NCBI GenBank assembly: GCA_050693875.1
Contig: JBOGWP010000095.1
Span: 9,232 to 73,231 of the forward strand
Length of the DNA stretch: 64,000 bases
DNA from: Actinomycetota bacterium
Lineage (GTDB): Bacteria > Actinomycetota > CADDZG01 > JAHWKV01 > JBOGWP01
Direction of reading: 5' to 3'
How positions within the stretch are numbered: position 1 is the first letter of the stretch; each line of letters starts with the position of its first letter. Below the pieces are notes generated by a model that had not been told where the DNA came from, searched no databases, and saw only the letters and a list, made by a program, of their open reading frames with translations. Position numbers and translations under genes: made by a program. Positions 1 through 64,000 of the stretch are shown one piece after another.

Positions 1-914
1 CCGGCGACGTGGTCCTGGAGCGTGCGGTGGTCGAAGTGCTGGCCGTGCTCGGCGAAGTAGAGGCCGAGCATCTCCGAGCTGGAGCCCTGCCCGCGGATGA
101 CCCCGTCGGTCTCGATGCGCGAGAAGCGTCCGCCGAGCGTCACGACCAGGCTTCGCAGCGTCACGTCGCGGCTCGAGACCGCTCGCTGGGCGGCGAAGTG
201 CCACACCTCCTCGCTGTACTCCTGCAGGGAGGCGAAGGTCACTCGCGATCCCTGCCCGCAGACGATCTCCACGGCGCCGTTCGACAGGGCGGGCCCGTCG
301 AGGTCGGGGGAGCGGAGCCGCTCGAAGTAGAGGAGCTCGGCTCCCTCCTCCACGATGATCAGCGTGTGGGGAAAGATCGAGCCCCCGGCCTGATCGATCC
401 AGCGCTGGCTCTCCACCGGCACCGTGACGCTGGTGCCGCGGGGGACGTAGAGGAAGGTCCCGCCGCAGAACATCGCTCCATGCAGCGCGGTGAGGAGGTG
501 CCGTCCGACGTCCACCGATCCGAACAGGTGCTCCTTCAGGAAGTCGCCGTGCTCGGCGACGGCGGTGTGGATGTCGGTGAGCACGACCCCCTGCTTCCCC
601 AGCCCGGCGTCGAGCTGCTTGAGAACCACGTCGGCGTCGCGCTGGACGATGTAGCCGGCCCGCTCGCCCTCCTGGCCGAGAAGGGCGCGGGCCTCGCTGG
701 TCAGCTCGTTCGCGGTCCCCGGGCGGATGGGGGAGAAGCCGTCGAGGCGGAACTTGAGGCGCCGGAGGTCGGTGTAGCGCCAGGGCTCCTGCTTCTCGCG
801 GGGGAGCTCCATCGACTCGAACGTGCTCCACGCCGCCAGACGGCGCTCGAGCACCCAGCCCGGCTCGCCCAGGGCGGCGGACAGGGCCTCGACGTCTTCC
901 CGACTGAATGCCAT
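1..914 (-). CDS. sufD: Fe-S cluster assembly protein SufD (5' end inside window, 3' end runs off left edge)
   Basis: Reverse-strand translation from ATG at 912-914 gives MAFSREDVEALSAALGEP...EPWRYTDL...FLYVPRGT...TLIIVEEGAEL, typical SufD. An in-frame TGA lies immediately upstream of this ATG. It is not in the ORF track because it has no stop inside the window. Confidence 0.85.
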   Translation of the reverse strand, partial: MAFSREDVEALSAALGEPGWVLERRLAAWSTFESMELPREKQEPWRYTDLRRLKFRLDGFSPIRPGTANELTSEARALLGQEGERAGYIVQRDADVVLKQLDAGLGKQGVVLTDIHTAVAEHGDFLKEHLFGSVDVGRHLLTALHGAMFCGGTFLYVPRGTSVTVPVESQRWIDQAGGSIFPHTLIIVEEGAELLYFERLRSPDLDGPALSNGAVEIVCGQGSRVTFASLQEYSEEVWHFAAQRAVSSRDVTLRSLVVTLGGRFSRIETDGVIRGQGSSSEMLGLYFAEHGQHFDHRTLQDHVA

Positions 915-1191
915 TGCTCAGGTACCTCTCTCCCCGCGTGCGCCGTGAGGATCCCCAAGTCACAAATCGAGACCGGCCGTAGCCAGCCTCGATTTGCGGG
1001 AAGGGAAGGAACGACTCAGCGGGTCGCTTCGCTCCCCGTCCTAGGCATGGGGCCGCCTCCGGCGGCGTCTTTCAATTCCGGCAGGGCCTCACTTCGTTCG
1101 GCGCCTGCCGGGCCTTTCGTGACGTGCGCCCCATCCTGCTCACGTCCGAAAACTCGACTCAGTCGCACCACCCTCGGCACGTCATCCAAGG

Positions 1192-2622
1192 CTATCCGAC
1201 TGATCCCTCCATCTGCAGCTGGATCAGGCGGTTGAGCTCTACGGCGTACTCCAGCGGAAGTTCCTTGGTGATCGGCTCGATGAAGCCCCGCACGATCAGG
1301 CTCATCGCCTCGGCCTCGTCGATGCCCCGGCTCTGCAGGTAGAAGAGCTGCTCGTCGCCGATCTTCGAGACGGTGGCCTCGTGGGAGACGGCGGCGGTCT
1401 CCTCCTCGATCTCGTTGTAGGGGTAGGTGTCGCTGCGCGAGCGGTCGTCGAGGATCAGGGCGTCGCAGCGCACGTTCGACTTCGCCTTCGTGGCTCCGTC
1501 CTCGATGCGGACGAGCCCCCGGTATCCGGCGCGGCCCCCGTCCTTGCTGATCGACTTCGAGATGATCGACGACTGGGTTTGGGGGGCGACGTGGACGCAC
1601 TTGCCGCCGGCGTCCTGGTGCTGGCCGTCGCCGGCGTAGGCGACCGAGAGGATCTCTCCCTTGGCGCCCTTGCCCATCAGGTAGACCGACGGGTACTTCA
1701 TCGTGACCTTCGAGCCGAGGTTCCCGTCGACCCACTCCATCGTGGCGCCGTCGTAGGCGACGGCGCGCTTGGTCACCAGGTTGTAGACGTTGTTCGACCA
1801 GTTCTGGATCGTCGTGTACCGGCACCGGGCGCCATCCTTCACGATGATCTCGACCACGGCGGAGTGGAGCGAGTCGGAGGAGTAGATGGGGGCCGAGCAG
1901 CCCTCGACGTAGTGCACCCAGCTCCCCTCGTCGACGATGATCAGCGTCCGCTCGAACTGGCCCATGTTCTCCTGGTTGATCCGGAAGTAGGCCTGGAGCG
2001 GGATCTCGACCGACACGCCCGGCGGCACGTAGATGAACGATCCGCCCGACCAGACCGCCGAGTTGAGGGCGGAGAACTTGTTGTCGTTGGGCGGGATGAT
2101 CGTCCCGAAGTACTCCTTGACCAGGTCGGGGTGCTCACGCACCGCGCTGTCGGTGTCGGTGAAGATGACCCCGAGCGCCTCGAGCTCCTTCTTGGTCGAG
2201 TGGTAGACGACCTCGCTCTCGTACTGGGCGGTGACGCCCCCGAGGTAGCTCTTCTCCGCCTCGGGGATCCCGAGCTTGTCCCAGGTCTCGCGGATCTCGG
2301 GAGGCATGTCCTCCCAGCTCTTCACCTTCTCGGTGGGCTTGATGTAGTAGTAGAACTCGTCGAAGTCGATGCCGGAGAGATCGGCTCCCCACGAAGGCAT
2401 CGGCCGGCGCACGAAGTAGTCGAGCGAGCGGTGCCGGAACTTCCGCATCCAGTCGGGCTCGCTCTTCCGGTCGGAGATCTGGTCGATCACCGCGTGGGAG
2501 AGCCCGCGCTGAGGCTTCTCGACGTAGTTCGTCCGGTCGTGCCAGCCGTACTTGTATCCCTGCTTGAGCTGGCGGACCTCGTCGTTCTCGACCAGTGCGG
2601 GGTCACGCGCCTCGGTCACCAT
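1192..2622 (-). CDS. sufB: Fe-S cluster assembly protein SufB
   Basis: 476-aa ORF with a SufB-typical sequence throughout ([16 protein letters not shown]...; ...[15 protein letters not shown]). GGAGG Shine-Dalgarno before the ATG. Confidence 0.95.
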
Positions 2623-2672
2623 AATCCGAACCTCCTCGTGATCGCGCCGGTTGTCGTTCCCTTTGCCTACGA

Positions 2673-2703
2673 TTATAGTCCCCGAGGTTAGGTTTGCCTA
2701 ACC
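2673..2703 (-). promoter_or_regulatory. Candidate sufB promoter: perfect -10 TATAAT (minus strand, 2673-2678) with adjacent palindrome GGTTAGG-TTTG-CCTAACC (2686-2703) in -35 position
   Basis: The minus strand reads ggttaggcaaacctaacc tcggggac TATAAT cgtagg..., about 45 nt upstream of the sufB ATG. The palindrome has 7-bp perfect arms and a 4-nt spacer. Confidence 0.45.
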
Positions 2704-2730
2704 CCAGGTGCGACTGCCGCGGGAATCGCC

Positions 2731-3260
2731 CTATTCGGGCTCCAGCAGTTCGACCCGCATCACCTCGGCCTCGTGGGCCATCGCCCGGATCATGCCCCGG
2801 TGGACGGGGTTTCGCATTCGCCGCAGCACCTCCTGCGGGTCCTCCTCCGGATCCGGCTCCACCCGTCCCCGGTAGCGCCGGCCCTCGACCCACACCGACA
2901 CGCTGCCGGCGGCCAGCGCATTGCGGACCCAGTCGGCACCCCGTCCGTGCTCGGCGACGACGAGGAGGGTGCTCGGGCCGACCCGCAGGCAGCCCACGGG
3001 AGTCCGCCGACGGATCCCGGACTTGCGCCCCACGTGCTCGAGGACGATGGCGCGCTTGGGCGAGTAGGGGGGAGCAGGGAGCCCGCGGGTGAGGAGGGCG
3101 ATTGCAGCCTTGTTGATCGTGACGCGGCCGAGGTGCTGGACGGCCCGCTGCGTCCGGTAGCGGGCCGAGCCCTTTGCGGCTATGCGCGTGCCGCCTTCGG
3201 GATGGCCGCACCGGCCCCCGCCGCGGCCAGATCGGCATCCGCGCGGCGGACCGCTCGGAC
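2731..3260 (-). CDS. F420H2-dependent quinone/nitro-reductase family protein (DUF385-like); start codon unresolved
   Basis: The C-terminal ~145 aa (...AIVLEHVGRKSGIRRRTPV...LLVVAEHGRGADWVRNALAAGSVSVWVEGRRYRGRVEPDPEED...) resemble deazaflavin-dependent nitroreductases. There is no ATG/GTG/TTG between the trpF stop (3180) and the conserved region. The nearest in-frame GTG (~3258) lies inside trpF, so the 5' end given is approximate. Confidence 0.55.
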
Positions 3261-3875
3261 GAACGCCCGCACCTTGTCGTGGTCCTTGCGGCCCGGGGAG
3301 TGCTCCACGCCGGCCGAGACATCGACTCCCCACGGATGGACTGCGCGCACGAGGCGGCCGACGGTTCGTGGCGTCAGGCCCCCGGCGATCATCAGCCGGC
3401 GTACCTTCAGGCCGGCAAGCCAGGTGGCGGGAATGCGCCGGCTCCGCCGGGTGGGGCTGGCCGGATCCTTCGTGTCGACGAGGACGGCGTCGGAGGGCCA
3501 CGATCCGACCTCGGCGAGGCCGCCTGCCGTCCGGGCACGGAACGCCTTCACGATGAACAGATGGGGATGAGAGCGGCGAAGCTCCTCGATCGCCTCCGGA
3601 GGTTCGCTCCCGTGCAGTTGCACCGCATCGAGACCGACCAGACCGACGATCTCGGCGATGCCCTGAAGCTCGGCGTCGACGAAGACGCCGAACTTCAGCA
3701 CCGACGGGTGCACATGTCGCGCGATCTGATGGGCGCGGTACACGGAGACTCGCCGGGGGCTCGGAGCGAGGACAAAGCCGACGGCGTTGGCACCCGCCCG
3801 GACCGCCGCCCGGGCATCGTCGACTGTGGTGATTCCGCAGATCTTGACGACGGTCGCGCCGGGTTGCCCACCCAT
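3180..3875 (-). CDS. trpF: N-(5'-phosphoribosyl)anthranilate isomerase
   Basis: 231 aa; KICGITTVDDARAAVRAGANAVGFVLAPSPRRVS...VQLHGSEPPE matches TrpF. Confidence 0.85.
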   Translation of the reverse strand: MGGQPGATVVKICGITTVDDARAAVRAGANAVGFVLAPSPRRVSVYRAHQIARHVHPSVLKFGVFVDAELQGIAEIVGLVGLDAVQLHGSEPPEAIEELRRSHPHLFIVKAFRARTAGGLAEVGSWPSDAVLVDTKDPASPTRRSRRIPATWLAGLKVRRLMIAGGLTPRTVGRLVRAVHPWGVDVSAGVEHSPGRKDHDKVRAFVRAVRRADADLAAAGAGAAIPKAARA

Positions 3876-3987
3876 GCCGACGAGTGTATCCGGGAGCGAT
3901 GTGAGGCTGCTCTTTCGGGCGGGGTTGCCGCACGCGATGGCGCCGCGTAGCGCTCATCGCAAGCGTGATGCCAACAAGCGGCGGGCC

Positions 3988-4929
3988 TCAGCGGCGGCGG
4001 CGCCGTCGCCTCCAGCGAACGATTGGGACGCTTCCCACGACGGCGGTCGCGGCAACCAGGGCCGCCGGTGTGTACGACCCGAGGAGGTGGCCGGCACCGG
4101 GGGCGGCCTCACGCTGACCGGGCGCCCCTCCCTCGGTCCGGCGTGTGCCGAGGGAGAGATCCCTCGCCGGCACCTGGGGGAGCGTATCGGCCAGCACGGC
4201 ACCGAAGGCGACGTGCCCCTCCGGCTGGGCTGCGGCAGCCAACGCCGCATCCGGAGCCACCTCGATCGGAGGCGCCGGGTCGGGAGCGACGGCGGCGGGC
4301 GGCTGCGCAGTCCGCCCGGCGGGCTTCGCTTGAAGGGTTGGGTCCGAAGCGACAGTCTGCGGCCCCTGGGACTCGGCGAGGGTGGGTTCTGTCGACGCAG
4401 CGGACGCCGGTTCAGCGGCATATGCGCCCGCGTCGGCGCTCGTCGAGGGGGTCGGAGATGGGATGGCCGCCGGCGCGAGGACCTTGAAGGCCGCGACCGT
4501 CTTCCACGTGTAGCCGTTGGCCGTTGCGGTTCCAATCACGTAGTAGACGCCGGGCGAGACATCGGGGATCTCGGCGGCAACAGAGAATGTCGGTCCCAGT
4601 GCCTGCGCCAGCGACGTGGCGTTGGAGCCGAACGAGATCGTGACGGGACCGGCGGGGAAGTCTCTCCCCGACAGCGTGATCTGGGTTCCCGGCGGACCCG
4701 AGTCGGGCGAGATCTTCAGCGAGGCGGCGGGACCGCACGCCCAGGCGAGCGAGACAAGCCCGAGAAGGTTCGCAAGCAGAAGGGCGGCCAGCAGCGCGGG
4801 ATCGCGGCGACGGGCCCGATGACGTGAATCCACCGCTCCCCCAATCTCACTCGAGTCCCGCGGAGCATGTTCCAGCAATCCGATCGTTTCGTCATCGGTG
4901 AATCTCCGCGACCAGCGCGGGCCGCCCAT
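3988..4929 (-). CDS. Secreted/surface protein with an Ig-like (IPT/TIG-like) domain, Pro/Ala-rich linker and C-terminal membrane anchor with Arg7 tail
   Basis: Hydrophobic signal segment (ALLAALLLANLLGLVSLAWA), then a beta-rich segment (KISPDSGPPGTQITLSGRDFPAGPVTISFGS...YYVIGTATANGYTWKTVAAFKV), a low-complexity P/A/T/S linker, and a C-terminal TM followed by RWRRRRRRR. Start may be downstream of the ATG at 4929. Confidence 0.5.
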   Translation of the reverse strand: MGGPRWSRRFTDDETIGLLEHAPRDSSEIGGAVDSRHRARRRDPALLAALLLANLLGLVSLAWACGPAASLKISPDSGPPGTQITLSGRDFPAGPVTISFGSNATSLAQALGPTFSVAAEIPDVSPGVYYVIGTATANGYTWKTVAAFKVLAPAAIPSPTPSTSADAGAYAAEPASAASTEPTLAESQGPQTVASDPTLQAKPAGRTAQPPAAVAPDPAPPIEVAPDAALAAAAQPEGHVAFGAVLADTLPQVPARDLSLGTRRTEGGAPGQREAAPGAGHLLGSYTPAALVAATAVVGSVPIVRWRRRRRRR

Positions 4930-4997
4930 TCGATGGCGCCGGCGCAGCGCTCAGCGCAACGGGAATGCCAACGAACGCAGAGTCCAGAGTCCATCCC

Positions 4998-6050
4998 TCA
5001 GTCCGAGGCGGCTCGGATCTCCTCTTGCCCCAGCGGCTCCTTCGCCGGCCCATGGACCACCGCGCCGTCGCGCGCATAGCGCGAGCCGTGGCAGGGACAG
5101 TCCCAGGTCTGCTCGGCGTCGTTCCAGTCCACGGTGCAGCCCATGTGGGTGCAACGAGGGGAGAGCGCGATCGCGATGCCCGAATCGTCGAGAGAGACGG
5201 CGAGCTTCCTGCCGTCCACATCGACCAGCCCGCCGTGGCCGGGGACGAGGTCGGCGAGGGAGCGCCCGATCGTCTTGGCGATCAGCACGTCACGGCCGGC
5301 CCCTTGGGCGACCTGCAGGGGGACTGCCCCGACGAAGAAGCGGCGGGCTCCGGCGACGCCCTTGTTGCCGACCACGATGAGGTCGCAGCCAGCTGCTTCG
5401 GCCACCTCGGGGATCTTCTCGCCCGGCGCGCCCTCCACGAGGCGTGTCTCCAGGCGCAGGGCCGGCACAGCTCCCGCGCCGGCGCGCTCGAGCGCGATCG
5501 CTCCGAGCAGCGGATCGCCTGCGACGTACACGAGGGTGACCCCCGCGCCCACCATCAGCCCGAGATCGAACGCTTTCCGCACCGCCTCGGTGGCGGTAGG
5601 CGAGCCGTCGGTTCCGGCGAGGATTCTTCGGTAGATCCGGGGGCCCGGCTGGTCGGGGGTTTCGTCTCGCGTGTGCACGATGAGCACATCGCAGGGGGCG
5701 GCGTGGGCGGTCTGCTCGGCGACGCTGCCGAGCTTGAACCGGTGGACCCTGCCCATCCCGACATTGCCCACCACGATGAGATCGGCGGCGACCTCGCTCG
5801 CGGCCTGGGCGAGGGCCTCCCCGGGGTCCCCGTCCCGAAGCGCCGTCTCGGCCGCGACCCCGTCGGCGCTGGCTGCCTCCGCCGCGGCGATCAGCGCCTG
5901 TTCGGAGCTGCTCGGCCTGGCACCCCGAGGCGCCGCCGTTGCGATCACGAGGCGGGCCCCCAGCCGCTTGGCCAGCCGCGCCGCCCGATGCTGGGCTCGC
6001 AGGGCGGTCTGCGAGCCATCGGTGCCGACGAGGATCGTGCGATAGCCCAC
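4998..6050 (-). CDS. Tandem universal stress protein (UspA) domains fused to a C-terminal Rieske [2Fe-2S] domain
   Basis: Two USP repeats ([11 protein letters not shown]...VGNVGMG...; [11 protein letters not shown]...VVGNKGVAG). C-terminal boxes CTHMGC ... CPCHGS are the canonical Rieske ligand boxes. Start taken as GTG 6048-6050, which has GGAG 9 nt upstream. The ORF-track ATG at 6098 adds 16 aa. Confidence 0.75.
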
Positions 6051-6054
6051 GGCG

Positions 6055-6843
6055 CTACTCCGCGACGAGGGTCCCCACCATCTGGCGGGGGTGCACATCG
6101 CAGACGAACGTATATTCGCCGGCCTCGAGCGCCGGGATGGCGTACCGGATCACCTTCGGTCCCGTGACGTTCGTCCCGGTGAAGACGGCCTTCCCCGACC
6201 CGTCACGGATCGAGACGTTGTGCAGCACGCCCGCGGCCTTGTTGGCGAACTCGAGGGCGAACGGCGTGGAGGCCGGCGCGGAGAGCCGGTCGGTGCTGAA
6301 CGCGAGCGCTCCTGCCGACAGCGTCACCCGGACCCCTGCCCCGGCCTGGGGCTCCGGCGCCGTGGGCGCGATCCCGAGCGTGGGCTTGAAGAGCATCAGG
6401 TAGAGGATCAGGGCAATGCCGATGCCGCCGATCGCCGCAAGCGTCACCGGCCGGCCGGAGGAGAGCACCTCGGCGAACTGCTCGTCGCTGACGGCTTTCG
6501 AGCCCTCCACCTTCGCGGCGCTGATCAGTCGAACCCGCTTGTAGTAGGGGGTGGCCATGCCGAACATCGCCCCCGATATGAGCACGAACAGCGCCAGCGA
6601 CGCCCAGATCCACCCGTAGGACCAGAGGTGCCCGACGAACGTGGCGGCGATGCCGCCCGCGAGCAGCAGCAGCACCGAGATGTAGAAGGACGTGATCGAG
6701 GCGCTCGACAAGGCAAGGAGCGCCTGCACGCGGGCGGGGTCGCGCTCCGAGCGAATCCGGAACGAAACGGCCATCGAGACGCCGTGCGTGGCCAGGAAGC
6801 CGAACACGCCGAACAGGTGAACGAAGACGAGCCACTGATACAT
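6055..6843 (-). CDS. DUF2269-family polytopic membrane protein fused to a C-terminal cupredoxin (type-1 copper) domain
   Basis: Start [21 protein letters not shown], four hydrophobic helices. C-terminal ...[19 protein letters not shown] carries the Cys/His/Met blue-copper ligand motif. Its stop is 4 nt before the USP-Rieske start, so the two are in one operon. Confidence 0.7.
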
Positions 6844-6972
6844 GGATTTGGGGTGCGGTCGGGGAAATTCGTGAGGCCCGATTGTCCCGCGCCCCCGCCG
6901 GGCGCTCAAGTGCCCGGCGCGAGATAACAGTTCTTGACTGGAAAGGACCGCGGCCCCACAATCGCCGCCACG

Positions 6973-7482
6973 ATGTCCTGGTACAGGCTGCTGCTCTTCT
7001 TCCACATGCTGTTCGTGCTCGCAGGCTTCGGCCCCACGTTCGCCTTCCCATTCATCGGGGCCGCCGGCGGAAAAGAGCGCGAGCATGCGAACTTCGCCTT
7101 GCGAACCATGGAGCTCATCAGCAAGCGCCTGGTGATCCCGCTGTCCATCGGCGTCCTTGTGACCGGCGCCATCCTGATCCCGGTCGCAGGTTGGAACCTT
7201 CTGAGGAGCGAGTGGCTGCTGATCGCGCTGGTCCTCTACCTGACCGCGCTGGGCTACTCGGCGCTGGTCCAGAACCCGACCGCGATGCGGATGATCGAGC
7301 TCACCTCGAAGGTGCCCGGCGGCGAGGCCGCAGGATCAGCGCCGCCGGGACCACCTCCGGGAGGGCCCCCGCCCGAGATGCTCCGCCTGGTCAAGCGCAT
7401 GCAGCGCGGCGGCATCTTTCTGGCGCTGCTGTTGGTGACGATCCTGCTGCTGATGGTCTGGAAGCCCGGAGGGGAGCTTTAG
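6973..7482 (+). CDS. DUF2269-family membrane protein (paralog of the N-terminal part of the cupredoxin fusion)
   Basis: MSWYRLLLFFHMLFVLAGFGPTFAFPFIGAAGG..., four TM segments. Transcribed divergently from the cupredoxin gene. An alternative TTG start lies at 6934. Confidence 0.65.
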   Translation: MSWYRLLLFFHMLFVLAGFGPTFAFPFIGAAGGKEREHANFALRTMELISKRLVIPLSIGVLVTGAILIPVAGWNLLRSEWLLIALVLYLTALGYSALVQNPTAMRMIELTSKVPGGEAAGSAPPGPPPGGPPPEMLRLVKRMQRGGIFLALLLVTILLLMVWKPGGEL

Positions 7483-7588
7483 CGCTGAGGGCAGGCCTTG
7501 CGCGCGGAGCTCCCGATCCGCTTGCGGCGAGCGCCAAATACGGCGGTAGTTGCGAAGAGAGCGGGCGGGGTCAGGGCGGCCCGGCGGG

Positions 7589-8191
7589 TCAGGGCTCCAG
7601 CGCCCGGCGCACAAACTCGATCAGCTCCTGTTCCCGCCGTCGCAGGGTCGTCCGGCCCGTCTGCCCCCCGGCCACCGCTCGCAGCACTCCCGCCTCGGTG
7701 AGGGATCCCACCACCGCGGTGTAGAGCGTGAAGAGGAGGAGCCCGGGATCTTGGCGGCGGAACTCGCCGGCCTCCATGCCCCGCTCGAGGAACTGCAGCG
7801 CACGCTTTCGGAGGGGCTCCAGTGCGCCGGCAACCTGCGTCACGATCTCCGGGCTTCGCCGGGCGGCCTCGCGTGCGAACAGCGGGAACTCGGGGGAGCG
7901 CTCGGCGAGGCGGAACACGGAACGGATCACGCGCTCGACCCGCGCCCACCCTTCGTCGGGAGCCTCGAGCACGCGCTCGAGGGTGCGCCGGAGACCGGCG
8001 ACCATCTCCCCGACACAGGCGTCGAAGAGCTCCTCCTTCGTCGGGAAGTAGTAGAGAAGGGTCTGCTTCCGCACGCCGGCGGCCTCGGCCACCATCTCGA
8101 GGCTCGCCCCGTCGTACCCCCGCTTGCCGAACGCCCGGATCGCCTCGTCGATGAGCTGACGGCGGCGTTCCTCGCCTCCGGTCCGCGTCAC
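7589..8191 (-). CDS. TetR/AcrR family transcriptional regulator
   Basis: N-terminal HTH (RRRQLIDEAIRAFGKRGYDGASLEMVAEAAGVRKQTLLYYFPTKEELF). GTG start chosen at 8189-8191. The ORF-track ATG at 8371 would add 60 low-complexity residues. Confidence 0.75.
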   Translation of the reverse strand: MTRTGGEERRRQLIDEAIRAFGKRGYDGASLEMVAEAAGVRKQTLLYYFPTKEELFDACVGEMVAGLRRTLERVLEAPDEGWARVERVIRSVFRLAERSPEFPLFAREAARRSPEIVTQVAGALEPLRKRALQFLERGMEAGEFRRQDPGLLLFTLYTAVVGSLTEAGVLRAVAGGQTGRTTLRRREQELIEFVRRALEP

Positions 8192-8195
8192 GGGG

Positions 8196-9098
8196 TCAAC
8201 CGCGCCACAGCCGGACGGGACGTCGCTGCGGGAGGGATGCCGAAGCCTCCCACCGCCGGCGCCACCTCGCCGCCGAGGGGCCCGAAGTATCGGCCAGGGT
8301 GCCGTCGGCGGCAGCGCGGATCGCTTCCCACCAGGTGCCTCGCTGCTCCGCGAGCGTCGTGGCGAGCTCACGGCGAATCCGGTCGTGAAATGGCAGCACC
8401 CGCTCCTCCGGCTCGGGGCGAAGTGGCCTGCCGAACCTGACCGACACCGGCAGGTGCCCGGAGGCGGGCCAGCCGCGCCCGCGAGGCATGGCGTGGTAGG
8501 TGCCCGAGAGGGCCACCGGCACCACGGGCGTGCCGGTCTCGACCGCCATCCACGCCGCTCCGGACCGAAGGGCCGCCACCCATCCGTCCTTCGAGCGCGT
8601 CCCCTCGGGGAACACGATCACGTTCCACCCGTCCCGGAGCAGGTCCCGGGCCTTGCGTGCCGCCCGGCGCCCGGCCCGCCGGTCGACCGGGAAGGCGTTG
8701 AAGACGAGGGTCGTCATCGCGGCTCGCCACCAGACGTCGAAGAAGTAGTCGGCCGCTGCCCCGGTCGCGGTCCGCCACCGCCATTTCGGCGGGAGCGACG
8801 TGAGGATCGCCGGCGCGTCCAGGTGGCTTGCGTGGTTGCTCACGAAGATCACCGGAGGCTCGAGCTCGTCGAGCACGTCGAGGCCGTGTACCTCCACGTC
8901 GACCTCGTGGCGCAGCAGCGGCCCGAGGGCGAAGCGGTGGACGAGCTCGCGGGCGATGCGGGCCGCGGGCGTGCGCGCCCAGTCGGTCGGGTGCTCCGGA
9001 ACGAGCTCGGGGCCGCGGGGGACCGACCGGGGGACCAGTGGACGGTGCGTCCAGCGCCACCCCCGCGCGACCGTTCCGACGTCCTTGACCAGCCCCAC
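8196..9098 (-). CDS. 1-acyl-sn-glycerol-3-phosphate acyltransferase family protein (PlsC/LPLAT)
   Basis: HXXXXD block (VIFVSNHASHLDAPAI) and the FPEGTRS block are conserved. Confidence 0.8.
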   Translation of the reverse strand: MGLVKDVGTVARGWRWTHRPLVPRSVPRGPELVPEHPTDWARTPAARIARELVHRFALGPLLRHEVDVEVHGLDVLDELEPPVIFVSNHASHLDAPAILTSLPPKWRWRTATGAAADYFFDVWWRAAMTTLVFNAFPVDRRAGRRAARKARDLLRDGWNVIVFPEGTRSKDGWVAALRSGAAWMAVETGTPVVPVALSGTYHAMPRGRGWPASGHLPVSVRFGRPLRPEPEERVLPFHDRIRRELATTLAEQRGTWWEAIRAAADGTLADTSGPSAARWRRRWEASASLPQRRPVRLWRG

Positions 9099-9101
9099 GT
9101 G

Positions 9102-10805
9102 CTACCTCCCGGTCTCGGCGCGCCTCGCGGGCGACGCCGACGGATGACCCCGGCGGTGGCCGTTGGCCGAGTCGGGGGCGCTCAGTCGCCTGCCCCGCCG
9201 CGGCGGCGGGTCGGGGCTCTCGGCCTCGCCGCGCACGTCGGCGAGCAGCAGCGGCGGAACTTTCAGCGCCGTGATGGAGGGGGACGTCCCGACCGTCTCG
9301 GAGGCCATGTCGAGCGCGTCGGCGAACGTGCTCGCGGTACGGAAGCCGAGCCGCGCCACGGTCGACCGATCGGCGCCGACGAAGATGACGTCACCGAGGT
9401 AGTCGAACGCGTGCGCCGCCCAGTACCACATGTAGAAGGGGTGGACGCCGTGGTAGGCGTGGGAGTGCCGGTAGAGGTGGGTGTACCAGGAGTCGGTGGC
9501 GAACGACTCCTCGAACTTGCCCTCGATGACCGCCGGGTCGGTGGTCTCGGCGAGGACCTCGTCGAAGAAGTCGATGTACGAGGGGTGATGGATGTTGTGG
9601 AACTCCCGCGCGACCGGGTGGTACATGATCATCACGCCGCCCCGCCGCACCAGCGGCCGCCCCCGGTACATGTTGAAGAAGTACCCGAGCCCCTCGCACA
9701 CGACGAGGATGGGGTTCATGATCGAATTCACGTTGTAGGGGCCGATGTAGGGAAGTCCCGCCACCAAGATGTCGGCCTGGCCGGACACCTCCACCATCTG
9801 CTGGCGACGGACGGCCTCGAGGGTGCGCTCGTGGACCGCCTCGGTCTCGCCGGCGTTGATCCCGGTCACGCCGTAGGGCGAGTAGATCCTGGAGAAGATC
9901 GCCCGCTTGACCGCGGCGGGCGTGCGGTCGGTCGAGGCCTTGGTGGCGAGGAAGGCCGCCTGATCGGCGGCCGACCATTCCCACTCGCGCTTCTGCAGGA
10001 AGTCGAACGGCGCACCAAAGGTGTGGTTGTTGAGCGTGGTTTCGATCGTGAAGATCTTCAGGTGGTTGGCGAGCAGCTTTCCCATCCGATCGCAGGAGGA
10101 GTGGAGCGCCGACGCCGGCGGGTCCATGTAGGACCTCGAGTGCAGCATCGTGTGGACGTTGTGGTGGTGGCGCAGGCTACGGTACGAGCCGAGGCCGACG
10201 GGGACGCTCTTGTGCCCGCCGTCCATCGCCACCAGGTTGATGTTCACGTAGACGAGCAGGTCGCTCTCGGCGGCGCGCTTGCTGATCTCGACGTCCTCGC
10301 CCTGGTCGGTGGCGCCGATGTAGGTCAGGTTGGGCCGGTCCTCGGCATCGAAGTTGGTGAGGTCGTCGGGCCAGAACGAGCGGAACACCCGCTCACCTAC
10401 CGCTCGCTTGATCTCCGCGGCAGTCATTCGGCGGTGGAGGGAGTTCGCCACCATGAGCTTGACGTTGTCGACGCCGGCCTGGGCGGCGAGCTCGAGCACG
10501 CGCTCGATCACCCGGCCGCGGATGTCGGGGGTCTGCATCGGCGGCAGCGGGAGTGAGATGTCGTCGAAGGCGATCGTGAGGCGCATGCCCGAGCGCAGCA
10601 GGGCCCGCAAGGGCTCCGATCCGTGCGGGTGCTCGAGCGCGTGGTCGATGGCGGCGTCGACGTCTCGGATGCCCGGCAGCGGTTCGGGCGGGTAGACGAC
10701 CCGGCTGCCGAGCGGCAGCTTCTGGAGCCGGAAGCCCTCGCCGTAGTGAAACAGCGTTGGCGGCGTCCGCTCGTCCACCTCGAGCACAAAACCCGGTCTG
10801 CTCAC
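9102..10805 (-). CDS. LarA-like protein (DUF2088 N-terminal domain; nickel-pincer-cofactor 2-hydroxyacid racemase/epimerase family)
   Basis: 567 aa from a GTG at 10803-10805 with a GAGGGGGG Shine-Dalgarno. This GTG lies 14 nt after the upstream ADH stop. The LarA-type segment DGGHKSVPVGLGSYRSL carries the conserved Lys, followed by a His cluster RHHHNVH. Confidence 0.6.
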   Translation of the reverse strand: MSRPGFVLEVDERTPPTLFHYGEGFRLQKLPLGSRVVYPPEPLPGIRDVDAAIDHALEHPHGSEPLRALLRSGMRLTIAFDDISLPLPPMQTPDIRGRVIERVLELAAQAGVDNVKLMVANSLHRRMTAAEIKRAVGERVFRSFWPDDLTNFDAEDRPNLTYIGATDQGEDVEISKRAAESDLLVYVNINLVAMDGGHKSVPVGLGSYRSLRHHHNVHTMLHSRSYMDPPASALHSSCDRMGKLLANHLKIFTIETTLNNHTFGAPFDFLQKREWEWSAADQAAFLATKASTDRTPAAVKRAIFSRIYSPYGVTGINAGETEAVHERTLEAVRRQQMVEVSGQADILVAGLPYIGPYNVNSIMNPILVVCEGLGYFFNMYRGRPLVRRGGVMIMYHPVAREFHNIHHPSYIDFFDEVLAETTDPAVIEGKFEESFATDSWYTHLYRHSHAYHGVHPFYMWYWAAHAFDYLGDVIFVGADRSTVARLGFRTASTFADALDMASETVGTSPSITALKVPPLLLADVRGEAESPDPPPRRGRRLSAPDSANGHRRGHPSASPARRAETGR

Positions 10806-10818
10806 CTCGTGACCCCCC

Positions 10819-11994
10819 TCATGCGTCCAGCCTGGGATCGAACGCCACCTTGACCGCCCCAAGCTTCCCTGCCGAGAAGGCATGGTCGATCGCCTCCCGG
10901 AAGCGAGCGAGAGGATATGCGGCGGCGACGAGCTTGCCCAGCTCCGCCTCGGCGCAGAGCTCCATCGATTCGTCGAACGCACCCGTCCCCGAGTAGGAGC
11001 CGGTGAGCTCCAGCTCGCGGAACCAGGCCGGCGACAGGTCGGCCCCGGCGGGCATCCCGGAGAGCACGACCCGGCCCCCGGCGCGCGTCGCCCGCAGCGC
11101 CAAGTCGAGCGCGCTCGCCGAGCCGGCGCACTCGAAGGAGATGTCGGCCCCCCCCAGCAGGAACGACGAGCCAAGCTGTGGATCGAGGCGGAAGGCCCGC
11201 GTCGAGCGGCGCACCGCGCCGAGGGCGTCGTCGACGCCGACGGCCTCGGCGCCCCAGGCCCGCACGAGATCCGCCTGGCCTCTGTGCTTCGCCACGACGA
11301 GCACCCGTCCGGCCTCGGCGCGCGCCCGCAGGGCGATGAGGGTCAGAAGGCCGACGGAGCCGGCACCGACGATCAGCACCGTGGCGTCGCGCTCGACCCG
11401 CGCCCGTCGGACGGACCGGATCGCACAGGCGAGCGGCTCGACCAGCACCGCGGTCTCGTCGGCCAGGTCGTCGGGCACCCGGTGCATCTGCGAGCGGTGG
11501 GCGACCATCAGCGCGCTCCACCCTCCGCCGGTGTCGTGGCAGTAGCCGGTCTGGAGGCCGGCGGCGAGGTGGCCGGCGGCGACGCGCTCGCAGCGCCCCT
11601 GCTGGCCGGAGGCGCACGGCGGGCAGGCAGGGTCGATCCCGCGGGCGGCGCAGCCGAGGATGGGGTCGATGACCACGCGCTGGCCCGCCCGCAGGTCCTC
11701 GCAGTCGTCGGCGAGGCGGGCCACCACCTCGTGCCCCGGCACGAAGGGCATCGAGACCAGCGCCGTGAAGTAGAGGCTGGCCCCCCCCGAGAGCGTGTTG
11801 AGGTCGGAGCCGCAGATCCCCGAGAGCAGCGGGCGCAGCCGCGCCCATCCCCTGCCCTCGACTCGCGGTTCCTCGCGGTCGACGAGGCGCAGCGGGGCGA
11901 CCGGCGCAGACAGGAGGCCGGGTACCCGCGACGAGATCGCCCGCGAGGCGACGTAGCGCGGGATCGACCGGAACATCTCGACGGCGAGCGTCAT
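10819..11994 (-). CDS. Zn-dependent medium-chain alcohol dehydrogenase (sorbitol/threonine-DH-like)
   Basis: MTLAVEMFRSIPRYV...LLSGICGSDLN...GHEVVARL... and an NAD fold (LIVGAGSVGLLT). Its ATG overlaps the stop of the upstream FAR-HAD gene (ATGA). The upstream part of ORF-track entry 10819..12261 is shadow sequence. Confidence 0.8.
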   Translation of the reverse strand: MTLAVEMFRSIPRYVASRAISSRVPGLLSAPVAPLRLVDREEPRVEGRGWARLRPLLSGICGSDLNTLSGGASLYFTALVSMPFVPGHEVVARLADDCEDLRAGQRVVIDPILGCAARGIDPACPPCASGQQGRCERVAAGHLAAGLQTGYCHDTGGGWSALMVAHRSQMHRVPDDLADETAVLVEPLACAIRSVRRARVERDATVLIVGAGSVGLLTLIALRARAEAGRVLVVAKHRGQADLVRAWGAEAVGVDDALGAVRRSTRAFRLDPQLGSSFLLGGADISFECAGSASALDLALRATRAGGRVVLSGMPAGADLSPAWFRELELTGSYSGTGAFDESMELCAEAELGKLVAAAYPLARFREAIDHAFSAGKLGAVKVAFDPRLDA

Positions 11995-14282
11995 CGGTGG
12001 GCCCGGACGCGCGACGCCCCATCGAGCGACAAGGGCTCGGGCGGAGGCGAAGGGATGAGGATGCGCGGCGTTCCCGGGTCGGCCGGCCACTCCTCCATCG
12101 GCCAGCGGCGCCGGCGGGCGATCCGTTGCAGCGCGACTTCGGCGTTCACCGCGACCGGATGCCCCACCGCTTGGAGGAGCGGCAGGTCGGTCATCGAGTC
12201 GGCGTAGCCGTACGACTTCGAGAGGTCGGCCCCGACCGCCTCGGCATAGCCGCGAAGCCACGAGGCGCGAGCCTCGCCGACCAGCGGGGGCTGATCCATG
12301 TCGCCGGTGAACACTCCGTCCTCGACGCGCAGCTTGGCGCCGATCAGCTCGTCGGCCAGCGGCGCCAGTGGCTCGATGCAGAAGTCGAGCGCGGCGGTGA
12401 TGAGTACCACGACGTGCCCGGCGGCCCGATGCTCACGGATCCGGCGGACGGCGGCCGGGAACGTCCTGCGAAGCACGAGCTCGCCCAGGATCTCGGCCGA
12501 CATCGCACGTACCTGTTCCTCCGGAACCCCCTCGTACAGGCGGTAGAAGCGCCGCAGGAACTCGCCGCGGTCGCGCCGCTCGGCCTTCAGGAATCCCGGG
12601 CCGCGCATCGCCAGCGCGGCGACCTCCCTGAGCCGGCCGCCGAGCCCCTCGACCTCCGACATGCGAAGCCAGAGGTAGGGCTCGAGGACGTTGGAGTCGA
12701 TGATGGTGCCGTCGATGTCGAGGACGGCGAGCACCGGGCGGCCTGGATCCTCGGCGGGACGAAGCTTGACCGTTGGGGTGCCCGGACGGAACGAGGGGCC
12801 GCGCATGGCCTTCGTCACCGCCGGCATGTGGAGCTCCTCGAGGTAGTGCTTCCAGGAGAACGCGGCGGCGTCGAAGGGGAAGTCGCGGCGATCGTCGCCG
12901 GAGAGCGACGCGAGCAGCGCCTGGACGTTGCGGTCGACGTGGATCACCTCCGCCTCGACGTAGGCCCCGTACAGCTCGGCGTAGCGCTTGATGAAATCGA
13001 ACTGGCCGCGGAGCCTGTCGACCCGCTGTGCGGTGTCGCGGGCGAGCTTGTTGCGGGGAAGGCGGGCGACCACCCGCTCGGCGGTGCGAAGCACCTTCTC
13101 CGCAGTCACCATCCTCCGCTGGACCGCCTGCTTCCCCGGAAAGCTCCACTCCGGCACCTTGTAGAAGCCTCGGTTGGTCTCGGGAAGCGGGTGGGCGAGG
13201 AAGTAGCTGCGCGTGTGCTCGTACATGTCCCGGTACTTGAGCGGGTTGCGCGTGCCGGAGCACACCTGGAAGACGGCCCGGCGCTCGCCGGAACCGGCGA
13301 GAGGCCGGGCGGCGGCGGCCAGGAGCGCGTTCACCACCAGGTCGACCGGAATGATGTCGAGCACGCCCTCGGGGATGCCGGCGAACTCAGGGAGGGCGCC
13401 GCGGCCGAAGGCGAGGATCAGCGGCTCCGCCATCCGGAAGCCCTCGATCCAGCCCGGGTGCGGTCGCTCGAGGGCGCTCTCGATGATCGACGGCCGGACG
13501 ATGATCAGCTGGTTGTCGCCGGCGAGCTCGTCGAGCGCCATCTCGGTGAGCGCCTTGGTGAAGGCGTACACGTCCGGCCATCCGAGGCTGCGTGCCCGGG
13601 CGCGCCCGTAGTCGACGAGGCGGGACTTGATCCACTCCTTGCGAAGGTCCTCGGCCCGGCCGGCGATCGCCTGGGGGCCGACCCGGCTGCGCTCGGCTCG
13701 CCCCTGCGCCAGGAAGCGCCGCAACGCCTCCGGGGTGCGCGACTCGTGCTCGACCTCGGCGCGCATCCGCTCGGCGGCCGCAGCCTCGGCTCGCCAGTCG
13801 GCCTTCTTCCCGAGCAGCTCCTCGGTCTGGGTGCCGCGCGTGAGGCCGGCGACGTAGGCGGTGGAGACGTGAACGAACGGACGGCCGGCGCAGCCTTCGT
13901 AGAGGCGCACCGAACCCCACAGGTTCGTTCGGAAGGCGTCGTCGATCGGTGGGTCGAACTGCACCGTGGCCGCGGTGTGGATGACGAGGTCGACGTCGTC
14001 GGCGACCGGCGGGGGCCCTGCGGAGAGGTCCGCGGTGACCATGCGCACCTTCTCCTCGAAGAGCCTATCGATGGCCGCACGCCCGATGCGCTCCACGGCC
14101 GGGTCGAAGGCGGAGCTGTTCTTCAGACCCTTCAGCCGGGAGCTCGGGTTGCCGCGCACTACGAGGTCGAGGCGGGCGACCGGGGTGTCAACGAGGAGCC
14201 GCTCGAGCAGGGCCGTCCCGAGGAACCCCGTGACCCCTGTGAGGAGGATGCGCTTGCCCGCGAGCGCGTCGCGAATACCCAA
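11991..14282 (-). CDS. Fatty acyl-CoA reductase (male-sterility/NAD-epimerase fold) fused to a HAD-IB hydrolase domain
   Basis: N-terminal KRILLTGVTGFLGTALLERL Rossmann fold, ...YAFTKALTEMAL... FAR-type core, and a C-terminal VLDIDGTIIDSNV HAD motif I. TTG start at 14280-14282 with GGGAG 7 nt upstream. Confidence 0.75.
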   Translation of the reverse strand: MGIRDALAGKRILLTGVTGFLGTALLERLLVDTPVARLDLVVRGNPSSRLKGLKNSSAFDPAVERIGRAAIDRLFEEKVRMVTADLSAGPPPVADDVDLVIHTAATVQFDPPIDDAFRTNLWGSVRLYEGCAGRPFVHVSTAYVAGLTRGTQTEELLGKKADWRAEAAAAERMRAEVEHESRTPEALRRFLAQGRAERSRVGPQAIAGRAEDLRKEWIKSRLVDYGRARARSLGWPDVYAFTKALTEMALDELAGDNQLIIVRPSIIESALERPHPGWIEGFRMAEPLILAFGRGALPEFAGIPEGVLDIIPVDLVVNALLAAAARPLAGSGERRAVFQVCSGTRNPLKYRDMYEHTRSYFLAHPLPETNRGFYKVPEWSFPGKQAVQRRMVTAEKVLRTAERVVARLPRNKLARDTAQRVDRLRGQFDFIKRYAELYGAYVEAEVIHVDRNVQALLASLSGDDRRDFPFDAAAFSWKHYLEELHMPAVTKAMRGPSFRPGTPTVKLRPAEDPGRPVLAVLDIDGTIIDSNVLEPYLWLRMSEVEGLGGRLREVAALAMRGPGFLKAERRDRGEFLRRFYRLYEGVPEEQVRAMSAEILGELVLRRTFPAAVRRIREHRAAGHVVVLITAALDFCIEPLAPLADELIGAKLRVEDGVFTGDMDQPPLVGEARASWLRGYAEAVGADLSKSYGYADSMTDLPLLQAVGHPVAVNAEVALQRIARRRRWPMEEWPADPGTPRILIPSPPPEPLSLDGASRVRAHR

Positions 14283-14414
14283 ACCGGCTCCCTGGTGTCT
14301 TTCTACCGAACGGTAGATTATTCATGCGTGGCGGGCGCCGCAAGTTGCGGTTCCCGCCGTCCGGGCTCGTCGAAGGGTGCGAGGGCGCCGGAAGGCCGGG
14401 GCGTCCTCAAGGTT

Positions 14415-14506
14415 CGGGCCACGCTCCCCGCGCCCGCCTCGACGGGGAACCGGACGGGAGCGGGCCACGCTCCCCGCGCCCGCCTCGACGGGGAACCGGA
14501 CGGGAG
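14415..14506. repeat. Perfect 46-bp tandem direct repeat (2 copies plus a 4-nt start of a third)
   Basis: cgggccacgctccccgcgcccgcctcgacggggaaccggacgggag occurs at 14415-14460 and identically at 14461-14506. It lies between the histidine kinase stop (14515) and the FAR-HAD start (14282). Confidence 0.9.
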
Positions 14507-14514
14507 CGGGGCGG

Positions 14515-15729
14515 TCAACGCATCTCGTTCTCGTCGATGCCCAACACGATCGGAACCCTCGCCTCGACCCGGGTGCCTCCCTCCGGGTGCGGGGCGATCT
14601 CGAAGGTCCCCCCGGCGATCTGGACGCGCTCGCGCATCGTCTCGACGCCGTAGTGCCCGTGGCGATGGATCTGCTCGGGTGTGATGCCGCGGCCGTCGTC
14701 GTCGACGATCAGCACCGCCGTCTCCCGGTCGAGCGATAGCGTCACGCACACGGTCCCGGCCTTCGCGTGGCGGACGACGTTGCGGAGAGCCTCCTGCGCG
14801 ACGCGGTAGAGGATCGTCTCCAAGGTCTGGCCGAACCGGCGACCGTGGGTCTCGTCGCGCCACTCTGCCTGCAACCGCCCCTCGGCCGCGATCTGGTCGA
14901 CCATCGCCTTCAGCGTGGCGCCGAGGCCGACCTGGTCGAGGGAGAGCGGACGGACCTCGAAGATGAAGTCGCGCAGAGCCTCCATCTCCTCCTGGATTCC
15001 TTCCTGCATCGACTCGACGACCTCCACGCCCCGGGCAACGTCGCCGCCGGCCAGCCGCATCTTGGCGAGCTCGGCCTTCAGGAAGAGCGCCGTGAGGTCC
15101 TGGAGGAAGCCGTCGTGGATGTCGGCGGCGATGCGCCGGCGCTCGCGCTCCTGTGCCTGGATCACGGCGGCCAGCAGCTGGGTGACCCGTGCCTCCCGGT
15201 CGCGCAGCCGACTGTAGAGGCCGGCGCGCTCGGCGGCGAGCGCGGCGAGGTCGGCGAGGGACTCGGCCAGCCGCAGGTCCTCGTCCTTGAATCGAGCACC
15301 AGTGCGTCGCACGAGGTTCAGCACCCCGACCACCCGGCCCGTCACCGCCATGGGGAGCGACAACGCCGAGCCCAGCCCGGCGTCGACGCCCTCGAAGCGA
15401 TCGTCGTCGACGTCGCCGTGGAGCACGACCGGGTCGTTGTGCTCCGCCACCCATCCAGCGATCCCGTGACCGAGCGGTGTCCGGACGCCCAGCGCTTCGG
15501 GAGGAAGACCGGCCGCGCAGCGGACTTCGAGGTGGCCCGAGTCGTCGAGGAGCATCACCGATCCCCGGTCGGCGGCGAGCGCCTCGGTGAGCAGGTCCAA
15601 GGTCAGGCGCAGCTGGTCCTCGAGCTCGATCGCTCCCAGGAGGGAGCGCGCCACGCGGGCAACGATGGCGAGGTCGCGCCGGTTGCGCGCCGCGTCCGCG
15701 TTGGCTTGCTCCTGGTTCCCGTCAGGCAT
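14515..15729 (-). CDS. GAF-domain sensor histidine kinase (HisKA_3 + HATPase_c; NarL-partner type), orphan
   Basis: A GAF region (LLGAIELEDQL...), an H-box (ERRRIAADIHDGFLQDL) and an ATPase region (VRHAKAGTVCVTLSLDRETAVLIVDDDGRGI). Start taken at MPDGNQ (15727-15729). Starts further upstream would overlap the divergent glucokinase gene. Confidence 0.75.
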   Translation of the reverse strand: MPDGNQEQANADAARNRRDLAIVARVARSLLGAIELEDQLRLTLDLLTEALAADRGSVMLLDDSGHLEVRCAAGLPPEALGVRTPLGHGIAGWVAEHNDPVVLHGDVDDDRFEGVDAGLGSALSLPMAVTGRVVGVLNLVRRTGARFKDEDLRLAESLADLAALAAERAGLYSRLRDREARVTQLLAAVIQAQERERRRIAADIHDGFLQDLTALFLKAELAKMRLAGGDVARGVEVVESMQEGIQEEMEALRDFIFEVRPLSLDQVGLGATLKAMVDQIAAEGRLQAEWRDETHGRRFGQTLETILYRVAQEALRNVVRHAKAGTVCVTLSLDRETAVLIVDDDGRGITPEQIHRHGHYGVETMRERVQIAGGTFEIAPHPEGGTRVEARVPIVLGIDENEMR

Positions 15730-15802
15730 ACGGTCTGAACTTCGTCCCGGGCCCCGGCTCGCTTGAGCGTCGGCGGGAAGCCGCCTCGTATACTCGCCGT
15801 CC

Positions 15803-16735
15803 ATGCCGCTCGCCGCCGCAGCCGACGTCGGTGGGACGAAGGTCTTCGCCGCCCTCGTCGACGACGCCGGCTCGATCCACGGCGACACCGTGGAGATCGC
15901 CACCGATCGCGCTGCGGGCACCGCCTCGGCGATCGCCGCGCTCCAACGACTGCTCGAAATGAACGGGGAGAAGGTGCAGGCGGTCGGGGTCGCTGCCGCC
16001 GGCTTCGTCGAGCACCCGCGGGGCCGGATCGCGTTCGCTCCCAACCTCATCTACGACCGGCCGGAGCTCCGCCAGGCGGTGCACGAGGCCCTTCTGCTTC
16101 CCACCATCGTGGAGAACGACGCCAATGCAGCCGCCTGGGGCGAAACCCGGTTCGGTGCGGGCCGGGGGACGGCCGAGGTGCTCATGCTCACCGTCGGGAC
16201 CGGGATCGGCGGTGGCATCGTGACATCGGGTCGGCTCCACCGAGGCGCTCGCGGTTTCGCCGCCGAGGTCGGGCACATCAGGCTGGTGGAGGGGGGGCCG
16301 GAGTGCGCCTGCGGGCAGCGCGGGCACCTCGAGGCGCTCGCGTCGGGGTCGGCGATCGGCAGGATGGCGCGCGAGGCCCTGGCCAGAGGTGAGACGTCTC
16401 TCATCACCGAGCTCGCCGACGGCGGTGAGGTCTCCGGAGCTCTGGTCACGAAGGCCGCGCTGGAGGGTGACGCGCTGGCCAGGTCGGTCCTCGAACGCGC
16501 GGGTCGGTGGCTGGGGATAGGGCTGGCGAACCTCGTGAACGTTCTCGATCCCGGGCTGATCGTCATCGGTGGGGGCGCCGCGGTGGCCGGAGCGCTGCTG
16601 CTCGATCCCGCCGCCGACGAGCTCGCCATCCGGCTCGAGGGGCGCCGCGAACCGCCTCCGATGACGCAGGCGAGGCTGGGCAACCGCGCCGGGGCGATCG
16701 GAGCGGCGTCGCTTGCCCTCGAGCTCACGGGCTGA
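15803..16735 (+). CDS. glk: ROK-family glucokinase
   Basis: ADVGGTKVFAALVD..., ...LTVGTGIGGGIV..., and the zinc motif CACGQRGHLEALASG. Confidence 0.85.
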   Translation: MPLAAAADVGGTKVFAALVDDAGSIHGDTVEIATDRAAGTASAIAALQRLLEMNGEKVQAVGVAAAGFVEHPRGRIAFAPNLIYDRPELRQAVHEALLLPTIVENDANAAAWGETRFGAGRGTAEVLMLTVGTGIGGGIVTSGRLHRGARGFAAEVGHIRLVEGGPECACGQRGHLEALASGSAIGRMAREALARGETSLITELADGGEVSGALVTKAALEGDALARSVLERAGRWLGIGLANLVNVLDPGLIVIGGGAAVAGALLLDPAADELAIRLEGRREPPPMTQARLGNRAGAIGAASLALELTG

Positions 16736-16836
16736 AGCGTCACCCATCGGGAGAGCCGCTCGATCTGGACACGTCGGGCCCCCGCCGCCAGAATGAGCGC
16801 GGCCGCCTGCAACGATCGTCGACGGAGGGACATCGC

Positions 16837-18627
16837 GTGGCTACCGACGACACTGGCCCTCACGAGCACATCGATATGACGTCCGCCCCGCCGGAGGAGG
16901 CCGAGGGGCGCGAGGTCCGACCCCCGATCGAACGACCCGAGCGGCCGCGGCGGGCTCCGTTGCCGCGATCCGGCGACATCCTACCGGGAGGTCCGGAGCG
17001 CGGTGATGCTCCGGGACGTCGCAAGTGGCGAAGGGCAACCCCCGAGCCCCCGCCGCCGGCTGCGCCGCCGCTCCGCAGAGCCGAGCCTCGTCCGAGCCAA
17101 CCACGGCCACGCACCGGGGCCCCCCCGCCTCCGCCATCGAGCCCGACACAGCCTCCCAGCCAGTCGCCACCGGAAGGAGGCCGATGGCCGGAAAGCCCTC
17201 CGCCAGCCCGACTCGATCCCCTCATCGGCCGGCCGTCTGCCCCGGAACCTCTCCGAGAGAGCCCGCTGCCGCCACCACCGGCTCCGGCCAGCTTGCCGCC
17301 GATCGCCCCTCCCTGGGAGGCTCCTCGCCGGTCCGAAAGCTCATTCCCCCCCGGCGCGGGCGGGCCGCCCGCAGCCCACCCTACCCCCCGTGACGAAGGA
17401 CCCCCCTCTGCCCCCCCGCCACCCTCCGGCCAGCTGCCGCCCTCCGGCTACCCCCCACCGCCGAGCGCTCCCCCGCCCGGCAGCGCCGTGCCTCCCGCCG
17501 GCCCGCCGCCCACCGGCCCGTCGCAAGAGCCTCCCCCCCCACCGCCCGGCGGAGACCGCCCGTCCTGGCCGGGGCCGCCGCCACCGCCGACCGGTCCTCC
17601 CGGGCCTGGTGGACACTCGGGTCCCTCCGGGCCGCCTGGAGGAGTTGGACCCAGCTGGCCCGTGCCTCCCTCCGGGCCGGGGGGTCCCCCGCGCGGGCCG
17701 GAAGGTGGGGCGCCCCCGCTCTTCGCCCGTGGGGTCGGCGACCTGCTCGACGCAGCGATCACCCTCTACCGGAGCCACTGGAAGCTCTATATCGGGATCA
17801 CCGCCATCGTGCTCGGCCCCTTCCTGCTGCTGCAGGCGATCGCGGTCCAAGCCGCGGTGGGGCCAGTCGGTGAGCTCAACTCCACCCTCGGCGGCCGGTT
17901 TGGCCCCGGCATCCAGCCCACCACCACGGCCCTTCCGGGGTTCATCGCCCGCATCGTTGGTGTGGCCGCGGTCTTCGGGCTGCTCAACTTGCTGATCGTG
18001 CTTCCGTTCCTGGCCGCCGCGACCGCCCGTGCGACGGCGCAGATCTATCTCGGGTCCGAGCCGACCGTCGGCGACGTGTACCGCTTCGCCCTCAGCAAGC
18101 TGGGCTCCGTGCTTTGGGTGACCATCCTCACCGGACTCATCTGGTTGGGGCTGATCCTCGGCGTCGGGGTTGTGCTGGCGATCGTCACATTCGTGCTCCC
18201 CAGCCCCTTTGACGGCTTGCTGGGAGGCCTGATTGGCTTGGCGGCCTTCGTAGGATTCGTGATCGTGTTCATTCGCCTCGTCTTCGGGACGACCACCGTC
18301 GTGGTCGAGGATCGGCGAGGAGTGGATGCGATCAAGCGCTCCTGGGAGCTGTCTGCCGGCTTCTTCTGGAAAATCCTTGGGATGTCGATCCTCGCGGGCA
18401 TTCTCACGGTCATCGCCGCCTTCATCGTGCGGATTCCCTTTTCCGTGTTGGGTCGTGTTCTCGGCGGCGCGGGATGGTTCGTCGAGGGCCTCGGGCAAGC
18501 AGCCTCGCAGGTCGTGGTAAACCCCTTCTCGCTGATCATCATCGTGCTGCTCTACTTCGACATGCGGATCCGCCAGGAGGCGTTCGACCTCACCTTGATG
18601 GCGCAGGAGCTGCAACGCCCGGTGTGA
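16837..18627 (+). CDS. Membrane protein with a ~250-aa proline-rich N-terminal region and a C-terminal polytopic domain (GPDPase-membrane-domain-like)
   Basis: GTG at 16837 with a GGAGGGA Shine-Dalgarno 7 nt upstream. The N-terminus is PPPP/PPSG/PGGP low complexity. The C-terminal ~290 aa contain six hydrophobic helices (LYIGITAIVLGPFLLLQAI...). Its stop overlaps the start of the DUF4129 gene. Confidence 0.6.
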   Translation: MATDDTGPHEHIDMTSAPPEEAEGREVRPPIERPERPRRAPLPRSGDILPGGPERGDAPGRRKWRRATPEPPPPAAPPLRRAEPRPSQPRPRTGAPPPPPSSPTQPPSQSPPEGGRWPESPPPARLDPLIGRPSAPEPLRESPLPPPPAPASLPPIAPPWEAPRRSESSFPPGAGGPPAAHPTPRDEGPPSAPPPPSGQLPPSGYPPPPSAPPPGSAVPPAGPPPTGPSQEPPPPPPGGDRPSWPGPPPPPTGPPGPGGHSGPSGPPGGVGPSWPVPPSGPGGPPRGPEGGAPPLFARGVGDLLDAAITLYRSHWKLYIGITAIVLGPFLLLQAIAVQAAVGPVGELNSTLGGRFGPGIQPTTTALPGFIARIVGVAAVFGLLNLLIVLPFLAAATARATAQIYLGSEPTVGDVYRFALSKLGSVLWVTILTGLIWLGLILGVGVVLAIVTFVLPSPFDGLLGGLIGLAAFVGFVIVFIRLVFGTTTVVVEDRRGVDAIKRSWELSAGFFWKILGMSILAGILTVIAAFIVRIPFSVLGRVLGGAGWFVEGLGQAASQVVVNPFSLIIIVLLYFDMRIRQEAFDLTLMAQELQRPV

Positions 18628-19574
18628 CCGCCGCATCCCGTGGGCCGCTCGCCGGTACAACGCGCCGGCTCATCGCCGCCGGATGTTCGGTGGGGCTGGT
18701 GCTGGTGCTGGCGTGGCCGGGCAAGGCGGACGCCCTCTCCCGCGACGAGCTGCTCTCCCGGATCGCGGCTGCGCGCGGCCTGGCAGCCGAGGGGGTCTCA
18801 GACCCTTCACCGGGGCGGATGGACGCGGTGCGCCGCACCCTCGGCCTTCCCGACTCGCTCGATCTCGACGAGGGGCGGCGCGTGACCATCGAGGCGGATC
18901 CTTATCTCGCCGGGATCCGCGGCGAGATTGGAGACGAGTTCCGCCGCGCGGGCGCGCACCTCGAGACGCTGGAGGCGGGTGTCCGCAGCACCGGAACGGG
19001 GTCCTTCGGCGATCAGCGAATCGCCTCGGCCCTGGCCCGTGCCTATGCGGGCGTGCGGACGCGCGAGAGCCTCTGGGAACGCCTCCGGGGGCTGGTCGCC
19101 CGCCTGATCGCGGCACTCCAGGAGTGGATCGCTCGCCACGTCGCGGGATCCCCGAGCAGGGCGGTGGCGTGGCTCATCGTGGGAGGAGTGCTCGTTGGGA
19201 TCGTTATCTTGCTTCGCCGTCTGAGGATCGTTCCGAATCGATCGGTCGCCCCGGTGACCGACGACGTCCGCGAGGAGCAGGACTGGCGGCGGCTGGCCGA
19301 GCAGGCCGAGACGAGCGGCGACCTCGGAGCGGCGTTGAAAGCCCGCTACCGGCTATTGCTTGCCGTGCTCGCGGCGCGGGGCATCCTGCGCGACGCGCCC
19401 AGCCTCACCGCGACCGAATGCCGCGCCTCGGTCCGCACGAAGCTGCCGCGAGCCTACCCCCCGGTGGCCGATGCCACCGACGCGTTCGAGCGCGTGTTCT
19501 ACGCCCAGGTCGCGCCCCGGGCCGAAGACCTCCGGACCATGCGAACGGCCGAGGAGGCGGCTCGGGCGGCATGA
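18624..19574 (+). CDS. DUF4129 domain-containing membrane protein
   Basis: GTG at 18624 overlaps the upstream TGA (GTGA). C-terminal TM plus ...ARYRLLLAVLAARGILRDAPSLTATECRASVR... matches the DUF4129 region. Confidence 0.7.
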   Translation: MTAASRGPLAGTTRRLIAAGCSVGLVLVLAWPGKADALSRDELLSRIAAARGLAAEGVSDPSPGRMDAVRRTLGLPDSLDLDEGRRVTIEADPYLAGIRGEIGDEFRRAGAHLETLEAGVRSTGTGSFGDQRIASALARAYAGVRTRESLWERLRGLVARLIAALQEWIARHVAGSPSRAVAWLIVGGVLVGIVILLRRLRIVPNRSVAPVTDDVREEQDWRRLAEQAETSGDLGAALKARYRLLLAVLAARGILRDAPSLTATECRASVRTKLPRAYPPVADATDAFERVFYAQVAPRAEDLRTMRTAEEAARAA

Positions 19575-20647
19575 AGGAGCGCTTCCCCATCCTGCCGGTG
19601 GTCGCCTTCGTGTTGATGCTGGTTGTTCTCACCGTCGTCGCCGGATCGCAGGGCGCCGGGAGCGAAGCCGGACCCGGAGGCACGCTGGCCCTGCGCAGGT
19701 TCCTCGCTTCGATGGGCCGCAGCGTGGAGCAGTCCGACCGGCTCCCGCCGCCGGGCGCCACGCTCGTGCTCCTCGCCGACCTCCGGGGTGAACAGGAAGC
19801 GCAGCGTCTGCTGCGATGGGTGGATCGGGGGGGCCGCCTCGTTCTCGCCCAGCCCCGGTCGGTGACGGCCCGGCAAGCCGGCGTCGCCGATGTTGGATTG
19901 CTCGGAGAGGGGGACCGGTCGGTCTCACTGCGCCCCGGCTGTGCCGCGCCGGTGGGCCTGGCCGCGCGGCAGATCGTGGTCGAGTCGGCCGACCTTGCCC
20001 TGCGGGCCCTCGACCCTCGCTCGATCGCGTGCTTTCCGGCGGCACAGGGTTCGTTTCTTGTGACGACCCAGCGCGGCCAGGGGAGCGTCGCCGTGCTCGG
20101 CGGGCAGTCTCCGCTTGTCAACGCCCACCTCCTGGAGGCGCACAACCCGCGCCTGGCGCTGGCGCTGCTCGGCGATCGCCGTGAGGTCGTCTTCGGGCCC
20201 GCGCTGGCCACCGGCGCCGAGGCTCCACGACAGGGGGTGTGGGAGGCGCTGCCGGGCCCGGCGAAGGCCGTGGTGATCCAGATCGTTCTGGCCACGCTGG
20301 TCTTCGCGGCGGTGCGCGCCCGGCGCCTCGGCCGCCCCGTCCTCGAGGAGCCGATCTCGCCGATCCCGGCCGGGGAGCTCGTGCGCGCCACCGCGCGCCT
20401 GTACCAGAACGCCCAGGCGGCGCCCTTCGCGGCGGACCTGATGCGGAGGGGTGCCCGCCGCCGGCTGGCGCGGCGCTTCGGTCTTCCGGCAGGCTCGGAC
20501 CCGAGCGTTCTCCTCGACTCCGCCGGAGCCGAGGGGTCGCGGGTGCATGAGCTGCTGTCGAACCGGAAGCCGGCAGGAGACGAGGAGCTGCTCGAGATCG
20601 GCCGGAAGCTGGAGTCCGCAGTGCGGGAGGCTGCCTTGCGACGATGA
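19571..20647 (+). CDS. DUF4350 domain-containing protein
   Basis: MKERFPILPVVAFVLMLVVLTVVAG signal-anchor. ATG overlaps the DUF4129 stop (ATGA). Confidence 0.7.
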   Translation: MKERFPILPVVAFVLMLVVLTVVAGSQGAGSEAGPGGTLALRRFLASMGRSVEQSDRLPPPGATLVLLADLRGEQEAQRLLRWVDRGGRLVLAQPRSVTARQAGVADVGLLGEGDRSVSLRPGCAAPVGLAARQIVVESADLALRALDPRSIACFPAAQGSFLVTTQRGQGSVAVLGGQSPLVNAHLLEAHNPRLALALLGDRREVVFGPALATGAEAPRQGVWEALPGPAKAVVIQIVLATLVFAAVRARRLGRPVLEEPISPIPAGELVRATARLYQNAQAAPFAADLMRRGARRRLARRFGLPAGSDPSVLLDSAGAEGSRVHELLSNRKPAGDEELLEIGRKLESAVREAALRR

Positions 20648-20666
20648 AGACGCCAGAGGAGACGAG

Positions 20667-21641
20667 GTGAGGATCGATCCGGCAGAAGAGCAGGCCGTGG
20701 AGGCCGGCGCGCTGACCCGCGTGCGCGCCGAGGTGTCGAAGGCCGTGTTCGGCCAGGATCCCGTGATCTGGGGCCTTCTCGCCGCGCTGCTGGTTCGGGG
20801 GCACGTCATCCTGGAGGGCGTCCCTGGCGTGGCGAAGACACTGCTGGTCAAGGCGCTGGCGCGCTCGCTGGACCTGGGCTTCCGGCGGATCCAGTTCACC
20901 CCCGACCTCATGCCCTCGGACGTCACGGGCAACCTGGTGTTCGAGCAGTCCAGCGGCCAGTTCCGGTTCCGACCCGGCCCGATCTTCGCCAACCTCGTGC
21001 TGGCGGACGAGTTGAACCGCACACCCCCCAAAACCCAGGCCTCGCTGCTCGAGGCGATGGAGGAGCGCCAGGTCTCGATCGAGGGGGAGACCCATCCGCT
21101 GCCCAGCCCGTTCCTCGTCGTGGCGACGCAGAACCCGGTCGAGTACGAGGGGACTTACCCGCTCCCCGAAGCCCAGCTCGACCGCTTCCTGATGAAGCTG
21201 CGGGTGGCATACCCCGATCCGGGGGCGGAGAAGGCCGTGCTGCAGATGCACCACCAGGGGAAGGATCCGCACGATCTCGCCTCGCTCGGCGTGGCCCCCG
21301 CCGCGGGAGCCACCGACCTCGCCGCGTCGGCCGCCGGCGCCACCGCCGTCACCGTCGCCCCCGACATCCTCGACTACCTCATCGCCCTCGCCGGCGAGAC
21401 GCGTCGAAGCCCGTCGCTCACGCTGGCAGTCAGCCCCCGAGGCGTGGCCATGCTGCTCCTCGCCTCGAAGGCCTGGGCCTACCTCAGCGGGCGGGGGTTC
21501 GTGACGCCGGACGACGTGAAGGCGATGGTGAAGCCCGTGTGGCGCCACCGGGTCGTGCTCCGGCCCGAGGTCGAGCTCGAAGGGGCCAGCGCCGACTCGA
21601 TCCTCGACGCAGTCGTCGAGCGCGTGCGCGTGCCGCGGTAA
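20667..21641 (+). CDS. MoxR-family AAA+ ATPase
   Basis: Walker A (LEGVPGVAKTLLVKALA), Walker B (LADELNRTPPKTQASLLEAMEE) and sensor (VVATQNPVEYEGTYPLPEAQLDRF). GTG start with GGAG 6 nt upstream. The ORF-track ATG at 20451 adds shadow sequence. Confidence 0.9.
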   Translation: MRIDPAEEQAVEAGALTRVRAEVSKAVFGQDPVIWGLLAALLVRGHVILEGVPGVAKTLLVKALARSLDLGFRRIQFTPDLMPSDVTGNLVFEQSSGQFRFRPGPIFANLVLADELNRTPPKTQASLLEAMEERQVSIEGETHPLPSPFLVVATQNPVEYEGTYPLPEAQLDRFLMKLRVAYPDPGAEKAVLQMHHQGKDPHDLASLGVAPAAGATDLAASAAGATAVTVAPDILDYLIALAGETRRSPSLTLAVSPRGVAMLLLASKAWAYLSGRGFVTPDDVKAMVKPVWRHRVVLRPEVELEGASADSILDAVVERVRVPR

Positions 21642-21781
21642 GCGGCCCGTGGGTTGCTTGCCGCCCCCGCCTCCAACGCACGCCGATCTTTTCGCGGTGA
21701 GCGCCACATATGGCGGTGGGTGTGAGCGGAGCGGGCCGGGCGACCGTCGCCTGCACCTGGTAGGCGAATCGAGCCGCTGAG

Positions 21782-23095
21782 GTGTGGGTCGGCCGACGCC
21801 TGATTGCCGTGACTGCCGGCGCCGCGGTGGTCTCTGCGCTGCTCGTCGCGGCGTCCGGCGCCCTGCTGCCGATCGTGGTAGGCGTGAATCTCGTGATCTT
21901 CGCCGCGGCCGTCCTCGATGCCCGTCGCGCTCCGGAGCCCGCCACGCTCGGGGTTGCCCGAACCGCCCCGCCGGTCCTGGGGATCCGGCGCCCCGAGCAG
22001 GTCACGGTCACGCTGCATAATCCGACTCGCCGCCGGCTCTGGGTCTCGGTCCGCGACGCCACGCCGCCCTCGTTCCACCGCGACCCGCCGGCTCACCGGG
22101 TCGCGCTCGAAGCGGGCCGATGGGGTGAGCTCCGCGCCGAGGTCCGGCCGGATCGCCGAGGCCGCCACTCGATGGGCCCGGTGACGGTGCGCACGGCGGG
22201 GCCACTCGGTCTCGGCGGGCGGCAGGCCACGCTGCCGCTCGAGTCGGTGGTCAGCGTGTATCCCGCGTTGCCCGGCAGGGCCGAGGTCGAGCTGCGCCTG
22301 ACCCGAGCGCGTCTGCTGCAGGCCGGCGAGCGCTCCTCCGCGGTCCGCGGGGGCGGAACCGAGTTCGACTCGGTCCGTGAGTACCACCCCGACGACGAGT
22401 TCCGCCGCATCAACTGGCGTGCCACCGCGAGGGCGGCACGGCCGATCTCGAACATCTACCGGGAGGAACGCAACCAGCAGGTGATGCTCGTGCTCGACGC
22501 CGGGCGGTTGATGGCCGGGAGCGTCGAAGGCGTCTCGCGCTTCGAGTACGCGATCGACGCGGCGATGGCCCTCGCCGCGCTTGCCGCCCGCGTCGGCGAC
22601 CACGTCGGGATGCTCGCCTTCGGCCGCGACGTCGAGGCGATGGTGGCGCCCAGGAGCGGACGAGGGCATCCGCGTCTGATCCTCGAGACGCTCTTCGCGC
22701 TCGAGCCGCACCTCGACGCCCCGAACTACCGGCGGGCCTTCTCGACCCTGCTCACCCGCCACCGGCGACGCTCGCTGATCGTCCTGCTCACCGAGCTCGG
22801 GGAGGTCTCGGCGATGGAGTCGCTGTTCGAGGCGCTGCCGGCGCTCGCCGGACGGCATCTGGTGCTCGTCGGGTCGGTCACCGATCCGGCGCTGCAGGCC
22901 GCAGCGGCGGCCATCCCCGCGGACTCCGCCGGGGTCTACCTCAAGGCTGCCGCGGCCGAGGCGGTCGAGGCGCGTGAGACCGCGGCGGCACGGCTTGCGG
23001 GCCTGGGAGCCGTCGTCGTCGACCTACCACCGGGCAGGCTCGCCGGCCGGCTGGCCGACGAGTACCTGCGCATCAAGGCCCACGGCCGGCTCTGA
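21782..23095 (+). CDS. DUF58 domain protein (vWA-like, MoxR partner)
   Basis: N-terminal two TM, then ...EFDSVREYHPDDEFRRINWRATARAARPISNIYREERNQQVMLVLDAGRLM..., typical of DUF58. GTG start. Confidence 0.8.
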   Translation: MWVGRRLIAVTAGAAVVSALLVAASGALLPIVVGVNLVIFAAAVLDARRAPEPATLGVARTAPPVLGIRRPEQVTVTLHNPTRRRLWVSVRDATPPSFHRDPPAHRVALEAGRWGELRAEVRPDRRGRHSMGPVTVRTAGPLGLGGRQATLPLESVVSVYPALPGRAEVELRLTRARLLQAGERSSAVRGGGTEFDSVREYHPDDEFRRINWRATARAARPISNIYREERNQQVMLVLDAGRLMAGSVEGVSRFEYAIDAAMALAALAARVGDHVGMLAFGRDVEAMVAPRSGRGHPRLILETLFALEPHLDAPNYRRAFSTLLTRHRRRSLIVLLTELGEVSAMESLFEALPALAGRHLVLVGSVTDPALQAAAAAIPADSAGVYLKAAAAEAVEARETAAARLAGLGAVVVDLPPGRLAGRLADEYLRIKAHGRL

Positions 23096-24040
23096 TCCCC
23101 TCCCGCGTGGTCGGCCGATCAGGAACAGGACGTAGGCGAGGGTGACCGCCCCGCCGGCGGCGACCTCGAGCCCGTCGGGGAGTGGCGAACGCGTGAGGAA
23201 CCCTTCGATGAGCGCGGCGATGACGAACGCGGGGATCACCCCGATGACCACGAGCACGGCATCTCTGGACTCCTCGGCCAGCGCTCGCCCCCGCGGCCGG
23301 TCGCCGGGGTCGATGAGGGTCCATCCCATGCGCAGCCCAGACCCTGCCGCAATGCAGATCGCGGTGAGCTCGAGAAGCCCGTGCGGGAGGATCAGGGCCC
23401 AGAAGGCGCCGGCGTGGCCCGCTACCTGGAACGCGCCGGCCAGCATCCCGAGCAGCAGGGCGTTCTTGACGAGGACGTAGATCGTTCCGAGGCCGAGGCC
23501 GATCCCAAGCGCGAAGGAGGCGAAGGCGACCCCCACGTTGTTGACCAGGATCAGCGTCGAGAGCTCCGGCGGGGGGAGCCCGGGTTGCCCCCCGGTGCCG
23601 GCGCGGGCCGCGGCCTCGCGGGCGAAGGGTGGCAGCACTCCCGCCTGGGCCTCGGGCGAGAGCGCCACCCAGAGCTGGGTGGCGAGCGCGACGCCGGCCA
23701 GGACCGCGGCGGCGGTCAGGATGAAGGGCGCGGTCCGCCGCACCGCCTGGCGATACCGCACGGCGAAGAAGCGGACTGCGGCGGCAAAGCTGCGCGGCGA
23801 GGCCGAGTAGATGGCGCCGTGGGCCCGGGCCACGAGCCCGTTGAGGTACGACTCGAGCTCGCTGCCGGGGGAGGTGGTCTGGACCTCGGCGAGCTGGGCC
23901 GAGGCGCGCAGATAGAGCCGGATCACCTCCGAAAGCTGGGGGCCGGAGGCGCGGGCGAGCGACCCTCCCCCTCCTCGGCTTCGGCGCTCAAGCTGCTCCC
24001 ACTCCGGCCGATGTCTCGCGATATACGATTCGACGTCCAT
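23024..24040 (-). CDS. Stage II sporulation protein M-like (DUF95) integral membrane protein
   Basis: Polytopic membrane protein in the conserved position between the DUF58 and RDD genes. Its 3' end overlaps the DUF58 3' end convergently by 72 nt. Confidence 0.7.
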   Translation of the reverse strand: MDVESYIARHRPEWEQLERRSRGGGGSLARASGPQLSEVIRLYLRASAQLAEVQTTSPGSELESYLNGLVARAHGAIYSASPRSFAAAVRFFAVRYRQAVRRTAPFILTAAAVLAGVALATQLWVALSPEAQAGVLPPFAREAAARAGTGGQPGLPPPELSTLILVNNVGVAFASFALGIGLGLGTIYVLVKNALLLGMLAGAFQVAGHAGAFWALILPHGLLELTAICIAAGSGLRMGWTLIDPGDRPRGRALAEESRDAVLVVIGVIPAFVIAALIEGFLTRSPLPDGLEVAAGGAVTLAYVLFLIGRPRGRGSEPAVGLDAQVLVGQPAGEPARW

Positions 24041-24057
24041 TCGGGCAGGATACGGCC

Positions 24058-24828
24058 ATGGCCGGCACGCAGAGCGGCCCCCTGGGCCAGGAGGGCATCG
24101 TCACGCCCGAGGCGGTGGCGCTCCGCCTCGATGTGGCGGGGCTGGGGACCAGGATGATCGCCGCCCTCATCGACATGCTCATCCAGACCGGGGTGCTCGC
24201 GGTCACCGGCCTGCTCTTCCTGGGGGCCGGCTCTGCCCCGGGCATGCCCGGCCGAGTGCTGTTCGTCGCCTACCTGGTGCTCGCGTTCGTGATCCTCTGG
24301 GGCTACTTCCCGATCTTCGAGGGGCTCTGGCGCGGCCGAACTCCGGGGAAGCGCTCGCAGGGGCTCCGCGTGGTGGGCCTCGACGGGCAGCCCGCGACGC
24401 TCGGCGCCGTCCTGGTGCGCAACCTGGTCCGGCTGGTCGACTTCCTCCCGGCGTTCTACTCGGTCGGCTTCGTCACCGTCCTCGCCAACCGCCGGTCGCA
24501 GCGGCTCGGAGACATCGCCGCCGGCACCCTCGTCGTGCGCGAGCGACGTCTCCCGGCGCCGCGGCCGCTGGCGTCCGCGGGCCACGAGCCGGCCGACGAT
24601 ATCGGGCTCGACGCCTCCGCCCTCACGCCGCGCGACTACGAGATGGTTCGGTCGTTCCTCGACCGGAGGGAGGGACTGGCGCCGTCGGCGCGCGACGAGG
24701 TGGCGCGGACGCTCGCGTCGGCCCTGCGGAGTCGGGTGAGCGACGGCGGGAACCACTCGACCCATCCTGAGGTCTTTCTGGAGCTGGTCGCGCGCGCCTA
24801 CCGGCGGCGCTTCGGCTCGACGTCCTGA
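24058..24828 (+). CDS. RDD-family membrane protein
   Basis: RMIAALIDMLIQTGVLAVTGLLF...GRTPGKRSQGLRVVGLDG matches the RDD signature. Confidence 0.75.
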   Translation: MAGTQSGPLGQEGIVTPEAVALRLDVAGLGTRMIAALIDMLIQTGVLAVTGLLFLGAGSAPGMPGRVLFVAYLVLAFVILWGYFPIFEGLWRGRTPGKRSQGLRVVGLDGQPATLGAVLVRNLVRLVDFLPAFYSVGFVTVLANRRSQRLGDIAAGTLVVRERRLPAPRPLASAGHEPADDIGLDASALTPRDYEMVRSFLDRREGLAPSARDEVARTLASALRSRVSDGGNHSTHPEVFLELVARAYRRRFGSTS

Positions 24829-24877
24829 GGATCCGGCGCCGCGAAGCTCGTCCCGGGCCGGTCCGGCGCCGGCTTGC

Positions 24878-27085
24878 CTAGGTCGACGGCGGCGGAGTCG
24901 GGGACTCCTGGGAAGCGGGATAGTCCGGAGGCGGCGTGTACTCGTACGTGTACGGGGTGGGTGGGGGTGACGGGGTCGGCGACTGGGCAGGGCACGGCAG
25001 CAGCAGCCCGCACAGGTACCCCTGACCTCGTTGCGTCGCCGTCGGCGACGGGGTCGGGAGGGGGAGCGGGCTGTACGAGGGGGTGGGGGTCGGAAGCGTC
25101 GACTCGGCCGCGGTCTCGGTCGGTGACGGCGATCCGGCACCCGGAGCCGCTTCCGGCGGCGCGGGGAGGGGGGGAGGGGTGAACCCGACCGGGTCGGTCC
25201 CGTCGAGCGCGAGCCGCATGAACGCCGACCACATCTCGGCGGGGATCGTGCCTCCGGCAACCCGAGGCACGCCCTGGATGTTCTCCATCGGGCGGTTGGC
25301 GTCCTTGTAGCCCATCCAGACGGCGGTGGAGAGGTCGGGCGTGTAGCCCACGAACCAGGCGTTGTGGAAGTCCTGGGCGGTGCCGGTCTTCCCGGCGGCG
25401 GGGCGGTCGATGTTGGCGCGGGTGCCGGTTCCCTCCCGGATGACGCCCTCGAGGATCGAGGTGACGCGCTGGGCGATCCCAGGGTCGAGCGCCTGCGTCG
25501 TGTCGGCCGGGCCGCTCTCGAGCACCTTGCCCTTCGAGTCCGTCACCCTCGAGACGACCTTTGGCTCCCGGTAGACGCCCTCTCGAGCGAGCGTCGCGAA
25601 GGCCGAGGCCATCTCGAGCGTCGTCACCTCCTCCGCACCGAGGGCCAGGGCGGGCAGGGGATCGATACGCGTCCGGCAGGGGTCCGCGTCGGTGCGCTTG
25701 CACCCCGAGCGGGTGGGGAGCCATTCCGGACCCGGGATGCCCATGCGCTTCGCCGTGTCGACCACCTTGTCGGGCCCGACGTCCATCACGAGCTGGGCGA
25801 AGATCGTGTTGACGGAGTGGATCGTGGCCTGCTCCAGGTCCAGCGAGCCGAAGCTCGACTTGTCGAAGTTCTGGACCTCACACGTTGGCCGCCACCCCTT
25901 GATGCAGATCGTGGCCGGCCCGCGGTACCGCTTGTCCACCGGGATGTCGTTCTCCAGCGCGGCCGTGAGCACGAAGGGCTTGAACGCCGAGCCCGGCTGC
26001 CGCCGTCCTTGGATGGCGATGTTGAACTTCTCCTTGCCGTACTCGCGGCCCCCCACGACCGCACGGACGTAGCCCGTCTTCGGCTCGACGGCGACGAGGG
26101 CGGCGTGGGGGTCGAACCGGTCGGAGAGCGTCTCGGCGAGGATCTTCTCGGCGTCAGCCTGCATCCGCACGTCGATGGTCGTGGTGACCTCGAGCCCGCG
26201 CCCGAACACCTTGCCCTCGCCGTAGCGGTGGAGGAGATAGCGTCGGACCGCGTCGACGAACCAGGGGAAGCGGAAGACCTCCTCCCGCGCCCGCGCGTCG
26301 AAGACCGAGGGACGGTTGGTGCGTGCGGCCTCGGCGGCCGCCGGCGTGACGAACTGGAGTCGCTCCATACGGTCGAGCACGAAGAGGCGCCGGATCTCGG
26401 CCGCGCCGGGGTCCTTTGTGGGAGCGAAGCGCGTCGGCGCGGGGATGATGCCGGCGATAAGGGCCGACTCGGAGAGCGTCAGCTCGGATGCGGACTTGCC
26501 GAAGTACCGCTGCGCCGCCGCCTCGACCCCGTACGCCCCCTCGCCGAAATAGACGGTGTTGAGGTAGCGCTCGAGGATCTCCTTCTTCGACAGCTCGTTC
26601 TCGAGCTTCTGCGCCAGCCGCGCCTCCCGCACCTTGCGCACGAGGGTGCGGCGTCGGCTGATGTAGGCCGTCTTCACGTACTGCTGGGTGATTGTCGAAC
26701 CTCCCTGTACCGGCTCGCCGGCGAAGAAGTCGGCGAGGAGGGCACGGATGATCGCCTTCGTGTCCACGCCGGAATGCTTGAAGAAGCGAGCGTCTTCGGC
26801 GGCGAGCACCGCATCCTGGAGGTGCTTGGGCATCTGCTTCAGGTCCACCGGAACCCGGTCGACCTCTCCGTGGAACTTCGCCAGCAGGGATCCGTCGGCA
26901 GCGTAGATGTGACTGGTGTGCGCCTCGGTGACCGGCTTGGGCTGCGGGATGGTGTCGGCCGGCCGGGTGATCGTCCAGAAGGCGATGAAGGCGCCCAGCG
27001 CCGCGAGGGGGAGGAGCACGACCGTCGCGGCCGCCGATGCGACGAGCCAGGGGTGCTTGTTCCAAACGCGGAAGAAGAGGTCCAC
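24878..27085 (-). CDS. Class A penicillin-binding protein (bifunctional glycosyltransferase/transpeptidase, PBP1A-type)
   Basis: GT51 motifs (EDARFFKHSGVD, GGSTITQQYVK, RKVREARLA) and TP motifs (SAFKPF, SVN, KTGT). Pro-rich C-terminal tail. Confidence 0.9.
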   Translation of the reverse strand: MDLFFRVWNKHPWLVASAAATVVLLPLAALGAFIAFWTITRPADTIPQPKPVTEAHTSHIYAADGSLLAKFHGEVDRVPVDLKQMPKHLQDAVLAAEDARFFKHSGVDTKAIIRALLADFFAGEPVQGGSTITQQYVKTAYISRRRTLVRKVREARLAQKLENELSKKEILERYLNTVYFGEGAYGVEAAAQRYFGKSASELTLSESALIAGIIPAPTRFAPTKDPGAAEIRRLFVLDRMERLQFVTPAAAEAARTNRPSVFDARAREEVFRFPWFVDAVRRYLLHRYGEGKVFGRGLEVTTTIDVRMQADAEKILAETLSDRFDPHAALVAVEPKTGYVRAVVGGREYGKEKFNIAIQGRRQPGSAFKPFVLTAALENDIPVDKRYRGPATICIKGWRPTCEVQNFDKSSFGSLDLEQATIHSVNTIFAQLVMDVGPDKVVDTAKRMGIPGPEWLPTRSGCKRTDADPCRTRIDPLPALALGAEEVTTLEMASAFATLAREGVYREPKVVSRVTDSKGKVLESGPADTTQALDPGIAQRVTSILEGVIREGTGTRANIDRPAAGKTGTAQDFHNAWFVGYTPDLSTAVWMGYKDANRPMENIQGVPRVAGGTIPAEMWSAFMRLALDGTDPVGFTPPPLPAPPEAAPGAGSPSPTETAAESTLPTPTPSYSPLPLPTPSPTATQRGQGYLCGLLLPCPAQSPTPSPPPTPYTYEYTPPPDYPASQESPTPPPST

Positions 27086-27247
27086 GGACTGTCCTTCTTA
27101 CCCCGACGGCGCCCGGAGCATGCCTTGCCACAGACTAGGACATCTCGGACGACCATGCCCCGGGCGGGATCGTCCCGATCCGCCCCGATCGTGGCCGCGG
27201 GGGACCCGGATACACTCGGGCTGCGCCGGAGGGGAAAGGAGTCGCTC

Positions 27248-27613
27248 GTGGCCAGCCAGGACGTGATCGGCCGGGCGCGCAGCCTCCTCACGTCGATCCC
27301 GAGCGTCGGCAAGCTGCTCCTCCGGCTCGCCCGCGATCCCCGGGTGCCCCGGCGGAGCAAGCTGCTCTTCGGTGGGGTCGCCGTCTATCTGCTGATCCCG
27401 TTCGACATCGTTCCCGACTGGATTCCCGGCCTCGGGCAGGTCGACGACCTCGTGCTGCTGGCGCTTGCCCTCGACGCCATGCTAAACCGGGTTCCCGAAG
27501 AGATCATCGCCGACCACTGGGAGGGAGATCCCGAGGCGCTGCGAACGTTGCGCCGGATGCTCGGCGCCGCCACCCGCTTCGTGCCCAGCCACATCAAGGG
27601 ATGGCTGGGGTAG
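27248..27613 (+). CDS. DUF1232 (YkvA-like) family membrane protein
   Basis: LRLARDPRVPRRSKLLFGGVAVYLLIPFDIVPDWIPGLGQVDDLVLLALAL matches the DUF1232 core. GTG with AAAGGAG 6 nt upstream. Confidence 0.7.
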   Translation: MASQDVIGRARSLLTSIPSVGKLLLRLARDPRVPRRSKLLFGGVAVYLLIPFDIVPDWIPGLGQVDDLVLLALALDAMLNRVPEEIIADHWEGDPEALRTLRRMLGAATRFVPSHIKGWLG

Positions 27614-28380
27614 CGGCGACGCCGGCGCGAGAGCTCGTCCCAGCCGTCCCCGTCCAGGGCGTCTTCACCCTGGTCGGGCTCGAGCTGCTGATCGGCACGT
27701 TCGTGCTGATGTGGGTGACCCTGCTGGTGTGGCGTGTGGTGGACCGAGGCCATTACCGCGCGGCGACCTGGGTGCTGTTCCCCCTGCAGGCCGCGCTGTC
27801 GTTCGCGCTGGGGCGTGACCTTCGCACCGCCGGGCTCATCACCGCAGGAGCCATGGCGGTGTTCCTCGCAGCGGCCTACTCGCAGCGACCGCTCGTCGAA
27901 TGGATCACGGGCGGGCTCGCGTCCGCGGCCGGGTTGTGGGTCGTCGCCCAGCTGGGAGTGGACGGGTGCGGCTGCGCCGCGGGTGCTCCCCAGGCGTTCG
28001 CCGGCGCCCTCTTCCTCGGGGCCGTGAGCCACGGCATGACGCTCGGGCATTGGTACCTGAACCAGCCGAGGCTCCCGATCGAACCGCTGCGCGGCGCCGG
28101 CTTCATTCTGCTCGGGTCGATCGCGGTGTCTCTTGTTGCCGGTCTCGTCTCCCGCCCGGAGCTGATCCGCGCGCGGATCGGCGGCGGGCTCCTTGCCTTC
28201 TCGGGCGCGGGGTACTGGTGGGCGTGGCTCCTGCTGCTGGCCGGCACCGCGATCCTGGCGGTGATGGTCCGGGCAACCGTCGCCACCCGAGCGACCCAGT
28301 CGGCGACCGGCCTCCTCTACATTGCGATGGTGACGGCGATCGCGGCGCAGTTCCTGATGACCCTGCTGCTGGCGGCATGA
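27601..28380 (+). CDS. Hypothetical polytopic membrane protein
   Basis: 259 aa with seven hydrophobic segments. ATG overlaps the DUF1232 3' end, and its stop overlaps the LLM start (ATGA). Confidence 0.55.
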   Translation: MAGVAATPARELVPAVPVQGVFTLVGLELLIGTFVLMWVTLLVWRVVDRGHYRAATWVLFPLQAALSFALGRDLRTAGLITAGAMAVFLAAAYSQRPLVEWITGGLASAAGLWVVAQLGVDGCGCAAGAPQAFAGALFLGAVSHGMTLGHWYLNQPRLPIEPLRGAGFILLGSIAVSLVAGLVSRPELIRARIGGGLLAFSGAGYWWAWLLLLAGTAILAVMVRATVATRATQSATGLLYIAMVTAIAAQFLMTLLLAA

Positions 28381-29090
28381 CCCGGTTCGGGATCGTGCTG
28401 CCGCGGCGGACCGCGTCGCCGGAGGACCTTCTCGACCCGGCGCGCGCCGCCGAGGAGGCCGGGCTCGACTCGGTGTGGGTGTCGGACCATCTGTGGGGGC
28501 GGGATCCGGATGCGCCGACGTTCGAGGCCTGGACGGCCCTGACGGCGGTCGCGGCGACGACGCGACGGATCGGTGTGGGCGCGCTCGTCCTGCGGGCGAC
28601 GCTGCGCCTCCCGCGAGTGCTGGCGGCGATGGCGGCGACGCTGTCGAAGGTGGCCCCCGGCCGGCTGGTCGTCGGGCTCGGCGCCGGCGATGTCGACAAC
28701 CGCGCCGAGGACGCCGCGTCCGGCTACCCCACCCCGCCAACGACTCGGCGGATCGAGGCCGTCGGCGAGTCGATGGAGGCGCTGCGCCGCCACGCCCCCG
28801 GCGTGCGGGTGTGGGTGGGCGGAACAGGCGACGACCTCCTCGCCCTCGCAGCCGGGGCCGATGGCTGGAACCAGTGGGGGAGGCCGGAGCAGTTCGCCGA
28901 GCACCGCTCGCGGCTCGTGGAACGGTGCGACCCGGATCGGCTCCCGGAGATCTCGTGGGCGGGGCTTGATCCCGGACCGGTGATGGTGCGGGATCTGATC
29001 GGTGCGGGGGCCGAGCACATCATCGTCGCGGTGGGGGCTCGGACCTACCGGGAGCGCATCGACGCCGTGGCCCGCCTTCGGGACACGTAG
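28377..29090 (+). CDS. LLM-class F420-dependent oxidoreductase (luciferase-like)
   Basis: MTRFGIVLP...LDSVWVSDHLWG...TRRIGVGALVL is typical of the LLM family. Confidence 0.75.
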   Translation: MTRFGIVLPRRTASPEDLLDPARAAEEAGLDSVWVSDHLWGRDPDAPTFEAWTALTAVAATTRRIGVGALVLRATLRLPRVLAAMAATLSKVAPGRLVVGLGAGDVDNRAEDAASGYPTPPTTRRIEAVGESMEALRRHAPGVRVWVGGTGDDLLALAAGADGWNQWGRPEQFAEHRSRLVERCDPDRLPEISWAGLDPGPVMVRDLIGAGAEHIIVAVGARTYRERIDAVARLRDT

Positions 29091-29091
29091 C

Positions 29092-30287
29092 TCAGCGGAC
29101 CTCGAGACCCTCGGCGATCTTCAGGAGCTGCCCGGCGGGGAGCCCTGGCGCCGTGATCTTGATGTAGAGCCCCTCGCGCTCCCTCCAAACGAGGACCGCC
29201 TCGTTGACGCCCGTCCCCGGAAGGAGCCCTCCTTCGCGTCCGCGGACAGTCACGGTCTCGATGCGCTCCGGCTCCGGGCTCGACGTAGCGACCAACTCAT
29301 CGAGGCTCTTGGGGGGGCCTGGATAGCGGTGATCCAGAGGATGTCCGAGACCGGGACGGGGCCGTGGCGAGGCGCGCCTACCCGATAATTCCAGGTGACG
29401 GTCAACCCGCGGGGCCTCGGAATCGCGAACCTCGTGCCATCCCCGGTGGCTCGAACGGAGTCGTACTCACCCGTGGCCTGAAAGCCGTCCGGCACCCGGT
29501 CGAGGACGAAGGCCAGGCTTCCCCCCTCGGGGAACCGCACCCCTTCGGCCACGTCCAGCAGACCCTGCTCGCTGAGCGCCCCCTGCGCCTGAACGTCAAC
29601 CACCACGCCCTCCCTCTCCTGCCATGCCAGCTGGCCCCCCAGGGGGGATGCTTCCCCAGGTCACAGCCGGAGGAAAGATCGCCTTTCGGCCACGCACCTT
29701 CCCCGCTCGAGCGCCGGGGACGAACCGCGCAAGTTCGTCCACCGCAAGACCGCCGGCCACGCGGGAGGCCGTCACACCGACTCTGCTTCGGGCCGCTGCC
29801 CGGGCGTGGGAGCCGGGGAGGGCGGAAAGGTCCCATAGCCGCCTGAGAAGAACTCGGGGGCTGCTGCCTCCTCGAAATAGCCGTCGTACTTCCCCGCGAA
29901 CGCATAGCCTTCCGGCAGCACAGGCGGGTCTCGCCTCGCGGCGGGGGGCCGAGGAGTCGTACTTCCCCGCGAACGCATAGCCTTCCGGCAGATACCGGAT
30001 TGCCAGGTCCGCGGCCGAGGCGACGTCCGGAACCTCCGGCGCCTCCCGGTGGCCGGCCCGGCCGGAGTCGCCCGGGAGTCCCTCCACTGCGCGATCAGGC
30101 TTGGGGCCGCCCAGACGAGCCCGGTGACGAGGGCGAAAGCGAGGCGGCCCGCGAAGGCTCTCCGGCCGAATCGCCGGCGGCCTCCCCGTCGGCGAATGCA
30201 AGGTCGGGCCCATGCGACGGTGGTGCCGCCGCATTCCTTCAACAGGGTTGAAATGTGATGCACGATCGGCCTCCAGTTCTCGACCAT
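29092..30287 (-). pseudogene. Anti-sigma factor-like gene, disrupted (at least two frameshifts at G/C homopolymers; 36-bp internal duplication)
   Basis: A TM segment (RRAFAGRLAFALVTGLVWAAPSLIA) follows the sigma gene. Reading frame changes near a C6 run (~29935) and a G7 run (29311-29317). The 36-mer encoding LPEGYAFAGKYD occurs twice, at 29883-29918 and 29956-29991, 73 nt apart and out of frame. Confidence 0.5.
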
Positions 30288-30711
30288 TTGCTCCCGGAGC
30301 CGGGCAATCGCGCGGTGGGTAAGCGCCTTCACCGTGCCCGGGGGCAATCCATCACCCAGGCCACCTCCGCGACCGGCATGTCGAGCAGGTACCGCAGACC
30401 ACGGCGATTCGCTGCCGCTTCGGAAGGCCGGCCACCGGCCGACGGACGGCGAGCCTGTCGGCGGCTGCTTCCTCCGACACATCGTTCAGGGTCATCGCTT
30501 CGAGCCTCGCCCGGGCCCGCTGCTCGGCCCTTCGGCGGCGAAACCACGACGCCGCGAGGTTGAAGGCGGTGCGGTAGGTCCACGCCCGGGGGTGATCCAT
30601 CCGTTCCACCTGGGGCCAGCGCTCCCACACCCGCACGAGGGCGTCCTGCGCCAGCCCTCGGCCGCCCACCGGTCGCCGCAGTACAAGCTGAGCGCTCCGA
30701 CGAGGGCGCAC
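30270..30711 (-). pseudogene. ECF (sigma-70 family) RNA polymerase sigma factor, disrupted by two single-base deletions in region 4
   Basis: Region 2 (AQDALVRVWERW...RAWTYRTAFNLAASWFRRRR) is in one frame, LRYLLDMPVAEVAWVMDCP in a second, and GTVKALTHRAIARLREQ in a third. The shifts are at gtggtc^tgcgg (~30393) and a C5 run (~30350). The N-terminal region 2.1 is also missing. Confidence 0.6.
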
Positions 30712-30830
30712 TGGAGGTGGCGGCAGAACTCGACCGCGCCCGCCTCGCCCACTCGTCTCTTCCGGCCGTCAGAGGGTAGAACGCTCGGCGGGGAGGAGCG
30801 GTTTACAAGGGCCCTGAAGGCCGTGCTACG

Positions 30831-30847
30831 ATACCCCTCGGGGGTAT
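30831..30847. promoter_or_regulatory. CsoR-type operator palindrome ATACCCCTCGGGGGTAT upstream of copZ
   Basis: A perfect 17-bp palindrome 17 nt before the copZ ATG, immediately followed by AAGGAG. It matches the ATACCC-N-GGGTAT architecture of CsoR boxes at copZA promoters. Confidence 0.6.
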
Positions 30848-30863
30848 AGGAAGGAGAATTCGG

Positions 30864-31109
30864 ATGACCGACCGGGTGCTCGCCGTACCCGAGGTCCACT
30901 GTGGACACTGCGTCGCTTCGATCGAGGGCGCCGTGGGCTCACTCGGCGGCGTGGAGAGCGTCACCGTTGACCTGACAAGCAAGGACGTCTCCGTACGCTT
31001 CGACGAGTCGCGCGTCAGCCTGGAGTCGATCGTCGAGACGATCGAGGGACAGGGCTACGACGTCGGCGAGTCCGGCGGAGGCTTCCTCCAGATCGGGACC
31101 AGGCCTTAG
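30864..31109 (+). CDS. copZ: Copper chaperone CopZ (heavy-metal-associated domain)
   Basis: 81 aa with a metal-binding loop [11 protein letters not shown]. Confidence 0.8.
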
Positions 31110-31110
31110 C

Positions 31111-33321
<2,211 letters not shown>

Positions 33322-33330
33322 ACCGGGCCG

Positions 33331-33720
33331 CTACGGGGAGGCCGCGATGCCGGCCGCCACCAGGGCCTCCTGCCGGCGGACGAAGTCTCTCATCCGCACG
33401 ATCTTCCCATCGCGCATCTCGACAACCTGGAATAGCCCTTCGGCGTCGGCCGGGAAGAAAGGCGGCAACCCATCCAGGTCGGGGACCATGACGAAGACGT
33501 CGCCGCTCCCCAGGAAGTGTGACATCCGTAGGGGAACGCCCGCCTCCAGGGCTCCCTCGATGACCTGCATCACCTCGTCACGCCCTCGGCAGTTGCCCTC
33601 GCCGTCCCAGGCCCACGACTCGATCCCCGGGTCGAGCATCTCGCGGAACACCCCGAGGTCACCGTGCTCGGCCAGGGCTTGGTAGGCACGGCGGAACTGC
33701 TCCACGTGGGGACCGTCCAC
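33331..33720 (-). CDS. NTF2-like / SnoaL-like family protein
   Basis: VEQFRRAYQALAEHGDLGVFREMLDPGIESWAWDGEG... Start assigned to a GTG. The ORF-track ATG at 33801 adds 27 aa. Confidence 0.5.
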   Translation of the reverse strand: MDGPHVEQFRRAYQALAEHGDLGVFREMLDPGIESWAWDGEGNCRGRDEVMQVIEGALEAGVPLRMSHFLGSGDVFVMVPDLDGLPPFFPADAEGLFQVVEMRDGKIVRMRDFVRRQEALVAAGIAASP

Positions 33721-34061
33721 ACGACGATGCTCCCACCCCGCCGATCGGCGCGCCAGATGCTCGACGAAAAATGATGGCCAGGCAATGCAAATCCACGCCA
33801 ATTGGCCAGACGCCGGACCAGGCTAGGCCAGCTCGAGGTGCCGAAGTTGGCGCGAATGAGTCAAGTTTTGGGACGAGACCGACCGGGGCCGCACCTCAAG
33901 CTGGGCCCGGCAGGCGCCGAACGGACTGAGGCCCTGCCGGGATGGAGGACTGCCGGCGAAGCCTCGGCTCGCCGAGCAAGGCGTGGCGGGCCGACATTGA
34001 GGACCGCGGCCGGAGGCCGCTCCTTGCCTTTCCAACCTGTACCGGGGAGCCAAGCGACCCG

Positions 34062-35549
34062 CTAGGAGTCGTCGTCTCGGGAGGGCGACAGGAGCTCCCC
34101 GCTCGGCCTCAGGTGGGCGCCGCCTGCGGCGTAGTGCCGGAGCCGCTCCTGGCCCTCGGGTGAGAGCATCTCGACGGCGTCGAAGAACACCTTCCCCCGC
34201 GCGGCCCGCAGCGCGGCATCTCCGGCGCTCCCCCGGTGCGGCAGGTCGGTGGACAGGAGCACCAGCGGCCGGGGGGCGAAGTCGCCCGAGGCGAGAACCC
34301 CCGCCTTTCCGAGCGCCTTCCACAGCGTGTCGGTGCGGCGCAGCCCCGCCCGGGTGGTCGTGAAGGCCCCCGAGACGTCGAAGTGCCAGACCTCGCCGTG
34401 GCGGTCCTTGGCGAGGAAGGTGACCTCGATCCCGGTTGGCATCCGGCGGTCCTCGACGATCTCGGAGAACCCGCAGTCCTCGAGGACGGCGCGCGCGATC
34501 TCCCTGGCCTTCCGCCCTTCCCGCACGGCCCGTGCCTGGAAGCTCTCGTCGTCGGCCTGCTGGCCGGTGGGGAGGGCGGGGAGCACGACGCGCGGGTGAG
34601 CCGACTGCCACCCCGACCGAGCCGCCACCCGTGCGCGCTCCTCGTCGACGCGGCGGTTGGATGACTCGACGTAGGACGCATCGGTGTCGTATCCGGCGAA
34701 GCGGCGCTCGGTCCGCAGCGCGGCAATCGCGGTTGAGCCGCTGCCCATGAACGGGTCGAGCACGAGGTCGCCGCGATAGGTGTAGAGCTCGATCAGCCGC
34801 TGGGGGAGCTCGACCGGGAAGGGGGCGGGGTGGCCGACCCGGGTGGCGGACTCGGGCGGGATCTCCCACAGGTCGGTGGTCGCCTCCATGAAATCGTCGG
34901 TGAACATCGAGGCCTCGGAGGGGAGCCCCATCGACGCCCGCTCGCGGCGAGAGATGGCTCGGCTGAAGCGGCCCTTCGAGGCGACGACCACGCGCTCGGT
35001 CAGGTCGCGGAGAACCGGGTTTGCCGGGCTCTGGAACGAGCCCCAGGCGCACGAGCCGGTGGCGCCGCGGGCCTTCTGCCATATGATCTCGCCCCGCAGC
35101 AGCAGGCCGAGGCGGTCCTGCAGGATCCCGATCACGTCTGCCGAGAGCGAGCGGTAGGGCCGGCGGCCGAGGTTGGCGACGTTGACCGCGATCCGCCCTC
35201 CCGGCTCGAGCTTGTCGACGCAGCATGCGAAGACCTCGGTCAGCAACTCGAGGTACTCGAAGTAGGTGGCCGGTACGCCGCCCTCGCCGAGCGCCTGCTC
35301 GTACTCCTTGCCGGCGAAGTAGGGAGGGGAGGTGACGACGAGGGCGACGGAGGCCGGCGGGAGCTCGTCCATCCGCCGCGCATCGCCCCGACGGATCCAA
35401 TCGAGCCCGAGGGGCGGGTGCACGATCTCGTCGCTCGAGAGCTGCGGAGGGGTGAAGCGGGAGTAGAAGAATGAGGAGTCGTGGCTCTCGCGCCGCCCGA
35501 CGCCGAATGGGGAGGTGGACGTGGGCTTTCGCCGCCTGCCGACGCTCAC
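34062..35549 (-). CDS. Beta-class DNA methyltransferase (N4-cytosine or N6-adenine; motif IV SPPY before motif I) with ~150-aa C-terminal extension; no adjacent restriction enzyme
   Basis: Motif IV (VVTSPPYF), ...GRIAVNV..., motif I (DPFMGSGSTAIAA). The C-terminal EIVEDRRMPTGIEVTFLAKDRHGEVWHFDVSGAF... is of unknown family. Confidence 0.8.
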   Translation of the reverse strand: MSVGRRRKPTSTSPFGVGRRESHDSSFFYSRFTPPQLSSDEIVHPPLGLDWIRRGDARRMDELPPASVALVVTSPPYFAGKEYEQALGEGGVPATYFEYLELLTEVFACCVDKLEPGGRIAVNVANLGRRPYRSLSADVIGILQDRLGLLLRGEIIWQKARGATGSCAWGSFQSPANPVLRDLTERVVVASKGRFSRAISRRERASMGLPSEASMFTDDFMEATTDLWEIPPESATRVGHPAPFPVELPQRLIELYTYRGDLVLDPFMGSGSTAIAALRTERRFAGYDTDASYVESSNRRVDEERARVAARSGWQSAHPRVVLPALPTGQQADDESFQARAVREGRKAREIARAVLEDCGFSEIVEDRRMPTGIEVTFLAKDRHGEVWHFDVSGAFTTTRAGLRRTDTLWKALGKAGVLASGDFAPRPLVLLSTDLPHRGSAGDAALRAARGKVFFDAVEMLSPEGQERLRHYAAGGAHLRPSGELLSPSRDDDS

Positions 35550-35695
35550 TGCGGCCTCCTCGTATGTTCAGTTCCTGATGGCAGAGCATAGAGGCGGGCC
35601 CTTGAGGATCCTCGGCTTTCCCAAGGTGTTCCTCCGAAGAAGGCCACGCCGGCCGCGGGCCTCCTGTCACCCGCCCCTCGTACACTTGACCCAAA

Positions 35696-37708
35696 ATGCC
35701 GCCCTTCAAGCTCGTCTCCGAGTTCTCGCCCGCCGGCGACCAGCCCAAGGCCATCGAGCAGCTCACCGAGGGCCTGCTCGAAGGGATTGCTCGCCAGACC
35801 CTTCTGGGCATCACCGGCTCGGGGAAGAGCTTCACCATCGCGGGCGCAGTCGAGCGGGCGCAGCGTCCCACGCTCGTCATGGCCCCCAACAAGAGCCTGG
35901 CCGCCCAGCTGGCCAACGAGTTCAAGGAGTTTTTCCCGGAGAACGCGGTCGAGTACTTCGTCTCGTACTACGACTACTACCAGCCCGAGGCGTACATCCC
36001 CTCGAGCGACACCTACATCGAGAAGGACTCCTCGATCAACAACGAGATCGACCGGCTGCGCCACTCCGCCACGTCGGCGCTCCTCTCGCGCCGCGACGTG
36101 ATCATCGTCGCCAGCGTCTCGTGCATCTACGGCCTGGGCTCGCCGGAGGAGTACGAGATGCAGCTTCTCCGGGTTGCCGTCGGAGAGGAGGTGGCGCAGG
36201 ACGCGATGCTGCGCAAGCTCGTCGATATCGCCTACGAGCGCAACGAGCTCAACTTCGTGCGGGGCAAGTTCCGGGTCCGCGGCGACGTCGTCGATATCTT
36301 CCCGGCCTACGAGGAGACCGCCGTGCGCGTCGAGCTCTTCGGCGACACCATCGAGCGGCTGGTGCGGCTCGACCCCATCACCGGAGAGGTGCTCGACCAG
36401 CTCCCCTCGATCACGATCTTCCCGGCCAGCCACTACGTGGCATCGATGGCGCGGATGCAGCGGGCGATCAAGGGGATCGAGCAGGAGCTGGTGGAGCGCC
36501 TCGCAGAGCTGGAGACGTCCAACAAGCTGCTCGAGGCACAGCGGCTGCGGATGCGCACCGAGTACGACCTCGAGATGCTGCGGCAGGTCGGGGTGTGCAA
36601 CGGGATCGAGAACTACTCCCGCCACATCGACGGCCGGGACACCGGCTCGCCGCCCCACACCCTGCTCGACTACTTCCCCGACGATTTCCTCTGCATCATC
36701 GACGAGTCGCACGTGACCGTCCCCCAGCTGCACGGGCAGTACGAGGGCGACCGGAGCCGCAAGGAGACGCTCGTCGAGCACGGCTTCCGCCTGCCCTCGG
36801 CGATGGACAACCGGCCCCTGCGCTTCGACGAGTTCATCGGACGGGTCGGCGACCTGATCTTCCTCTCCGCCACCCCCGGCCCCTACGAATTGAAGGTCTC
36901 GAGCCGGGTGGTCGAGCAGATCGCCCGCCCCACCGGGCTGGTCGATCCCGAGGTGATCGTGCGGCCGACGAAGGGCCAGATCGACGACCTCATCCACGAG
37001 ATCCGCGAGCGGGTCGAGCGCGAGCAGCGCGTGCTGGTAACCACCCTGACCAAGAAGATGGCCGAGGACCTGACCGACTACCTGATCGAGGTCGGCATCA
37101 AGGTCCGCTACCTCCATTCCGACATCGACACGATCCAGCGCATCCAGATCCTGCGCGAGCTCCGTCTCGGCGAGTTCGATGTGCTCGTCGGCATCAACCT
37201 GCTCCGCGAGGGTCTCGACCTCCCCGAGGTCGCCCTGGTCGCCATCCTCGATGCCGACAAGGAAGGGTTCCTGCGCTCCGAGACCTCACTGATCCAGACC
37301 ATCGGCCGGGCGGCTCGCAACGTCGAGGGACAGGTGCTGATGTACGCCGACTCGGTCACCGATTCGATGCGCCGTGCGATCGACGAGACCAATCGCCGCC
37401 GAGAGATCCAGATGGCCTACAACGCCGAGCACGGGATCGATCCGAAGACCATCCGCAAGAAGGTCACCGACATCCTGCTCGCGGCGAGTGGCGACGGCGC
37501 GACTCTTCCGAAGGGCCGCGGACGCGGGCGCCGCCGCGAACGCGAGCGGCGCGAGGCGCTGCTGATGCCGCGTGACGAGCTGTCCCGGCTGGTGCAGTCG
37601 CTCGAGGAGGAGATGCACGAGGCGGCGAAGGAGCTTCGCTTCGAGTACGCCGCCCGCTTGCGAGACGAGATCGCCGAGCTGCGCCGCGAGCTGAAGGTCC
37701 TTACCTGA
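35696..37708 (+). CDS. uvrB: Excinuclease ABC subunit B
   Basis: 670 aa that reads as UvrB throughout (GITGSGKSF..., the [10 protein letters not shown] beta-hairpin, helicase motifs, and a C-terminal UVR domain). Confidence 0.97.
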
Positions 37709-37724
37709 GGGGGGGTGCCGCCCC

Positions 37725-37982
37725 TCAGCGTTCGTCGTCGACGAGACCAAAGTACCGCCGCAGCGGCGCGTCGCTCTCCTGCTTCGAACGGGGGAGCAGA
37801 AGGTGCTGAATCTCGGTGTCGAGCCGCTGGCGGAGCCGCTCTAGTCGCTCTATGCGCTCCTCGCACTCGAGACCGGCGCTCGTGCTGTTCCCCGGGAAGC
37901 GTCTCCGCCCGGCGCGCTCGGACGTCAACCTCAGGTCGACCGCGTCGATCAGGGCATAGACGTCTGCAAGGCTCAGCTTCAC
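37725..37982 (-). CDS. Hypothetical small protein (85 aa)
   Basis: GTG at 37980-37982 with AGGGG upstream. VKLSLADVYALIDAVDLRLTSERAGRRRFPGNSTSAGLECEERIERLERLRQRLDTEIQHL... No family recognised. Confidence 0.35.
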   Translation of the reverse strand: MKLSLADVYALIDAVDLRLTSERAGRRRFPGNSTSAGLECEERIERLERLRQRLDTEIQHLLLPRSKQESDAPLRRYFGLVDDER

Positions 37983-38236
37983 GGGGGGCACCCCTGTTCT
38001 GCTCGGTATTGGGATTAACGGAACCCAGCGGCCATGTACGCTTTTTTGGGCGTCCCCAGTTCTGCCTAGCAAATGGGGGAGGCCGGGCACGAACCGGGCG
38101 TGACTCACCCGCCCGGGGCCAGCCGTCGTCCCGGTAGACTGGGCCCTTCGAGCCAACTCCGGAGTGCCCACAACGTTCCCCTTCCCGATCGTCCTGCTCC
38201 TCTCCGGGGATTGCTCGCGGGAGGGGCGCTCGACTC

Positions 38237-38806
38237 GTGTCTGAAGGCCACCCCAGCACCAACGGGCACCGCAAGCCCCGCCGATTCGTCGACCCCACCG
38301 TTGCGCCTTCGCCCCCGCCGGAGCCGCGCGCCCGGTGGATCGTGGTCCTCGGGGTGGTCTCGGCCGCAACCGGCTTGTTCCTGCTCGCCGGCGCGTCGAT
38401 CGGCGCAGTGCTGGGTGGTGCGGGCCGACAGACCACGAGCCGGCTCGGGCCGGGGCTCGCGATCCTGGGGCTCGCCGTCGGTGGGTTGGCAGGCGTCTGG
38501 CTGGGGGCCTGGGCGGCCGCCCGCCTCGCCGGCACGGGCATGGCCGCGCCCCGGCCGGTGGTGGTGGCGATGGGACTCGGCGGCACGGCCGGCCTGGCCT
38601 TCTCCGTGCTGCTGCTTGGCACGCTCGGCCGATATGTCCCGGGGGTCGTCCCCCTGCTGGCGATGCTGTCGCCCGGCGTGGGGGCGCTGATCGGCCAGCG
38701 CGTGCAGGGGCGGATGGGCCGCCGCCGAGCGGAGCACCCGCTTGAGCCCGCGGAGCCCGCACCCAAGCGCACCCCCAAGCCGGGCCGGCAGATGCCGCGG
38801 GACTGA
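38237..38806 (+). CDS. Hypothetical membrane protein
   Basis: GTG start with GGAGGGG 8 nt upstream. Four Gly/Ala-rich hydrophobic helices. Confidence 0.5.
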   Translation: MSEGHPSTNGHRKPRRFVDPTVAPSPPPEPRARWIVVLGVVSAATGLFLLAGASIGAVLGGAGRQTTSRLGPGLAILGLAVGGLAGVWLGAWAAARLAGTGMAAPRPVVVAMGLGGTAGLAFSVLLLGTLGRYVPGVVPLLAMLSPGVGALIGQRVQGRMGRRRAEHPLEPAEPAPKRTPKPGRQMPRD

Positions 38807-38815
38807 CGCCCGAGA

Positions 38816-39151
38816 TCAGGGCGCGGTCCGGTCCGCCTCCCGGCGGGCCGAGACCCGGAGCCCGTGGACGAAGCCGACCACCGGGGCGGTCACCAGCGCG
38901 AAGGGAATGAGGTTGAGGACGAGCACCTCCCACCCGTCTGGTGCGCCCCCCGACCGGCCCACCGAGCGGGCATAGATCGCGAAGACCATGAACGGCAGGA
39001 TCCCGAAAAGGATCAGCCAAGCGGTCACCCCGGCCATCAGCACCGCCACGCGCTCCGCCTCCCGGCCGATCCAGCGGGTGAACGCCCGGGCGGCCAGCGC
39101 CCCGCCGGCGAGGAGGCCGACCTCGAGCACCGCAAGGAGGGTTGGGCTCAT
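38816..39151 (-). CDS. Hypothetical small membrane protein (111 aa)
   Basis: [21 protein letters not shown]...[17 protein letters not shown]...[16 protein letters not shown], three TM. Transcribed divergently from uvrA. The rest of ORF-track entry 38816..41914 is the uvrA shadow. Confidence 0.45.
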
Positions 39152-39211
39152 CGAGCTATTTTGGCACCGCCTCCCTGGGGCGCGGTGGCCCCCTCGACAC
39201 CATGAGGCAGA

Positions 39212-42094
39212 ATGGCGATCGTGCAGCGAAGCGACGGCGCCGGGGCGTCTGCCAGCAGCCTGGTCATCCGGGGGGCGCGGGAGCACAACCTCAAGGACGT
39301 CCACCTGGAGCTGCCCCGCGACGCGCTGATCGTGTTCACCGGCATCTCCGGCTCGGGCAAGTCCTCCCTCGCATTCGACACGATCTACGCCGAGGGGCAG
39401 CGCCGCTACGTCGAGAGCCTCTCCGCCTACGCCCGCCAGTTCCTGGGGCAGATGGAGAAGCCCGACGTGGACTTCATCGAGGGGCTCTCGCCGGCGATCT
39501 CCATCGATCAGAAGTCGGCCTCGCGCAACCCGCGCTCGACGGTGGGGACGATCACCGAGATCTACGACTACCTGCGGCTGCTCTACGCCCGGGTCGGCAA
39601 GCCCCACTGCCCCCGCTGTGGAAACCCGATCGTCCGCCAGACCGCTGAGCAGATCGTCGACCAGGTGCTGGCGATGGCCGCGGGTACGCGGTTCCAGGTC
39701 CTCGCCCCGCTGGTACGAGGCAAGAAGGGGGAGTACGAGAGCCTCTTCGAGGACCTCGCCAAGCAGGGGTTCGCCCGCGCCAAGGTCGACGGCAAGCTGA
39801 TCGACCTGGCGGAGAAGATCCGCCTCGACCGGTATTACACGCACGACATCGACGTGGTGGTCGACCGGCTGGTGCGCCGGGAGGGCATGGAGCGCCGGCT
39901 CACCGACTCGATCGAGACCGCGCTCGGCTTGGCGAACGGAATCGCGGCCATCGAACTCGTCGACTCGGGGGAGCGGCTGGCCTTCTCGCAGAACGCCGCC
40001 TGCCTCAACTGCGGCCTCTCCTTCGAGGAGCTGGCACCGCGGAACTTCTCCTTCAACACCCCGTACGGCGCCTGCCCGCGCTGCGACGGGATCGGCACCC
40101 ACCTCGAGGTCGACCCGGAGCTGGTGATCCCCGATCCCGACCGAACCATTGCCGGGGGGGCGGTTCATCCCTGGTCCGGAGCACGGCTGGAGTACTTCGA
40201 GCGGATGATGGAGGCGATCGGCGAGGCCTACGGCTTCGACCTGAACACGCCGTGGAAGGACCTCGCCGCCGAGGGGGCCGAGGCGATCCTCAGCGGAACC
40301 GGCGACCGCGAGGTGTTCGTCCGGTACCGCAACCGCTACGGCCGGCTGCGCCAGTACCACACGACGTTCGAGGGAGTCGTTCCATGGTTGGAGCGGCGGC
40401 GGGCCGAGGCCGAGTCCGAATACACCCGGGAGCGCATCGAGCAGTATTTCCGGGAAATCCCGTGCCCGGCCTGCAATGGGGCGAGGCTGAAGCCGGAGTC
40501 GTTGGCGGTGACGGTGGGCGGCTTGAACATCTGGGAGCTCTGCCGGCAGTCGGTCGACGACGCCCGGAGCTTCCTCGCCTCGCTCGAGCTCACCGAACGA
40601 GAGGAGGCGATCGCCCGCAGGGTGCTGAAGGAGGTCAACGCCCGACTCGGATTCCTGATCGACGTGGGGCTCGACTACCTGACGGTCGACCGGGCGGCTG
40701 CGACCCTCGCCGGCGGCGAGGCGCAGCGCATCCGGCTGGCGACGCAGATCGGAAGCGGCCTCGTCGGTGTGCTCTACATCCTCGACGAGCCGTCGATCGG
40801 CCTCCACCCCCGCGACAACCGCCGGCTCATCGACACCCTGGTGCGGCTGCGAGATCTCGGCAACACGCTGATCGTCGTCGAGCACGACGCGGAGACGATC
40901 CGCGCCGCCGACCACGTGGTCGACATCGGCCCCGGCGCCGGCGAGCACGGCGGCGAGGTGGTCTACGCGGGTGACGTGGACGGCCTGCTCGCCCACGAGT
41001 GGTCGCTGACCGGGGCGTACCTCTCGGGGCGGCGGGCGATCCCGTTGCCGAGCGACCGCCGCCGCCCGGACGGCCGGTGGCTCGTGGTTCGCGGCGCCCG
41101 AGAGCACAACCTCAAGAACCTCGACGTGCGGTTTGCGGCCGGCCTGATGACCTGTGTCACCGGCGTGTCGGGGTCGGGGAAGTCCACGCTGGTCAACGAG
41201 ATCCTCTACCGGGCAGTCCACCGCCACCTGCACCGCGCCGCCAAGATCCTTCCCGGCCGGCACCGGCGGATCGAGGGGCTCGACCACGTCGACAAGGTCA
41301 TCGACATCGACCAGTCGCCGATCGGACGGACCCCGAGATCCAACCCCGCCACGTACACCGGGGTCTTCGACCACATCCGCCGGCTCTTCGCCGAGACCCC
41401 GGATGCGAAGGTGCGCGGTTACCGACCGGGCCGCTTCTCGTTCAACGTGCGGGGCGGGCGTTGCGAGAACTGCCAGGGGGACGGCCAGATCAAGATCGAG
41501 ATGTACTTCCTCCCCGACATGTACGTCACCTGCGAGGTCTGCAAGGGACGGCGGTACAACCGGGAGACCCTCGAGGTTCGCTACAAGGGACGCACCATCG
41601 CCGAGGTGCTCGGCATGAGCGTGGAGGAGGCCCTCGCGCTCTTCCGGCCGATCACGCCCATCGCCCGTCATCTGCAGACGCTCTACGACGTCGGCCTCGC
41701 CTACATCCGGCTCGGGCAACCCGCGCCCACCCTGTCCGGCGGCGAGGCCCAGCGGGTGAAGCTCGCCTCCGAGCTGGCCAAGCGGGCCACCGGCAACACG
41801 CTCTATATCCTCGACGAGCCCACCACCGGGCTGCACTTCGAGGACATCGCCAAGCTCCTGCGCGTGCTCGACGGGCTGGTCGCCAAGGGGAACACGGTCG
41901 TGGTCATCGAACACAACCTCGACGTGATCAAGACCGCCGACTGGATCATCGACCTCGGTCCCGACGGAGGGGGGCGCGGCGGCCAGGTGGTGGCGGAGGG
42001 GCCTCCCGAGGCCGTTGCGGATGCGGAGCGCTCCTACACCGGGCGGTTCCTGCGGTCGGTCCTCCCGGCCGAAGCCTCGCGAGCGGTGGGCTGA
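39212..42094 (+). CDS. uvrA: Excinuclease ABC subunit A
   Basis: 960 aa with two ABC modules and zinc fingers ([30 protein letters not shown]). Confidence 0.97.
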
Positions 42095-42801
42095 TGGGAA
42101 AGCGCCCCAAGCCTCAGCTCGAGCGCACCTACCGCCCGCGGCGCCTCGTCGAGCCCTTCGACTGGTCCATGTCGGGGCCGGTGCGTGGGCTGCGCAGCGA
42201 TCTCCAGGAGCTGGTGCTGTTCCCGATCGTCCGCGCGTTCGCCCGCATCGACTGCCGCGGGAAGCAACACCTGAAGGAGGTGCGGGGGCCGGTGGTGCTG
42301 GTATCGAACCACACCTCGCATTTCGACTGCCCCGTCATCCTGACCGCGCTCCCGCACCGCATCCGCCAGCGGACGATCGTGGCCGCGGCGGCCGACTACT
42401 TCTACAAGGTACGGATGCTCGGAGCCCTCACCTCGTTGGCGCTCGGCACGATCCCCTTCGAGCGCCACGAGGGCTCGCAGGCCGGGCTCGAGCGCTGCAA
42501 GGAAGGCCTTCGCCGGGGGTGGAACGTGCTGATCTTCCCCGAGGGCACCCGCTCGACCACCGGCGGGCTGGCCGCCTTCAAGCGCGGGGCCGCTCATCTT
42601 TGCCTCGAGACGAAGTGTGCCGCAGTGCCGATCCACATCCGTGGGGCGCACAACATCATGCCGAAGGGGGCTACGATGCCGAAGCCCGGGCGGGTGGAGG
42701 TCCGCTTCGGCGCTCTCGTGCACCCGGAGCCCGGCAACGACCCCGAGGCGCTGACCAAGCGGCTCCACGACGCGGTGGCCGCGCTCGAGGCCGGGGCCTG
42801 A
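42094..42801 (+). CDS. 1-acyl-sn-glycerol-3-phosphate acyltransferase family protein (PlsC paralog)
   Basis: VVLVSNHTSHFDCPVI ... FPEGTRS. ATG overlaps the uvrA stop (TGATG). Confidence 0.8.
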   Translation: MGKRPKPQLERTYRPRRLVEPFDWSMSGPVRGLRSDLQELVLFPIVRAFARIDCRGKQHLKEVRGPVVLVSNHTSHFDCPVILTALPHRIRQRTIVAAAADYFYKVRMLGALTSLALGTIPFERHEGSQAGLERCKEGLRRGWNVLIFPEGTRSTTGGLAAFKRGAAHLCLETKCAAVPIHIRGAHNIMPKGATMPKPGRVEVRFGALVHPEPGNDPEALTKRLHDAVAALEAGA

Positions 42802-42835
42802 GGCGCAGCCGGCCCTCCCGACGGCGGGACACGGC

Positions 42836-43432
42836 ATGGGGATCTACGCGATCAAGCCGGCCTTCCGCCGGCGGCTCGCCGGGGCGAGCCGGTGGTGCGT
42901 CCGGCACGGCGTCTCCGCCGACACCCTGACCCTCGCGGGGGTGGTGGCCTCGCTCGCGGGAGGGGCTGGATTGGCCGGTGGGGTTCAGAGGCGCTGGCTG
43001 CTGCTCGTCGTCCCGGTGCTGGCGATCGGCCGGACGGCGCTGAACGCCCTCGACGGGATGGTGGCCGGCGAAGCTGGCACGGCTCGCCCCTTCGGCGAGG
43101 TGCTGAACGAGCTTGCCGACCGGGTCTCCGACGCGGCGTGGTTCGTCGGGCTCGGCTTCGCCGCCGGCATGTTCCCGGCACTGGCGGCCCTCGTGCTCGC
43201 TTACCTATCGTCCCAGGTGGGCGTCGCCACGAAGGCGGCCGGCGGCCCGCGGGTCTATGCCGGGATCATGGGCAAGGCCGACCGGATGGTGCTGCTCTCG
43301 GCCGCCTCGCTGCTGGCGGTGCCGATCGGACTCGTGGTCCTCACCTGGGCGGCGTGGATCGCCGCGGCCGGCGCGGCAGTGACGATCGCCCAGCGCCTCG
43401 CCGCCGGCCTTTCGGCCCTTCGCCGGCGCTGA
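42836..43432 (+). CDS. CDP-alcohol phosphatidyltransferase family protein (PgsA/PIS-like)
   Basis: DTLTLAGVVASL...GRTALNALDGMVAGEAGTARPFGEVLNELADRVSD matches the CDP-OH phosphotransferase motif D-G-x2-A-R-x8-G-x3-D-x3-D. Confidence 0.75.
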   Translation: MGIYAIKPAFRRRLAGASRWCVRHGVSADTLTLAGVVASLAGGAGLAGGVQRRWLLLVVPVLAIGRTALNALDGMVAGEAGTARPFGEVLNELADRVSDAAWFVGLGFAAGMFPALAALVLAYLSSQVGVATKAAGGPRVYAGIMGKADRMVLLSAASLLAVPIGLVVLTWAAWIAAAGAAVTIAQRLAAGLSALRRR

Positions 43433-43438
43433 ACCCGA

Positions 43439-44386
43439 GTGCCGCACAACCCGCTCGACCATGCACTGTTCGCTCCGACCGGACTCCGGGCGGGGGCCGT
43501 GCTGGCGGCGGCACTGCTGCTGATCCTGATCCTCGAACGCGGGCGTCCCCGTCCGGACTCGCCCCTGTTCCAGCGGCTGTCGTCGTGGGCGGTGATGGCC
43601 CCGGTGTTCACGGCCGCGGTGCTGACCGGCGGGGCGGCCGCCCTTGCGCTGGTGGTATTCATGACCGTGCAGGCCCTGCGGGAATACGCTGGGCTCGTTC
43701 GGCTCGCCCGCGTCTACGCCGGCCTCCTCATCGCCTACGGCGTGTTCGGCCTCGGGGTGACCGCCTGGTGGGGGCAGCGCTTCTTTCTCTTCCTTCCGCT
43801 CGGATTCTTCGCCCTCGCGGCCCTGCTGCCGCTGGTCCGCCTCGCCCGGGGCCCGGACGAGAGCCGGACGCCGTACGGGGAGCTCCTCCAGCTGGCCGCG
43901 ATGGTGCTGGGCTACCTGTGGATCCCGATGTTCCTCTCCTACTTCGTGCTCATCCAGCGCACCGAGGACGAGGGCGCCGCGATCCTCCTGCTGCTCGGAT
44001 TCGCGGTCGCGCTCTCGGACGTCTTCGCGTTCACGCTCGGCAAGCTGCTGCGCGGCCCGCGGCTCGCCACCGGCGTCAGCCCGAACAAGACCTGGGCGGG
44101 GGCGGCGGGAAACCTCGTCGGGGCGTATGTCGGATTCTCGATCATGGGGTTCGCCACCCCGGCCGAGTGGAGCTCCGCCACCCGTATCGTGCTCCCCGCC
44201 GTGGTCGCGCTCGCCGCCCTCTACGGCGATCTCATCGAGTCGCTCGTGAAGCGCGGGTTCGGCGTGAAGGACGCCGGTGGGCTGCTGCCCGGATTCGGGG
44301 GGTTGCTCGACCGCATCGACTCGCTGCTGGTGGCACTCCCGATCGGCTACTACGCGATGAAGGTGCTGCAGCACTACACCGCCTGA
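43439..44386 (+). CDS. cdsA: Phosphatidate cytidylyltransferase
   Basis: SPNKTWAGAAGNLVGAY...LLPGFGGLLDRIDSLL C-terminal signature. GTG start. Confidence 0.85.
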   Translation: MPHNPLDHALFAPTGLRAGAVLAAALLLILILERGRPRPDSPLFQRLSSWAVMAPVFTAAVLTGGAAALALVVFMTVQALREYAGLVRLARVYAGLLIAYGVFGLGVTAWWGQRFFLFLPLGFFALAALLPLVRLARGPDESRTPYGELLQLAAMVLGYLWIPMFLSYFVLIQRTEDEGAAILLLLGFAVALSDVFAFTLGKLLRGPRLATGVSPNKTWAGAAGNLVGAYVGFSIMGFATPAEWSSATRIVLPAVVALAALYGDLIESLVKRGFGVKDAGGLLPGFGGLLDRIDSLLVALPIGYYAMKVLQHYTA

Positions 44387-45339
44387 CCGCACGTTTCCGA
44401 GGCTTGCGCGTTCGGCGTCGCCTGGCGTCGTCCTGCGCTCAAGCTTCGCCGGACGCGGGCCGCGAATGCATCCTGCCGCTCCCCGACGTCTGCCTTGGTA
44501 GCGTGCATCACCCTCCAACCAAGATCCCCCAGGGCGTTGAGGCGGTCCCGGTCTCGTTGCCAGGCCGCTCTCCCCGAGTGGTACCGATAGCCGTCGCACT
44601 CGATCGCGATCCTCTGGTCCACGTACGCGAGGTCGACGCGGGCGATGACGTGGCCTCCGCTACGAACCTCGCGCTGCCGGACGGGTTCCGGCAAGCCCGC
44701 GCGACGCAGCAGCCGTATGACCTCCACCTCGAGGGCACTCTCGGCGGGCGCGGACTGCCCCCGCTCCTCCAACAGCGACCGTAGCAGCGCCGTTCCGGGG
44801 CGTCCTTGGCCCCCAGCCCGGCCAAGGGTCCAGCGCAACCTCGAAAGGCTCGTGAGCCCCCGCCGGAGTGCGTACTCCATGGCCCGCTCGACGAGAGACG
44901 CCGGCGCCACGGCACCCAGATCGAGGAGCGTGCGGCCCGGCTCGGTCAGCCGGATCCCGCGGACGGTCATGACGTCCACCCGGTCCAGGCGTCGCACGCG
45001 ATGGATGACGACCCCAGCGGCCCTTCCGTGTACGGGCCGCGCCGTTGAGATCTCGACGGGCCCGGCCTCGAAGCCGTCGAGTCCGAGGAGGGCGGCGGCC
45101 GACCGATGGGAGATCACCGCCGCCTCGCCGGCCCAGAGCGACGTCGCCATGAGGCGTTGCTCCCATCAGGCAGGAGCACCGGGCAGCCGGTACACACCCG
45201 GTAGCAGCTTCTCCCAGGCTCCCGATGTGACCCGGCGCTGAACGGTCCGTTGCGACAGTCCGCGCTGGAGCGCCTGCGAGGCGGTGACCAGACCCTGCTG
45301 ACTGCGGGCGAGTCGGGAGCAGGCAACGTCGGGGCCCAT
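44374..45339 (-). pseudogene. DUF559 (Vsr-like endonuclease fold) / AbiEi-like N-terminal domain protein, interrupted by an in-frame TGA
   Basis: One frame reads MGPDVACSRLARSQQGLVTASQALQRGLSQRTVQRRVTSGAWEKLLPGVYRLPGAPA-TGA(45166-45168)-WEQRLMATSLWAG...DLAYVDQRIAIECDGYRYHSG...GWRVMHAT. The ORF track splits it into 45166..45492 and 44374..45150. Confidence 0.7.
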
Positions 45340-45439
45340 TGCTGTTATGAAAGCAGCGCCCGGTGACAACCGACGAAGGTTGCGGTGGACGCCGCCAAGC
45401 GGCGGCGGGTGCGCAAACTTCGGCAACAATGGGCTCATC

Positions 45440-47401
45440 GTGGCAGCGACGGAGCGTTCCTGGCGGCCGAGGACCGGCCAGATACCCGACACCCCCGGCG
45501 TCTACCTGTTCCGCGACGCTCGGGGCCGGGTGCTCTACGTCGGCAAGGCGAAGACCCTCCGCCACCGCGTCCCGAGCTACTTCGGCACCCAGGAGCATCC
45601 GAGGGTGGGGGGACTGGTCGGCGAGGCCGCCTCCGTCGAATGGATCGTCACCGCGACCGAGGTCGAGGCCCTCCAACTCGAGGTGACGCTCATCAAGGAG
45701 CACCAGCCGCGCTTCAACGTCCGCTACCGCGACGACAAGTCGTATCCGTATCTCGCGGTCACGCTGAACGAGGAGGTGCCCAGGGCCCTGGTGACCAGAG
45801 GGCGCAAGCGCAAGGGGGTCCGGTACTACGGGCCCTTCGCCCACGCCTATGCCATCCGCGACACCCTGGACCTGCTGCTGCGGGTGTTCCCCATCCGGTC
45901 GTGCAGCCAGGGCGTGTTCGACCGGGCCCGCCGGGCCAACCGACCCTGCCTCCTCTACGACATCGGGCGCTGCTCGGGGCCGTGCGTGGGGGCCGTATCC
46001 GGCGAGGAGCACCGGGAGATCGTGGCCAGATTCTGCGCCTTCATGGACGGCGACCGCGACGCCGTCGTCCGTGACCTCGAGGCGAAGATGCGCGACGCCG
46101 CGGCGGGGCTCGAGTTCGAGCAGGCGGCGAGGCTCCGCGATCGGTTGACCGCGGTGCGGCGGGTGGTGGAGCGCCAGGAGATGGTGACCGAGCGGCCCGA
46201 GGACCTCGATGTGGTCGGGTTCGTGGGCGACGAGCTCGAGGCATCGTTCCAGGTGTTCTTCGTGCGGGCGGGGCGGGTGGTCGGCCGCAAGGGATTCATC
46301 GTCGACCGCGTCGAAGTCCTCTCCGAGCCCGAGCTGCTCGCCTCGTTCCTCGAGAACCTCTACGCCGACGCCGAGAGCGTCCCGCGCGACGTGCTGGTGC
46401 CGATGACCCCGGCGTCGGCCGACGTCATCGAGGTCTGGCTGGCCCAGGCGCGGGGATCGCGGGTGTCGATCCGAGTGCCGCAGCGGGGCGCCAAGCGCCG
46501 GCTGCTCGAAACCGTCACCGCCAACGCCCGCGAGGCGTTCGCGCAGAACCGTCTCAAGCGGGCGGCCGACTTCGCCGCACGCTCGCGGGCGCTGTCGGCG
46601 CTGCAGGACGCCCTCGACCTGCCGGAGGCGCCGCTGCGGATCGAGTGCTTCGACATCTCCAACCTCGGCCCCACCGAGGTGGTGGGCTCGATGGTCGTCT
46701 TCGAGGACGCCATGCCCAAGAAGTCGGACTACCGCAAGTTCAAGATCCGCGCGGTCGAGGGCCAGGACGACGTCGGGTCGATGGGCGAGGTTCTGCGGCG
46801 GCGGCTCTCGCGGTACCTCGGGGAGTGCGAAGTGCCCCGGGAGCGCGCGAGCCGCTTCTCGTACCAGCCCGGGCTGATCGTCCTCGACGGGGGCAAGGGG
46901 CAGCTCAACCGGGTGCTCGAGGTGATGTCCGAGCTGGGGGTGGTGGGCATCCCGGTGGTGGCGCTGGCCAAGCGTTTCGAGGAGGTGTTCGTGCCCGGCG
47001 AGTCCGAGCCGCGTGAGATCCCGCGGGGTTCCGAGGCCCTCTACCTCCTGCAGCGCATCCGCGACGAGGCCCACCGCTTCGCGGTCGGCTATCAGCGCAC
47101 CCGGCGGAGCAAGCGCATGACGGAGAGCCTGCTCGACGCCCTCCCCGGCGTGGGGCCCGTCCGCCGCAAGGCGCTGCTTCGCCACTTCGGATCTGCCCGC
47201 CGCCTGCTCGAGGCGTCCCCCGAGGAGATCGCCGGGGTGCCGGGGATCGGATCGGAGCTGGCCGGCCGCATCCATGAGAGCCTGATTGCGAGGCCCCGGA
47301 CGAACGGGGCGCCCGACCCCGGCCCGGATCGACGCGCCCCCGTACCGGTGCCGGCCCCACCGGGAACCGAGCCGGGATCCGAGCGAGGAGATTCGACGTG
47401 A
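45440..47401 (+). CDS. uvrC: Excinuclease ABC subunit C
   Basis: GIY-YIG (PGVYLFRDARGRVLYVGKAK), a UvrBC domain, an RNaseH-like nuclease region, and a C-terminal HhH. GTG at 45440 is preferred. The ATG at 45347 would sit 7 nt from the divergent pseudogene start. Confidence 0.93.
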   Translation: MAATERSWRPRTGQIPDTPGVYLFRDARGRVLYVGKAKTLRHRVPSYFGTQEHPRVGGLVGEAASVEWIVTATEVEALQLEVTLIKEHQPRFNVRYRDDKSYPYLAVTLNEEVPRALVTRGRKRKGVRYYGPFAHAYAIRDTLDLLLRVFPIRSCSQGVFDRARRANRPCLLYDIGRCSGPCVGAVSGEEHREIVARFCAFMDGDRDAVVRDLEAKMRDAAAGLEFEQAARLRDRLTAVRRVVERQEMVTERPEDLDVVGFVGDELEASFQVFFVRAGRVVGRKGFIVDRVEVLSEPELLASFLENLYADAESVPRDVLVPMTPASADVIEVWLAQARGSRVSIRVPQRGAKRRLLETVTANAREAFAQNRLKRAADFAARSRALSALQDALDLPEAPLRIECFDISNLGPTEVVGSMVVFEDAMPKKSDYRKFKIRAVEGQDDVGSMGEVLRRRLSRYLGECEVPRERASRFSYQPGLIVLDGGKGQLNRVLEVMSELGVVGIPVVALAKRFEEVFVPGESEPREIPRGSEALYLLQRIRDEAHRFAVGYQRTRRSKRMTESLLDALPGVGPVRRKALLRHFGSARRLLEASPEEIAGVPGIGSELAGRIHESLIARPRTNGAPDPGPDRRAPVPVPAPPGTEPGSERGDST

Positions 47402-48282
47402 GCGGCCGTACCCGCAGCGAGCTGCCTCGGTTCACGATCGTGACCGGACTCTCGGGGGCTGGACGCTCCGAAGCCGCGAAGTGCTTCGAAGACCTCGGCT
47501 ACTTCGTAATCGACAACCTGCCGCCGGCGCTGATCGGGCGGATGGCGAGTCTGGTGTCGGGGCCGGGCAGCAAGGTGAAGCAGGTTGCCCTCGTGGTCGA
47601 CGTGCGCGGGGGCGAGTTCTTTCCCGAGCTGCAGAAGGCCCTCGACGAGCTGGGGGAGCGCGGCATCGCCCACCGGATCGTGTTCCTCGAGGCCTCGGAC
47701 GAGGCCCTCGTGCGCCGCTTCGAGGCGACACGGCGGCGGCACCCTCTTGCCGAGGCCGACCGGGTGACGCAGGCGATCGCTGCCGAGCGCGAGCTGATGT
47801 CGGGCCTGCGGGCGACCGCCGACGTGGTGATCGACACCACCGAGCTGAACGTCCACGAGCTGCGCGACAAGGTCAAGTCGTTCTTTGCAGAGGCGGCCCC
47901 ACGCACCGGGCTGGCCGTCAACGTGATCTCCTTCGGATACAAGCACGGCCTGCCGCTCGACGCCGACCTCGTGCTCGACTGCCGCTTCCTCCCGAATCCG
48001 CACTGGGTAGAGGAGCTGCGGCCCTTCCCGGGAACGCATCGCAAGGTGCGCGGCTACGTCCTGGGGTCGGAGGGGACGGGCGAGTTCCTGACCAAGGTCA
48101 AGGATCTCCTCGGCTTCCTGCTCCCCGGGTATCTGAAGGAAGGCCGCCACTACCTGACGATCGCGGTGGGCTGCACCGGCGGCAAGCACCGCTCGGTCGT
48201 GATCGCCGACGAGATCGGGCGGTTTCTCCAGGAGCGCGGGCTACCCTCGACCGTCGTGCACCGCGACGTCGAGCGCGAGTAG
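47398..48282 (+). CDS. rapZ: RNase adapter protein RapZ (YvcJ)
   Basis: FTIVTGLSGAGRSEAAKCFEDLGYFVIDNLPP... GTG overlaps the uvrC stop (GTGA). Confidence 0.9.
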   Translation: MSGRTRSELPRFTIVTGLSGAGRSEAAKCFEDLGYFVIDNLPPALIGRMASLVSGPGSKVKQVALVVDVRGGEFFPELQKALDELGERGIAHRIVFLEASDEALVRRFEATRRRHPLAEADRVTQAIAAERELMSGLRATADVVIDTTELNVHELRDKVKSFFAEAAPRTGLAVNVISFGYKHGLPLDADLVLDCRFLPNPHWVEELRPFPGTHRKVRGYVLGSEGTGEFLTKVKDLLGFLLPGYLKEGRHYLTIAVGCTGGKHRSVVIADEIGRFLQERGLPSTVVHRDVERE

Positions 48283-48290
48283 GGATCTCG

Positions 48291-49028
48291 CTATTCGGCG
48301 TTCCTCCAGAGGCCGAAGGCCATCCCCTGAGGGTCGAGGAGCTGGGCGAACTCGACCCCGGCGAGCGTGGTGGGGGGCACGAGCGCCTTCCCACCCAGCG
48401 ACTCCGCCGTGTCGAGGCGAGCCTGGAGGTCAGCGACCTCGGCGTAGAGCGTGACGTGTGGCTGGCCGTCGGGGCTGCTCCCGATGCCACCCCCGATGCC
48501 CCCTTGCTCCGGTTCGACCTGGTAGTACTCGAAGCCTCCGGGCGCGTCGCTCGCCGTCGGCGTCCAGCCGAACTGCTCCTCGTAGAATTTGGCCAGGCCG
48601 CTCGGGTTCGGCCCGAGGACCTCGAACCACGAGACCGGTGCGCCGCTGCCTTCCGACACGCCGGGTCCTTGCTGGTTCGGGTCGCTGCCCACCAGGCCGA
48701 TCTTGTTCCCGGCGGGGTCGGCAAAGTGAGCGAAGCTGACGATCCCGGGAATGTACGTGGGTGGGACGATGGTCTTCCCGCCGGCAGCCTCGATCTTGTC
48801 GAGGGCCGCCTGGAGGTCCGCCACCTCGATGTAGAAAGTGACGTACGGCTCTCCCTGCTGCACGGTTCCGATCCCGCCGTTGATGCCGCTCCCCGAGTGG
48901 GTGTCGATGGTGGCGTAGCCCAACTCGGGCACCCGCTGCAGGTGCCAGTCGAACAGCTCGTGGTAGAAGCCCTCGAGCGCGGCTCCGTCGGTACCGATCA
49001 CCTCGAAGTGCACGACCTGATTGCTCAT
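48291..49028 (-). CDS. VOC (glyoxalase/bleomycin-resistance) family protein, two tandem VOC domains
   Basis: Duplicated module FEVIGTDGAALEGFYHELFDW... / FEVLGPNPSGLAKFYEEQFGW... . Confidence 0.7.
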   Translation of the reverse strand: MSNQVVHFEVIGTDGAALEGFYHELFDWHLQRVPELGYATIDTHSGSGINGGIGTVQQGEPYVTFYIEVADLQAALDKIEAAGGKTIVPPTYIPGIVSFAHFADPAGNKIGLVGSDPNQQGPGVSEGSGAPVSWFEVLGPNPSGLAKFYEEQFGWTPTASDAPGGFEYYQVEPEQGGIGGGIGSSPDGQPHVTLYAEVADLQARLDTAESLGGKALVPPTTLAGVEFAQLLDPQGMAFGLWRNAE

Positions 49029-49044
49029 ACCTCACCTCCTGTAG

Positions 49045-50208
<1,164 letters not shown>

Positions 50209-50210
50209 CA

Positions 50211-51410
50211 GTGCCGCTTCCCTCCCTCGACGATCTGGAGGTCTCGGGCCGGCGGGTCCTGCTGCGATGCGACCTCAACGTCCCCCTCAAGGACGGGACG
50301 GTCGCCGACGACAACCGCATCCGGGCCTCGCTCCCGACCATCCGCGCCCTCCTGGAGCGCGGGGCCACGGTGATCTGCTGCTCGCACCTGGGGCGCCCGA
50401 AGGGCAAGCCGACGCCGGAGCTGTCGCTTGCCCCGGTGGCGGAAGCCCTGGGTGAAGTCCTGGGCATGACGGTCCGCAAGACCGAGGCTCCCGACGGCCC
50501 TCCCGAGGACCTCGGGGGGCTGCCGGCGGACGAGCTGGGACTTCTCGAGAACCTTCGCTTCGACCCGGGGGAGGAGGCGAACGACGATCGGTTCGCCAAG
50601 CGCCTCGCCGGCCTGGCAGATGCCTACGTCAACGACGCCTTCGGCGCGGTGCACCGGGCGCACGCCTCGGTCGCAGCGGTCGCCGGGCTGCTCCCGCATG
50701 CCGCGGGGCTGCTGCTCCAGCGCGAGGTCGAGGTGCTCTCGCGGCTCCTGGAGAAGCCGGAGCGGCCCTACGTGGTCGTGCTGGGCGGCGCGAAGGTCTC
50801 GGACAAGATCGGAGTGGTGCGCAATCTGCTCTCTCGTGCGGATGCCATCCTGATCGGTGGGGCGATGGCCAACACCTTCCTCGCCGCCCGCGGGGTCGAC
50901 GTCGGAGCGTCCAGGATCGAGGCCGACCGCGTCGACGAGGTTGCGGAGACGCTCCGGAGCGCCGCGGAGGCCGGGGTGGAGGTGGTGCTTCCCGAAGACC
51001 TCGTCGTGGCCGACTCGTTCTCCGAAGATTCCTCGGCCAGCCTGGTCTCGATCGACGAGGTGCCCAAGGAGGCGATGGCACTGGACGTGGGGCCCGCCAC
51101 CGCGGGCCGGTTCGCCGACCATGTCGCCGGCGCGGGGACGGTGCTGTGGAACGGGCCGATGGGCGTCTTCGAGTGGGACTCGTTTGCGGCCGGCACGAGG
51201 ACGGTGGCCGAGGCCGTGGCCGAGTCGAAGGGGTTTACGGTCGTCGGCGGGGGCGACTCGGCGGCGGCCCTCGCCGCATTCGGCCTCACCGAGCAGGTCT
51301 CCCACCTCTCGACCGGCGGCGGTGCCTCGCTCGAGTACCTGGAGGGCAAGGAGCTCCCCGGCCTGGCCGCGCTCCGTCGGGGGAGTCCCCCCGAAGGCCC
51401 CCCGGTTTGA
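50211..51410 (+). CDS. pgk: Phosphoglycerate kinase
   Basis: GTG start 3 nt after the gap stop. RCDLNVPLKDG...ICCSHLGRPKG...GGGASLEYLEGK. Confidence 0.95.
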   Translation: MPLPSLDDLEVSGRRVLLRCDLNVPLKDGTVADDNRIRASLPTIRALLERGATVICCSHLGRPKGKPTPELSLAPVAEALGEVLGMTVRKTEAPDGPPEDLGGLPADELGLLENLRFDPGEEANDDRFAKRLAGLADAYVNDAFGAVHRAHASVAAVAGLLPHAAGLLLQREVEVLSRLLEKPERPYVVVLGGAKVSDKIGVVRNLLSRADAILIGGAMANTFLAARGVDVGASRIEADRVDEVAETLRSAAEAGVEVVLPEDLVVADSFSEDSSASLVSIDEVPKEAMALDVGPATAGRFADHVAGAGTVLWNGPMGVFEWDSFAAGTRTVAEAVAESKGFTVVGGGDSAAALAAFGLTEQVSHLSTGGGASLEYLEGKELPGLAALRRGSPPEGPPV

Positions 51411-51437
51411 TGCATTCATGTGACCCGTGACGTGCCC

Positions 51438-52202
51438 ATGAGACGACCGATCGTCGCCGCCAATTGGAAGATGCACAAGACGCATCTCGAGGGGATGCGT
51501 TTCGTCGAGGACGTGCGCGGCCGTCTCTCGGATCGCGACTACGACCGGGTGGAGATCGTCCTCTGCCCACCGTTCACCGCTCTCCGCACCGTGGTCACCA
51601 CCGTCAACGGGGCCGATCTCGACATCGCCGTCGGTGCACAGGACATGCACTGGGAGGAGTCCGGCGCGTACACCGGCGAGATCTCGCCGGGAATGCTGAC
51701 GAAGCTCGGCGTGACCTACGTGATCATCGGCCACTCGGAACGGAGGGAGTATTTCGGCGAGACGGACCAGTCGGTGAACCGCAAGGTGCAGGCGGCACTG
51801 GCGCACGGCCTGCTGCCGATCATATGCGTGGGCGAGACGCTCGACGAGCGCGAGGCGGGGAAGACGGAGTCGAAGGTCGACGGGCAGGTTCGGGCGGGGC
51901 TGGCCGGGGTGAAGCCGCCCGAGATCGCAAGACTCGTGATCGCCTACGAACCGATCTGGGCGATAGGAACCGGCAGGAACGCCACCCCCGAGGACGCCCA
52001 GGCGGTGATCTCGCTGATCCGCAACGTGGTGCGCGAATCTGCCGGCGACGCGGCCGACGAGATGCGGATCCAATACGGCGGCAGCGTCAAGGCCGGCAAC
52101 ATGGCGCCAGTCATGGAGCAGCCCGACGTCGACGGCGCTTTGGTGGGCGGGGCGAGTCTCGACCCCGAAGAGTTCGCTCGTATCGTGCGATACGGCCGCT
52201 GA
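51438..52202 (+). CDS. tpiA: Triose-phosphate isomerase
   Basis: MRRPIVAANWKMH...IIGHSERR...AYEPIWAIGTG. An alternative GTG lies at 51420. Confidence 0.95.
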   Translation: MRRPIVAANWKMHKTHLEGMRFVEDVRGRLSDRDYDRVEIVLCPPFTALRTVVTTVNGADLDIAVGAQDMHWEESGAYTGEISPGMLTKLGVTYVIIGHSERREYFGETDQSVNRKVQAALAHGLLPIICVGETLDEREAGKTESKVDGQVRAGLAGVKPPEIARLVIAYEPIWAIGTGRNATPEDAQAVISLIRNVVRESAGDAADEMRIQYGGSVKAGNMAPVMEQPDVDGALVGGASLDPEEFARIVRYGR

Positions 52203-52281
52203 GGCGGCTGGCACGGGCGATCGCCCATGTCGCAAACGCTGCAGTGTTACACTTTCTGAGGTTTTTGTTCACCAGCGGAGG

Positions 52282-52515
52282 TTGGAAATCACCGCCGTTC
52301 TCGTTGGGCTCCACATCATCGCGGCCCTTTTGCTGATCACGTTCATCCTCCTGCACGCCGGTCGAGGCGGTGGGCTGTCTGAGATGTTCGGCGGCGGTAT
52401 GGGCGGGGGTCTCTCCGGATCGACCATCGTCGAGAAGAATCTCGACCGCATCACGATCGTCTGCGCTGTCGTCTTCACGATCACGACGATTCTGCTTGCG
52501 CTGCGACTGAAGTAG
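52282..52515 (+). CDS. secG: Preprotein translocase subunit SecG
   Basis: 77 aa with two TM and a Gly-rich loop (GRGGGLSEMFGGGMGGGLSG). TTG start next to GGAGG. Confidence 0.8.
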   Translation: MEITAVLVGLHIIAALLLITFILLHAGRGGGLSEMFGGGMGGGLSGSTIVEKNLDRITIVCAVVFTITTILLALRLK

Positions 52516-52635
52516 GAATGGCGATCCACACAAGAAAGCCTTGACGGGGGCTGAGGAGAGGAGGATGGCCGCGCGCCTTTACGAGCAGGTCTTTCTGCTT
52601 TCGGGAACCGTGGTCTTCATCGTGGAGGTGTTGCC

Positions 52636-54297
52636 GTGAACAGGTCCAAGGGCGCGATCCTGGGGGCATTCGTCACGTCGCTGGTGCTCATCGCCGCTGG
52701 GTGCCAGCGGACCACAACGGGCGGCGGCGGAACCGCCGGGGAGCTCAAAGCGGGCGGGCAGATCGCCTACGCGCAGGATCAGGAGCAGACCGGCTTCAAC
52801 AACCTCACCTCCAAGGACAACCTGCTGGAGCTGCGCAACATCATGCGCCAGGTGTGGCCGTACGCCTACATCACCAAGCCCGACTTCACGCTGGAGCCCT
52901 ACGTGCTCGACGGCCCGGCCAAAGTGCTTTCGCAAGATCCCTTCACCGTCGAGTGGAAGATCAAGAAGGACGCCAGTTGGGAGGATGGAACCCCGATCTC
53001 GTCCGATGACTTCGAGTACAACTACAACATGTGCAGCGGCAAGGATGCGAAAGCCGACTGTGCGAGCACCAGCGGGTACGACCTCATCACCAAGTTCGAG
53101 AAGGTCGACGGCAAGACCGTGCGCGCCACGTTCGCGGAGCCGTATGCCGAGTTCGAGGGGCTGTTCGGCGACCCGATGCCGCCGGTGCATATCGCGAAGC
53201 AGCGCAACGCGAATCTGACCGAGGCCTGGAACACGGGCTTCGACAGCGATCCCGGGATCTCCGGCGGACCCTACAAGGTGAAAGAGTGGGTGAGGGGCGA
53301 CCACACCACCCTGGTCCGCAACGACAAGTTCTGGGGCGAGAAGCCGCGGCTCGACACGATCATCTTCCGGGCGATTCCCGACGTCGCCACCCACACCGAC
53401 GCGTTGCGCAACGATGAGGTGCAGCTCATCTACCCGGACCCGCTGGTCGACGTGGTGCAGCAGATTCAGGCCATTCCCGGCGTGACGATGGACGTCAACT
53501 TTGGGCCCACCTGGGAGCACATCGACTTCAACTTCAAGAACGAGCTGCTGGCGATCAAGGAGGTTCGCCAGGCAATCACCTACGGGATCGATCGGGACGC
53601 GATCGTCAACGCCCTCATGAAGCCCATCTCGCCGAGGGCGAAGCGACTCGACAACCGGATCTTCGTGAACGGCCAGAAGGGCTACGAGGCCCACGGCAAG
53701 GAGTACGCCAAGCGAGACGTGGCCAAGGCGACTGCGGCGATGGAGAAGGCCGGCTTCAAGAAGGGTGCCGACGGCGTCTACGCCAAGGACGGCAAGCGGG
53801 CGTCGTTCCGGATCCGCTACAAGCAGCCGAACCCCCAGCGCGAGCAGCTCTCCCAACTGGTCCAGAACCAGCTCAAGGAAGCCGGGATCGAGATCAAGAT
53901 CGACCCGTACGGCGACCCCCTTTCGACCGGCAAGGTGGGCAGCCAGGGCGACTTCGACCTGCTGCTGTTCGCCTGGGTAGGCACGCCGTTCCCCGCCTCG
54001 GGGCTCCACCAGATCTTCACGACCGGCAGTGACTCGAACTTCGGGCAGTACGGCAACCCGGGGGTCGACCGCCTCAGCAGGTTGTCGGGAGCGGAGGTCG
54101 ACCAGGATAAGCGCTTCGCCATGCTGAACGAGGTCGACCAGGCGATGTGGGAGGATCTGCCCAACATTCCCATCTTCCAGCGGCCCGTTGGCATCCTTGC
54201 CTACTCCAACAAATACGCCAACATCAAGGACAACACCACTTCCGAGGGGATCTTCTGGAACTCCCCGGAGTGGGGGTTGAAGGCGACCGCATCCTAA
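52636..54297 (+). CDS. ABC transporter substrate-binding lipoprotein, family 5 (peptide/nickel type)
   Basis: Lipobox LIAAGC, 553 aa. GTG start with GGAGGTG upstream. Confidence 0.85.
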   Translation: MNRSKGAILGAFVTSLVLIAAGCQRTTTGGGGTAGELKAGGQIAYAQDQEQTGFNNLTSKDNLLELRNIMRQVWPYAYITKPDFTLEPYVLDGPAKVLSQDPFTVEWKIKKDASWEDGTPISSDDFEYNYNMCSGKDAKADCASTSGYDLITKFEKVDGKTVRATFAEPYAEFEGLFGDPMPPVHIAKQRNANLTEAWNTGFDSDPGISGGPYKVKEWVRGDHTTLVRNDKFWGEKPRLDTIIFRAIPDVATHTDALRNDEVQLIYPDPLVDVVQQIQAIPGVTMDVNFGPTWEHIDFNFKNELLAIKEVRQAITYGIDRDAIVNALMKPISPRAKRLDNRIFVNGQKGYEAHGKEYAKRDVAKATAAMEKAGFKKGADGVYAKDGKRASFRIRYKQPNPQREQLSQLVQNQLKEAGIEIKIDPYGDPLSTGKVGSQGDFDLLLFAWVGTPFPASGLHQIFTTGSDSNFGQYGNPGVDRLSRLSGAEVDQDKRFAMLNEVDQAMWEDLPNIPIFQRPVGILAYSNKYANIKDNTTSEGIFWNSPEWGLKATAS

Positions 54298-54395
54298 CGC
54301 CGGGCGCCGGAGCCTCCTGAGGAGGACGCCATGCGCATCCCGGGGGCCGGTCGAGGCCCCCGGGCCCGCGTCGGGCCTACCATCTAGGAAGGCGG

Positions 54396-55373
54396 ATGGT
54401 CACCTTCGTGCTTCGCAGGCTGGCGATCTCGATCCCGATCGTCGTCGTGTCGAGCTTCGTGGTCTTCATGCTCGTGGCGACGACGACCGATCCCATCGGC
54501 GACCTTCGGCTCCGGCCCGGGATCTCGCAGCAGGTGATCAAGCTGCGGGAGCGCCAGCTGAACCTCGACAAGCCGGCAATCGTCCGGTACGGGATCTGGG
54601 TGAAGGGAATCGTCCGCGGCGACCTCGGTCGGTCGTCGGGCACCAACGAGCCGGTCGGCGAGCGGATCAAGCGGCACCTCGCCGTCACCCTGCGGTTGGT
54701 GGTGGCCGCATCAGTGCTGGGGGCGATCATTGCCGCCGCCGTCGGTGTCGTGCAGGCGATGCGGCAGTACAGCAGCTTCGACTATGCCGGTACGTTCTTG
54801 GCCTTCCTCTTCTTCTCCATGCCGGTCTTCTGGCTCGCCGCGGTGCTGAAGGATCTGGGCATCCGCGTGAATCAGTGGCTGGGACAGCTTGTCTTCTTCA
54901 CCGTGGGTGAGCAGTCGCCGAATCTGGTGGGGTCGACGCTGGGCATCTGGGCCGACCGCCTCGGACACCTGCTGCTGCCGAGCATCACCCTCATCCTCAT
55001 CAACGTCGCCGGGTGGAGCCGGTACCAGCGCGGGAGCATGCTCGAGGTGCTCAGCGCCGACTACCTGCGAACTGCACGCGCCAAGGGCCTGCCCAAACGC
55101 GCCGTCGTCTTCCGCCACGCGCTTCGCAACGCCCTGATCCCGCTCACGACAATCATTGCGATCGACTTTGCAGGGATCATCGGCGGCGCGGTGATCACCG
55201 AGACCGTGTACGGCTGGTCGGGAATGGGCCGGCTGTTGGTGGACTCCCTTCGGATCGGCGACGTCAACGTGGTGCAGGCCTGGCTCCTCGTTACGGCGGT
55301 CATGGTCGTGGTGTTCAACCTGATCGCCGACGTGCTGTACGGATACCTGGACCCGAGGATCCGCTATGCGTGA
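54396..55373 (+). CDS. ABC transporter permease (DppB/OppB-type)
   Basis: Six TM and an EAA-like loop (LRTARAKGLPKRAVVFRHALRNALIP). Confidence 0.9.
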   Translation: MVTFVLRRLAISIPIVVVSSFVVFMLVATTTDPIGDLRLRPGISQQVIKLRERQLNLDKPAIVRYGIWVKGIVRGDLGRSSGTNEPVGERIKRHLAVTLRLVVAASVLGAIIAAAVGVVQAMRQYSSFDYAGTFLAFLFFSMPVFWLAAVLKDLGIRVNQWLGQLVFFTVGEQSPNLVGSTLGIWADRLGHLLLPSITLILINVAGWSRYQRGSMLEVLSADYLRTARAKGLPKRAVVFRHALRNALIPLTTIIAIDFAGIIGGAVITETVYGWSGMGRLLVDSLRIGDVNVVQAWLLVTAVMVVVFNLIADVLYGYLDPRIRYA

Positions 55374-56304
55374 ACAAGCTGCGGCCCCGATCGGACTCCC
55401 GGCGGCGCAGGCCCAAGGGGAGCTGGAGGAGCTGGTCGGCGAAGCTCGGGCGCAATGGCAGCTCATCCTCGGACGATTCCTCCATCATCGCCTCGCCATG
55501 GCAAGCTTGCTCGTGCTGGTCGTTCTGTTCGGGATGGCGTTCTTCGGTCAGAGCATCGCCCCCTACCGGTACGACCATCTCGACCCGACCGCGCTCTCGG
55601 AGCCGCCCTCGCTGAAGCACTACTTCGGGACCGACTCGATCGGCCACGACACCTTTGCGCAGGTGCTGCGCGGAGCGCGGCGGTCGATCATCGTCGCCCT
55701 GCTCGTCTCCCTGCTCTCGACGGCGATCGGCACCACCATCGGCGCGCTGGCCGGCTATTTCCGGGGCTGGCTCGACGCGGCGCTCATGCGGCTCACCGAT
55801 CTGTTCCTCACGATTCCTGCACTCGCGCTGCTCCTGGTCGTCGCGGCGAAATTCCGCGGCCAGAACGGCAACTGGATCGCGATTGCGCTCCTGATCGCGG
55901 CGTTCTTCTGGATGGGCCTCGCCCGGGTGGTGCGCGGGGTCTTCCTCTCGCTGCGCGAGCGGGAGTTCGTCGAGGCGGCGCGGGCTGCCGGCGCGTCCGA
56001 CGCCCGGATCATCGTGCGGCACCTCGTTCCCAACAGCCTCGGGCCGATCATCGTGGGCGCCACCCTCGTGGTGGCGCAAGGAATCCTCACCGAGACCGCG
56101 CTCTCGTTCCTGGGATTTGGCATTGCGCCGCCGGATACCTCGCTGGGCCGGCTGGTAGCGGAGGGCGTCACCGCCGCCCAGACCCGGCCCTGGCTCTTCT
56201 ACATGCCGGGCCTGTTCCTGATGATGATCGCCCTCGCGGTCAACTTCATCGGCGATGGACTACGCGACGCCTTCGACCCGAAGCAGACCAGGGTTCGAGC
56301 GTGA
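55366..56304 (+). CDS. ABC transporter permease (DppC/OppC-type)
   Basis: ATG overlaps the upstream stop. ...REREFVEAARAAGASDARIIVRHLVPNSLGPIIV. Confidence 0.9.
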   Translation: MREQAAAPIGLPAAQAQGELEELVGEARAQWQLILGRFLHHRLAMASLLVLVVLFGMAFFGQSIAPYRYDHLDPTALSEPPSLKHYFGTDSIGHDTFAQVLRGARRSIIVALLVSLLSTAIGTTIGALAGYFRGWLDAALMRLTDLFLTIPALALLLVVAAKFRGQNGNWIAIALLIAAFFWMGLARVVRGVFLSLREREFVEAARAAGASDARIIVRHLVPNSLGPIIVGATLVVAQGILTETALSFLGFGIAPPDTSLGRLVAEGVTAAQTRPWLFYMPGLFLMMIALAVNFIGDGLRDAFDPKQTRVRA

Positions 56305-57392
56305 CCGGGGTCCAGCCGGAGGCTCGCAGCCCCTTGCTCGAGGTGCTTGACCTGCGGGTCCAGTTCGGCACCGACGACGGCGTGGTCAAGGCGGTCGACG
56401 GGGTCAGCTTCGAGGTCTTTCCCAACGAGGTCTTCGCCATCGTCGGTGAGTCGGGGTGCGGGAAGACGGTGACGGCGCTGTCGATTCTCAACCTGGTCCC
56501 GCGGCCGCACGGGCGGATCGTCTCGGGCGAGATCCGCTTCAAGGGTCAGGATCTGCGGAAACTGGAGGAGGATGCCCTCCGTCGCCTGCGCGGGAACCGG
56601 ATCGCGATGATCTTCCAGGACCCCCTCACCGCCCTCAACCCGGTGTTCACCGTGGGCGATCAGATCGCCGAGGTGTTCCGCGTGCACAAGAAGACGCCGA
56701 AACGCGAGGCCTGGGAGCGGGCGGTGTCCCTCCTCGACCTGGTCGGGATCCCGCGGCCGGAGCAGCGCTCCCGCGACTACCCCCACCAGTTCTCGGGCGG
56801 GATGCGCCAGCGTGCGATGATCGCCATGGCGGTTGCCCTCGACCCGGATCTGATCATCGCCGACGAGCCCACGACCGCACTCGACGTGACCATTCAGGCC
56901 CAGATCCTCGACGTGCTCCTCAGGGTGAAGGACGAGTTCAACGCCGCCATCCTGCTGATCACCCACGATCTCGGGGTCGTCGCCGGCGTCGCCGACTCGG
57001 TGATGGTCATGTACGCGGGGCACGTGGCCGAGATGGGGAGCTGCGACGACATCTACTTCGAGGCCAAGCACCCCTACACCTGGGGGTTGATGACCTCGAT
57101 CACTCGGCTCGACCTGGAGCGCAAGGAGCGCCTGCTGCCCATCGGGGGAGCCCCGCCGTCGCTCATCCATCCTCCGTCGGGCTGCCCCTTCCACCCGCGT
57201 TGCCGGTTCCTCCAGCCGGTCTGCTCCGAGGGGTATCCGGATCTGCGGCCGGTCGGCGCGGCGGGCCACGTTGCCTCCTGCCACTTCGCTCAGGGGCCCG
57301 ACTGGCGCCCGCCGGCCGAGCTTGTGGCGGAGAAGGTCGCGGCGCCAGACCCTGCGGAGGCCCCCGCCGTCGACGAGGCATCGGCGGGCTGA
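56301..57392 (+). CDS. ABC transporter ATP-binding protein (DppD/OppD-type)
   Basis: GTG overlaps the upstream stop (GTGA). Walker A (GESGCGKT), signature (FSGGMRQR), and a C-terminal oligopeptide-ATPase extension. Confidence 0.9.
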
Positions 57393-58483
57393 TGGTGCAG
57401 GTAAAGCAGGCGGAGGCCCCACCGCCGCAGGCGGCCCATGCGCTGCTCACGGTCGAGGGGCTCGTGAAGCACTTCCCGGTGACGAAGGGGATCCTGCTGC
57501 GGCGGACCGCGGGGCTGGTGCGTGCCGTCGACGGCATCGGCCTGTCGATCCGGCAGGGCGAGACCTTCGGGCTGGTGGGGGAGTCGGGGTGCGGGAAGTC
57601 GACGAGTGCTCGCTGCGTTCTCCGGCTGATCGAGCCCACCGAAGGCAGCATCCGGCTGGAGGGCGAGGAGATCACCGGTCTGGACCGCAAGCGCCTGCGC
57701 GTGCTCCGGCGGGACATGCAGATGATCTTTCAGGACCCGTACGCCTCGCTGAACCCGAGGATGACCGTCAGGGACATCGTCGCCGAGCCGCTCAAGATCC
57801 ACGGCCTGTGGCGCGACCGCGGGCAGCAGCGGGTGGCCGAGCTGCTGGAGCGGGTCGGGCTCAATCCGGAGCATGGAAACCGATATCCGCACGAGTTCTC
57901 CGGCGGGCAGCGGCAGCGGATCGGGATCGCGCGGGCGCTGGCGCTGTCGCCGAAGCTGATCGTCTGTGACGAACCGGTGAGCGCGCTCGATGTCTCGATC
58001 CAGGCGCAGATCATCAACCTGCTCGAGGACCTCCAGCGCGAGCTCAGGCTCACCTACCTCTTCATCGCCCATGATCTCTCCGTCGTGCGGCACATCAGCG
58101 ACACCGTCGGGGTTATGTACCTGGGCAAGATCGTGGAGAAGACCGACCGCAACACGCTGTACCGCGAGCCGCTCCACCCGTACAGCCAGGCGCTGCTCTC
58201 GGCGGTCCCGATCCCGGATCCGGCCAAGGAGCGCCGGCGGCGCCGGATCATCCTCCGGGGGGACGTTCCAAGCCCAATCAACCCCCCATCGGGCTGCCGG
58301 TTCCACACCCGCTGTTTCCTCGCCCAGGAGCTTGGGGAGTCCGGCACGGTCGACATCCTCCCGGTGGGGCGTGACCAGCGGCCGGTGCCGAAGGTGTGCG
58401 CCGAGGAGGAGCCTCCGCTCGCCGAGCACAAGACGGGGCACCTGGCCGCGTGTCACTTCGCCCGCCCGCGCAGCGTCGTCTGA
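57392..58483 (+). CDS. ABC transporter ATP-binding protein (DppF/OppF-type)
   Basis: ATG overlaps the upstream stop (TGATG). Walker A (GESGCGKST), signature (FSGGQRQR). Confidence 0.9.
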
Positions 58484-58487
58484 GCGT

Positions 58488-60098
58488 TTGACGCCGGGCC
58501 ACGCGGGGGCGGCGCGTGCCCGAGGGCTTCGGGCTGTGGCCGTCTCGGTGCTCGTCGTCGTGCTGGCCGGGTGCGGCCTGCTCCCGGAGCGGGGACGAAG
58601 CCGCCCCCGGGTGCGCGGTCAGGTGACGGTCGGGCTGGCCGACCTCGTGCCGCTCGATCCTGCCCGGGCGACGAGCGATGGCGCCATGACCCTGCTGGCC
58701 ACCGCGTGTCAGGGGCTGCTGTCGCTCGACCCCCAGCACGGCACGCCCCGCGCCGACCTGGCCGACCGGTGGGATCTTGCCCAGGGAGCCCGCCGCATGA
58801 CCCTGCGCCTGCGCGAGGGGATCCGCTTCTCCGACGGGAGGCCCGTCGACGCCGACGCGGTCGTCGAGAGCTTGACGCGGGTGGCGCGCCCCGAGGCCGC
58901 TTCGCCCTGGGCGCACCTGCTCCAGCCCGTCGCCGGGTTCGCCGAGCTCCAGGCCGGCGCGTCTCCCCGCTTGGAGGGCGTCCGGGCAACGGGGCCGCGG
59001 ACCGTGGAGATCGAGCTGACCCAGCCGCTCTCGGATCTGCCGGCAATCCTTGCGCACCCGGCCCTCGTCCCCGTCTCGGTCTCGGCATCGATCCGCGACC
59101 CCGAGGGCTTCAACCGCCGGCCCGTCTGCTCCGGCCCCTACCGCTTCCGCGCCGCGCCCGGGGAGCAGGACGCGCTGCTCGAATGGTGGCCGGGCGGCGT
59201 CGATGGGTCGTCGCCGGCGCCGGCCCGGATTGCGGTCCGGGGATTCGACTCGGTCGACGAGGCGTACGAGGCATTCGAGCGCGGCGAGGTCGACGTCGCC
59301 GCGCTGCCCGAGGGGCGGGCCGGCGGGGGCCTTCCCCAGGGCGTCGGCGTGCTGCGGCGCGGCACTCTCGAGGTGACCTATCTCGCCTTCGACACCGCGA
59401 AGCCGCCGGTGAACGACCCCCGCCTGCGCCGTGCCGTCTCGCTGGCGATCAACCGGTTGGCGATCGTCGACGCGGCCTTCGGCGACCGGCGGGAACCCGC
59501 GCTCCGCTGGCTCGCCGGGCCGGGAGGGACCTCGGGCTGCGCGACGTCTGCCGAGATCGTGGCCGAGCCCGAACGGGCAAAGCAGGCACTCGGAGACATC
59601 GCCACGACGGGCGTGCGCCTCCCGCTGGTCGTCCCGGCGTCGGGGGTTGGACGCCTTGTGGCCCAGGCGCTGCAGGTCCAGATCGAGGAAGTCCTGGGGC
59701 TCGACGTGGCTGCCCAGGTGGTCGACGATCCCGCCCTTCAGGCCTCGCTGGCCGATCGAGCGGCGGCAGGGTGGCTGCTCACCGCCGGGCCCGACATTCC
59801 CGTTCCCGGCCGCCTGCTCTCCAGCGTGGCCGGCACCGGGGGGCCGGCCAACCCGCTCGGGTTCTCGGACGCCGAGCTCGACCGCCTGCTCGCCCGCGCT
59901 CAGGCGTCGGGGGAGCCGCAGGAGCGTGAGCGCCTCCTCGAGCAGGCCGAGGCAGCGGCCTGCGAGCTGATGCCCGCGGTGCCCTTATGGAAGAGCGTCC
60001 GCCACTACGCCTACCGGCCCGGGAAGATCCGCATCGAGGGCGAACCGGCGCAGGATGTGTTCGGGCGCCTCCTGCTCCGGCTGGCACATCCAAGGTGA
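58488..60098 (+). CDS. ABC transporter substrate-binding protein, family 5 (paralog 2)
   Basis: TTG at 58488 gives MTPGHAGAARARGLRAVAVSVLVVVLAGCG (lipobox). An alternative GTG lies at 58536. The ...RLREGIRFSDGRPVDADAVVESL... core is present. Confidence 0.7.
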   Translation: MTPGHAGAARARGLRAVAVSVLVVVLAGCGLLPERGRSRPRVRGQVTVGLADLVPLDPARATSDGAMTLLATACQGLLSLDPQHGTPRADLADRWDLAQGARRMTLRLREGIRFSDGRPVDADAVVESLTRVARPEAASPWAHLLQPVAGFAELQAGASPRLEGVRATGPRTVEIELTQPLSDLPAILAHPALVPVSVSASIRDPEGFNRRPVCSGPYRFRAAPGEQDALLEWWPGGVDGSSPAPARIAVRGFDSVDEAYEAFERGEVDVAALPEGRAGGGLPQGVGVLRRGTLEVTYLAFDTAKPPVNDPRLRRAVSLAINRLAIVDAAFGDRREPALRWLAGPGGTSGCATSAEIVAEPERAKQALGDIATTGVRLPLVVPASGVGRLVAQALQVQIEEVLGLDVAAQVVDDPALQASLADRAAAGWLLTAGPDIPVPGRLLSSVAGTGGPANPLGFSDAELDRLLARAQASGEPQERERLLEQAEAAACELMPAVPLWKSVRHYAYRPGKIRIEGEPAQDVFGRLLLRLAHPR

Positions 60099-60139
60099 GA
60101 GCCGCTTGCGAGCCTCGACCCGATGGTAGATTCCGCCGG

Positions 60140-61813
60140 TTGACCGACGCCGGAACCCACCTCAGATCCAGGACCCTCGCCGTGGTGGCGCTCTGCGCGC
60201 TCACGCTGGCCGCCTGCGATGCCTCGGGTGACGGCGCCGAGACCTCGCGGCCCCGCGCCGGTGGGACGCTCACCGTGGCGATCCTCGAGCCCAAGTCGAT
60301 CGACCCGTCCCGGACGTCGGATGCCGATCGGGCGGGGGAGCGGCCCGGCCTGCTGGTGCTCTCGGCACTGTGCGACCCGCTCGTCGCCGCCGACCCGCGG
60401 ACGGGGGCGCTGCGGCCGGGGGTTGCCGAATCGTGGCAGGTTGCACTGGACGGCAAGAAGGTGACCTTCAAGCTGCGGGCCGGGGCGAGGTTCCACAACG
60501 GGCGTGAGATCACCGCGGAGGACTACGTCTACTCGATCTCGCGCTTCGTCCACCCCGACACGAGCTCCGACCAGTACTTCTTCTTCGAGCGCGTGGCCGG
60601 CTACAAGGATCTGCGGGAGCGGCGGTCGCAAACGCTCGCCGGCGTGAAGGCGCTCGACCCTCGCACGCTCGAGGTGGAGCTGGCGGAGCCGTTCGCCGAG
60701 CTGCCGGCGGTGCTGGCTCACCCGGCGGCCGGCTCGGTGGTGCCGAAGGACGAGGTTGCGAAAGGCGCGGACGCCTTCGCCATGGCGCCGGTTTGCAACG
60801 GACCTTACGCCATGGCGGCTCCGTGGCAGCGTGGCCAGGATCTGCGGCTGGTCCGGGCGAAGGATTATTCGAGGACGAGCTCCGTTCACAGCCGGGATGG
60901 AGCCGGCTATGCCGACGAGATCGTCTTCAAGACGGTGCCCGACCTCGAGGCCGGCTACAAGCTCCTCGAGGAGAAGGCGGTGCAGGTCGCCGACGTGCCG
61001 GTGAACAGGATCGCGCCGGGCCGCGTGCGGGGGCTCAGGATCGAGAACCGCTCCAACGGCCTGCTCTCGTATCTCGGATTCCCGGTGACGCGGCCCCCGT
61101 TCGACAAGCCGGAGGTCCGCCGGGCGCTGTCGCTGGCGCTCGACCGTAGCGAGATCGTCGACACCCTGCTCGCCGGGACGCGCGAGGTTGCCACGGGGTT
61201 CCTTCCCGGTAGCGCCGGGCGCGCCGCCCGCGGCGCCGCCTGCCCCGACACGATCAAGGCGAAAGTCGACGCCCGCGGGGCCAGCACCGCCCTGCAGGCC
61301 GCCGGGGTCGACCCCGCGGCCACGAAGCTCACCGTGTACTTCAACGACGGGGCCTCGGGACACCAGGCCTGGCTCGAGAAGGTTGCCGGCCAGTGGAAGT
61401 CGGCGCTGAAGCTCGACTCCACGCTGCAGCCGCAGGAGTTCAAGCTCTACCTCGACTTCCTCGCCGAAGGGAAGGCCGACGGCCCCTTCCGGTTGGCGTG
61501 GCCGGCCGACTACCCCTCGCCGGAATCGATCTTCGGACCGCTGTTCGCGGGAGGCAGCCTGGACAACTACACCATGTTCAGGAACCAGGCCTTCGACGAT
61601 CTGTTGGCGAGGGCGCGAGCGACTCCGGACGAGCGGGCTCGGCGCGGCGTGTACACCGAGGCGGCAAAGGTCCTCTGCAGCGAGATGCCGGCTGCGCCGG
61701 TGTGGTTCGGAGCCAACCACATCGGGTTGGCGGCAGGTCTGCCGAGCGCGGTCCGCAGCCCGACCGGGCTCCTCGGGGAGCCGCTTGTTCGGGAGCTGGG
61801 CACGCGGTCTTGA
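60140..61813 (+). CDS. ABC transporter substrate-binding protein, family 5 (paralog 3)
   Basis: TTG start gives MTDAGTHLRSRTLAVVALCALTLAAC (lipobox). ...KLRAGARFHNGREITAEDYVYSI... . Confidence 0.75.
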   Translation: MTDAGTHLRSRTLAVVALCALTLAACDASGDGAETSRPRAGGTLTVAILEPKSIDPSRTSDADRAGERPGLLVLSALCDPLVAADPRTGALRPGVAESWQVALDGKKVTFKLRAGARFHNGREITAEDYVYSISRFVHPDTSSDQYFFFERVAGYKDLRERRSQTLAGVKALDPRTLEVELAEPFAELPAVLAHPAAGSVVPKDEVAKGADAFAMAPVCNGPYAMAAPWQRGQDLRLVRAKDYSRTSSVHSRDGAGYADEIVFKTVPDLEAGYKLLEEKAVQVADVPVNRIAPGRVRGLRIENRSNGLLSYLGFPVTRPPFDKPEVRRALSLALDRSEIVDTLLAGTREVATGFLPGSAGRAARGAACPDTIKAKVDARGASTALQAAGVDPAATKLTVYFNDGASGHQAWLEKVAGQWKSALKLDSTLQPQEFKLYLDFLAEGKADGPFRLAWPADYPSPESIFGPLFAGGSLDNYTMFRNQAFDDLLARARATPDERARRGVYTEAAKVLCSEMPAAPVWFGANHIGLAAGLPSAVRSPTGLLGEPLVRELGTRS

Positions 61814-63411
61814 TCGAAGGGGGATCACAACGGTCGCGGCGAGCGCGAGCACGCTGCCGGCCTTTTCCCGCCAGCGCGCTCCTGCTCACCGCCGTGGTTG
61901 CGTTCGCAGCGTGCCGGGGCGGCTCCGAGCCCACTGTCACTCCGACGCCCGAGCTGCGCGTGGCCATCCGACCGCCGGCTGCCATCGACCCCGCTACCCT
62001 CCGCGATCGCTCGGAGCTGCTGGTCGCGCGGCAGCTCTACGAGCCGCTCCTGCGCTTCGACCCCGAGACGCTCGAGCTGAAATCCGGCATCGCCCGTTCC
62101 TGGGATGTGCTGGACGGGGGCAGCCGATTCGTGTTCCACCTCCGGCCGGACGCCCGCTTCCACGACGGGCATCCTGTCACCGCGCAGGACGCCGCCTTCG
62201 CGCTGAGCCGCCTGGTGCGGCGGGAGACGGGGTCAGAGCTGTCGTTTCTCCTCGAGGCGGTGGCCGGCTTCGCGGCGGTGCGAGCCGGCGAGGCGGCCGA
62301 ACTGGAGGGGGTCCGGGCGCTCGACGAGGTGACCCTCGAGGTCCGGATCGCGACCCCGTGGGTCGACTTCCCCTATGTGCTGTCGCACCCCGCGACCGCG
62401 CCGGTTCCGAAGCAGGGGCTCGCGCTCGACCCGGTGGGCTTCGCACGGAAGCCGGCGGGGTCGGGGGCCTATCGGGTGGCGAAGCCGTGGAAGCCGGGCG
62501 GCGACCTGGTCCTCGAGGCGACTCCGGGCTCCCGCGGCACGCCGCGCGTCCGGTTCGTTGCCATCGCCGATCCGGACGGCGGCTGGGCGGACCTCCAGGC
62601 CGGGAGGGTGGACATCGCCGAGGTGCCGCCGGGCAAGCTGGCCGAGGCGCGGAACCGATACGGGACCGCAGGTTTCTCGCCGGTTGCCGCCGGCGTGTAC
62701 CTCGGCTTCAACCTGAAGGGGCCGAAGCTCGCCGACCTCGCCGTGCGACGGGCGGTCAGCCTGGCCATCGACCGCACCGCCATCGCCGACCAAGTCTACG
62801 AGGAGGTCCTCGTTCCGGCGACCAGCATCGTCCCCGTGGGCATCCCCGGACGCAACGAGATGGCCTGCGGCCCGCTCTGCAAGCACGATCCCGACGGGGC
62901 ACGGGCGCTGCTCGCCCAGGCTCCCGCCGGACCGGTCACGATCGCGTTCGACTACCCCGCTGGGGCCACGCAGGACGCGCTTGCCGCCGCCATCGAGCAC
63001 AACCTTGCCGACGTCGGGATCCAGCTGCAGCCGCGTCCCCACCCGCTCCCCGAGTTCCTCGACCTGCTCGAGGCCGAGGGCCAGGAGAGCTTCCGGATTC
63101 TGTGGGTCGCCGAGTATCCGCTCGCCGACTGGTTCCTGACGCCGCTCTTCGCGCCCGGGGCCCGGGACAACCACACCGGGTACGCCGCCCCCGAGGTCGG
63201 TGATCTGCTCGCGCGCGCCCGCTCGGCGCCGGGGCGCGAAGAGCGTCTGCGCCTGTACCGGGAGGCCGAGGCCCGCGTGATGCAGGACCTCCCCGTCGTC
63301 CCGATCGGCTTCTTCCGCAACCACTACGCCGCCCGGCCCGACGTGCGCGGACTGAATGTCGACCAGTTGGGAGCCTTCGACATCGATCGCCTGACCCTTC
63401 GTGCGCCGTAG
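61810..63411 (+). CDS. ABC transporter substrate-binding protein, family 5 (paralog 4)
   Basis: TTG at 61810 overlaps the upstream TGA (TTGA). Signal ...SALLLTAVVAFAAC. ...HLRPDARFHDGHPVTAQDAAFAL... . Confidence 0.7.
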   Translation: MIEGGSQRSRRARARCRPFPASALLLTAVVAFAACRGGSEPTVTPTPELRVAIRPPAAIDPATLRDRSELLVARQLYEPLLRFDPETLELKSGIARSWDVLDGGSRFVFHLRPDARFHDGHPVTAQDAAFALSRLVRRETGSELSFLLEAVAGFAAVRAGEAAELEGVRALDEVTLEVRIATPWVDFPYVLSHPATAPVPKQGLALDPVGFARKPAGSGAYRVAKPWKPGGDLVLEATPGSRGTPRVRFVAIADPDGGWADLQAGRVDIAEVPPGKLAEARNRYGTAGFSPVAAGVYLGFNLKGPKLADLAVRRAVSLAIDRTAIADQVYEEVLVPATSIVPVGIPGRNEMACGPLCKHDPDGARALLAQAPAGPVTIAFDYPAGATQDALAAAIEHNLADVGIQLQPRPHPLPEFLDLLEAEGQESFRILWVAEYPLADWFLTPLFAPGARDNHTGYAAPEVGDLLARARSAPGREERLRLYREAEARVMQDLPVVPIGFFRNHYAARPDVRGLNVDQLGAFDIDRLTLRAP

Positions 63412-64000
63412 CCTGATCGTCGCAGCCGTCCTCCTGCTCGCCGCGGGCGTGGCGGCGGCGGTGTGGATGTTCGGCCGTGGGCCGTCGGGGGGCCCAACGC
63501 CGACCCCCGGGATGTCGCGCCCTGCCGGTCCCCAGAGCGACGTGACCGTCGCCTATCCGGAAGAGCCCTCCTCGTTCAACCCCTATCTGTACGAGGGCGA
63601 CACGAACGCGACCCGGGACCTGCTCCGGCCCTTGCTCCCGACCCTGCTGCGGATCGATCCGTCGCTGCGATACCGCCCCTGGCTTGCCTCCCGGGTCCCC
63701 TCCGGCAACGACATCGGGAGCAGTCCCTTCTCCGTCACCTATCACCTGCGTCCGGACGCGCGCTGGTCGGACGGCACGCCGATCACCGCAGCCGACGTCC
63801 GCTTCACCTGGGAGACGATCCGCAACTCGGCCTGGCCGATCGCCGACCGCACCGGGTACGATCAGCTGGCCGATGTTGCGGCGATCGACCCGCAGACGGT
63901 CCGGCTGGTCTTCGATCGGCCCTATGCCGCGTGGCGGGATCTGTTCTCCGCCGGCGATTTCATCCTCCCGAAGCACGTCCTGCAGGGGAAGGACTTCGGC
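63401..64000 (+). CDS. ABC transporter substrate-binding protein, family 5 (paralog 5; 3' end runs off right edge)
   Basis: GTG at 63401 overlaps the paralog-4 3' end. VRRSLIVAAVLLLAAGVAAAVWMF signal-anchor, then ...YHLRPDARWSDGTPITAADVRFTWETI... It is not in the ORF track because there is no stop in the window. Confidence 0.7.
   Translation, partial: MRRSLIVAAVLLLAAGVAAAVWMFGRGPSGGPTPTPGMSRPAGPQSDVTVAYPEEPSSFNPYLYEGDTNATRDLLRPLLPTLLRIDPSLRYRPWLASRVPSGNDIGSSPFSVTYHLRPDARWSDGTPITAADVRFTWETIRNSAWPIADRTGYDQLADVAAIDPQTVRLVFDRPYAAWRDLFSAGDFILPKHVLQGKDFG

Follow-up and report, generated by a model that had tools for sequence, protein, structure and literature searches.

Among the described systems closest to the operon analysed here is the elb operon of Myxococcus xanthus, where elbA-E correspond to MXAN_1531 to MXAN_1527 (PMC13012113), and ElbC is thus MXAN_1529, a protein listed under LarAH group 15 (Desguin et al., 2020, Dataset S2). 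ElbD is needed for alkyl and vinyl ether lipids in myxobacteria (Lorenzen et al., 2014; reviewed in PMC9131029), and fatty aldehyde, not alcohol, was detected in the wild type and was absent in elbD mutants (PMC9131029). Only ElbD, and probably ElbE, have been shown to matter for ether lipids in M. xanthus; an elbB insertion had an effect that was put down to polarity, and that review describes no elbC mutant (PMC9131029). In some sponge-symbiont elb-like clusters, homologues of elbD and elbB are all that is kept, and ElbC may thus not be needed everywhere. Likewise, since Pontiella has ElbD homologues and ether lipids were not detected in it, such homologues do not guarantee ether lipids.

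LarAH group 14 has the published status of 'unknown function', and none of seven 2-hydroxy acids was turned over by its Frankia member, Franean1_4168 (Desguin et al., 2020; PMC7583248). The same study tabulates the group together with PlsC, HAD-IB, Zn-ADH and thioester-reductase COGs (COG0204, COG0560, COG1063, COG3320) in its Table S1. The earlier note on the present DNA held that these activities do not normally co-occur, but their association was therefore already on record, and the module is also found in the elb operon. Furthermore, one single-His LarA-like structure has been solved in its loaded form with the nickel-pincer (NPN) cofactor, in which a lysine is described as the covalent tether (Gatreddi et al., 2025; PMC12611868).

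The window, the whole 64,000-nucleotide stretch of DNA that was analysed, carries five tightly coupled genes on the minus strand at 7589-14282, encoding a FAR-HAD-IB fusion, a Zn-ADH, a LarA-like protein, a PlsC-type protein and a TetR protein:

14302..14317, no strand assigned: perfectly palindromic TCTACCGAACGGTAGA, proposed as the TetR operator, 20 nt before the start codon of FAR-HAD
14282..11991, minus strand: FAR-HAD fusion gene, 763 aa, TTG start, GGGAG ribosome-binding site upstream
12795..14282, minus strand: FAR domain (aa 1-496), fatty acyl-CoA/ACP reductase, Rossmann GxxGxxG and YxxxK catalytic motif
12096..12731, minus strand: HAD-IB phosphatase domain (aa 518-729), motif I DIDGT
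11994..10819, minus strand: Zn-ADH gene, 391 aa, ATG overlapping the FAR-HAD stop (ATGA)
10805..9102, minus strand: LarA-like gene, 567 aa, GTG start, 13 nt past the ADH stop
9098..8196, minus strand: PlsC-like gene, 300 aa, GTG start, 3 nt past the LarA-like TAG
8191..7589, minus strand: TetR gene, last of the operon, 200 aa, GTG start, 4 nt past the PlsC stop

The five genes are translationally coupled into a single unit. The tight, TetR-linked operon of the earlier note was recovered at its span and on the minus strand, with the overlapping ATG and the PlsC-TetR spacing as described, but the LarA-like GTG is one nucleotide closer to the ADH stop than the 14 nt given there. HMM searches bore out all of its domain calls (FAR-HAD, Zn-ADH, LarA, PlsC and TetR). 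The catalytic motifs of the encoded proteins are all intact, and are kept across the ~40-70 orthologues per protein in which conservation was checked. We read this TetR-repressed operon as an actinobacterial split-gene version of the elb module, most likely building a 1-O-alkyl (ether-linked) glycerolipid, with a probability of about 0.5.

The FAR domain matches NAD_binding_4 in profile search (E 2.7e-41), and the solved fatty acyl-CoA reductase 7eoz aligns with residues 2-496 of the fusion (E 1e-49). Its motifs are kept in ~70 orthologues, while the FAR-type 'Sterile' C-terminal domain, at 30.9 bits, falls below the Pfam threshold of 35.4 bits. The HAD domain matches PF12710 (E 5e-35) and the HAD-IB model TIGR01490 (119 bits against a 98-bit cut-off), and the fused architecture occurs in 72 related loci. 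Its nucleophile, Asp522, is invariant in 73 of 73 sequences. The Asp+2 position is D in 40 of these and E in 33, and phosphatase chemistry is not certain because of this Glu in nearly half of the orthologues.

The ADH carries ADH_N and ADH_zinc_N domains (profile search), and the catalytic Zn ligands C61, H88 and E89 as well as the structural Cys124/127 are conserved. By sequence it is a Zn-dependent medium-chain dehydrogenase of the polyol-dehydrogenase type, whose nearest characterised relatives work on C2 of polyols and ketoses. The PlsC-like protein matches Acyltransferase PF01553 (E 1.6e-22) and T. maritima PlsC 5kym (E 2e-17), and its PlsC/AGPAT-type motifs, HX4D (NHASHLD) and FPEGTRS, are invariant in 38 orthologues. 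A FAR and an acyltransferase suffice for wax-type esters, and it could be supposed that FAR and ADH yield fatty alcohol for the PlsC-like enzyme to esterify, giving a wax-ester-like lipid or an acylated alcohol-phosphate, with the LarA-like protein as an accessory redox enzyme. TetR control and the neighbouring stress genes (Usp and a GAF histidine kinase, near the operon in the window) would fit such a storage or stress lipid. We nevertheless regard an ester-only product as unlikely, in that the usual acceptors of the PlsC/AGPAT family are of the glycerol-phosphate type and not free fatty alcohols, and it leaves unexplained the strictly conserved NPN enzyme, the HAD-IB phosphatase, an ADH of polyol rather than aldehyde-reductase type, and the homology to elb.

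The LarA-like protein (Lar_N, E 1e-38) scores 898 bits against NCBIfam NF052592 'LarAH14/15/16' (cut-off 740 bits), an equivalog that it has in common with ElbC. The family core comprises aa 1-525 (nt 9231-10805), and the 42-aa C-terminal extension of the ORF beyond this 525-aa norm is unique to this lineage. With 69% identity to the tested Frankia protein over 397 aa without gaps, and the same signature residues and genomic context, it is classed as a member of LarAH group 14. The fold and the NPN-binding residues are common to lactate racemase LarA of L. plantarum (PDB 5HUQ): across 72 sequences, ElbC included, D82, H124, K199 and H215 do not vary, and they align with residues that bind NPN or act in catalysis; the Lys that tethers NPN is retained, as are the Ni-ligand His and one catalytic His. 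Unlike that enzyme, the LarA-like protein is ~100 aa longer and lacks both the second catalytic His (His173/174 meets an alignment gap or N190) and the carboxylate-binding Arg and Lys, Arg73/75 being L85 here and Lys298 being Asn in group 14. The Arg75/Lys298 equivalents and the second His are missing throughout the family.

Only LarA-family structures match its predicted fold, with 9q3k/9q3j the best. Of the solved structures, LarA_Sp and LarA_Bw (PDB 9Q2U/9Q3K, 9Q3J) come closest in sequence and in fold across the two domains, and share the tether Lys, the Ni-ligand His, a single catalytic His with Asn at the second-His position, and a length of ~500 aa. They differ in that identity is ~20-23%, in that their gene context is carbohydrate/glycolysis rather than lipid, and in carrying Lys at the Arg73/75 position where the LarA-like protein has Leu. 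Because the cofactor residues are invariant, larB, larC and larE (all scoring above their NCBIfam cut-offs) adjoin the cassette in 20 of 85 loci and single-His NPN structures are closest, the protein is predicted to depend on NPN and to use one catalytic His. The change of Arg75 to Leu and of Lys298 to Asn argues against a 2-hydroxy acid as substrate; neither a hydroxy-acid substrate nor 2-hydroxy-acid racemisation is expected.

As far as each contig reaches, the genes run FAR-HAD, ADH, LarAH, PlsC in all 84 related loci; 79 further loci from Actinomycetota genomes were examined. The cassette is matched in at least 598 species-level genomes, the best 80 of which are all Actinomycetota. Carriers include Frankia, Nocardioides, Kribbella, Actinomadura, Micromonospora, Actinoplanes and Acidimicrobiales MAGs, and extend over Frankiales, Propionibacteriales, Streptosporangiales, Micromonosporales, Pseudonocardiales and Acidimicrobiales (class Acidimicrobiia) as well as the family Jiangellaceae. 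The genera that bear it are mostly mesophilic and from soil.

In the earlier note, the LarA homologue was taken to set the stereochemistry of a 2-hydroxy fatty acid that FAR would convert to a 1,2-diol and PlsC would acylate, giving a long-chain 1,2-diol lipid, of a kind typical of thermophiles, or a 2-hydroxyalkyl lipid. A FAR, a LarA-superfamily enzyme and an acyltransferase are indeed present and intact, and the seven substrates on which the Frankia protein proved inactive included no long-chain 2-hydroxy acids. Still, this pathway is highly improbable: the carboxylate-binding and second-His residues needed for racemisation are missing family-wide, no fatty-acid 2-hydroxylase is conserved near the cassette in the related loci compared, and in myxobacteria the homologous module is linked with glycerol ether lipids rather than diols. 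The neighbourhood comparison also weighs against it, the cassette being widespread and mostly in mesophilic Actinomycetota not known for diol lipids; to our knowledge, none have been reported in Frankia, Nocardioides, Kribbella, Actinomadura, Micromonospora or Actinoplanes. What survives of the proposal is a lipid-building role, which is the best reading in view of the FAR, the PlsC-type acyltransferase and the homology to a proven lipid operon. We infer that alkyl-ether glycerolipids are a more likely product than 1,2-diol lipids.

The case for the elb-like reading lies in the correspondence of parts. The M. xanthus locus reads Epimerase / HAD / Lar_N / NAD_binding_4-Sterile-AMP-binding-PP-Acyltransferase / Epimerase. 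In pairwise blastp, the LarA-like protein is 48% identical to ElbC over 520 aa, the HAD-IB domain 33% to ElbB (E 5.5e-35), which also matches TIGR01490, the FAR domain 26% to the N-terminal FAR domain of ElbD (E 1.6e-36), and the PlsC-like protein 31% to the C-terminal acyltransferase domain of ElbD, residues 1230-1404 (E 1e-22). Both operons appear to co-transcribe a LarAH14/15/16 protein, a TIGR01490 HAD-IB protein, a FAR (NAD_binding_4 and Sterile) and a PlsC/AGPAT acyltransferase, and the matches of the LarA-like, HAD, FAR and acyltransferase parts to ElbC, ElbB and both ends of ElbD are new; a link between LarAH14 and the elb operon was not made in the literature searched.

The arrangement differs in several respects. 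FAR is fused to HAD in the actinobacterial operon and to the acyltransferase in ElbD; the acyltransferase is here a separate gene. The AMP-binding (adenylation) and carrier-protein domains of ElbD are missing, and the substrate is therefore presumably acyl-CoA or acyl-ACP taken directly. One polyol-type Zn-ADH, which has no homologue in the M. xanthus elb operon by pairwise blastp, stands in place of the two SDR ketoreductase-like genes (ElbA, ElbE), and TetR and its operator are attached in this lineage. The loss of these ElbD domains and of the ElbA/E reductases is counted against the elb-like reading, as are the lack of larB, larC and larE within the 64-kb window and the frequent Glu at Asp+2. 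The host phylum is also one in which ether lipids are not documented, and we know of no report of them in any cassette-carrying genus. Routine fatty-acid and TLC chemotaxonomy would miss ether lipids.

Under the elb-like reading, the FAR domain would reduce acyl-CoA/ACP to a fatty aldehyde (or alcohol). More speculatively, the ElbC-type NPN enzyme might borrow the C2-hydroxyl hydride of a glycerol-phosphate-type acceptor, leading either from an aldehyde-derived hemiacetal to the alkyl ether or, as along the AGPS route, through a short-lived 2-keto intermediate. The polyol-type Zn-ADH would then reduce the resulting 2-keto group in place of the ElbA/ElbE short-chain ketoreductases, the PlsC-like enzyme would acylate the backbone, and the HAD-IB domain would take off the phosphate. 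As a lipid-like ligand builds up, TetR would leave its operator. The other ether-lipid pathway, FAR-GNPAT-AGPS (eukaryotes; M. xanthus MXAN_1676-1674), likewise has a FAR, a PlsC-superfamily acyltransferase, a 2-keto ketoreductase and a phosphatase step, but depends on the flavoenzyme AGPS, which the actinobacterial cassette does not have. The ElbC-type NPN enzyme takes the place by which the two operon types differ, and by analogy it may do an equivalent job as the counterpart of AGPS.

A non-glycerol polyol carrying acyl or alkyl chains as head or backbone, with the LarA-like protein and the ADH acting on a sugar or polyol phosphate, would account for some of the same features. The best solved relatives of the ADH are ketose reductase 1e3j, sorbitol dehydrogenase 1pl6 and L-idonate 5-dehydrogenase 6dkh, with a resemblance to arabinitol dehydrogenases as well, and the HAD-IB domain is similar to phosphatases for phospho-serine and histidinol-phosphate. 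Such a polyol lipid is quite unlikely, since the related loci compared show no conserved sugar kinase, transporter or glycosyltransferase next to the cassette, the only experimental anchor, elbD, indicates glycerol ether lipids, and identity to sugar-context LarAHs is ~20% as against 48% to ElbC. No gene outside the cassette recurs as a conserved neighbour in more than 11 of 82 loci. Weak lipid context is seen in one locus (L002), where type II fatty-acid-synthesis genes adjoin the cassette, and in eight where an aldehyde dehydrogenase does.

The TetR protein (TetR_N, E 1e-15 in profile search) weakly resembles the lipid regulators FasR and FadR, and is lineage-specific, being the co-directional fifth gene in only ~16 loci. 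The palindrome upstream of FAR-HAD sits in an AT-rich patch and was also detected as a hairpin. Its core, TCTACC-N4-GGTAGA with at most one mismatch allowed, occurs 28 times in 1.5 Mb of loci, 25 of these upstream of FAR-HAD. It precedes FAR-HAD in 13 of 13 TetR-linked loci and in 0 of 56 without TetR (Fisher p 2.6e-14), making it a candidate operator that co-evolves with TetR.

The operon lies on the minus strand at 7589-14282 and comprises a four-gene cassette, encoding a FAR-HAD fusion, a Zn-ADH, a LarA homologue (LarAH) and a PlsC-like protein, followed by a TetR gene:

14282..11991, minus strand, FAR-HAD fusion, 763 aa, TTG start
11994..10819, minus strand, Zn-ADH, 391 aa, ATG start overlapping the FAR-HAD stop as ATGA
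10805..9102, minus strand, LarA-like protein, 567 aa, GTG start 13 nt past the ADH stop
9098..8196, minus strand, PlsC-like protein, 300 aa, GTG start 3 nt past the LarA-like TAG
8191..7589, minus strand, TetR, 200 aa, GTG start 4 nt past the PlsC stop

The earlier note described these five genes accurately to within one nucleotide, the gap between ADH and the LarA-like gene being 13 nt and not 14. Ahead of the FAR-HAD, LarA-like and PlsC starts lie purine-rich stretches that resemble Shine-Dalgarno sites. No RNA family was found by an Rfam scan of 7000-15000, a sigma-70 promoter scan gave no match, and the terminator-like matches were the operator palindrome itself.

All of the domain assignments in that note were borne out by Pfam and NCBIfam profile searches. 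The FAR part matches NAD_binding_4 (Pfam, E 2.7e-41, 141.9 bits), with the Sterile domain falling below threshold (30.9 bits vs. the Pfam threshold of 35.4). The solved fatty acyl-CoA reductase 7eoz aligns with FAR-HAD residues 2-496 (E 1e-49), and the motifs TGVTGFLG (GxxGxxG) and YAFTK (YxxxK) are kept among orthologues, conservation being scored over roughly 40-70 orthologues per protein. With its Rossmann domain, these motifs and a FAR C-terminal region recognized via 7eoz, this part is predicted to be a fatty acyl-CoA reductase. The HAD part matches PF12710 (E 5e-35) and, above its cut-off, TIGR01490; its nucleophile Asp is kept in orthologues, and Glu takes the Asp+2 position in 33 of 73. 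The Zn-ADH carries ADH_N and ADH_zinc_N (Pfam) with catalytic and structural Zn ligands kept in orthologues, and its nearest solved relatives act on secondary alcohols or ketones of polyol backbones: ketose reductase, sorbitol dehydrogenase, L-idonate 5-dehydrogenase, and arabinitol dehydrogenase. The PlsC-like protein matches Acyltransferase PF01553 (E 1.6e-22) and Thermotoga maritima PlsC (5kym), and has the motifs NHASHLD (HX4D) and FPEGTRS (motif III type), invariant in 38 orthologues, as expected of a putative PlsC/AGPAT acyltransferase.

The LarA-like protein features Lar_N (Pfam, E 1e-38), its C-terminal half aligns with 9q2u residues 265-463, and it scores 897.8 bits on the NCBIfam model NF052592 (‘LarAH14/15/16 family’; cut-off 740) across model positions 1-520 of 520. 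All 19 significant matches of its AlphaFold model in a Foldseek search of the PDB are LarA-family structures; the model, built from 12 sequences with a mean pLDDT of 66 and active-site loops 192-232 below 50, was used only to assign the fold and not to analyse the pocket. The closest solved structures, both by sequence (E 1e-30, both domains) and by fold, are the ‘single catalytic histidine’ LarA-like enzymes of 2025, one of which was solved loaded with nickel-pincer nucleotide (NPN) as cofactor, with a lysine described as the covalent tether (Gatreddi et al., 2025, PMC12611868). Taking residue roles from the same study, alignment to solved LarA enzymes (for N190, to 9EIA and 9Q2U) gives the following correspondences:

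D82, ribose-binding Asp (Asp70 of LarA_Ip)
H124, first catalytic His (His107 of LarA_Ip)
K199, NPN-tethering Lys (Lys183 of LarA_Ip)
H215, Ni-ligand His (His199 of LarA_Ip)
L85, in place of the substrate-carboxylate-binding Arg
N190, at the position of the second catalytic His

Residues D81, D82, H124, R125, R126, N188, K199, H214, H215, and N216 do not vary across 72 sequences, including ElbC of Myxococcus xanthus, and positions 187-192 are free of His in all 72. The N-terminal domain, the two-domain fold, the NPN, Ni and ribose residues, and the first catalytic His together assign the protein, as judged from alignment, to the LarA superfamily.

The earlier note had this homologue set 2-hydroxy-acid stereochemistry. 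A 2-hydroxy-acid racemase or epimerase is expected to have two catalytic histidines (His108 and His174) together with Arg75 and Lys298 for carboxylate binding. The LarA-like protein fails on both counts, and canonical racemase function is therefore rejected, since the second catalytic His and the carboxylate-binding residues are absent. The published signature of LarAH group 14 consists of I/L at R75, gaps at H174 and F175, and Asn at K298 (Desguin et al., 2020, PMC7583248). The window protein is 69% identical, without gaps, to the group 14 member Franean1_4168, which was inactive on lactate, 2-hydroxyisovalerate, 2-hydroxyisocaproate, malate, 2-hydroxyglutarate, gluconate, and phenyllactate, the seven substrates tried after it was purified and supplied with cofactor (Desguin et al., 2020, PMC7583248).

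Two observations concern the LarAH proteins themselves. At 9105-9230 the window ORF runs 42 codons beyond the usual end of the family (525 aa, ‘...LLADVR’) in a Pro/Arg-rich tail that ends 3 nt before the PlsC start; the tail is also in the contig's NCBI protein P0001 and a similar extension occurs in one related locus (L005), while most relatives stop about 130 nt earlier. In Frankia, a second paralogous LarAH of group 16 (FRAAL3757, Francci3_2278) adjoins PlsC and HAD-IB genes and has Gly replacing the NPN-tethering Lys (Desguin et al., 2020, Dataset S2, PMC7583248). Possibly it is a paralogue of the same lipid module that carries no cofactor or is loaded non-covalently.

A full larB-larC-larE set for cofactor synthesis, each gene above its NCBIfam cut-off, lies directly beside or within a few kb of the cassette in 20 of 85 related loci (L013, L020, L021, L026, L029, L036, L038, L041, L050, L051, L058, L062, L064, L066, L068, L071, L073, L075, L080, and L082; for example L058 3484-6386 and L068 3430-5966). 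Their placement varies, being upstream and divergent in some loci and downstream on the opposite strand in others, and the carriers include Actinomadura, Micromonospora, Actinoplanes, Actinoallomurus, Haloechinothrix, and Pseudonocardiales MAGs. No larB, larC or larE was found in the 64-kb window (Pfam on about 35 ORFs, and tblastn), nor within 10 kb of the M. xanthus elb operon. The linkage in these 20 loci is strong guilt-by-association evidence that the LarA homologue of the cassette really uses the nickel-pincer cofactor.

The LarA-like protein has thousands of close metagenome relatives, the window itself being part of an Actinomycetota MAG, and peptides specific to the family occur in at least 598 species in a scan of one genome per species. 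The best 80 of these matching species are all Actinomycetota, among them Frankia, Nocardioides, Kribbella, Actinomadura, Actinoallomurus, Thermomonospora, Micromonospora, Actinoplanes, Phytohabitans, Haloechinothrix, Jiangellaceae, and Acidimicrobiales. The order FAR-HAD, ADH, LarAH, PlsC is identical at every locus with a long enough contig, and a chance juxtaposition of genes is rejected because this order is conserved across orders. When flanking ORFs were clustered over 82 loci, no further gene family appeared in more than 11, and thus the conserved unit is the four-gene cassette; the only extra neighbours are lineage-specific, namely TetR, larBCE, an aldehyde dehydrogenase, and, in Kribbella, a P450 with a methyltransferase. 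The published context of LarAH group 14 lists COG0204, COG0560, and COG1063 at 88% each and COG3320 at 50%, and the same table labels the group ‘unknown function’ (Desguin et al., 2020, PMC7583248).

In eight loci (e.g., L010 7399-9090) the cassette has the aldehyde dehydrogenase gene (Aldedh, 563 aa) immediately downstream, which would fit a fatty-aldehyde intermediate. The Kribbella P450 and methyltransferase genes lie upstream of the cassette (e.g., L019 3740-5606). In one MAG lineage (L002 13798-19501, also L003 and L004) the cassette is followed by a type II fatty-acid-synthase set of malonyl transferase, FabH-like KAS III, two FabG-like reductases, ACP, KAS I/II, and phosphopantetheinyl transferase, preceded by an ECF sigma factor.

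The experimentally anchored relative of the cassette is the M. xanthus ether-lipid operon elbABCDE, which corresponds to MXAN_1531 to MXAN_1527 (PMC13012113), with elbD as MXAN_1528. By this numbering ElbC, called a protein of unknown function in reviews (PMC9131029), is MXAN_1529, a LarA homologue belonging to the myxobacterial LarAH group 15 (Desguin et al., 2020, Dataset S2, PMC7583248). The tabulated context of that group contains two COG0451 reductases, COG0560, and a long-chain acyl-CoA synthetase (Desguin et al., 2020, PMC7583248), and the Pfam layout of the M. xanthus locus (L085) is Epimerase / HAD / Lar_N / NAD_binding_4-Sterile-AMP-binding-PP-binding-Acyltransferase / Epimerase. In direct comparisons with the window proteins, LarAH and ElbC are 48% identical over 520 aa, and ElbC scores 848.8 bits on NF052592, the same NCBIfam equivalog. 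The window HAD domain (aa 519-729) is 33% identical to ElbB (E 5.5e-35), both matching TIGR01490, while the FAR domain matches ElbD residues 7-541 (E 1.6e-36) and the PlsC-like protein matches ElbD residues 1230-1404 (E 1.1e-22).

The two systems differ in how these parts are distributed. HAD is fused to FAR in the window whereas ElbB is separate, and the FAR and AGPAT parts, on two proteins in the window, are both within ElbD in M. xanthus. The adenylation and carrier domains of ElbD (AMP-binding, PP-binding) were found neither in the five window proteins, by Pfam, nor as conserved neighbours. ElbA and ElbE, epimerase-type reductases that resemble OleD/HpnA-type ketoreductases, have no blastp match among the window proteins and the ADH has no elb counterpart; in the window cassette a non-homologous, polyol-type Zn-ADH fills the slot of the SDR reductases. 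Domain by domain, these matches describe the actinobacterial cassette as a re-partitioned elbB-elbC-elbD core without adenylation and carrier domains and with a Zn-ADH for the SDRs.

The TetR gene, in contrast to the cassette, is a lineage-specific add-on, as its co-occurrence with a palindrome indicates. The encoded protein matches TetR_N (Pfam, E 1e-15), and a perfect palindrome, TCTACCGAACGGTAGA, lies at 14302-14317, 20 nt upstream of the FAR-HAD start. Allowing at most one mismatch, the core TCTACC-N4-GGTAGA is found upstream of FAR-HAD in 13 of 13 loci with a homologous TetR vs. 0 of 56 without (Fisher p 2.6e-14), often in two copies about 25 nt apart, and 25 of its 28 occurrences in 1.5 Mb of loci sit upstream of FAR-HAD. 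In two loci (L024, L079) TetR is divergently transcribed, with the palindrome in the shared intergenic region. TetR very probably represses the operon through this candidate operator. In one MAG locus (L069 2139-2194) the palindrome pair sits in a 370-nt gap between FAR-HAD and ADH and not upstream of FAR-HAD, which suggests a different transcription-unit boundary.

The broad idea of the earlier note, a pathway for an unusual membrane lipid, appears right, but its specific 1,2-diol chemistry finds no support. The residue tests exclude canonical hydroxy-acid racemization, the sole experimentally anchored homologue points to glycerol ether lipids, and the wide taxon distribution, with matches in at least 598 species, is of the kind that the note itself named as counting against its reading. 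We favour instead a TetR-gated, NPN-dependent, elb-like pathway to alkyl-ether glycerolipids, and put the probability of this product class at about 0.5. The homology of the cassette to elb and of its third protein to the LarA family, as read from sequence comparison, is held with much higher confidence, while confidence in the detailed mechanism is low. We know of no report of ether lipids from cassette-bearing genera, some elb-like clusters are without elbC, and ElbD homologues are not always predictive of ether lipids.

In experiments, alkyl and vinyl ether lipids depend on ElbD, and a fatty aldehyde, not an alcohol, is linked to this protein (PMC9131029). A second M. xanthus ether-lipid operon is of the AGPS type and combines AGPS with a FAR-acyltransferase fusion and an SDR (PMC9131029, PMC13012113). 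Since the elb type has ElbC and ElbB instead of AGPS, the NPN enzyme would be the obvious candidate for the ether-forming step. We consider it unlikely that ElbC/LarAH14-type proteins are the enzyme still missing from the AGPS-independent (elb) pathway, the one that forms the ether bond; if they were, a nickel-pincer hydride shuttle would couple a fatty aldehyde to a glycerol-phosphate backbone. Were the proposal true, hundreds of aerobic soil Actinomycetota would make nickel-dependent, TetR-gated alkyl ether lipids missed by routine chemotaxonomy, and non-isoprenoid alkyl glycerol ethers in soils could come in part from this unrecognized source.

Taken singly, neither the elb operon nor the gene family and its genomic context is new. 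No paper that connects ‘lactate racemase’ or ‘nickel-pincer’ to ‘ether lipid’ or ‘plasmalogen’ turned up in the searchable literature, and an earlier remark on the ElbC fold is possible. Nor did that literature show recognition of ElbC as a nickel enzyme of the LarA family, of the actinobacterial cassette as a variant of elb, of the link to larBCE, or of the TetR operator. Two orphan problems meet at this locus, the reaction of LarAH groups 14/15, for which published assays are negative and the genomic context is tabulated but uninterpreted, and ether-bond formation in the elb pathway, the chief aerobic route by which bacteria make ether lipids. Placing ElbC among the LarA-family nickel enzymes, together with an Actinomycetota-wide four-part module that often has larBCE next to it, offers both fields a concrete hypothesis open to testing: that an NPN enzyme has a lipid-related substrate without a carboxylate and that ether-lipid synthesis requires nickel. 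Kribbella, Micromonospora, and Nocardioides are culturable, genetically tractable carriers, and more taxa would count as candidate producers of ether-lipid biomarkers of bacterial origin.

The window has a flat G+C content of 71% without a compositional break, and a mobile or horizontally acquired island is rejected on this composition and on the core-gene flanks (Suf, UvrABC, GAPDH, TIM). Both flanks consist of core genes unrelated to the operon. Past the TetR gene, at lower coordinates, lie genes for SufB, a Usp-Rieske protein, and cupredoxin/DUF2269 proteins. Upstream of FAR-HAD, at higher coordinates, are a GAF-HisKA_3 kinase, a ROK kinase, MoxR/DUF58, and a class A penicillin-binding protein, and then a copper ATPase, UvrA/B/C, a CdsA-like cytidylyltransferase, GAPDH, TIM, and Opp transporters. 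The GAF-HisKA_3 sensor kinase (14515-16050, minus strand) has a DosS/DevS-like architecture, and the protein on the other flank (4998-6098, minus strand) joins tandem universal-stress domains to a Rieske domain; the stress/dormancy-type neighbourhood that they form is not kept in other genomes. Between the kinase gene stop (14515) and the operator/promoter region lies a perfect 46-nt tandem duplication (14415-14510; 2.1 copies, 100% match). It is rich in G+C, is self-complementary internally, and might represent a terminator hairpin that was duplicated. The CdsA-like phosphatidate cytidylyltransferase gene (CTP_transf_1, E 9e-48; 43439-44386, plus strand), between uvrA and uvrC and about 30 kb from the operon, probably serves ordinary phospholipid synthesis. 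A gene for a 495-aa N6/N4 DNA methyltransferase (34062-35549, minus strand) lies between the copper ATPase gene and uvrB.

What the first reader, a model, noticed from the sequence alone, without database searches (positions are those of the whole stretch)
9102..10805. LarA homolog with the conserved cofactor-lysine motif (GGHKS) but no larB/larC/larE in the neighbourhood
LarA-type enzymes need the nickel-pincer nucleotide cofactor, which is made by LarB, LarC and LarE. Here the LarA-like gene sits in a lipid-type operon with none of them nearby. The motif around the predicted tethering lysine (DGGHKSVPVGLG) and the following His cluster are retained, which argues for a functional enzyme. Either the cofactor genes are elsewhere, or this DUF2088 subfamily does something different. 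Its substrate in a lipid context would be new.
Basis: partly seen in the sequence, partly recalled or inferred. Interest (0 to 1): 0.55.

Follow-up and report, generated by a model that had tools for sequence, protein, structure and literature searches.

The report
Nickel-pincer enzyme in ether-lipid-like operon
The gene encodes a catalogued but functionally unsolved nickel-cofactor enzyme (LarAH14) that is the actinobacterial counterpart of ElbC, the "unknown" protein of the myxobacterial ether-lipid operon, which gives a testable idea of what both proteins do.

Summary
Window 9102-10805 (-) encodes a 567-aa LarA homolog that keeps the cofactor-tethering Lys (K199), the Ni-ligand His (H215) and one catalytic His (H124). 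No larB/larC/larE lies anywhere in the 64 kb.

It is not new as a family. It scores 898 bits against NCBIfam NF052592 (LarAH14/15/16, cutoff 740) and is 69% identical to Frankia LarAH14. Desguin et al. 2020 catalogued that group with the same lipid-type neighbours, no second catalytic His, and no activity on seven 2-hydroxyacids.

The missing lar genes are most likely elsewhere in the genome. In 6 of 80 related genomes, in three independent arrangements, larB-larE-larC sits directly beside the same cassette.

New here: the cassette (FAR-HAD, Zn-ADH, LarAH14, AGPAT-like acyltransferase, TetR) shares its domain inventory with the Myxococcus xanthus ether-lipid operon elbA-E. ElbC, called "unknown function" in that literature, is a LarAH15 protein: 50% identical to the window protein and in the same NCBIfam family.

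Best reading: an NPN-dependent ElbC-type enzyme of an AGPS-independent alkyl-ether-lipid pathway. Its exact step is inferred, not shown.

The parts
11991..14282 (-). Gene 1: fatty acyl-CoA reductase domain (aa 1-~500; GVTGFLG, YAFTK) fused to a HAD-IB phosphatase domain (aa ~518-730; DIDGT)
   Evidence: Pfam NAD_binding_4 2.7e-41, Sterile, HAD PF12710 5e-35. TIGR01490 119 bits against cutoff 98. PDB 7eoz fatty acyl-CoA reductase 1e-49. Motifs. The HAD domain is 32-37% identical to ElbB, and the FAR domain is 27-31% identical over its full length to the ElbD N-terminus.
10819..11994 (-). Gene 2: Zn-dependent medium-chain dehydrogenase of the polyol / ketose-reductase type (391 aa). Its start overlaps the stop of gene 1 (ATGA).
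   Evidence: Precomputed Pfam ADH_N / ADH_zinc_N. Best NCBIfam and PDB relatives are idonate 5-DH, IolM, ketose reductase 1e3j and sorbitol DH, all below the equivalog cutoffs. Present in 77 of 80 related loci.
9102..10805 (-). Gene 3 (the finding): LarAH14-family nickel-pincer-nucleotide enzyme, 567 aa. Folded core is aa 4-529; aa 530-567 form a disordered Arg/Pro-rich tail.
10188..10223 (-). Motif DGGHKSVPVGLG. K199 (10209-10211) is the equivalent of the NPN-tethering Lys (LarA Lys184, LarA_Sp Lys195).
   Evidence: HMMER alignment to 9q2u. K199 is invariant in the 31-sequence class-A alignment. Coordinates.
10161..10163 (-). H215, the equivalent of the Ni-coordinating His (LarA His200, LarA_Sp His211).
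   Evidence: Invariant in class A.
10434..10436 (-). H124, the single retained catalytic His (LarA His108, LarA_Sp His115).
8196..9098 (-). Gene 4: PlsC/AGPAT-type acyltransferase (HASHLD, FPEGTR).
   Evidence: Pfam Acyltransferase 1.6e-22. PDB 5kym PlsC 2e-17. Present in 80 of 80 related loci. 31-41% identical to the C-terminal AT domain of ElbD.
7589..8191 (-). Gene 5: TetR-family regulator, co-directional, last gene of the operon.
   Evidence: Pfam TetR_N. Linked to the cassette in 31 of 80 loci.
14303..14316 (.). Palindrome CTACCGAACGGTAG, 21 nt upstream of the gene 1 start and abutting an AATAAT box. Probable operator of the cassette TetR.
   Evidence: Unique in the window, 0.01 expected by chance. 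TACC-N4-GGTA is found upstream of FAR-HAD in every assessable related locus with a linked TetR, and in none without one.

Best explanation
SHOWN. The gene encodes a member of the curated LarAH14/15/16 family and belongs to its cofactor-competent class. That class has the LarA fold, the tethering Lys, the Ni-ligand His and one catalytic His. It lacks the second catalytic His and the carboxylate-binding residues. The gene is the third of five in a translationally coupled, TetR-controlled operon: FAR-HAD, Zn-ADH, LarAH14, AGPAT-like acyltransferase, TetR. The first four genes are collinear in the related genomes examined. The M. xanthus ether-lipid operon elbA-E contains the same families: ElbB is HAD-IB, ElbC is a LarAH15 protein, and ElbD holds FAR and AGPAT domains.

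INFERRED. (a) The enzyme uses the nickel-pincer nucleotide (NPN), made by larB/larE/larC located outside this window. (b) The cassette is an actinobacterial, split version of the elb pathway and makes 1-O-alkyl (ether) glycerolipids from acyl-CoA without AGPS. (c) LarAH14/ElbC occupies the slot that AGPS fills in the classical route. My preferred chemistry is a redox-neutral 'borrowed hydride'. The FAR domain supplies a fatty aldehyde, which forms a hemiacetal with the sn-1 OH of glycerol phosphate. H124 deprotonates the C2-OH while NPN takes the C2 hydride. After water loss, NPN-H reduces the oxocarbenium ion, giving 1-O-alkyl-DHAP. The ketose-reductase-type ADH then reduces C2, the AGPAT-like enzyme acylates sn-2, and the HAD-IB domain removes the phosphate. 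This scheme needs only one acid/base face, which fits the single catalytic His.

Sub-confidences: NPN-dependent, about 0.8. Part of an elb-like lipid pathway, about 0.6. Ether-bond-forming step, about 0.3. The hydride-shuttle chemistry specifically, about 0.2.
For: Family: NF052592 897.8 bits against cutoff 740. The protein is 69% identical to Frankia LarAH14 and 50% identical to MXAN_1529, E=1e-141.

Fold and active site: AF2 pLDDT 91, with best PDB matches to the single-His NPN enzymes 9q3k and 9q3j at TM 0.85. K199, H215, H124, Y357 and H455 align with LarA_Sp Lys195 (thioamide to NPN), His211 (Ni ligand) and His115, Tyr307 and His401 (next to the unidentified ligand). All five are invariant in class A. 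The sister class, Group 16, has lost the Lys and His residues.

Cofactor genes: bona fide LarB (238 bits, cutoff 175), LarE (268, cutoff 150) and LarC (183, cutoff 90) directly flank the cassette in 6 of 80 genomes, in three different arrangements. A further case is L172. About 0.3 loci would be expected by chance, from 1.25 Mb of flank examined.

Cassette: PlsC in 80 of 80 loci, ADH in 77, FAR-HAD in 72, always in the same order. In locus L002 it lies next to fabD-fabH-fabG-acpP-fabF.

elb link: MXAN_1529 is listed as LarAH Group 15 and elbD is MXAN_1528. elbD is flanked by elbC ('unknown function') and by the epimerase-family gene elbE. Locus L090 (98% identical to MXAN_1529) reads Epimerase | HAD | Lar_N | NAD_binding_4-AMP-binding-PP-binding-Acyltransferase | Epimerase. 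Its Lar_N protein scores 848 bits on NF052592. ElbB and the window HAD domain both match TIGR01490.

AGPS slot: the second M. xanthus operon is AGPS / FAR-AT / SDR, parallel to ElbC / ElbD / ElbE.

Aldehyde route: an elbD-dependent fatty aldehyde was detected but no fatty alcohol, and the steps leading to the alkyl ether are stated to be unknown.
Against: No lar biosynthesis gene is in the window, and the rest of this genome could not be searched.

NPN binding has never been shown for any Group 14 or 15 protein. Frankia LarAH14 supplied with NPN showed no activity, although only seven 2-hydroxyacids were tried.

The cassette lacks the ACS and ACP domains of ElbD, and it has a Zn-ADH where elb has SDRs. 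The FAR domain is no closer to ElbD than to generic FARs: about 150 bits against 173 bits for 7eoz.

elbC itself was never tested genetically; only polar elbB insertions were made. elbD homologs do not guarantee ether lipids, as in Pontiella. To my knowledge ether lipids have not been reported from Nocardioides or Frankia.

The proposed chemistry has no enzymatic precedent.
Confidence: 0.5

Rival explanations
1. It is an NPN-dependent epimerase or isomerase acting on the C2 hydroxyl of a glycerol-phosphate, lysolipid or polyol-phosphate intermediate. Examples would be setting backbone stereochemistry or an aldose-ketose-type hydride shift. In this reading it sits in the same lipid pathway but does not form the ether bond.
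For: All known LarA chemistry is hydride abstraction and return at a secondary alcohol. [quoted passage not shown] The structurally closest subfamily, Group 17, sits beside triose-phosphate isomerase and GAPDH genes and carries a phosphosugar-sized ligand. The ADH is of the polyol type.
Against: An epimerase needs acid/base groups on both faces, and the second His is missing. This reading leaves the AGPS-independent ether-forming step of the elb pathway without any candidate enzyme. The AGPS / ElbC operon parallel is not explained.
Confidence: 0.2
2. The cassette makes a non-ether neutral or polar lipid, such as fatty alcohols, wax-type esters or an acylated polyol phosphate. LarAH14 then serves some unknown accessory role, and the resemblance to elb is only shared generic lipid domains.
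For: FAR, PlsC and HAD-IB are common lipid enzymes. The FAR domain scores no better against ElbD than against Marinobacter-type FAR. ACS/ACP are absent and the dehydrogenase type differs. No ether lipids are known from these taxa (my own knowledge).
Against: The LarAH component is 50% identical to ElbC and falls in the same equivalog family. HAD-IB, LarAH, FAR and AT co-occur as a fixed set in two phyla. ElbB is a far closer relative of the window HAD domain (120-137 bits) than any solved HAD (61 bits or less).
Confidence: 0.15
3. One reading: a racemase or epimerase of 2-hydroxy (fatty) acids that feeds a lipid pathway.
For: Every characterised LarA homolog acts on 2-hydroxyacids. NCBIfam names the family 'hydroxyacid isomerase'.
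Against: The His174 equivalent is absent. The Arg75 equivalent is Leu85. Published Group 14 alignments show the Tyr294, Gln295 and Lys298 equivalents as Ser, a gap and Asn. Frankia LarAH14 was inactive on seven 2-hydroxyacids. The protein scores 71 bits against the LarA equivalog cutoff of 460.
Confidence: 0.07
4. The organism makes no NPN. The protein works without the cofactor, as a scaffold, a lipid-binding subunit or an enzyme using another cofactor.
For: No lar genes occur in 64 kb. A sister clade (Group 16, class B) has lost the Lys and His residues yet stays in the same PlsC/HAD context. That shows the fold can persist without them.
Against: K199, H215, H124 and D82 are invariant across class A down to 29% identity. 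larB-larE-larC abuts the cassette in three independent arrangements. The closest solved relative carries covalently bound NPN on the equivalent Lys.
Confidence: 0.08

Closest known systems
LarAH14 of Frankia sp. EAN1pec (Franean1_4168), LarAH Group 14 of Desguin et al. 2020 (PMC7583248); NCBIfam NF052592
   Same: 69% identical over the 396 aa available. Same residue signature: D, L/I, H, gap, gap, L, K, H. Same neighbours: COG0204 PlsC, COG0560 HAD, COG1063 Zn-ADH, COG3320 thioester reductase. Scores above the family cutoff.
   Different: The window protein carries a 42-aa disordered C-terminal tail. Otherwise it is an ordinary member. The function of the reference protein is itself unknown, with no activity in seven assays.
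ElbC (MXAN_1529) of the Myxococcus xanthus ether-lipid operon elbA-E; LarAH Group 15
   Same: 50% identity, E=1e-141. Same NCBIfam equivalog: 848 and 898 bits. Same retained Lys and His residues. Encoded next to HAD-IB, FAR and AGPAT-type domains.
   Different: In myxobacteria FAR and AT are fused with ACS and ACP into ElbD, HAD is a separate protein (ElbB), and the dehydrogenases are SDRs (ElbA, ElbE). Here FAR is fused to HAD, AT is separate, ACS/ACP are absent, and the dehydrogenase is a Zn-ADH. The ElbC to LarA equivalence is my inference from two papers plus locus L090. No paper in the searched library states it.
LarA_Sp / LarA_Bw, single-histidine LarA homologs (PDB 9q2u, 9q3k, 9q3j; Group 17; PMC12611868)
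   Same: Best sequence and structure matches in the PDB (E=1.6e-30; TM 0.85). Shared Lys, Ni-ligand His, single catalytic His, and the Tyr307 and His401 equivalents. The substrate of these enzymes is also unknown.
   Different: Only 20-22% identity. Group 17 has an invariant Asn in place of His174, whereas N190 is not invariant here and published alignments show a gap. The genomic context there is glycolytic or carbohydrate, not lipid.
Lactate racemase LarA (L. plantarum, PDB 5huq) and characterised 2-hydroxyacid racemases/epimerases
   Same: Same fold and Lar_N domain. Same NPN-anchoring Lys, Ni-ligand His, Asp and first catalytic His.
   Different: The second catalytic His and the carboxylate-binding residues are missing. 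The protein is about 100 aa longer. It scores 71 bits against the cutoff of 460 for the LarA equivalog.
Alkylglycerone-phosphate synthase (AGPS; MXAN_1676 and eukaryotic AGPS). Functional analogy only.
   Same: It occupies the corresponding slot in a parallel operon (AGPS / FAR-AT / SDR against ElbC / ElbD / ElbE) in the same organism.
   Different: It is an unrelated FAD enzyme. That LarAH14/ElbC performs the equivalent step is a hypothesis and was not tested.

Membership tests
LarAH14/15/16 family (NCBIfam NF052592) | Whole-protein score above the curated cutoff (740 bits) | tested here: met
   897.8 bits, profile positions 1-520 of 520.
LarA superfamily (DUF2088 / Lar_N) | Lar_N domain and the two-domain LarA fold | tested here: met
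   PF09861 E=1e-38. AF2 pLDDT 91. The 19 PDB matches with E<=0.001 are all LarA-family structures.
LarA superfamily, cofactor-competent members | Lys that forms the thioamide to NPN (Lys184 in LarA) | tested here: met
   K199 aligns with Lys195 of LarA_Sp and is invariant in class A.
LarA superfamily, cofactor-competent members | His that coordinates nickel (His200 in LarA) | tested here: met
   H215 aligns with His211 of LarA_Sp and is invariant in class A.
LarA superfamily, cofactor-competent members | Actual binding of NPN and nickel | not testable with these tools
   Needs protein chemistry. Not reported for any Group 14 or 15 protein.
LarA superfamily, cofactor-competent members | larB, larC and larE present in the same genome | not testable with these tools
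   Only the 64-kb window and a 24.7-kb MAG contig were readable, and neither holds them. In relatives they abut the cassette in 6 of 80 loci.
Canonical 2-hydroxyacid racemases/epimerases (LarA sensu stricto and characterised LarAHs) | Two catalytic histidines (His108 and His174) | tested here: not met
   H124 is present. No His occurs at the His174 position: HMMER places N190 there, and the published Group 14 alignment shows a gap.
Canonical 2-hydroxyacid racemases/epimerases | Carboxylate-binding residues (Arg75, Gln295, Lys298) | tested here: not met
   The Arg75 equivalent is Leu85. For Group 14 the published alignment gives a gap for Gln295 and Asn for Lys298.
Canonical 2-hydroxyacid racemases/epimerases | Score above the cutoff of a characterised equivalog model | tested here: not met
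   LarA 71 bits (cutoff 460), Mar 78.6 (500), LarAH10 77.4 (540).
Single-His LarA subfamily of Gatreddi et al. 2025 (LarA_Sp / LarA_Bw) | Invariant Asn replacing His174 | tested here: inconclusive
   N190 aligns with Asn185 only through a one-residue gap. It is Asn in only about 60% of class-A representatives.
Single-His LarA subfamily of Gatreddi et al. 2025 | Ligand-proximal His115, Tyr307 and His401 | tested here: met
   H124, Y357 and H455 align with them (my reading of the alignment) and are invariant in class A. Overall identity is only 20-22%, so this is a sister group, not the same subfamily.
elb-type ether-lipid gene cluster (M. xanthus elbA-E) | ElbC-type protein | tested here: met
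   50% identity to MXAN_1529. Both score above the NF052592 cutoff.
elb-type ether-lipid gene cluster | HAD-IB phosphohydrolase (ElbB), FAR-like reductase and AGPAT-like acyltransferase (ElbD domains) | tested here: met
   All three domain types are present. They match the elb counterparts in 62, 34 and 25 of the 80 myxobacterial loci respectively, many of which are short contigs.
elb-type ether-lipid gene cluster | Acyl-CoA-synthetase and ACP domains of ElbD; SDR-type ElbE | tested here: not met
   The cassette has no AMP-binding or PP-binding domain. Its dehydrogenase is a Zn-ADH with no homolog in the myxobacterial loci.
elb-type ether-lipid gene cluster | Production of alkyl ether lipids | not testable with these tools
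   Needs lipidomics.

The most novel reading that the evidence does not exclude
LarAH14/ElbC is the missing ether-bond-forming enzyme of the AGPS-independent bacterial pathway. It would use the nickel-pincer nucleotide to borrow the C2 hydride of glycerol phosphate and return it to a fatty-aldehyde-derived oxocarbenium ion, a reductive etherification that gives 1-O-alkyl-DHAP. That would be the first non-racemase reaction in the LarA fold.
Probability: 0.22. Interest if true: 0.9.

Novelty: new member of a known kind. Interest (0 to 1): 0.6.

Why it matters
Two open questions meet in this gene.

1. The NPN field has had no substrate for the single-histidine LarA homologs since 2020.
2. The ether-lipid field has not known since 2014 how the ElbD pathway makes the alkyl ether bond without AGPS. 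It still labels ElbC 'unknown function'.

Recognising ElbC as a LarAH gives both fields a concrete candidate and cheap experiments: elbC and larC knockouts, nickel dependence of ether lipids in M. xanthus, and expression of the Nocardioides litoris cassette together with its adjacent larBEC.

It would also change which marker genes are used to look for ether-lipid producers in soils and sediments. Surveys currently screen with ElbD, AGPS and Ger only.

Tried and rejected
1. Finding larB/C/E in this organism's genome. The window's genome is not among the GTDB representatives (best match 79%). P0001's 86-kb contig could not be looked up.
2. Detecting distal co-occurrence by matching contig lengths between LarC hits and LarAH14 loci. 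Only the already adjacent cases coincided (contigs of 210136, 75668 and 379433 bases), so this was uninformative.
3. Nocardioides humi LarC locus L170. larB-larE-larC stands alone there, and whether that genome has the cassette is unknown.
4. Clustering all ORFs of the 80 loci for further conserved partners. Stop-to-stop ORFs merged into one cluster. Beyond the cassette and TetR, nothing recurred in more than 15 loci.
5. Plasmid collection. No LarAH14 was found, only weak canonical larA hits. It served as a source of LarB/C/E sequences.
6. Literature searches for DUF2088 or lactate racemase together with lipid terms returned nothing. Desguin 2014 (PMC4066177) is not held.
7. Residue-level superposition on holo LarA_Sp was not possible because model coordinates are not exposed. 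Equivalences rest on the HMMER alignment.
8. Rejected: a pseudogene or artefact (identical protein in two assemblies, intact motifs). Also rejected: the GAPDH-PGK-TPI genes at 49-52 kb as functionally linked, since they are a housekeeping cluster 38 kb away.
Full report
**1. The observation.**
Window 9102-10805 (- strand) is an intact ORF of 567 codons that starts with GTG. NCBI called exactly this protein on a 24.7-kb MAG contig, GCA_975100735.1 ('Actinomycetota bacterium'). That contig is 99.9% identical to the window.

- The quoted motif DGGHKSVPVGLG is residues 195-206. The His cluster HHHNVHTMLH is residues 213-222.
- Pfam gives Lar_N at E=1e-38.
- An AlphaFold2 model built on 31 relatives has pLDDT 91 and pTM 0.88. 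Only the last 38 residues are disordered.
- All 19 significant PDB matches are LarA-family structures.

So the LarA homolog is real and lies at the stated coordinates.

**2. No lar biosynthesis genes in the window.**
The window has about 70% G+C, so I picked genes by third-position G+C. I ran about 40 ORFs covering 16-64 kb through Pfam. The first 17 kb carry precomputed Pfam labels from L001. Nothing has an AIRC (LarB), Ni_insertion (LarC) or PP-loop (LarE) domain.

As a second test I took LarB, LarC and LarE from an L. plantarum plasmid lar operon and ran tblastn on the window. All hits had E>0.1.

The rest of the window is housekeeping: suf genes, MoxR/DUF58, PBP1, a copper ATPase, uvrB, uvrA, uvrC, rapZ, gap-pgk-tpi and peptide ABC transporters.

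**3. Which family, and what was already known.**
NCBIfam places the protein in NF052592, 'NPN-dependent hydroxyacid isomerase, LarAH14/15/16 family', at 897.8 bits (cutoff 740). It falls far below the cutoffs of the characterised racemase models: LarA scores 71 against 460.

The group numbers come from Desguin et al. 2020 (PMC7583248).
- Their Dataset S2 lists Group 14 (Frankia, Acidimicrobium, Ilumatobacter, Kribbella). The residue signature is D72=D, R75=L/I, H108=H, H174=gap, K184=K, H200=H, Q295=gap, K298=N.
- Their Table S1 gives the Group 14 neighbourhood as COG0204 (PlsC), COG0560 (HAD), COG1063 (Zn-ADH) and COG3320 (thioester reductase). No LarB/C/E is listed.
- Frankia LarAH14 was purified, supplied with NPN and found inactive in seven 2-hydroxyacid assays.
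- The window protein is 69% identical to that Frankia protein.

Gatreddi et al. 2025 restate that Groups 14 and 15 lack the His174 equivalent.

**4. Catalytic residues.**
The HMMER alignment to holo LarA_Sp (9q2u) gives these equivalences:

- H124 = His115, the catalytic His.
- K199 = Lys195, which forms the thioamide to NPN.
- H215 = His211, the Ni ligand. Section 2.5 of the paper prints 'His221', but section 2.4 and the sequence say 211.
- D82 = Asp73.
- L85 = Lys76, the position of Arg75 in LarA.
- Y357 = Tyr307 and H455 = His401, the residues next to the unidentified ligand.

The last two equivalences are my own reading of the printed alignment.

Among 68 full-length representatives of 50%-identity clusters, two classes appear.
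- Class A keeps D81/D82, H124, R125, Y186, K199 and H214/H215. It includes the window protein.
- Class B has lost H124, K199 and the HH pair. It corresponds to Desguin's Group 16, the Frankia paralogs with K184 replaced by Gly.

In a 31-sequence class-A alignment reaching down to 29% identity, D81, D82, H124, R125, K199, H215, H325, Y357, N364, Y410, Y445 and H455 are invariant. Retention of the cofactor residues is thus selected.

This is not a canonical racemase, and a 2-hydroxy acid is an unlikely substrate.

**5. Are the cofactor genes elsewhere?**
Lack of adjacent lar genes is ordinary. The NPN-dependent groups 2, 5, 6, 7, 10 and 20 show no LarB/C/E association in Table S1. About 24% of genomes carry larBCE somewhere.

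I examined the best 80: Actinomycetota MAGs, Nocardioides, Frankia, Acidimicrobiales and two Dormibacterota.

In 6 of the 80, a larB-larE-larC cluster lies directly beside the cassette. There are three arrangements in three lineages.
- Convergent, 8-190 nt after the acyltransferase gene: L031, L033, L035 and L053.
- Divergent from the FAR-HAD gene, with about 160 nt between them: L045, Nocardioides litoris DSM 103718.
- larE co-directional and about 100 nt upstream of FAR-HAD: L058.

The neighbours pass the NCBIfam equivalog cutoffs for LarB, LarE and LarC. A seventh case, L172, turned up when I started from LarC instead.

With 1.25 Mb of flank examined, and assuming genomes of 4-5 Mb, about 0.3 loci would be expected by chance. 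This is an inference.

I could not search the remainder of this organism's genome. 'Genes elsewhere' is favoured but not shown.

**6. The operon.**
Five genes are translationally coupled.

1. FAR-HAD, 11991-14282. It has a Rossmann motif GVTGFLG, YAFTK, and the HAD motif DIDGT. The FAR part matches fatty acyl-CoA reductase 7eoz at 1e-49, and the HAD part is TIGR01490 HAD-IB.
2. A Zn-ADH, 10819-11994. Its closest characterised relatives are ketose reductase, sorbitol DH and idonate 5-DH.
3. LarAH14.
4. A PlsC/AGPAT-type acyltransferase, 8196-9098, with HASHLD.
5. A TetR regulator, 7589-8191.

The order FAR-HAD > ADH > LarAH > AT holds in all 80 genomes wherever the contig reaches. PlsC is present in 80, ADH in 77 and FAR-HAD in 72.

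Upstream of gene 1 lies a palindrome, CTACCGAACGGTAG (14303-14316). It is unique in the window, with 0.01 copies expected by chance. The TACC-N4-GGTA motif occurs upstream of FAR-HAD in every locus with a linked TetR whose FAR-HAD start could be located, and in none without one. It is therefore the probable operator.

**7. The link to ether lipids.**
Desguin's Group 15 is myxobacterial. Its context is two NAD-dependent epimerase-family genes, a HAD and a long-chain acyl-CoA synthetase. Dataset S2 lists MXAN_1529 in Group 15.

- elbD, the key gene of M. xanthus ether-lipid synthesis, is MXAN_1528.
- The review PMC9131029 describes elbA and elbE as NAD-dependent epimerase/dehydratase family, and elbB as a HAD phosphohydrolase.
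- It describes elbD as FAR1-like + ACS + ACP + AGPAT-like.
- It says elbD is flanked by elbE and by elbC, 'a protein of unknown function'.

A metagenome contig 98% identical to MXAN_1529 (L090) reads Epimerase | HAD | Lar_N | NAD_binding_4-Sterile-AMP-binding-PP-binding-Acyltransferase | Epimerase. ElbC is therefore a LarA homolog. It scores 848 bits on NF052592 and is 50% identical to the window protein. An independent contig shows the same LarAH > ElbD-like > epimerase order.

Across 80 myxobacterial loci, the window proteins match their elb counterparts.
- The HAD domain matches ElbB at 32-37% identity (120-137 bits).
- The FAR domain matches the ElbD N-terminus over its full length at 27-31%.
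- The acyltransferase matches the ElbD C-terminus at 31-41%.

The actinobacterial cassette is thus a re-partitioned elb set. It lacks ACS/ACP and has a Zn-ADH in place of the SDR. No paper in the searchable library connects ElbC with LarA or NPN. Environmental surveys screen only with ElbD, AGPS and Ger.

**8. Mechanism (inferred).**
M. xanthus has a second, minor ether-lipid operon: AGPS / FAR-AT fusion / SDR. Set beside ElbC / ElbD / ElbE, the one non-matching component is AGPS against ElbC. That makes ElbC/LarAH14 the obvious candidate for the ether-forming step.

In M. xanthus an elbD-dependent fatty aldehyde was seen but no fatty alcohol. The steps up to the alkyl ether are described as unknown.

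I propose a redox-neutral reaction in five steps.
1. The aldehyde and the sn-1 OH of glycerol phosphate form a hemiacetal.
2. NPN abstracts the C2 hydride, with H124 as the base.
3. Water leaves.
4. NPN-H reduces the oxocarbenium ion, giving 1-O-alkyl-DHAP.
5. The ketose-reductase-type ADH, the AGPAT-like enzyme and the HAD-IB domain then complete an alkyl-acyl-glycerol.

An alternative is an AGPS-like acyl/alkyl exchange through a covalent adduct at C4 of NPN. Both are hypotheses. Neither NPN binding nor any activity is known for this group.

**9. Verdict.**
The gene is a new member of a known, curated, functionally unsolved family. The missing lar genes are unremarkable. What raises the interest is the ElbC equivalence. 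It turns two open questions into direct experiments: the substrate of the single-His LarA homologs, and the AGPS-independent formation of the ether bond.

Noticed in passing
window 14415-14510: A perfect 46-bp tandem duplication (2.1 copies) lies in the intergenic region between the GAF histidine-kinase gene and the FAR-HAD promoter. The otherwise 99.9%-identical MAG contig L001 has a single copy.
   Followed up: partly
window 14303-14316; loci L009-L087: The palindrome TACC-N4-GGTA upstream of the cassette correlates perfectly with the presence of a linked TetR gene. In several lineages it is duplicated or triplicated at about 22-26 bp spacing.
   Followed up: partly
proteins P0125, P0128, P0129, P0132 etc.; Frankia FRAAL3757 and Francci3_2278 (Group 16): A large sister clade, up to about 50% identical, has lost the tethering Lys, the catalytic His and the Ni-ligand His. 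It still sits with PlsC and HAD genes. These may be pseudoenzymes or non-covalent NPN binders.
   Followed up: partly
window 9105-9230: LarAH14 carries a 42-aa Arg/Pro-rich tail predicted to be disordered (pLDDT about 31). Most homologs, at 525 aa, lack it. In several relatives the tail overlaps the start of the acyltransferase gene in another frame.
   Followed up: no
L005 10188-10975 (L. plantarum plasmid pLP12-1): The larB gene between larA and larC is split by a frameshift, which explains its absence from the gene table.
   Followed up: no
L002 13798-19501: In a 903-kb metagenome contig the cassette and its TetR lie directly next to a sigma factor gene and a fabD-fabH-fabG-acpP-fabF-acpS-fabG cluster.
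   Followed up: no
window 42755-44386: A CDP-alcohol phosphatidyltransferase gene (nearest models archaetidylinositol-phosphate and PIP synthase, both below cutoff) is followed by cdsA, between uvrA and uvrC. It is unrelated to the cassette, 32 kb away.
   Followed up: no
window 16471-18627: A membrane protein (DUF7847) is preceded by about 400 aa of extremely Pro-rich sequence. Gene calls in 16.7-20.4 kb are uncertain because third-position G+C is atypical there.
   Followed up: no
window 57981-64000: Four consecutive family-5 solute-binding-protein genes follow one peptide-type ABC transporter operon.
   Followed up: no
window 34062-35567 and 44374-45165: There is an N6/N4 DNA methylase with a long C-terminal extension. 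Separately, there is a REase_MTES_1575/DUF559-type gene in a slightly lower-G+C stretch.
   Followed up: no
PMC12611868, sections 2.4 and 2.5: The paper names the Ni-ligand His of LarA_Sp as His211 in one section and His221 in another. The deposited sequence has His at 210, 211 and 217 but not at 221.
   Followed up: yes
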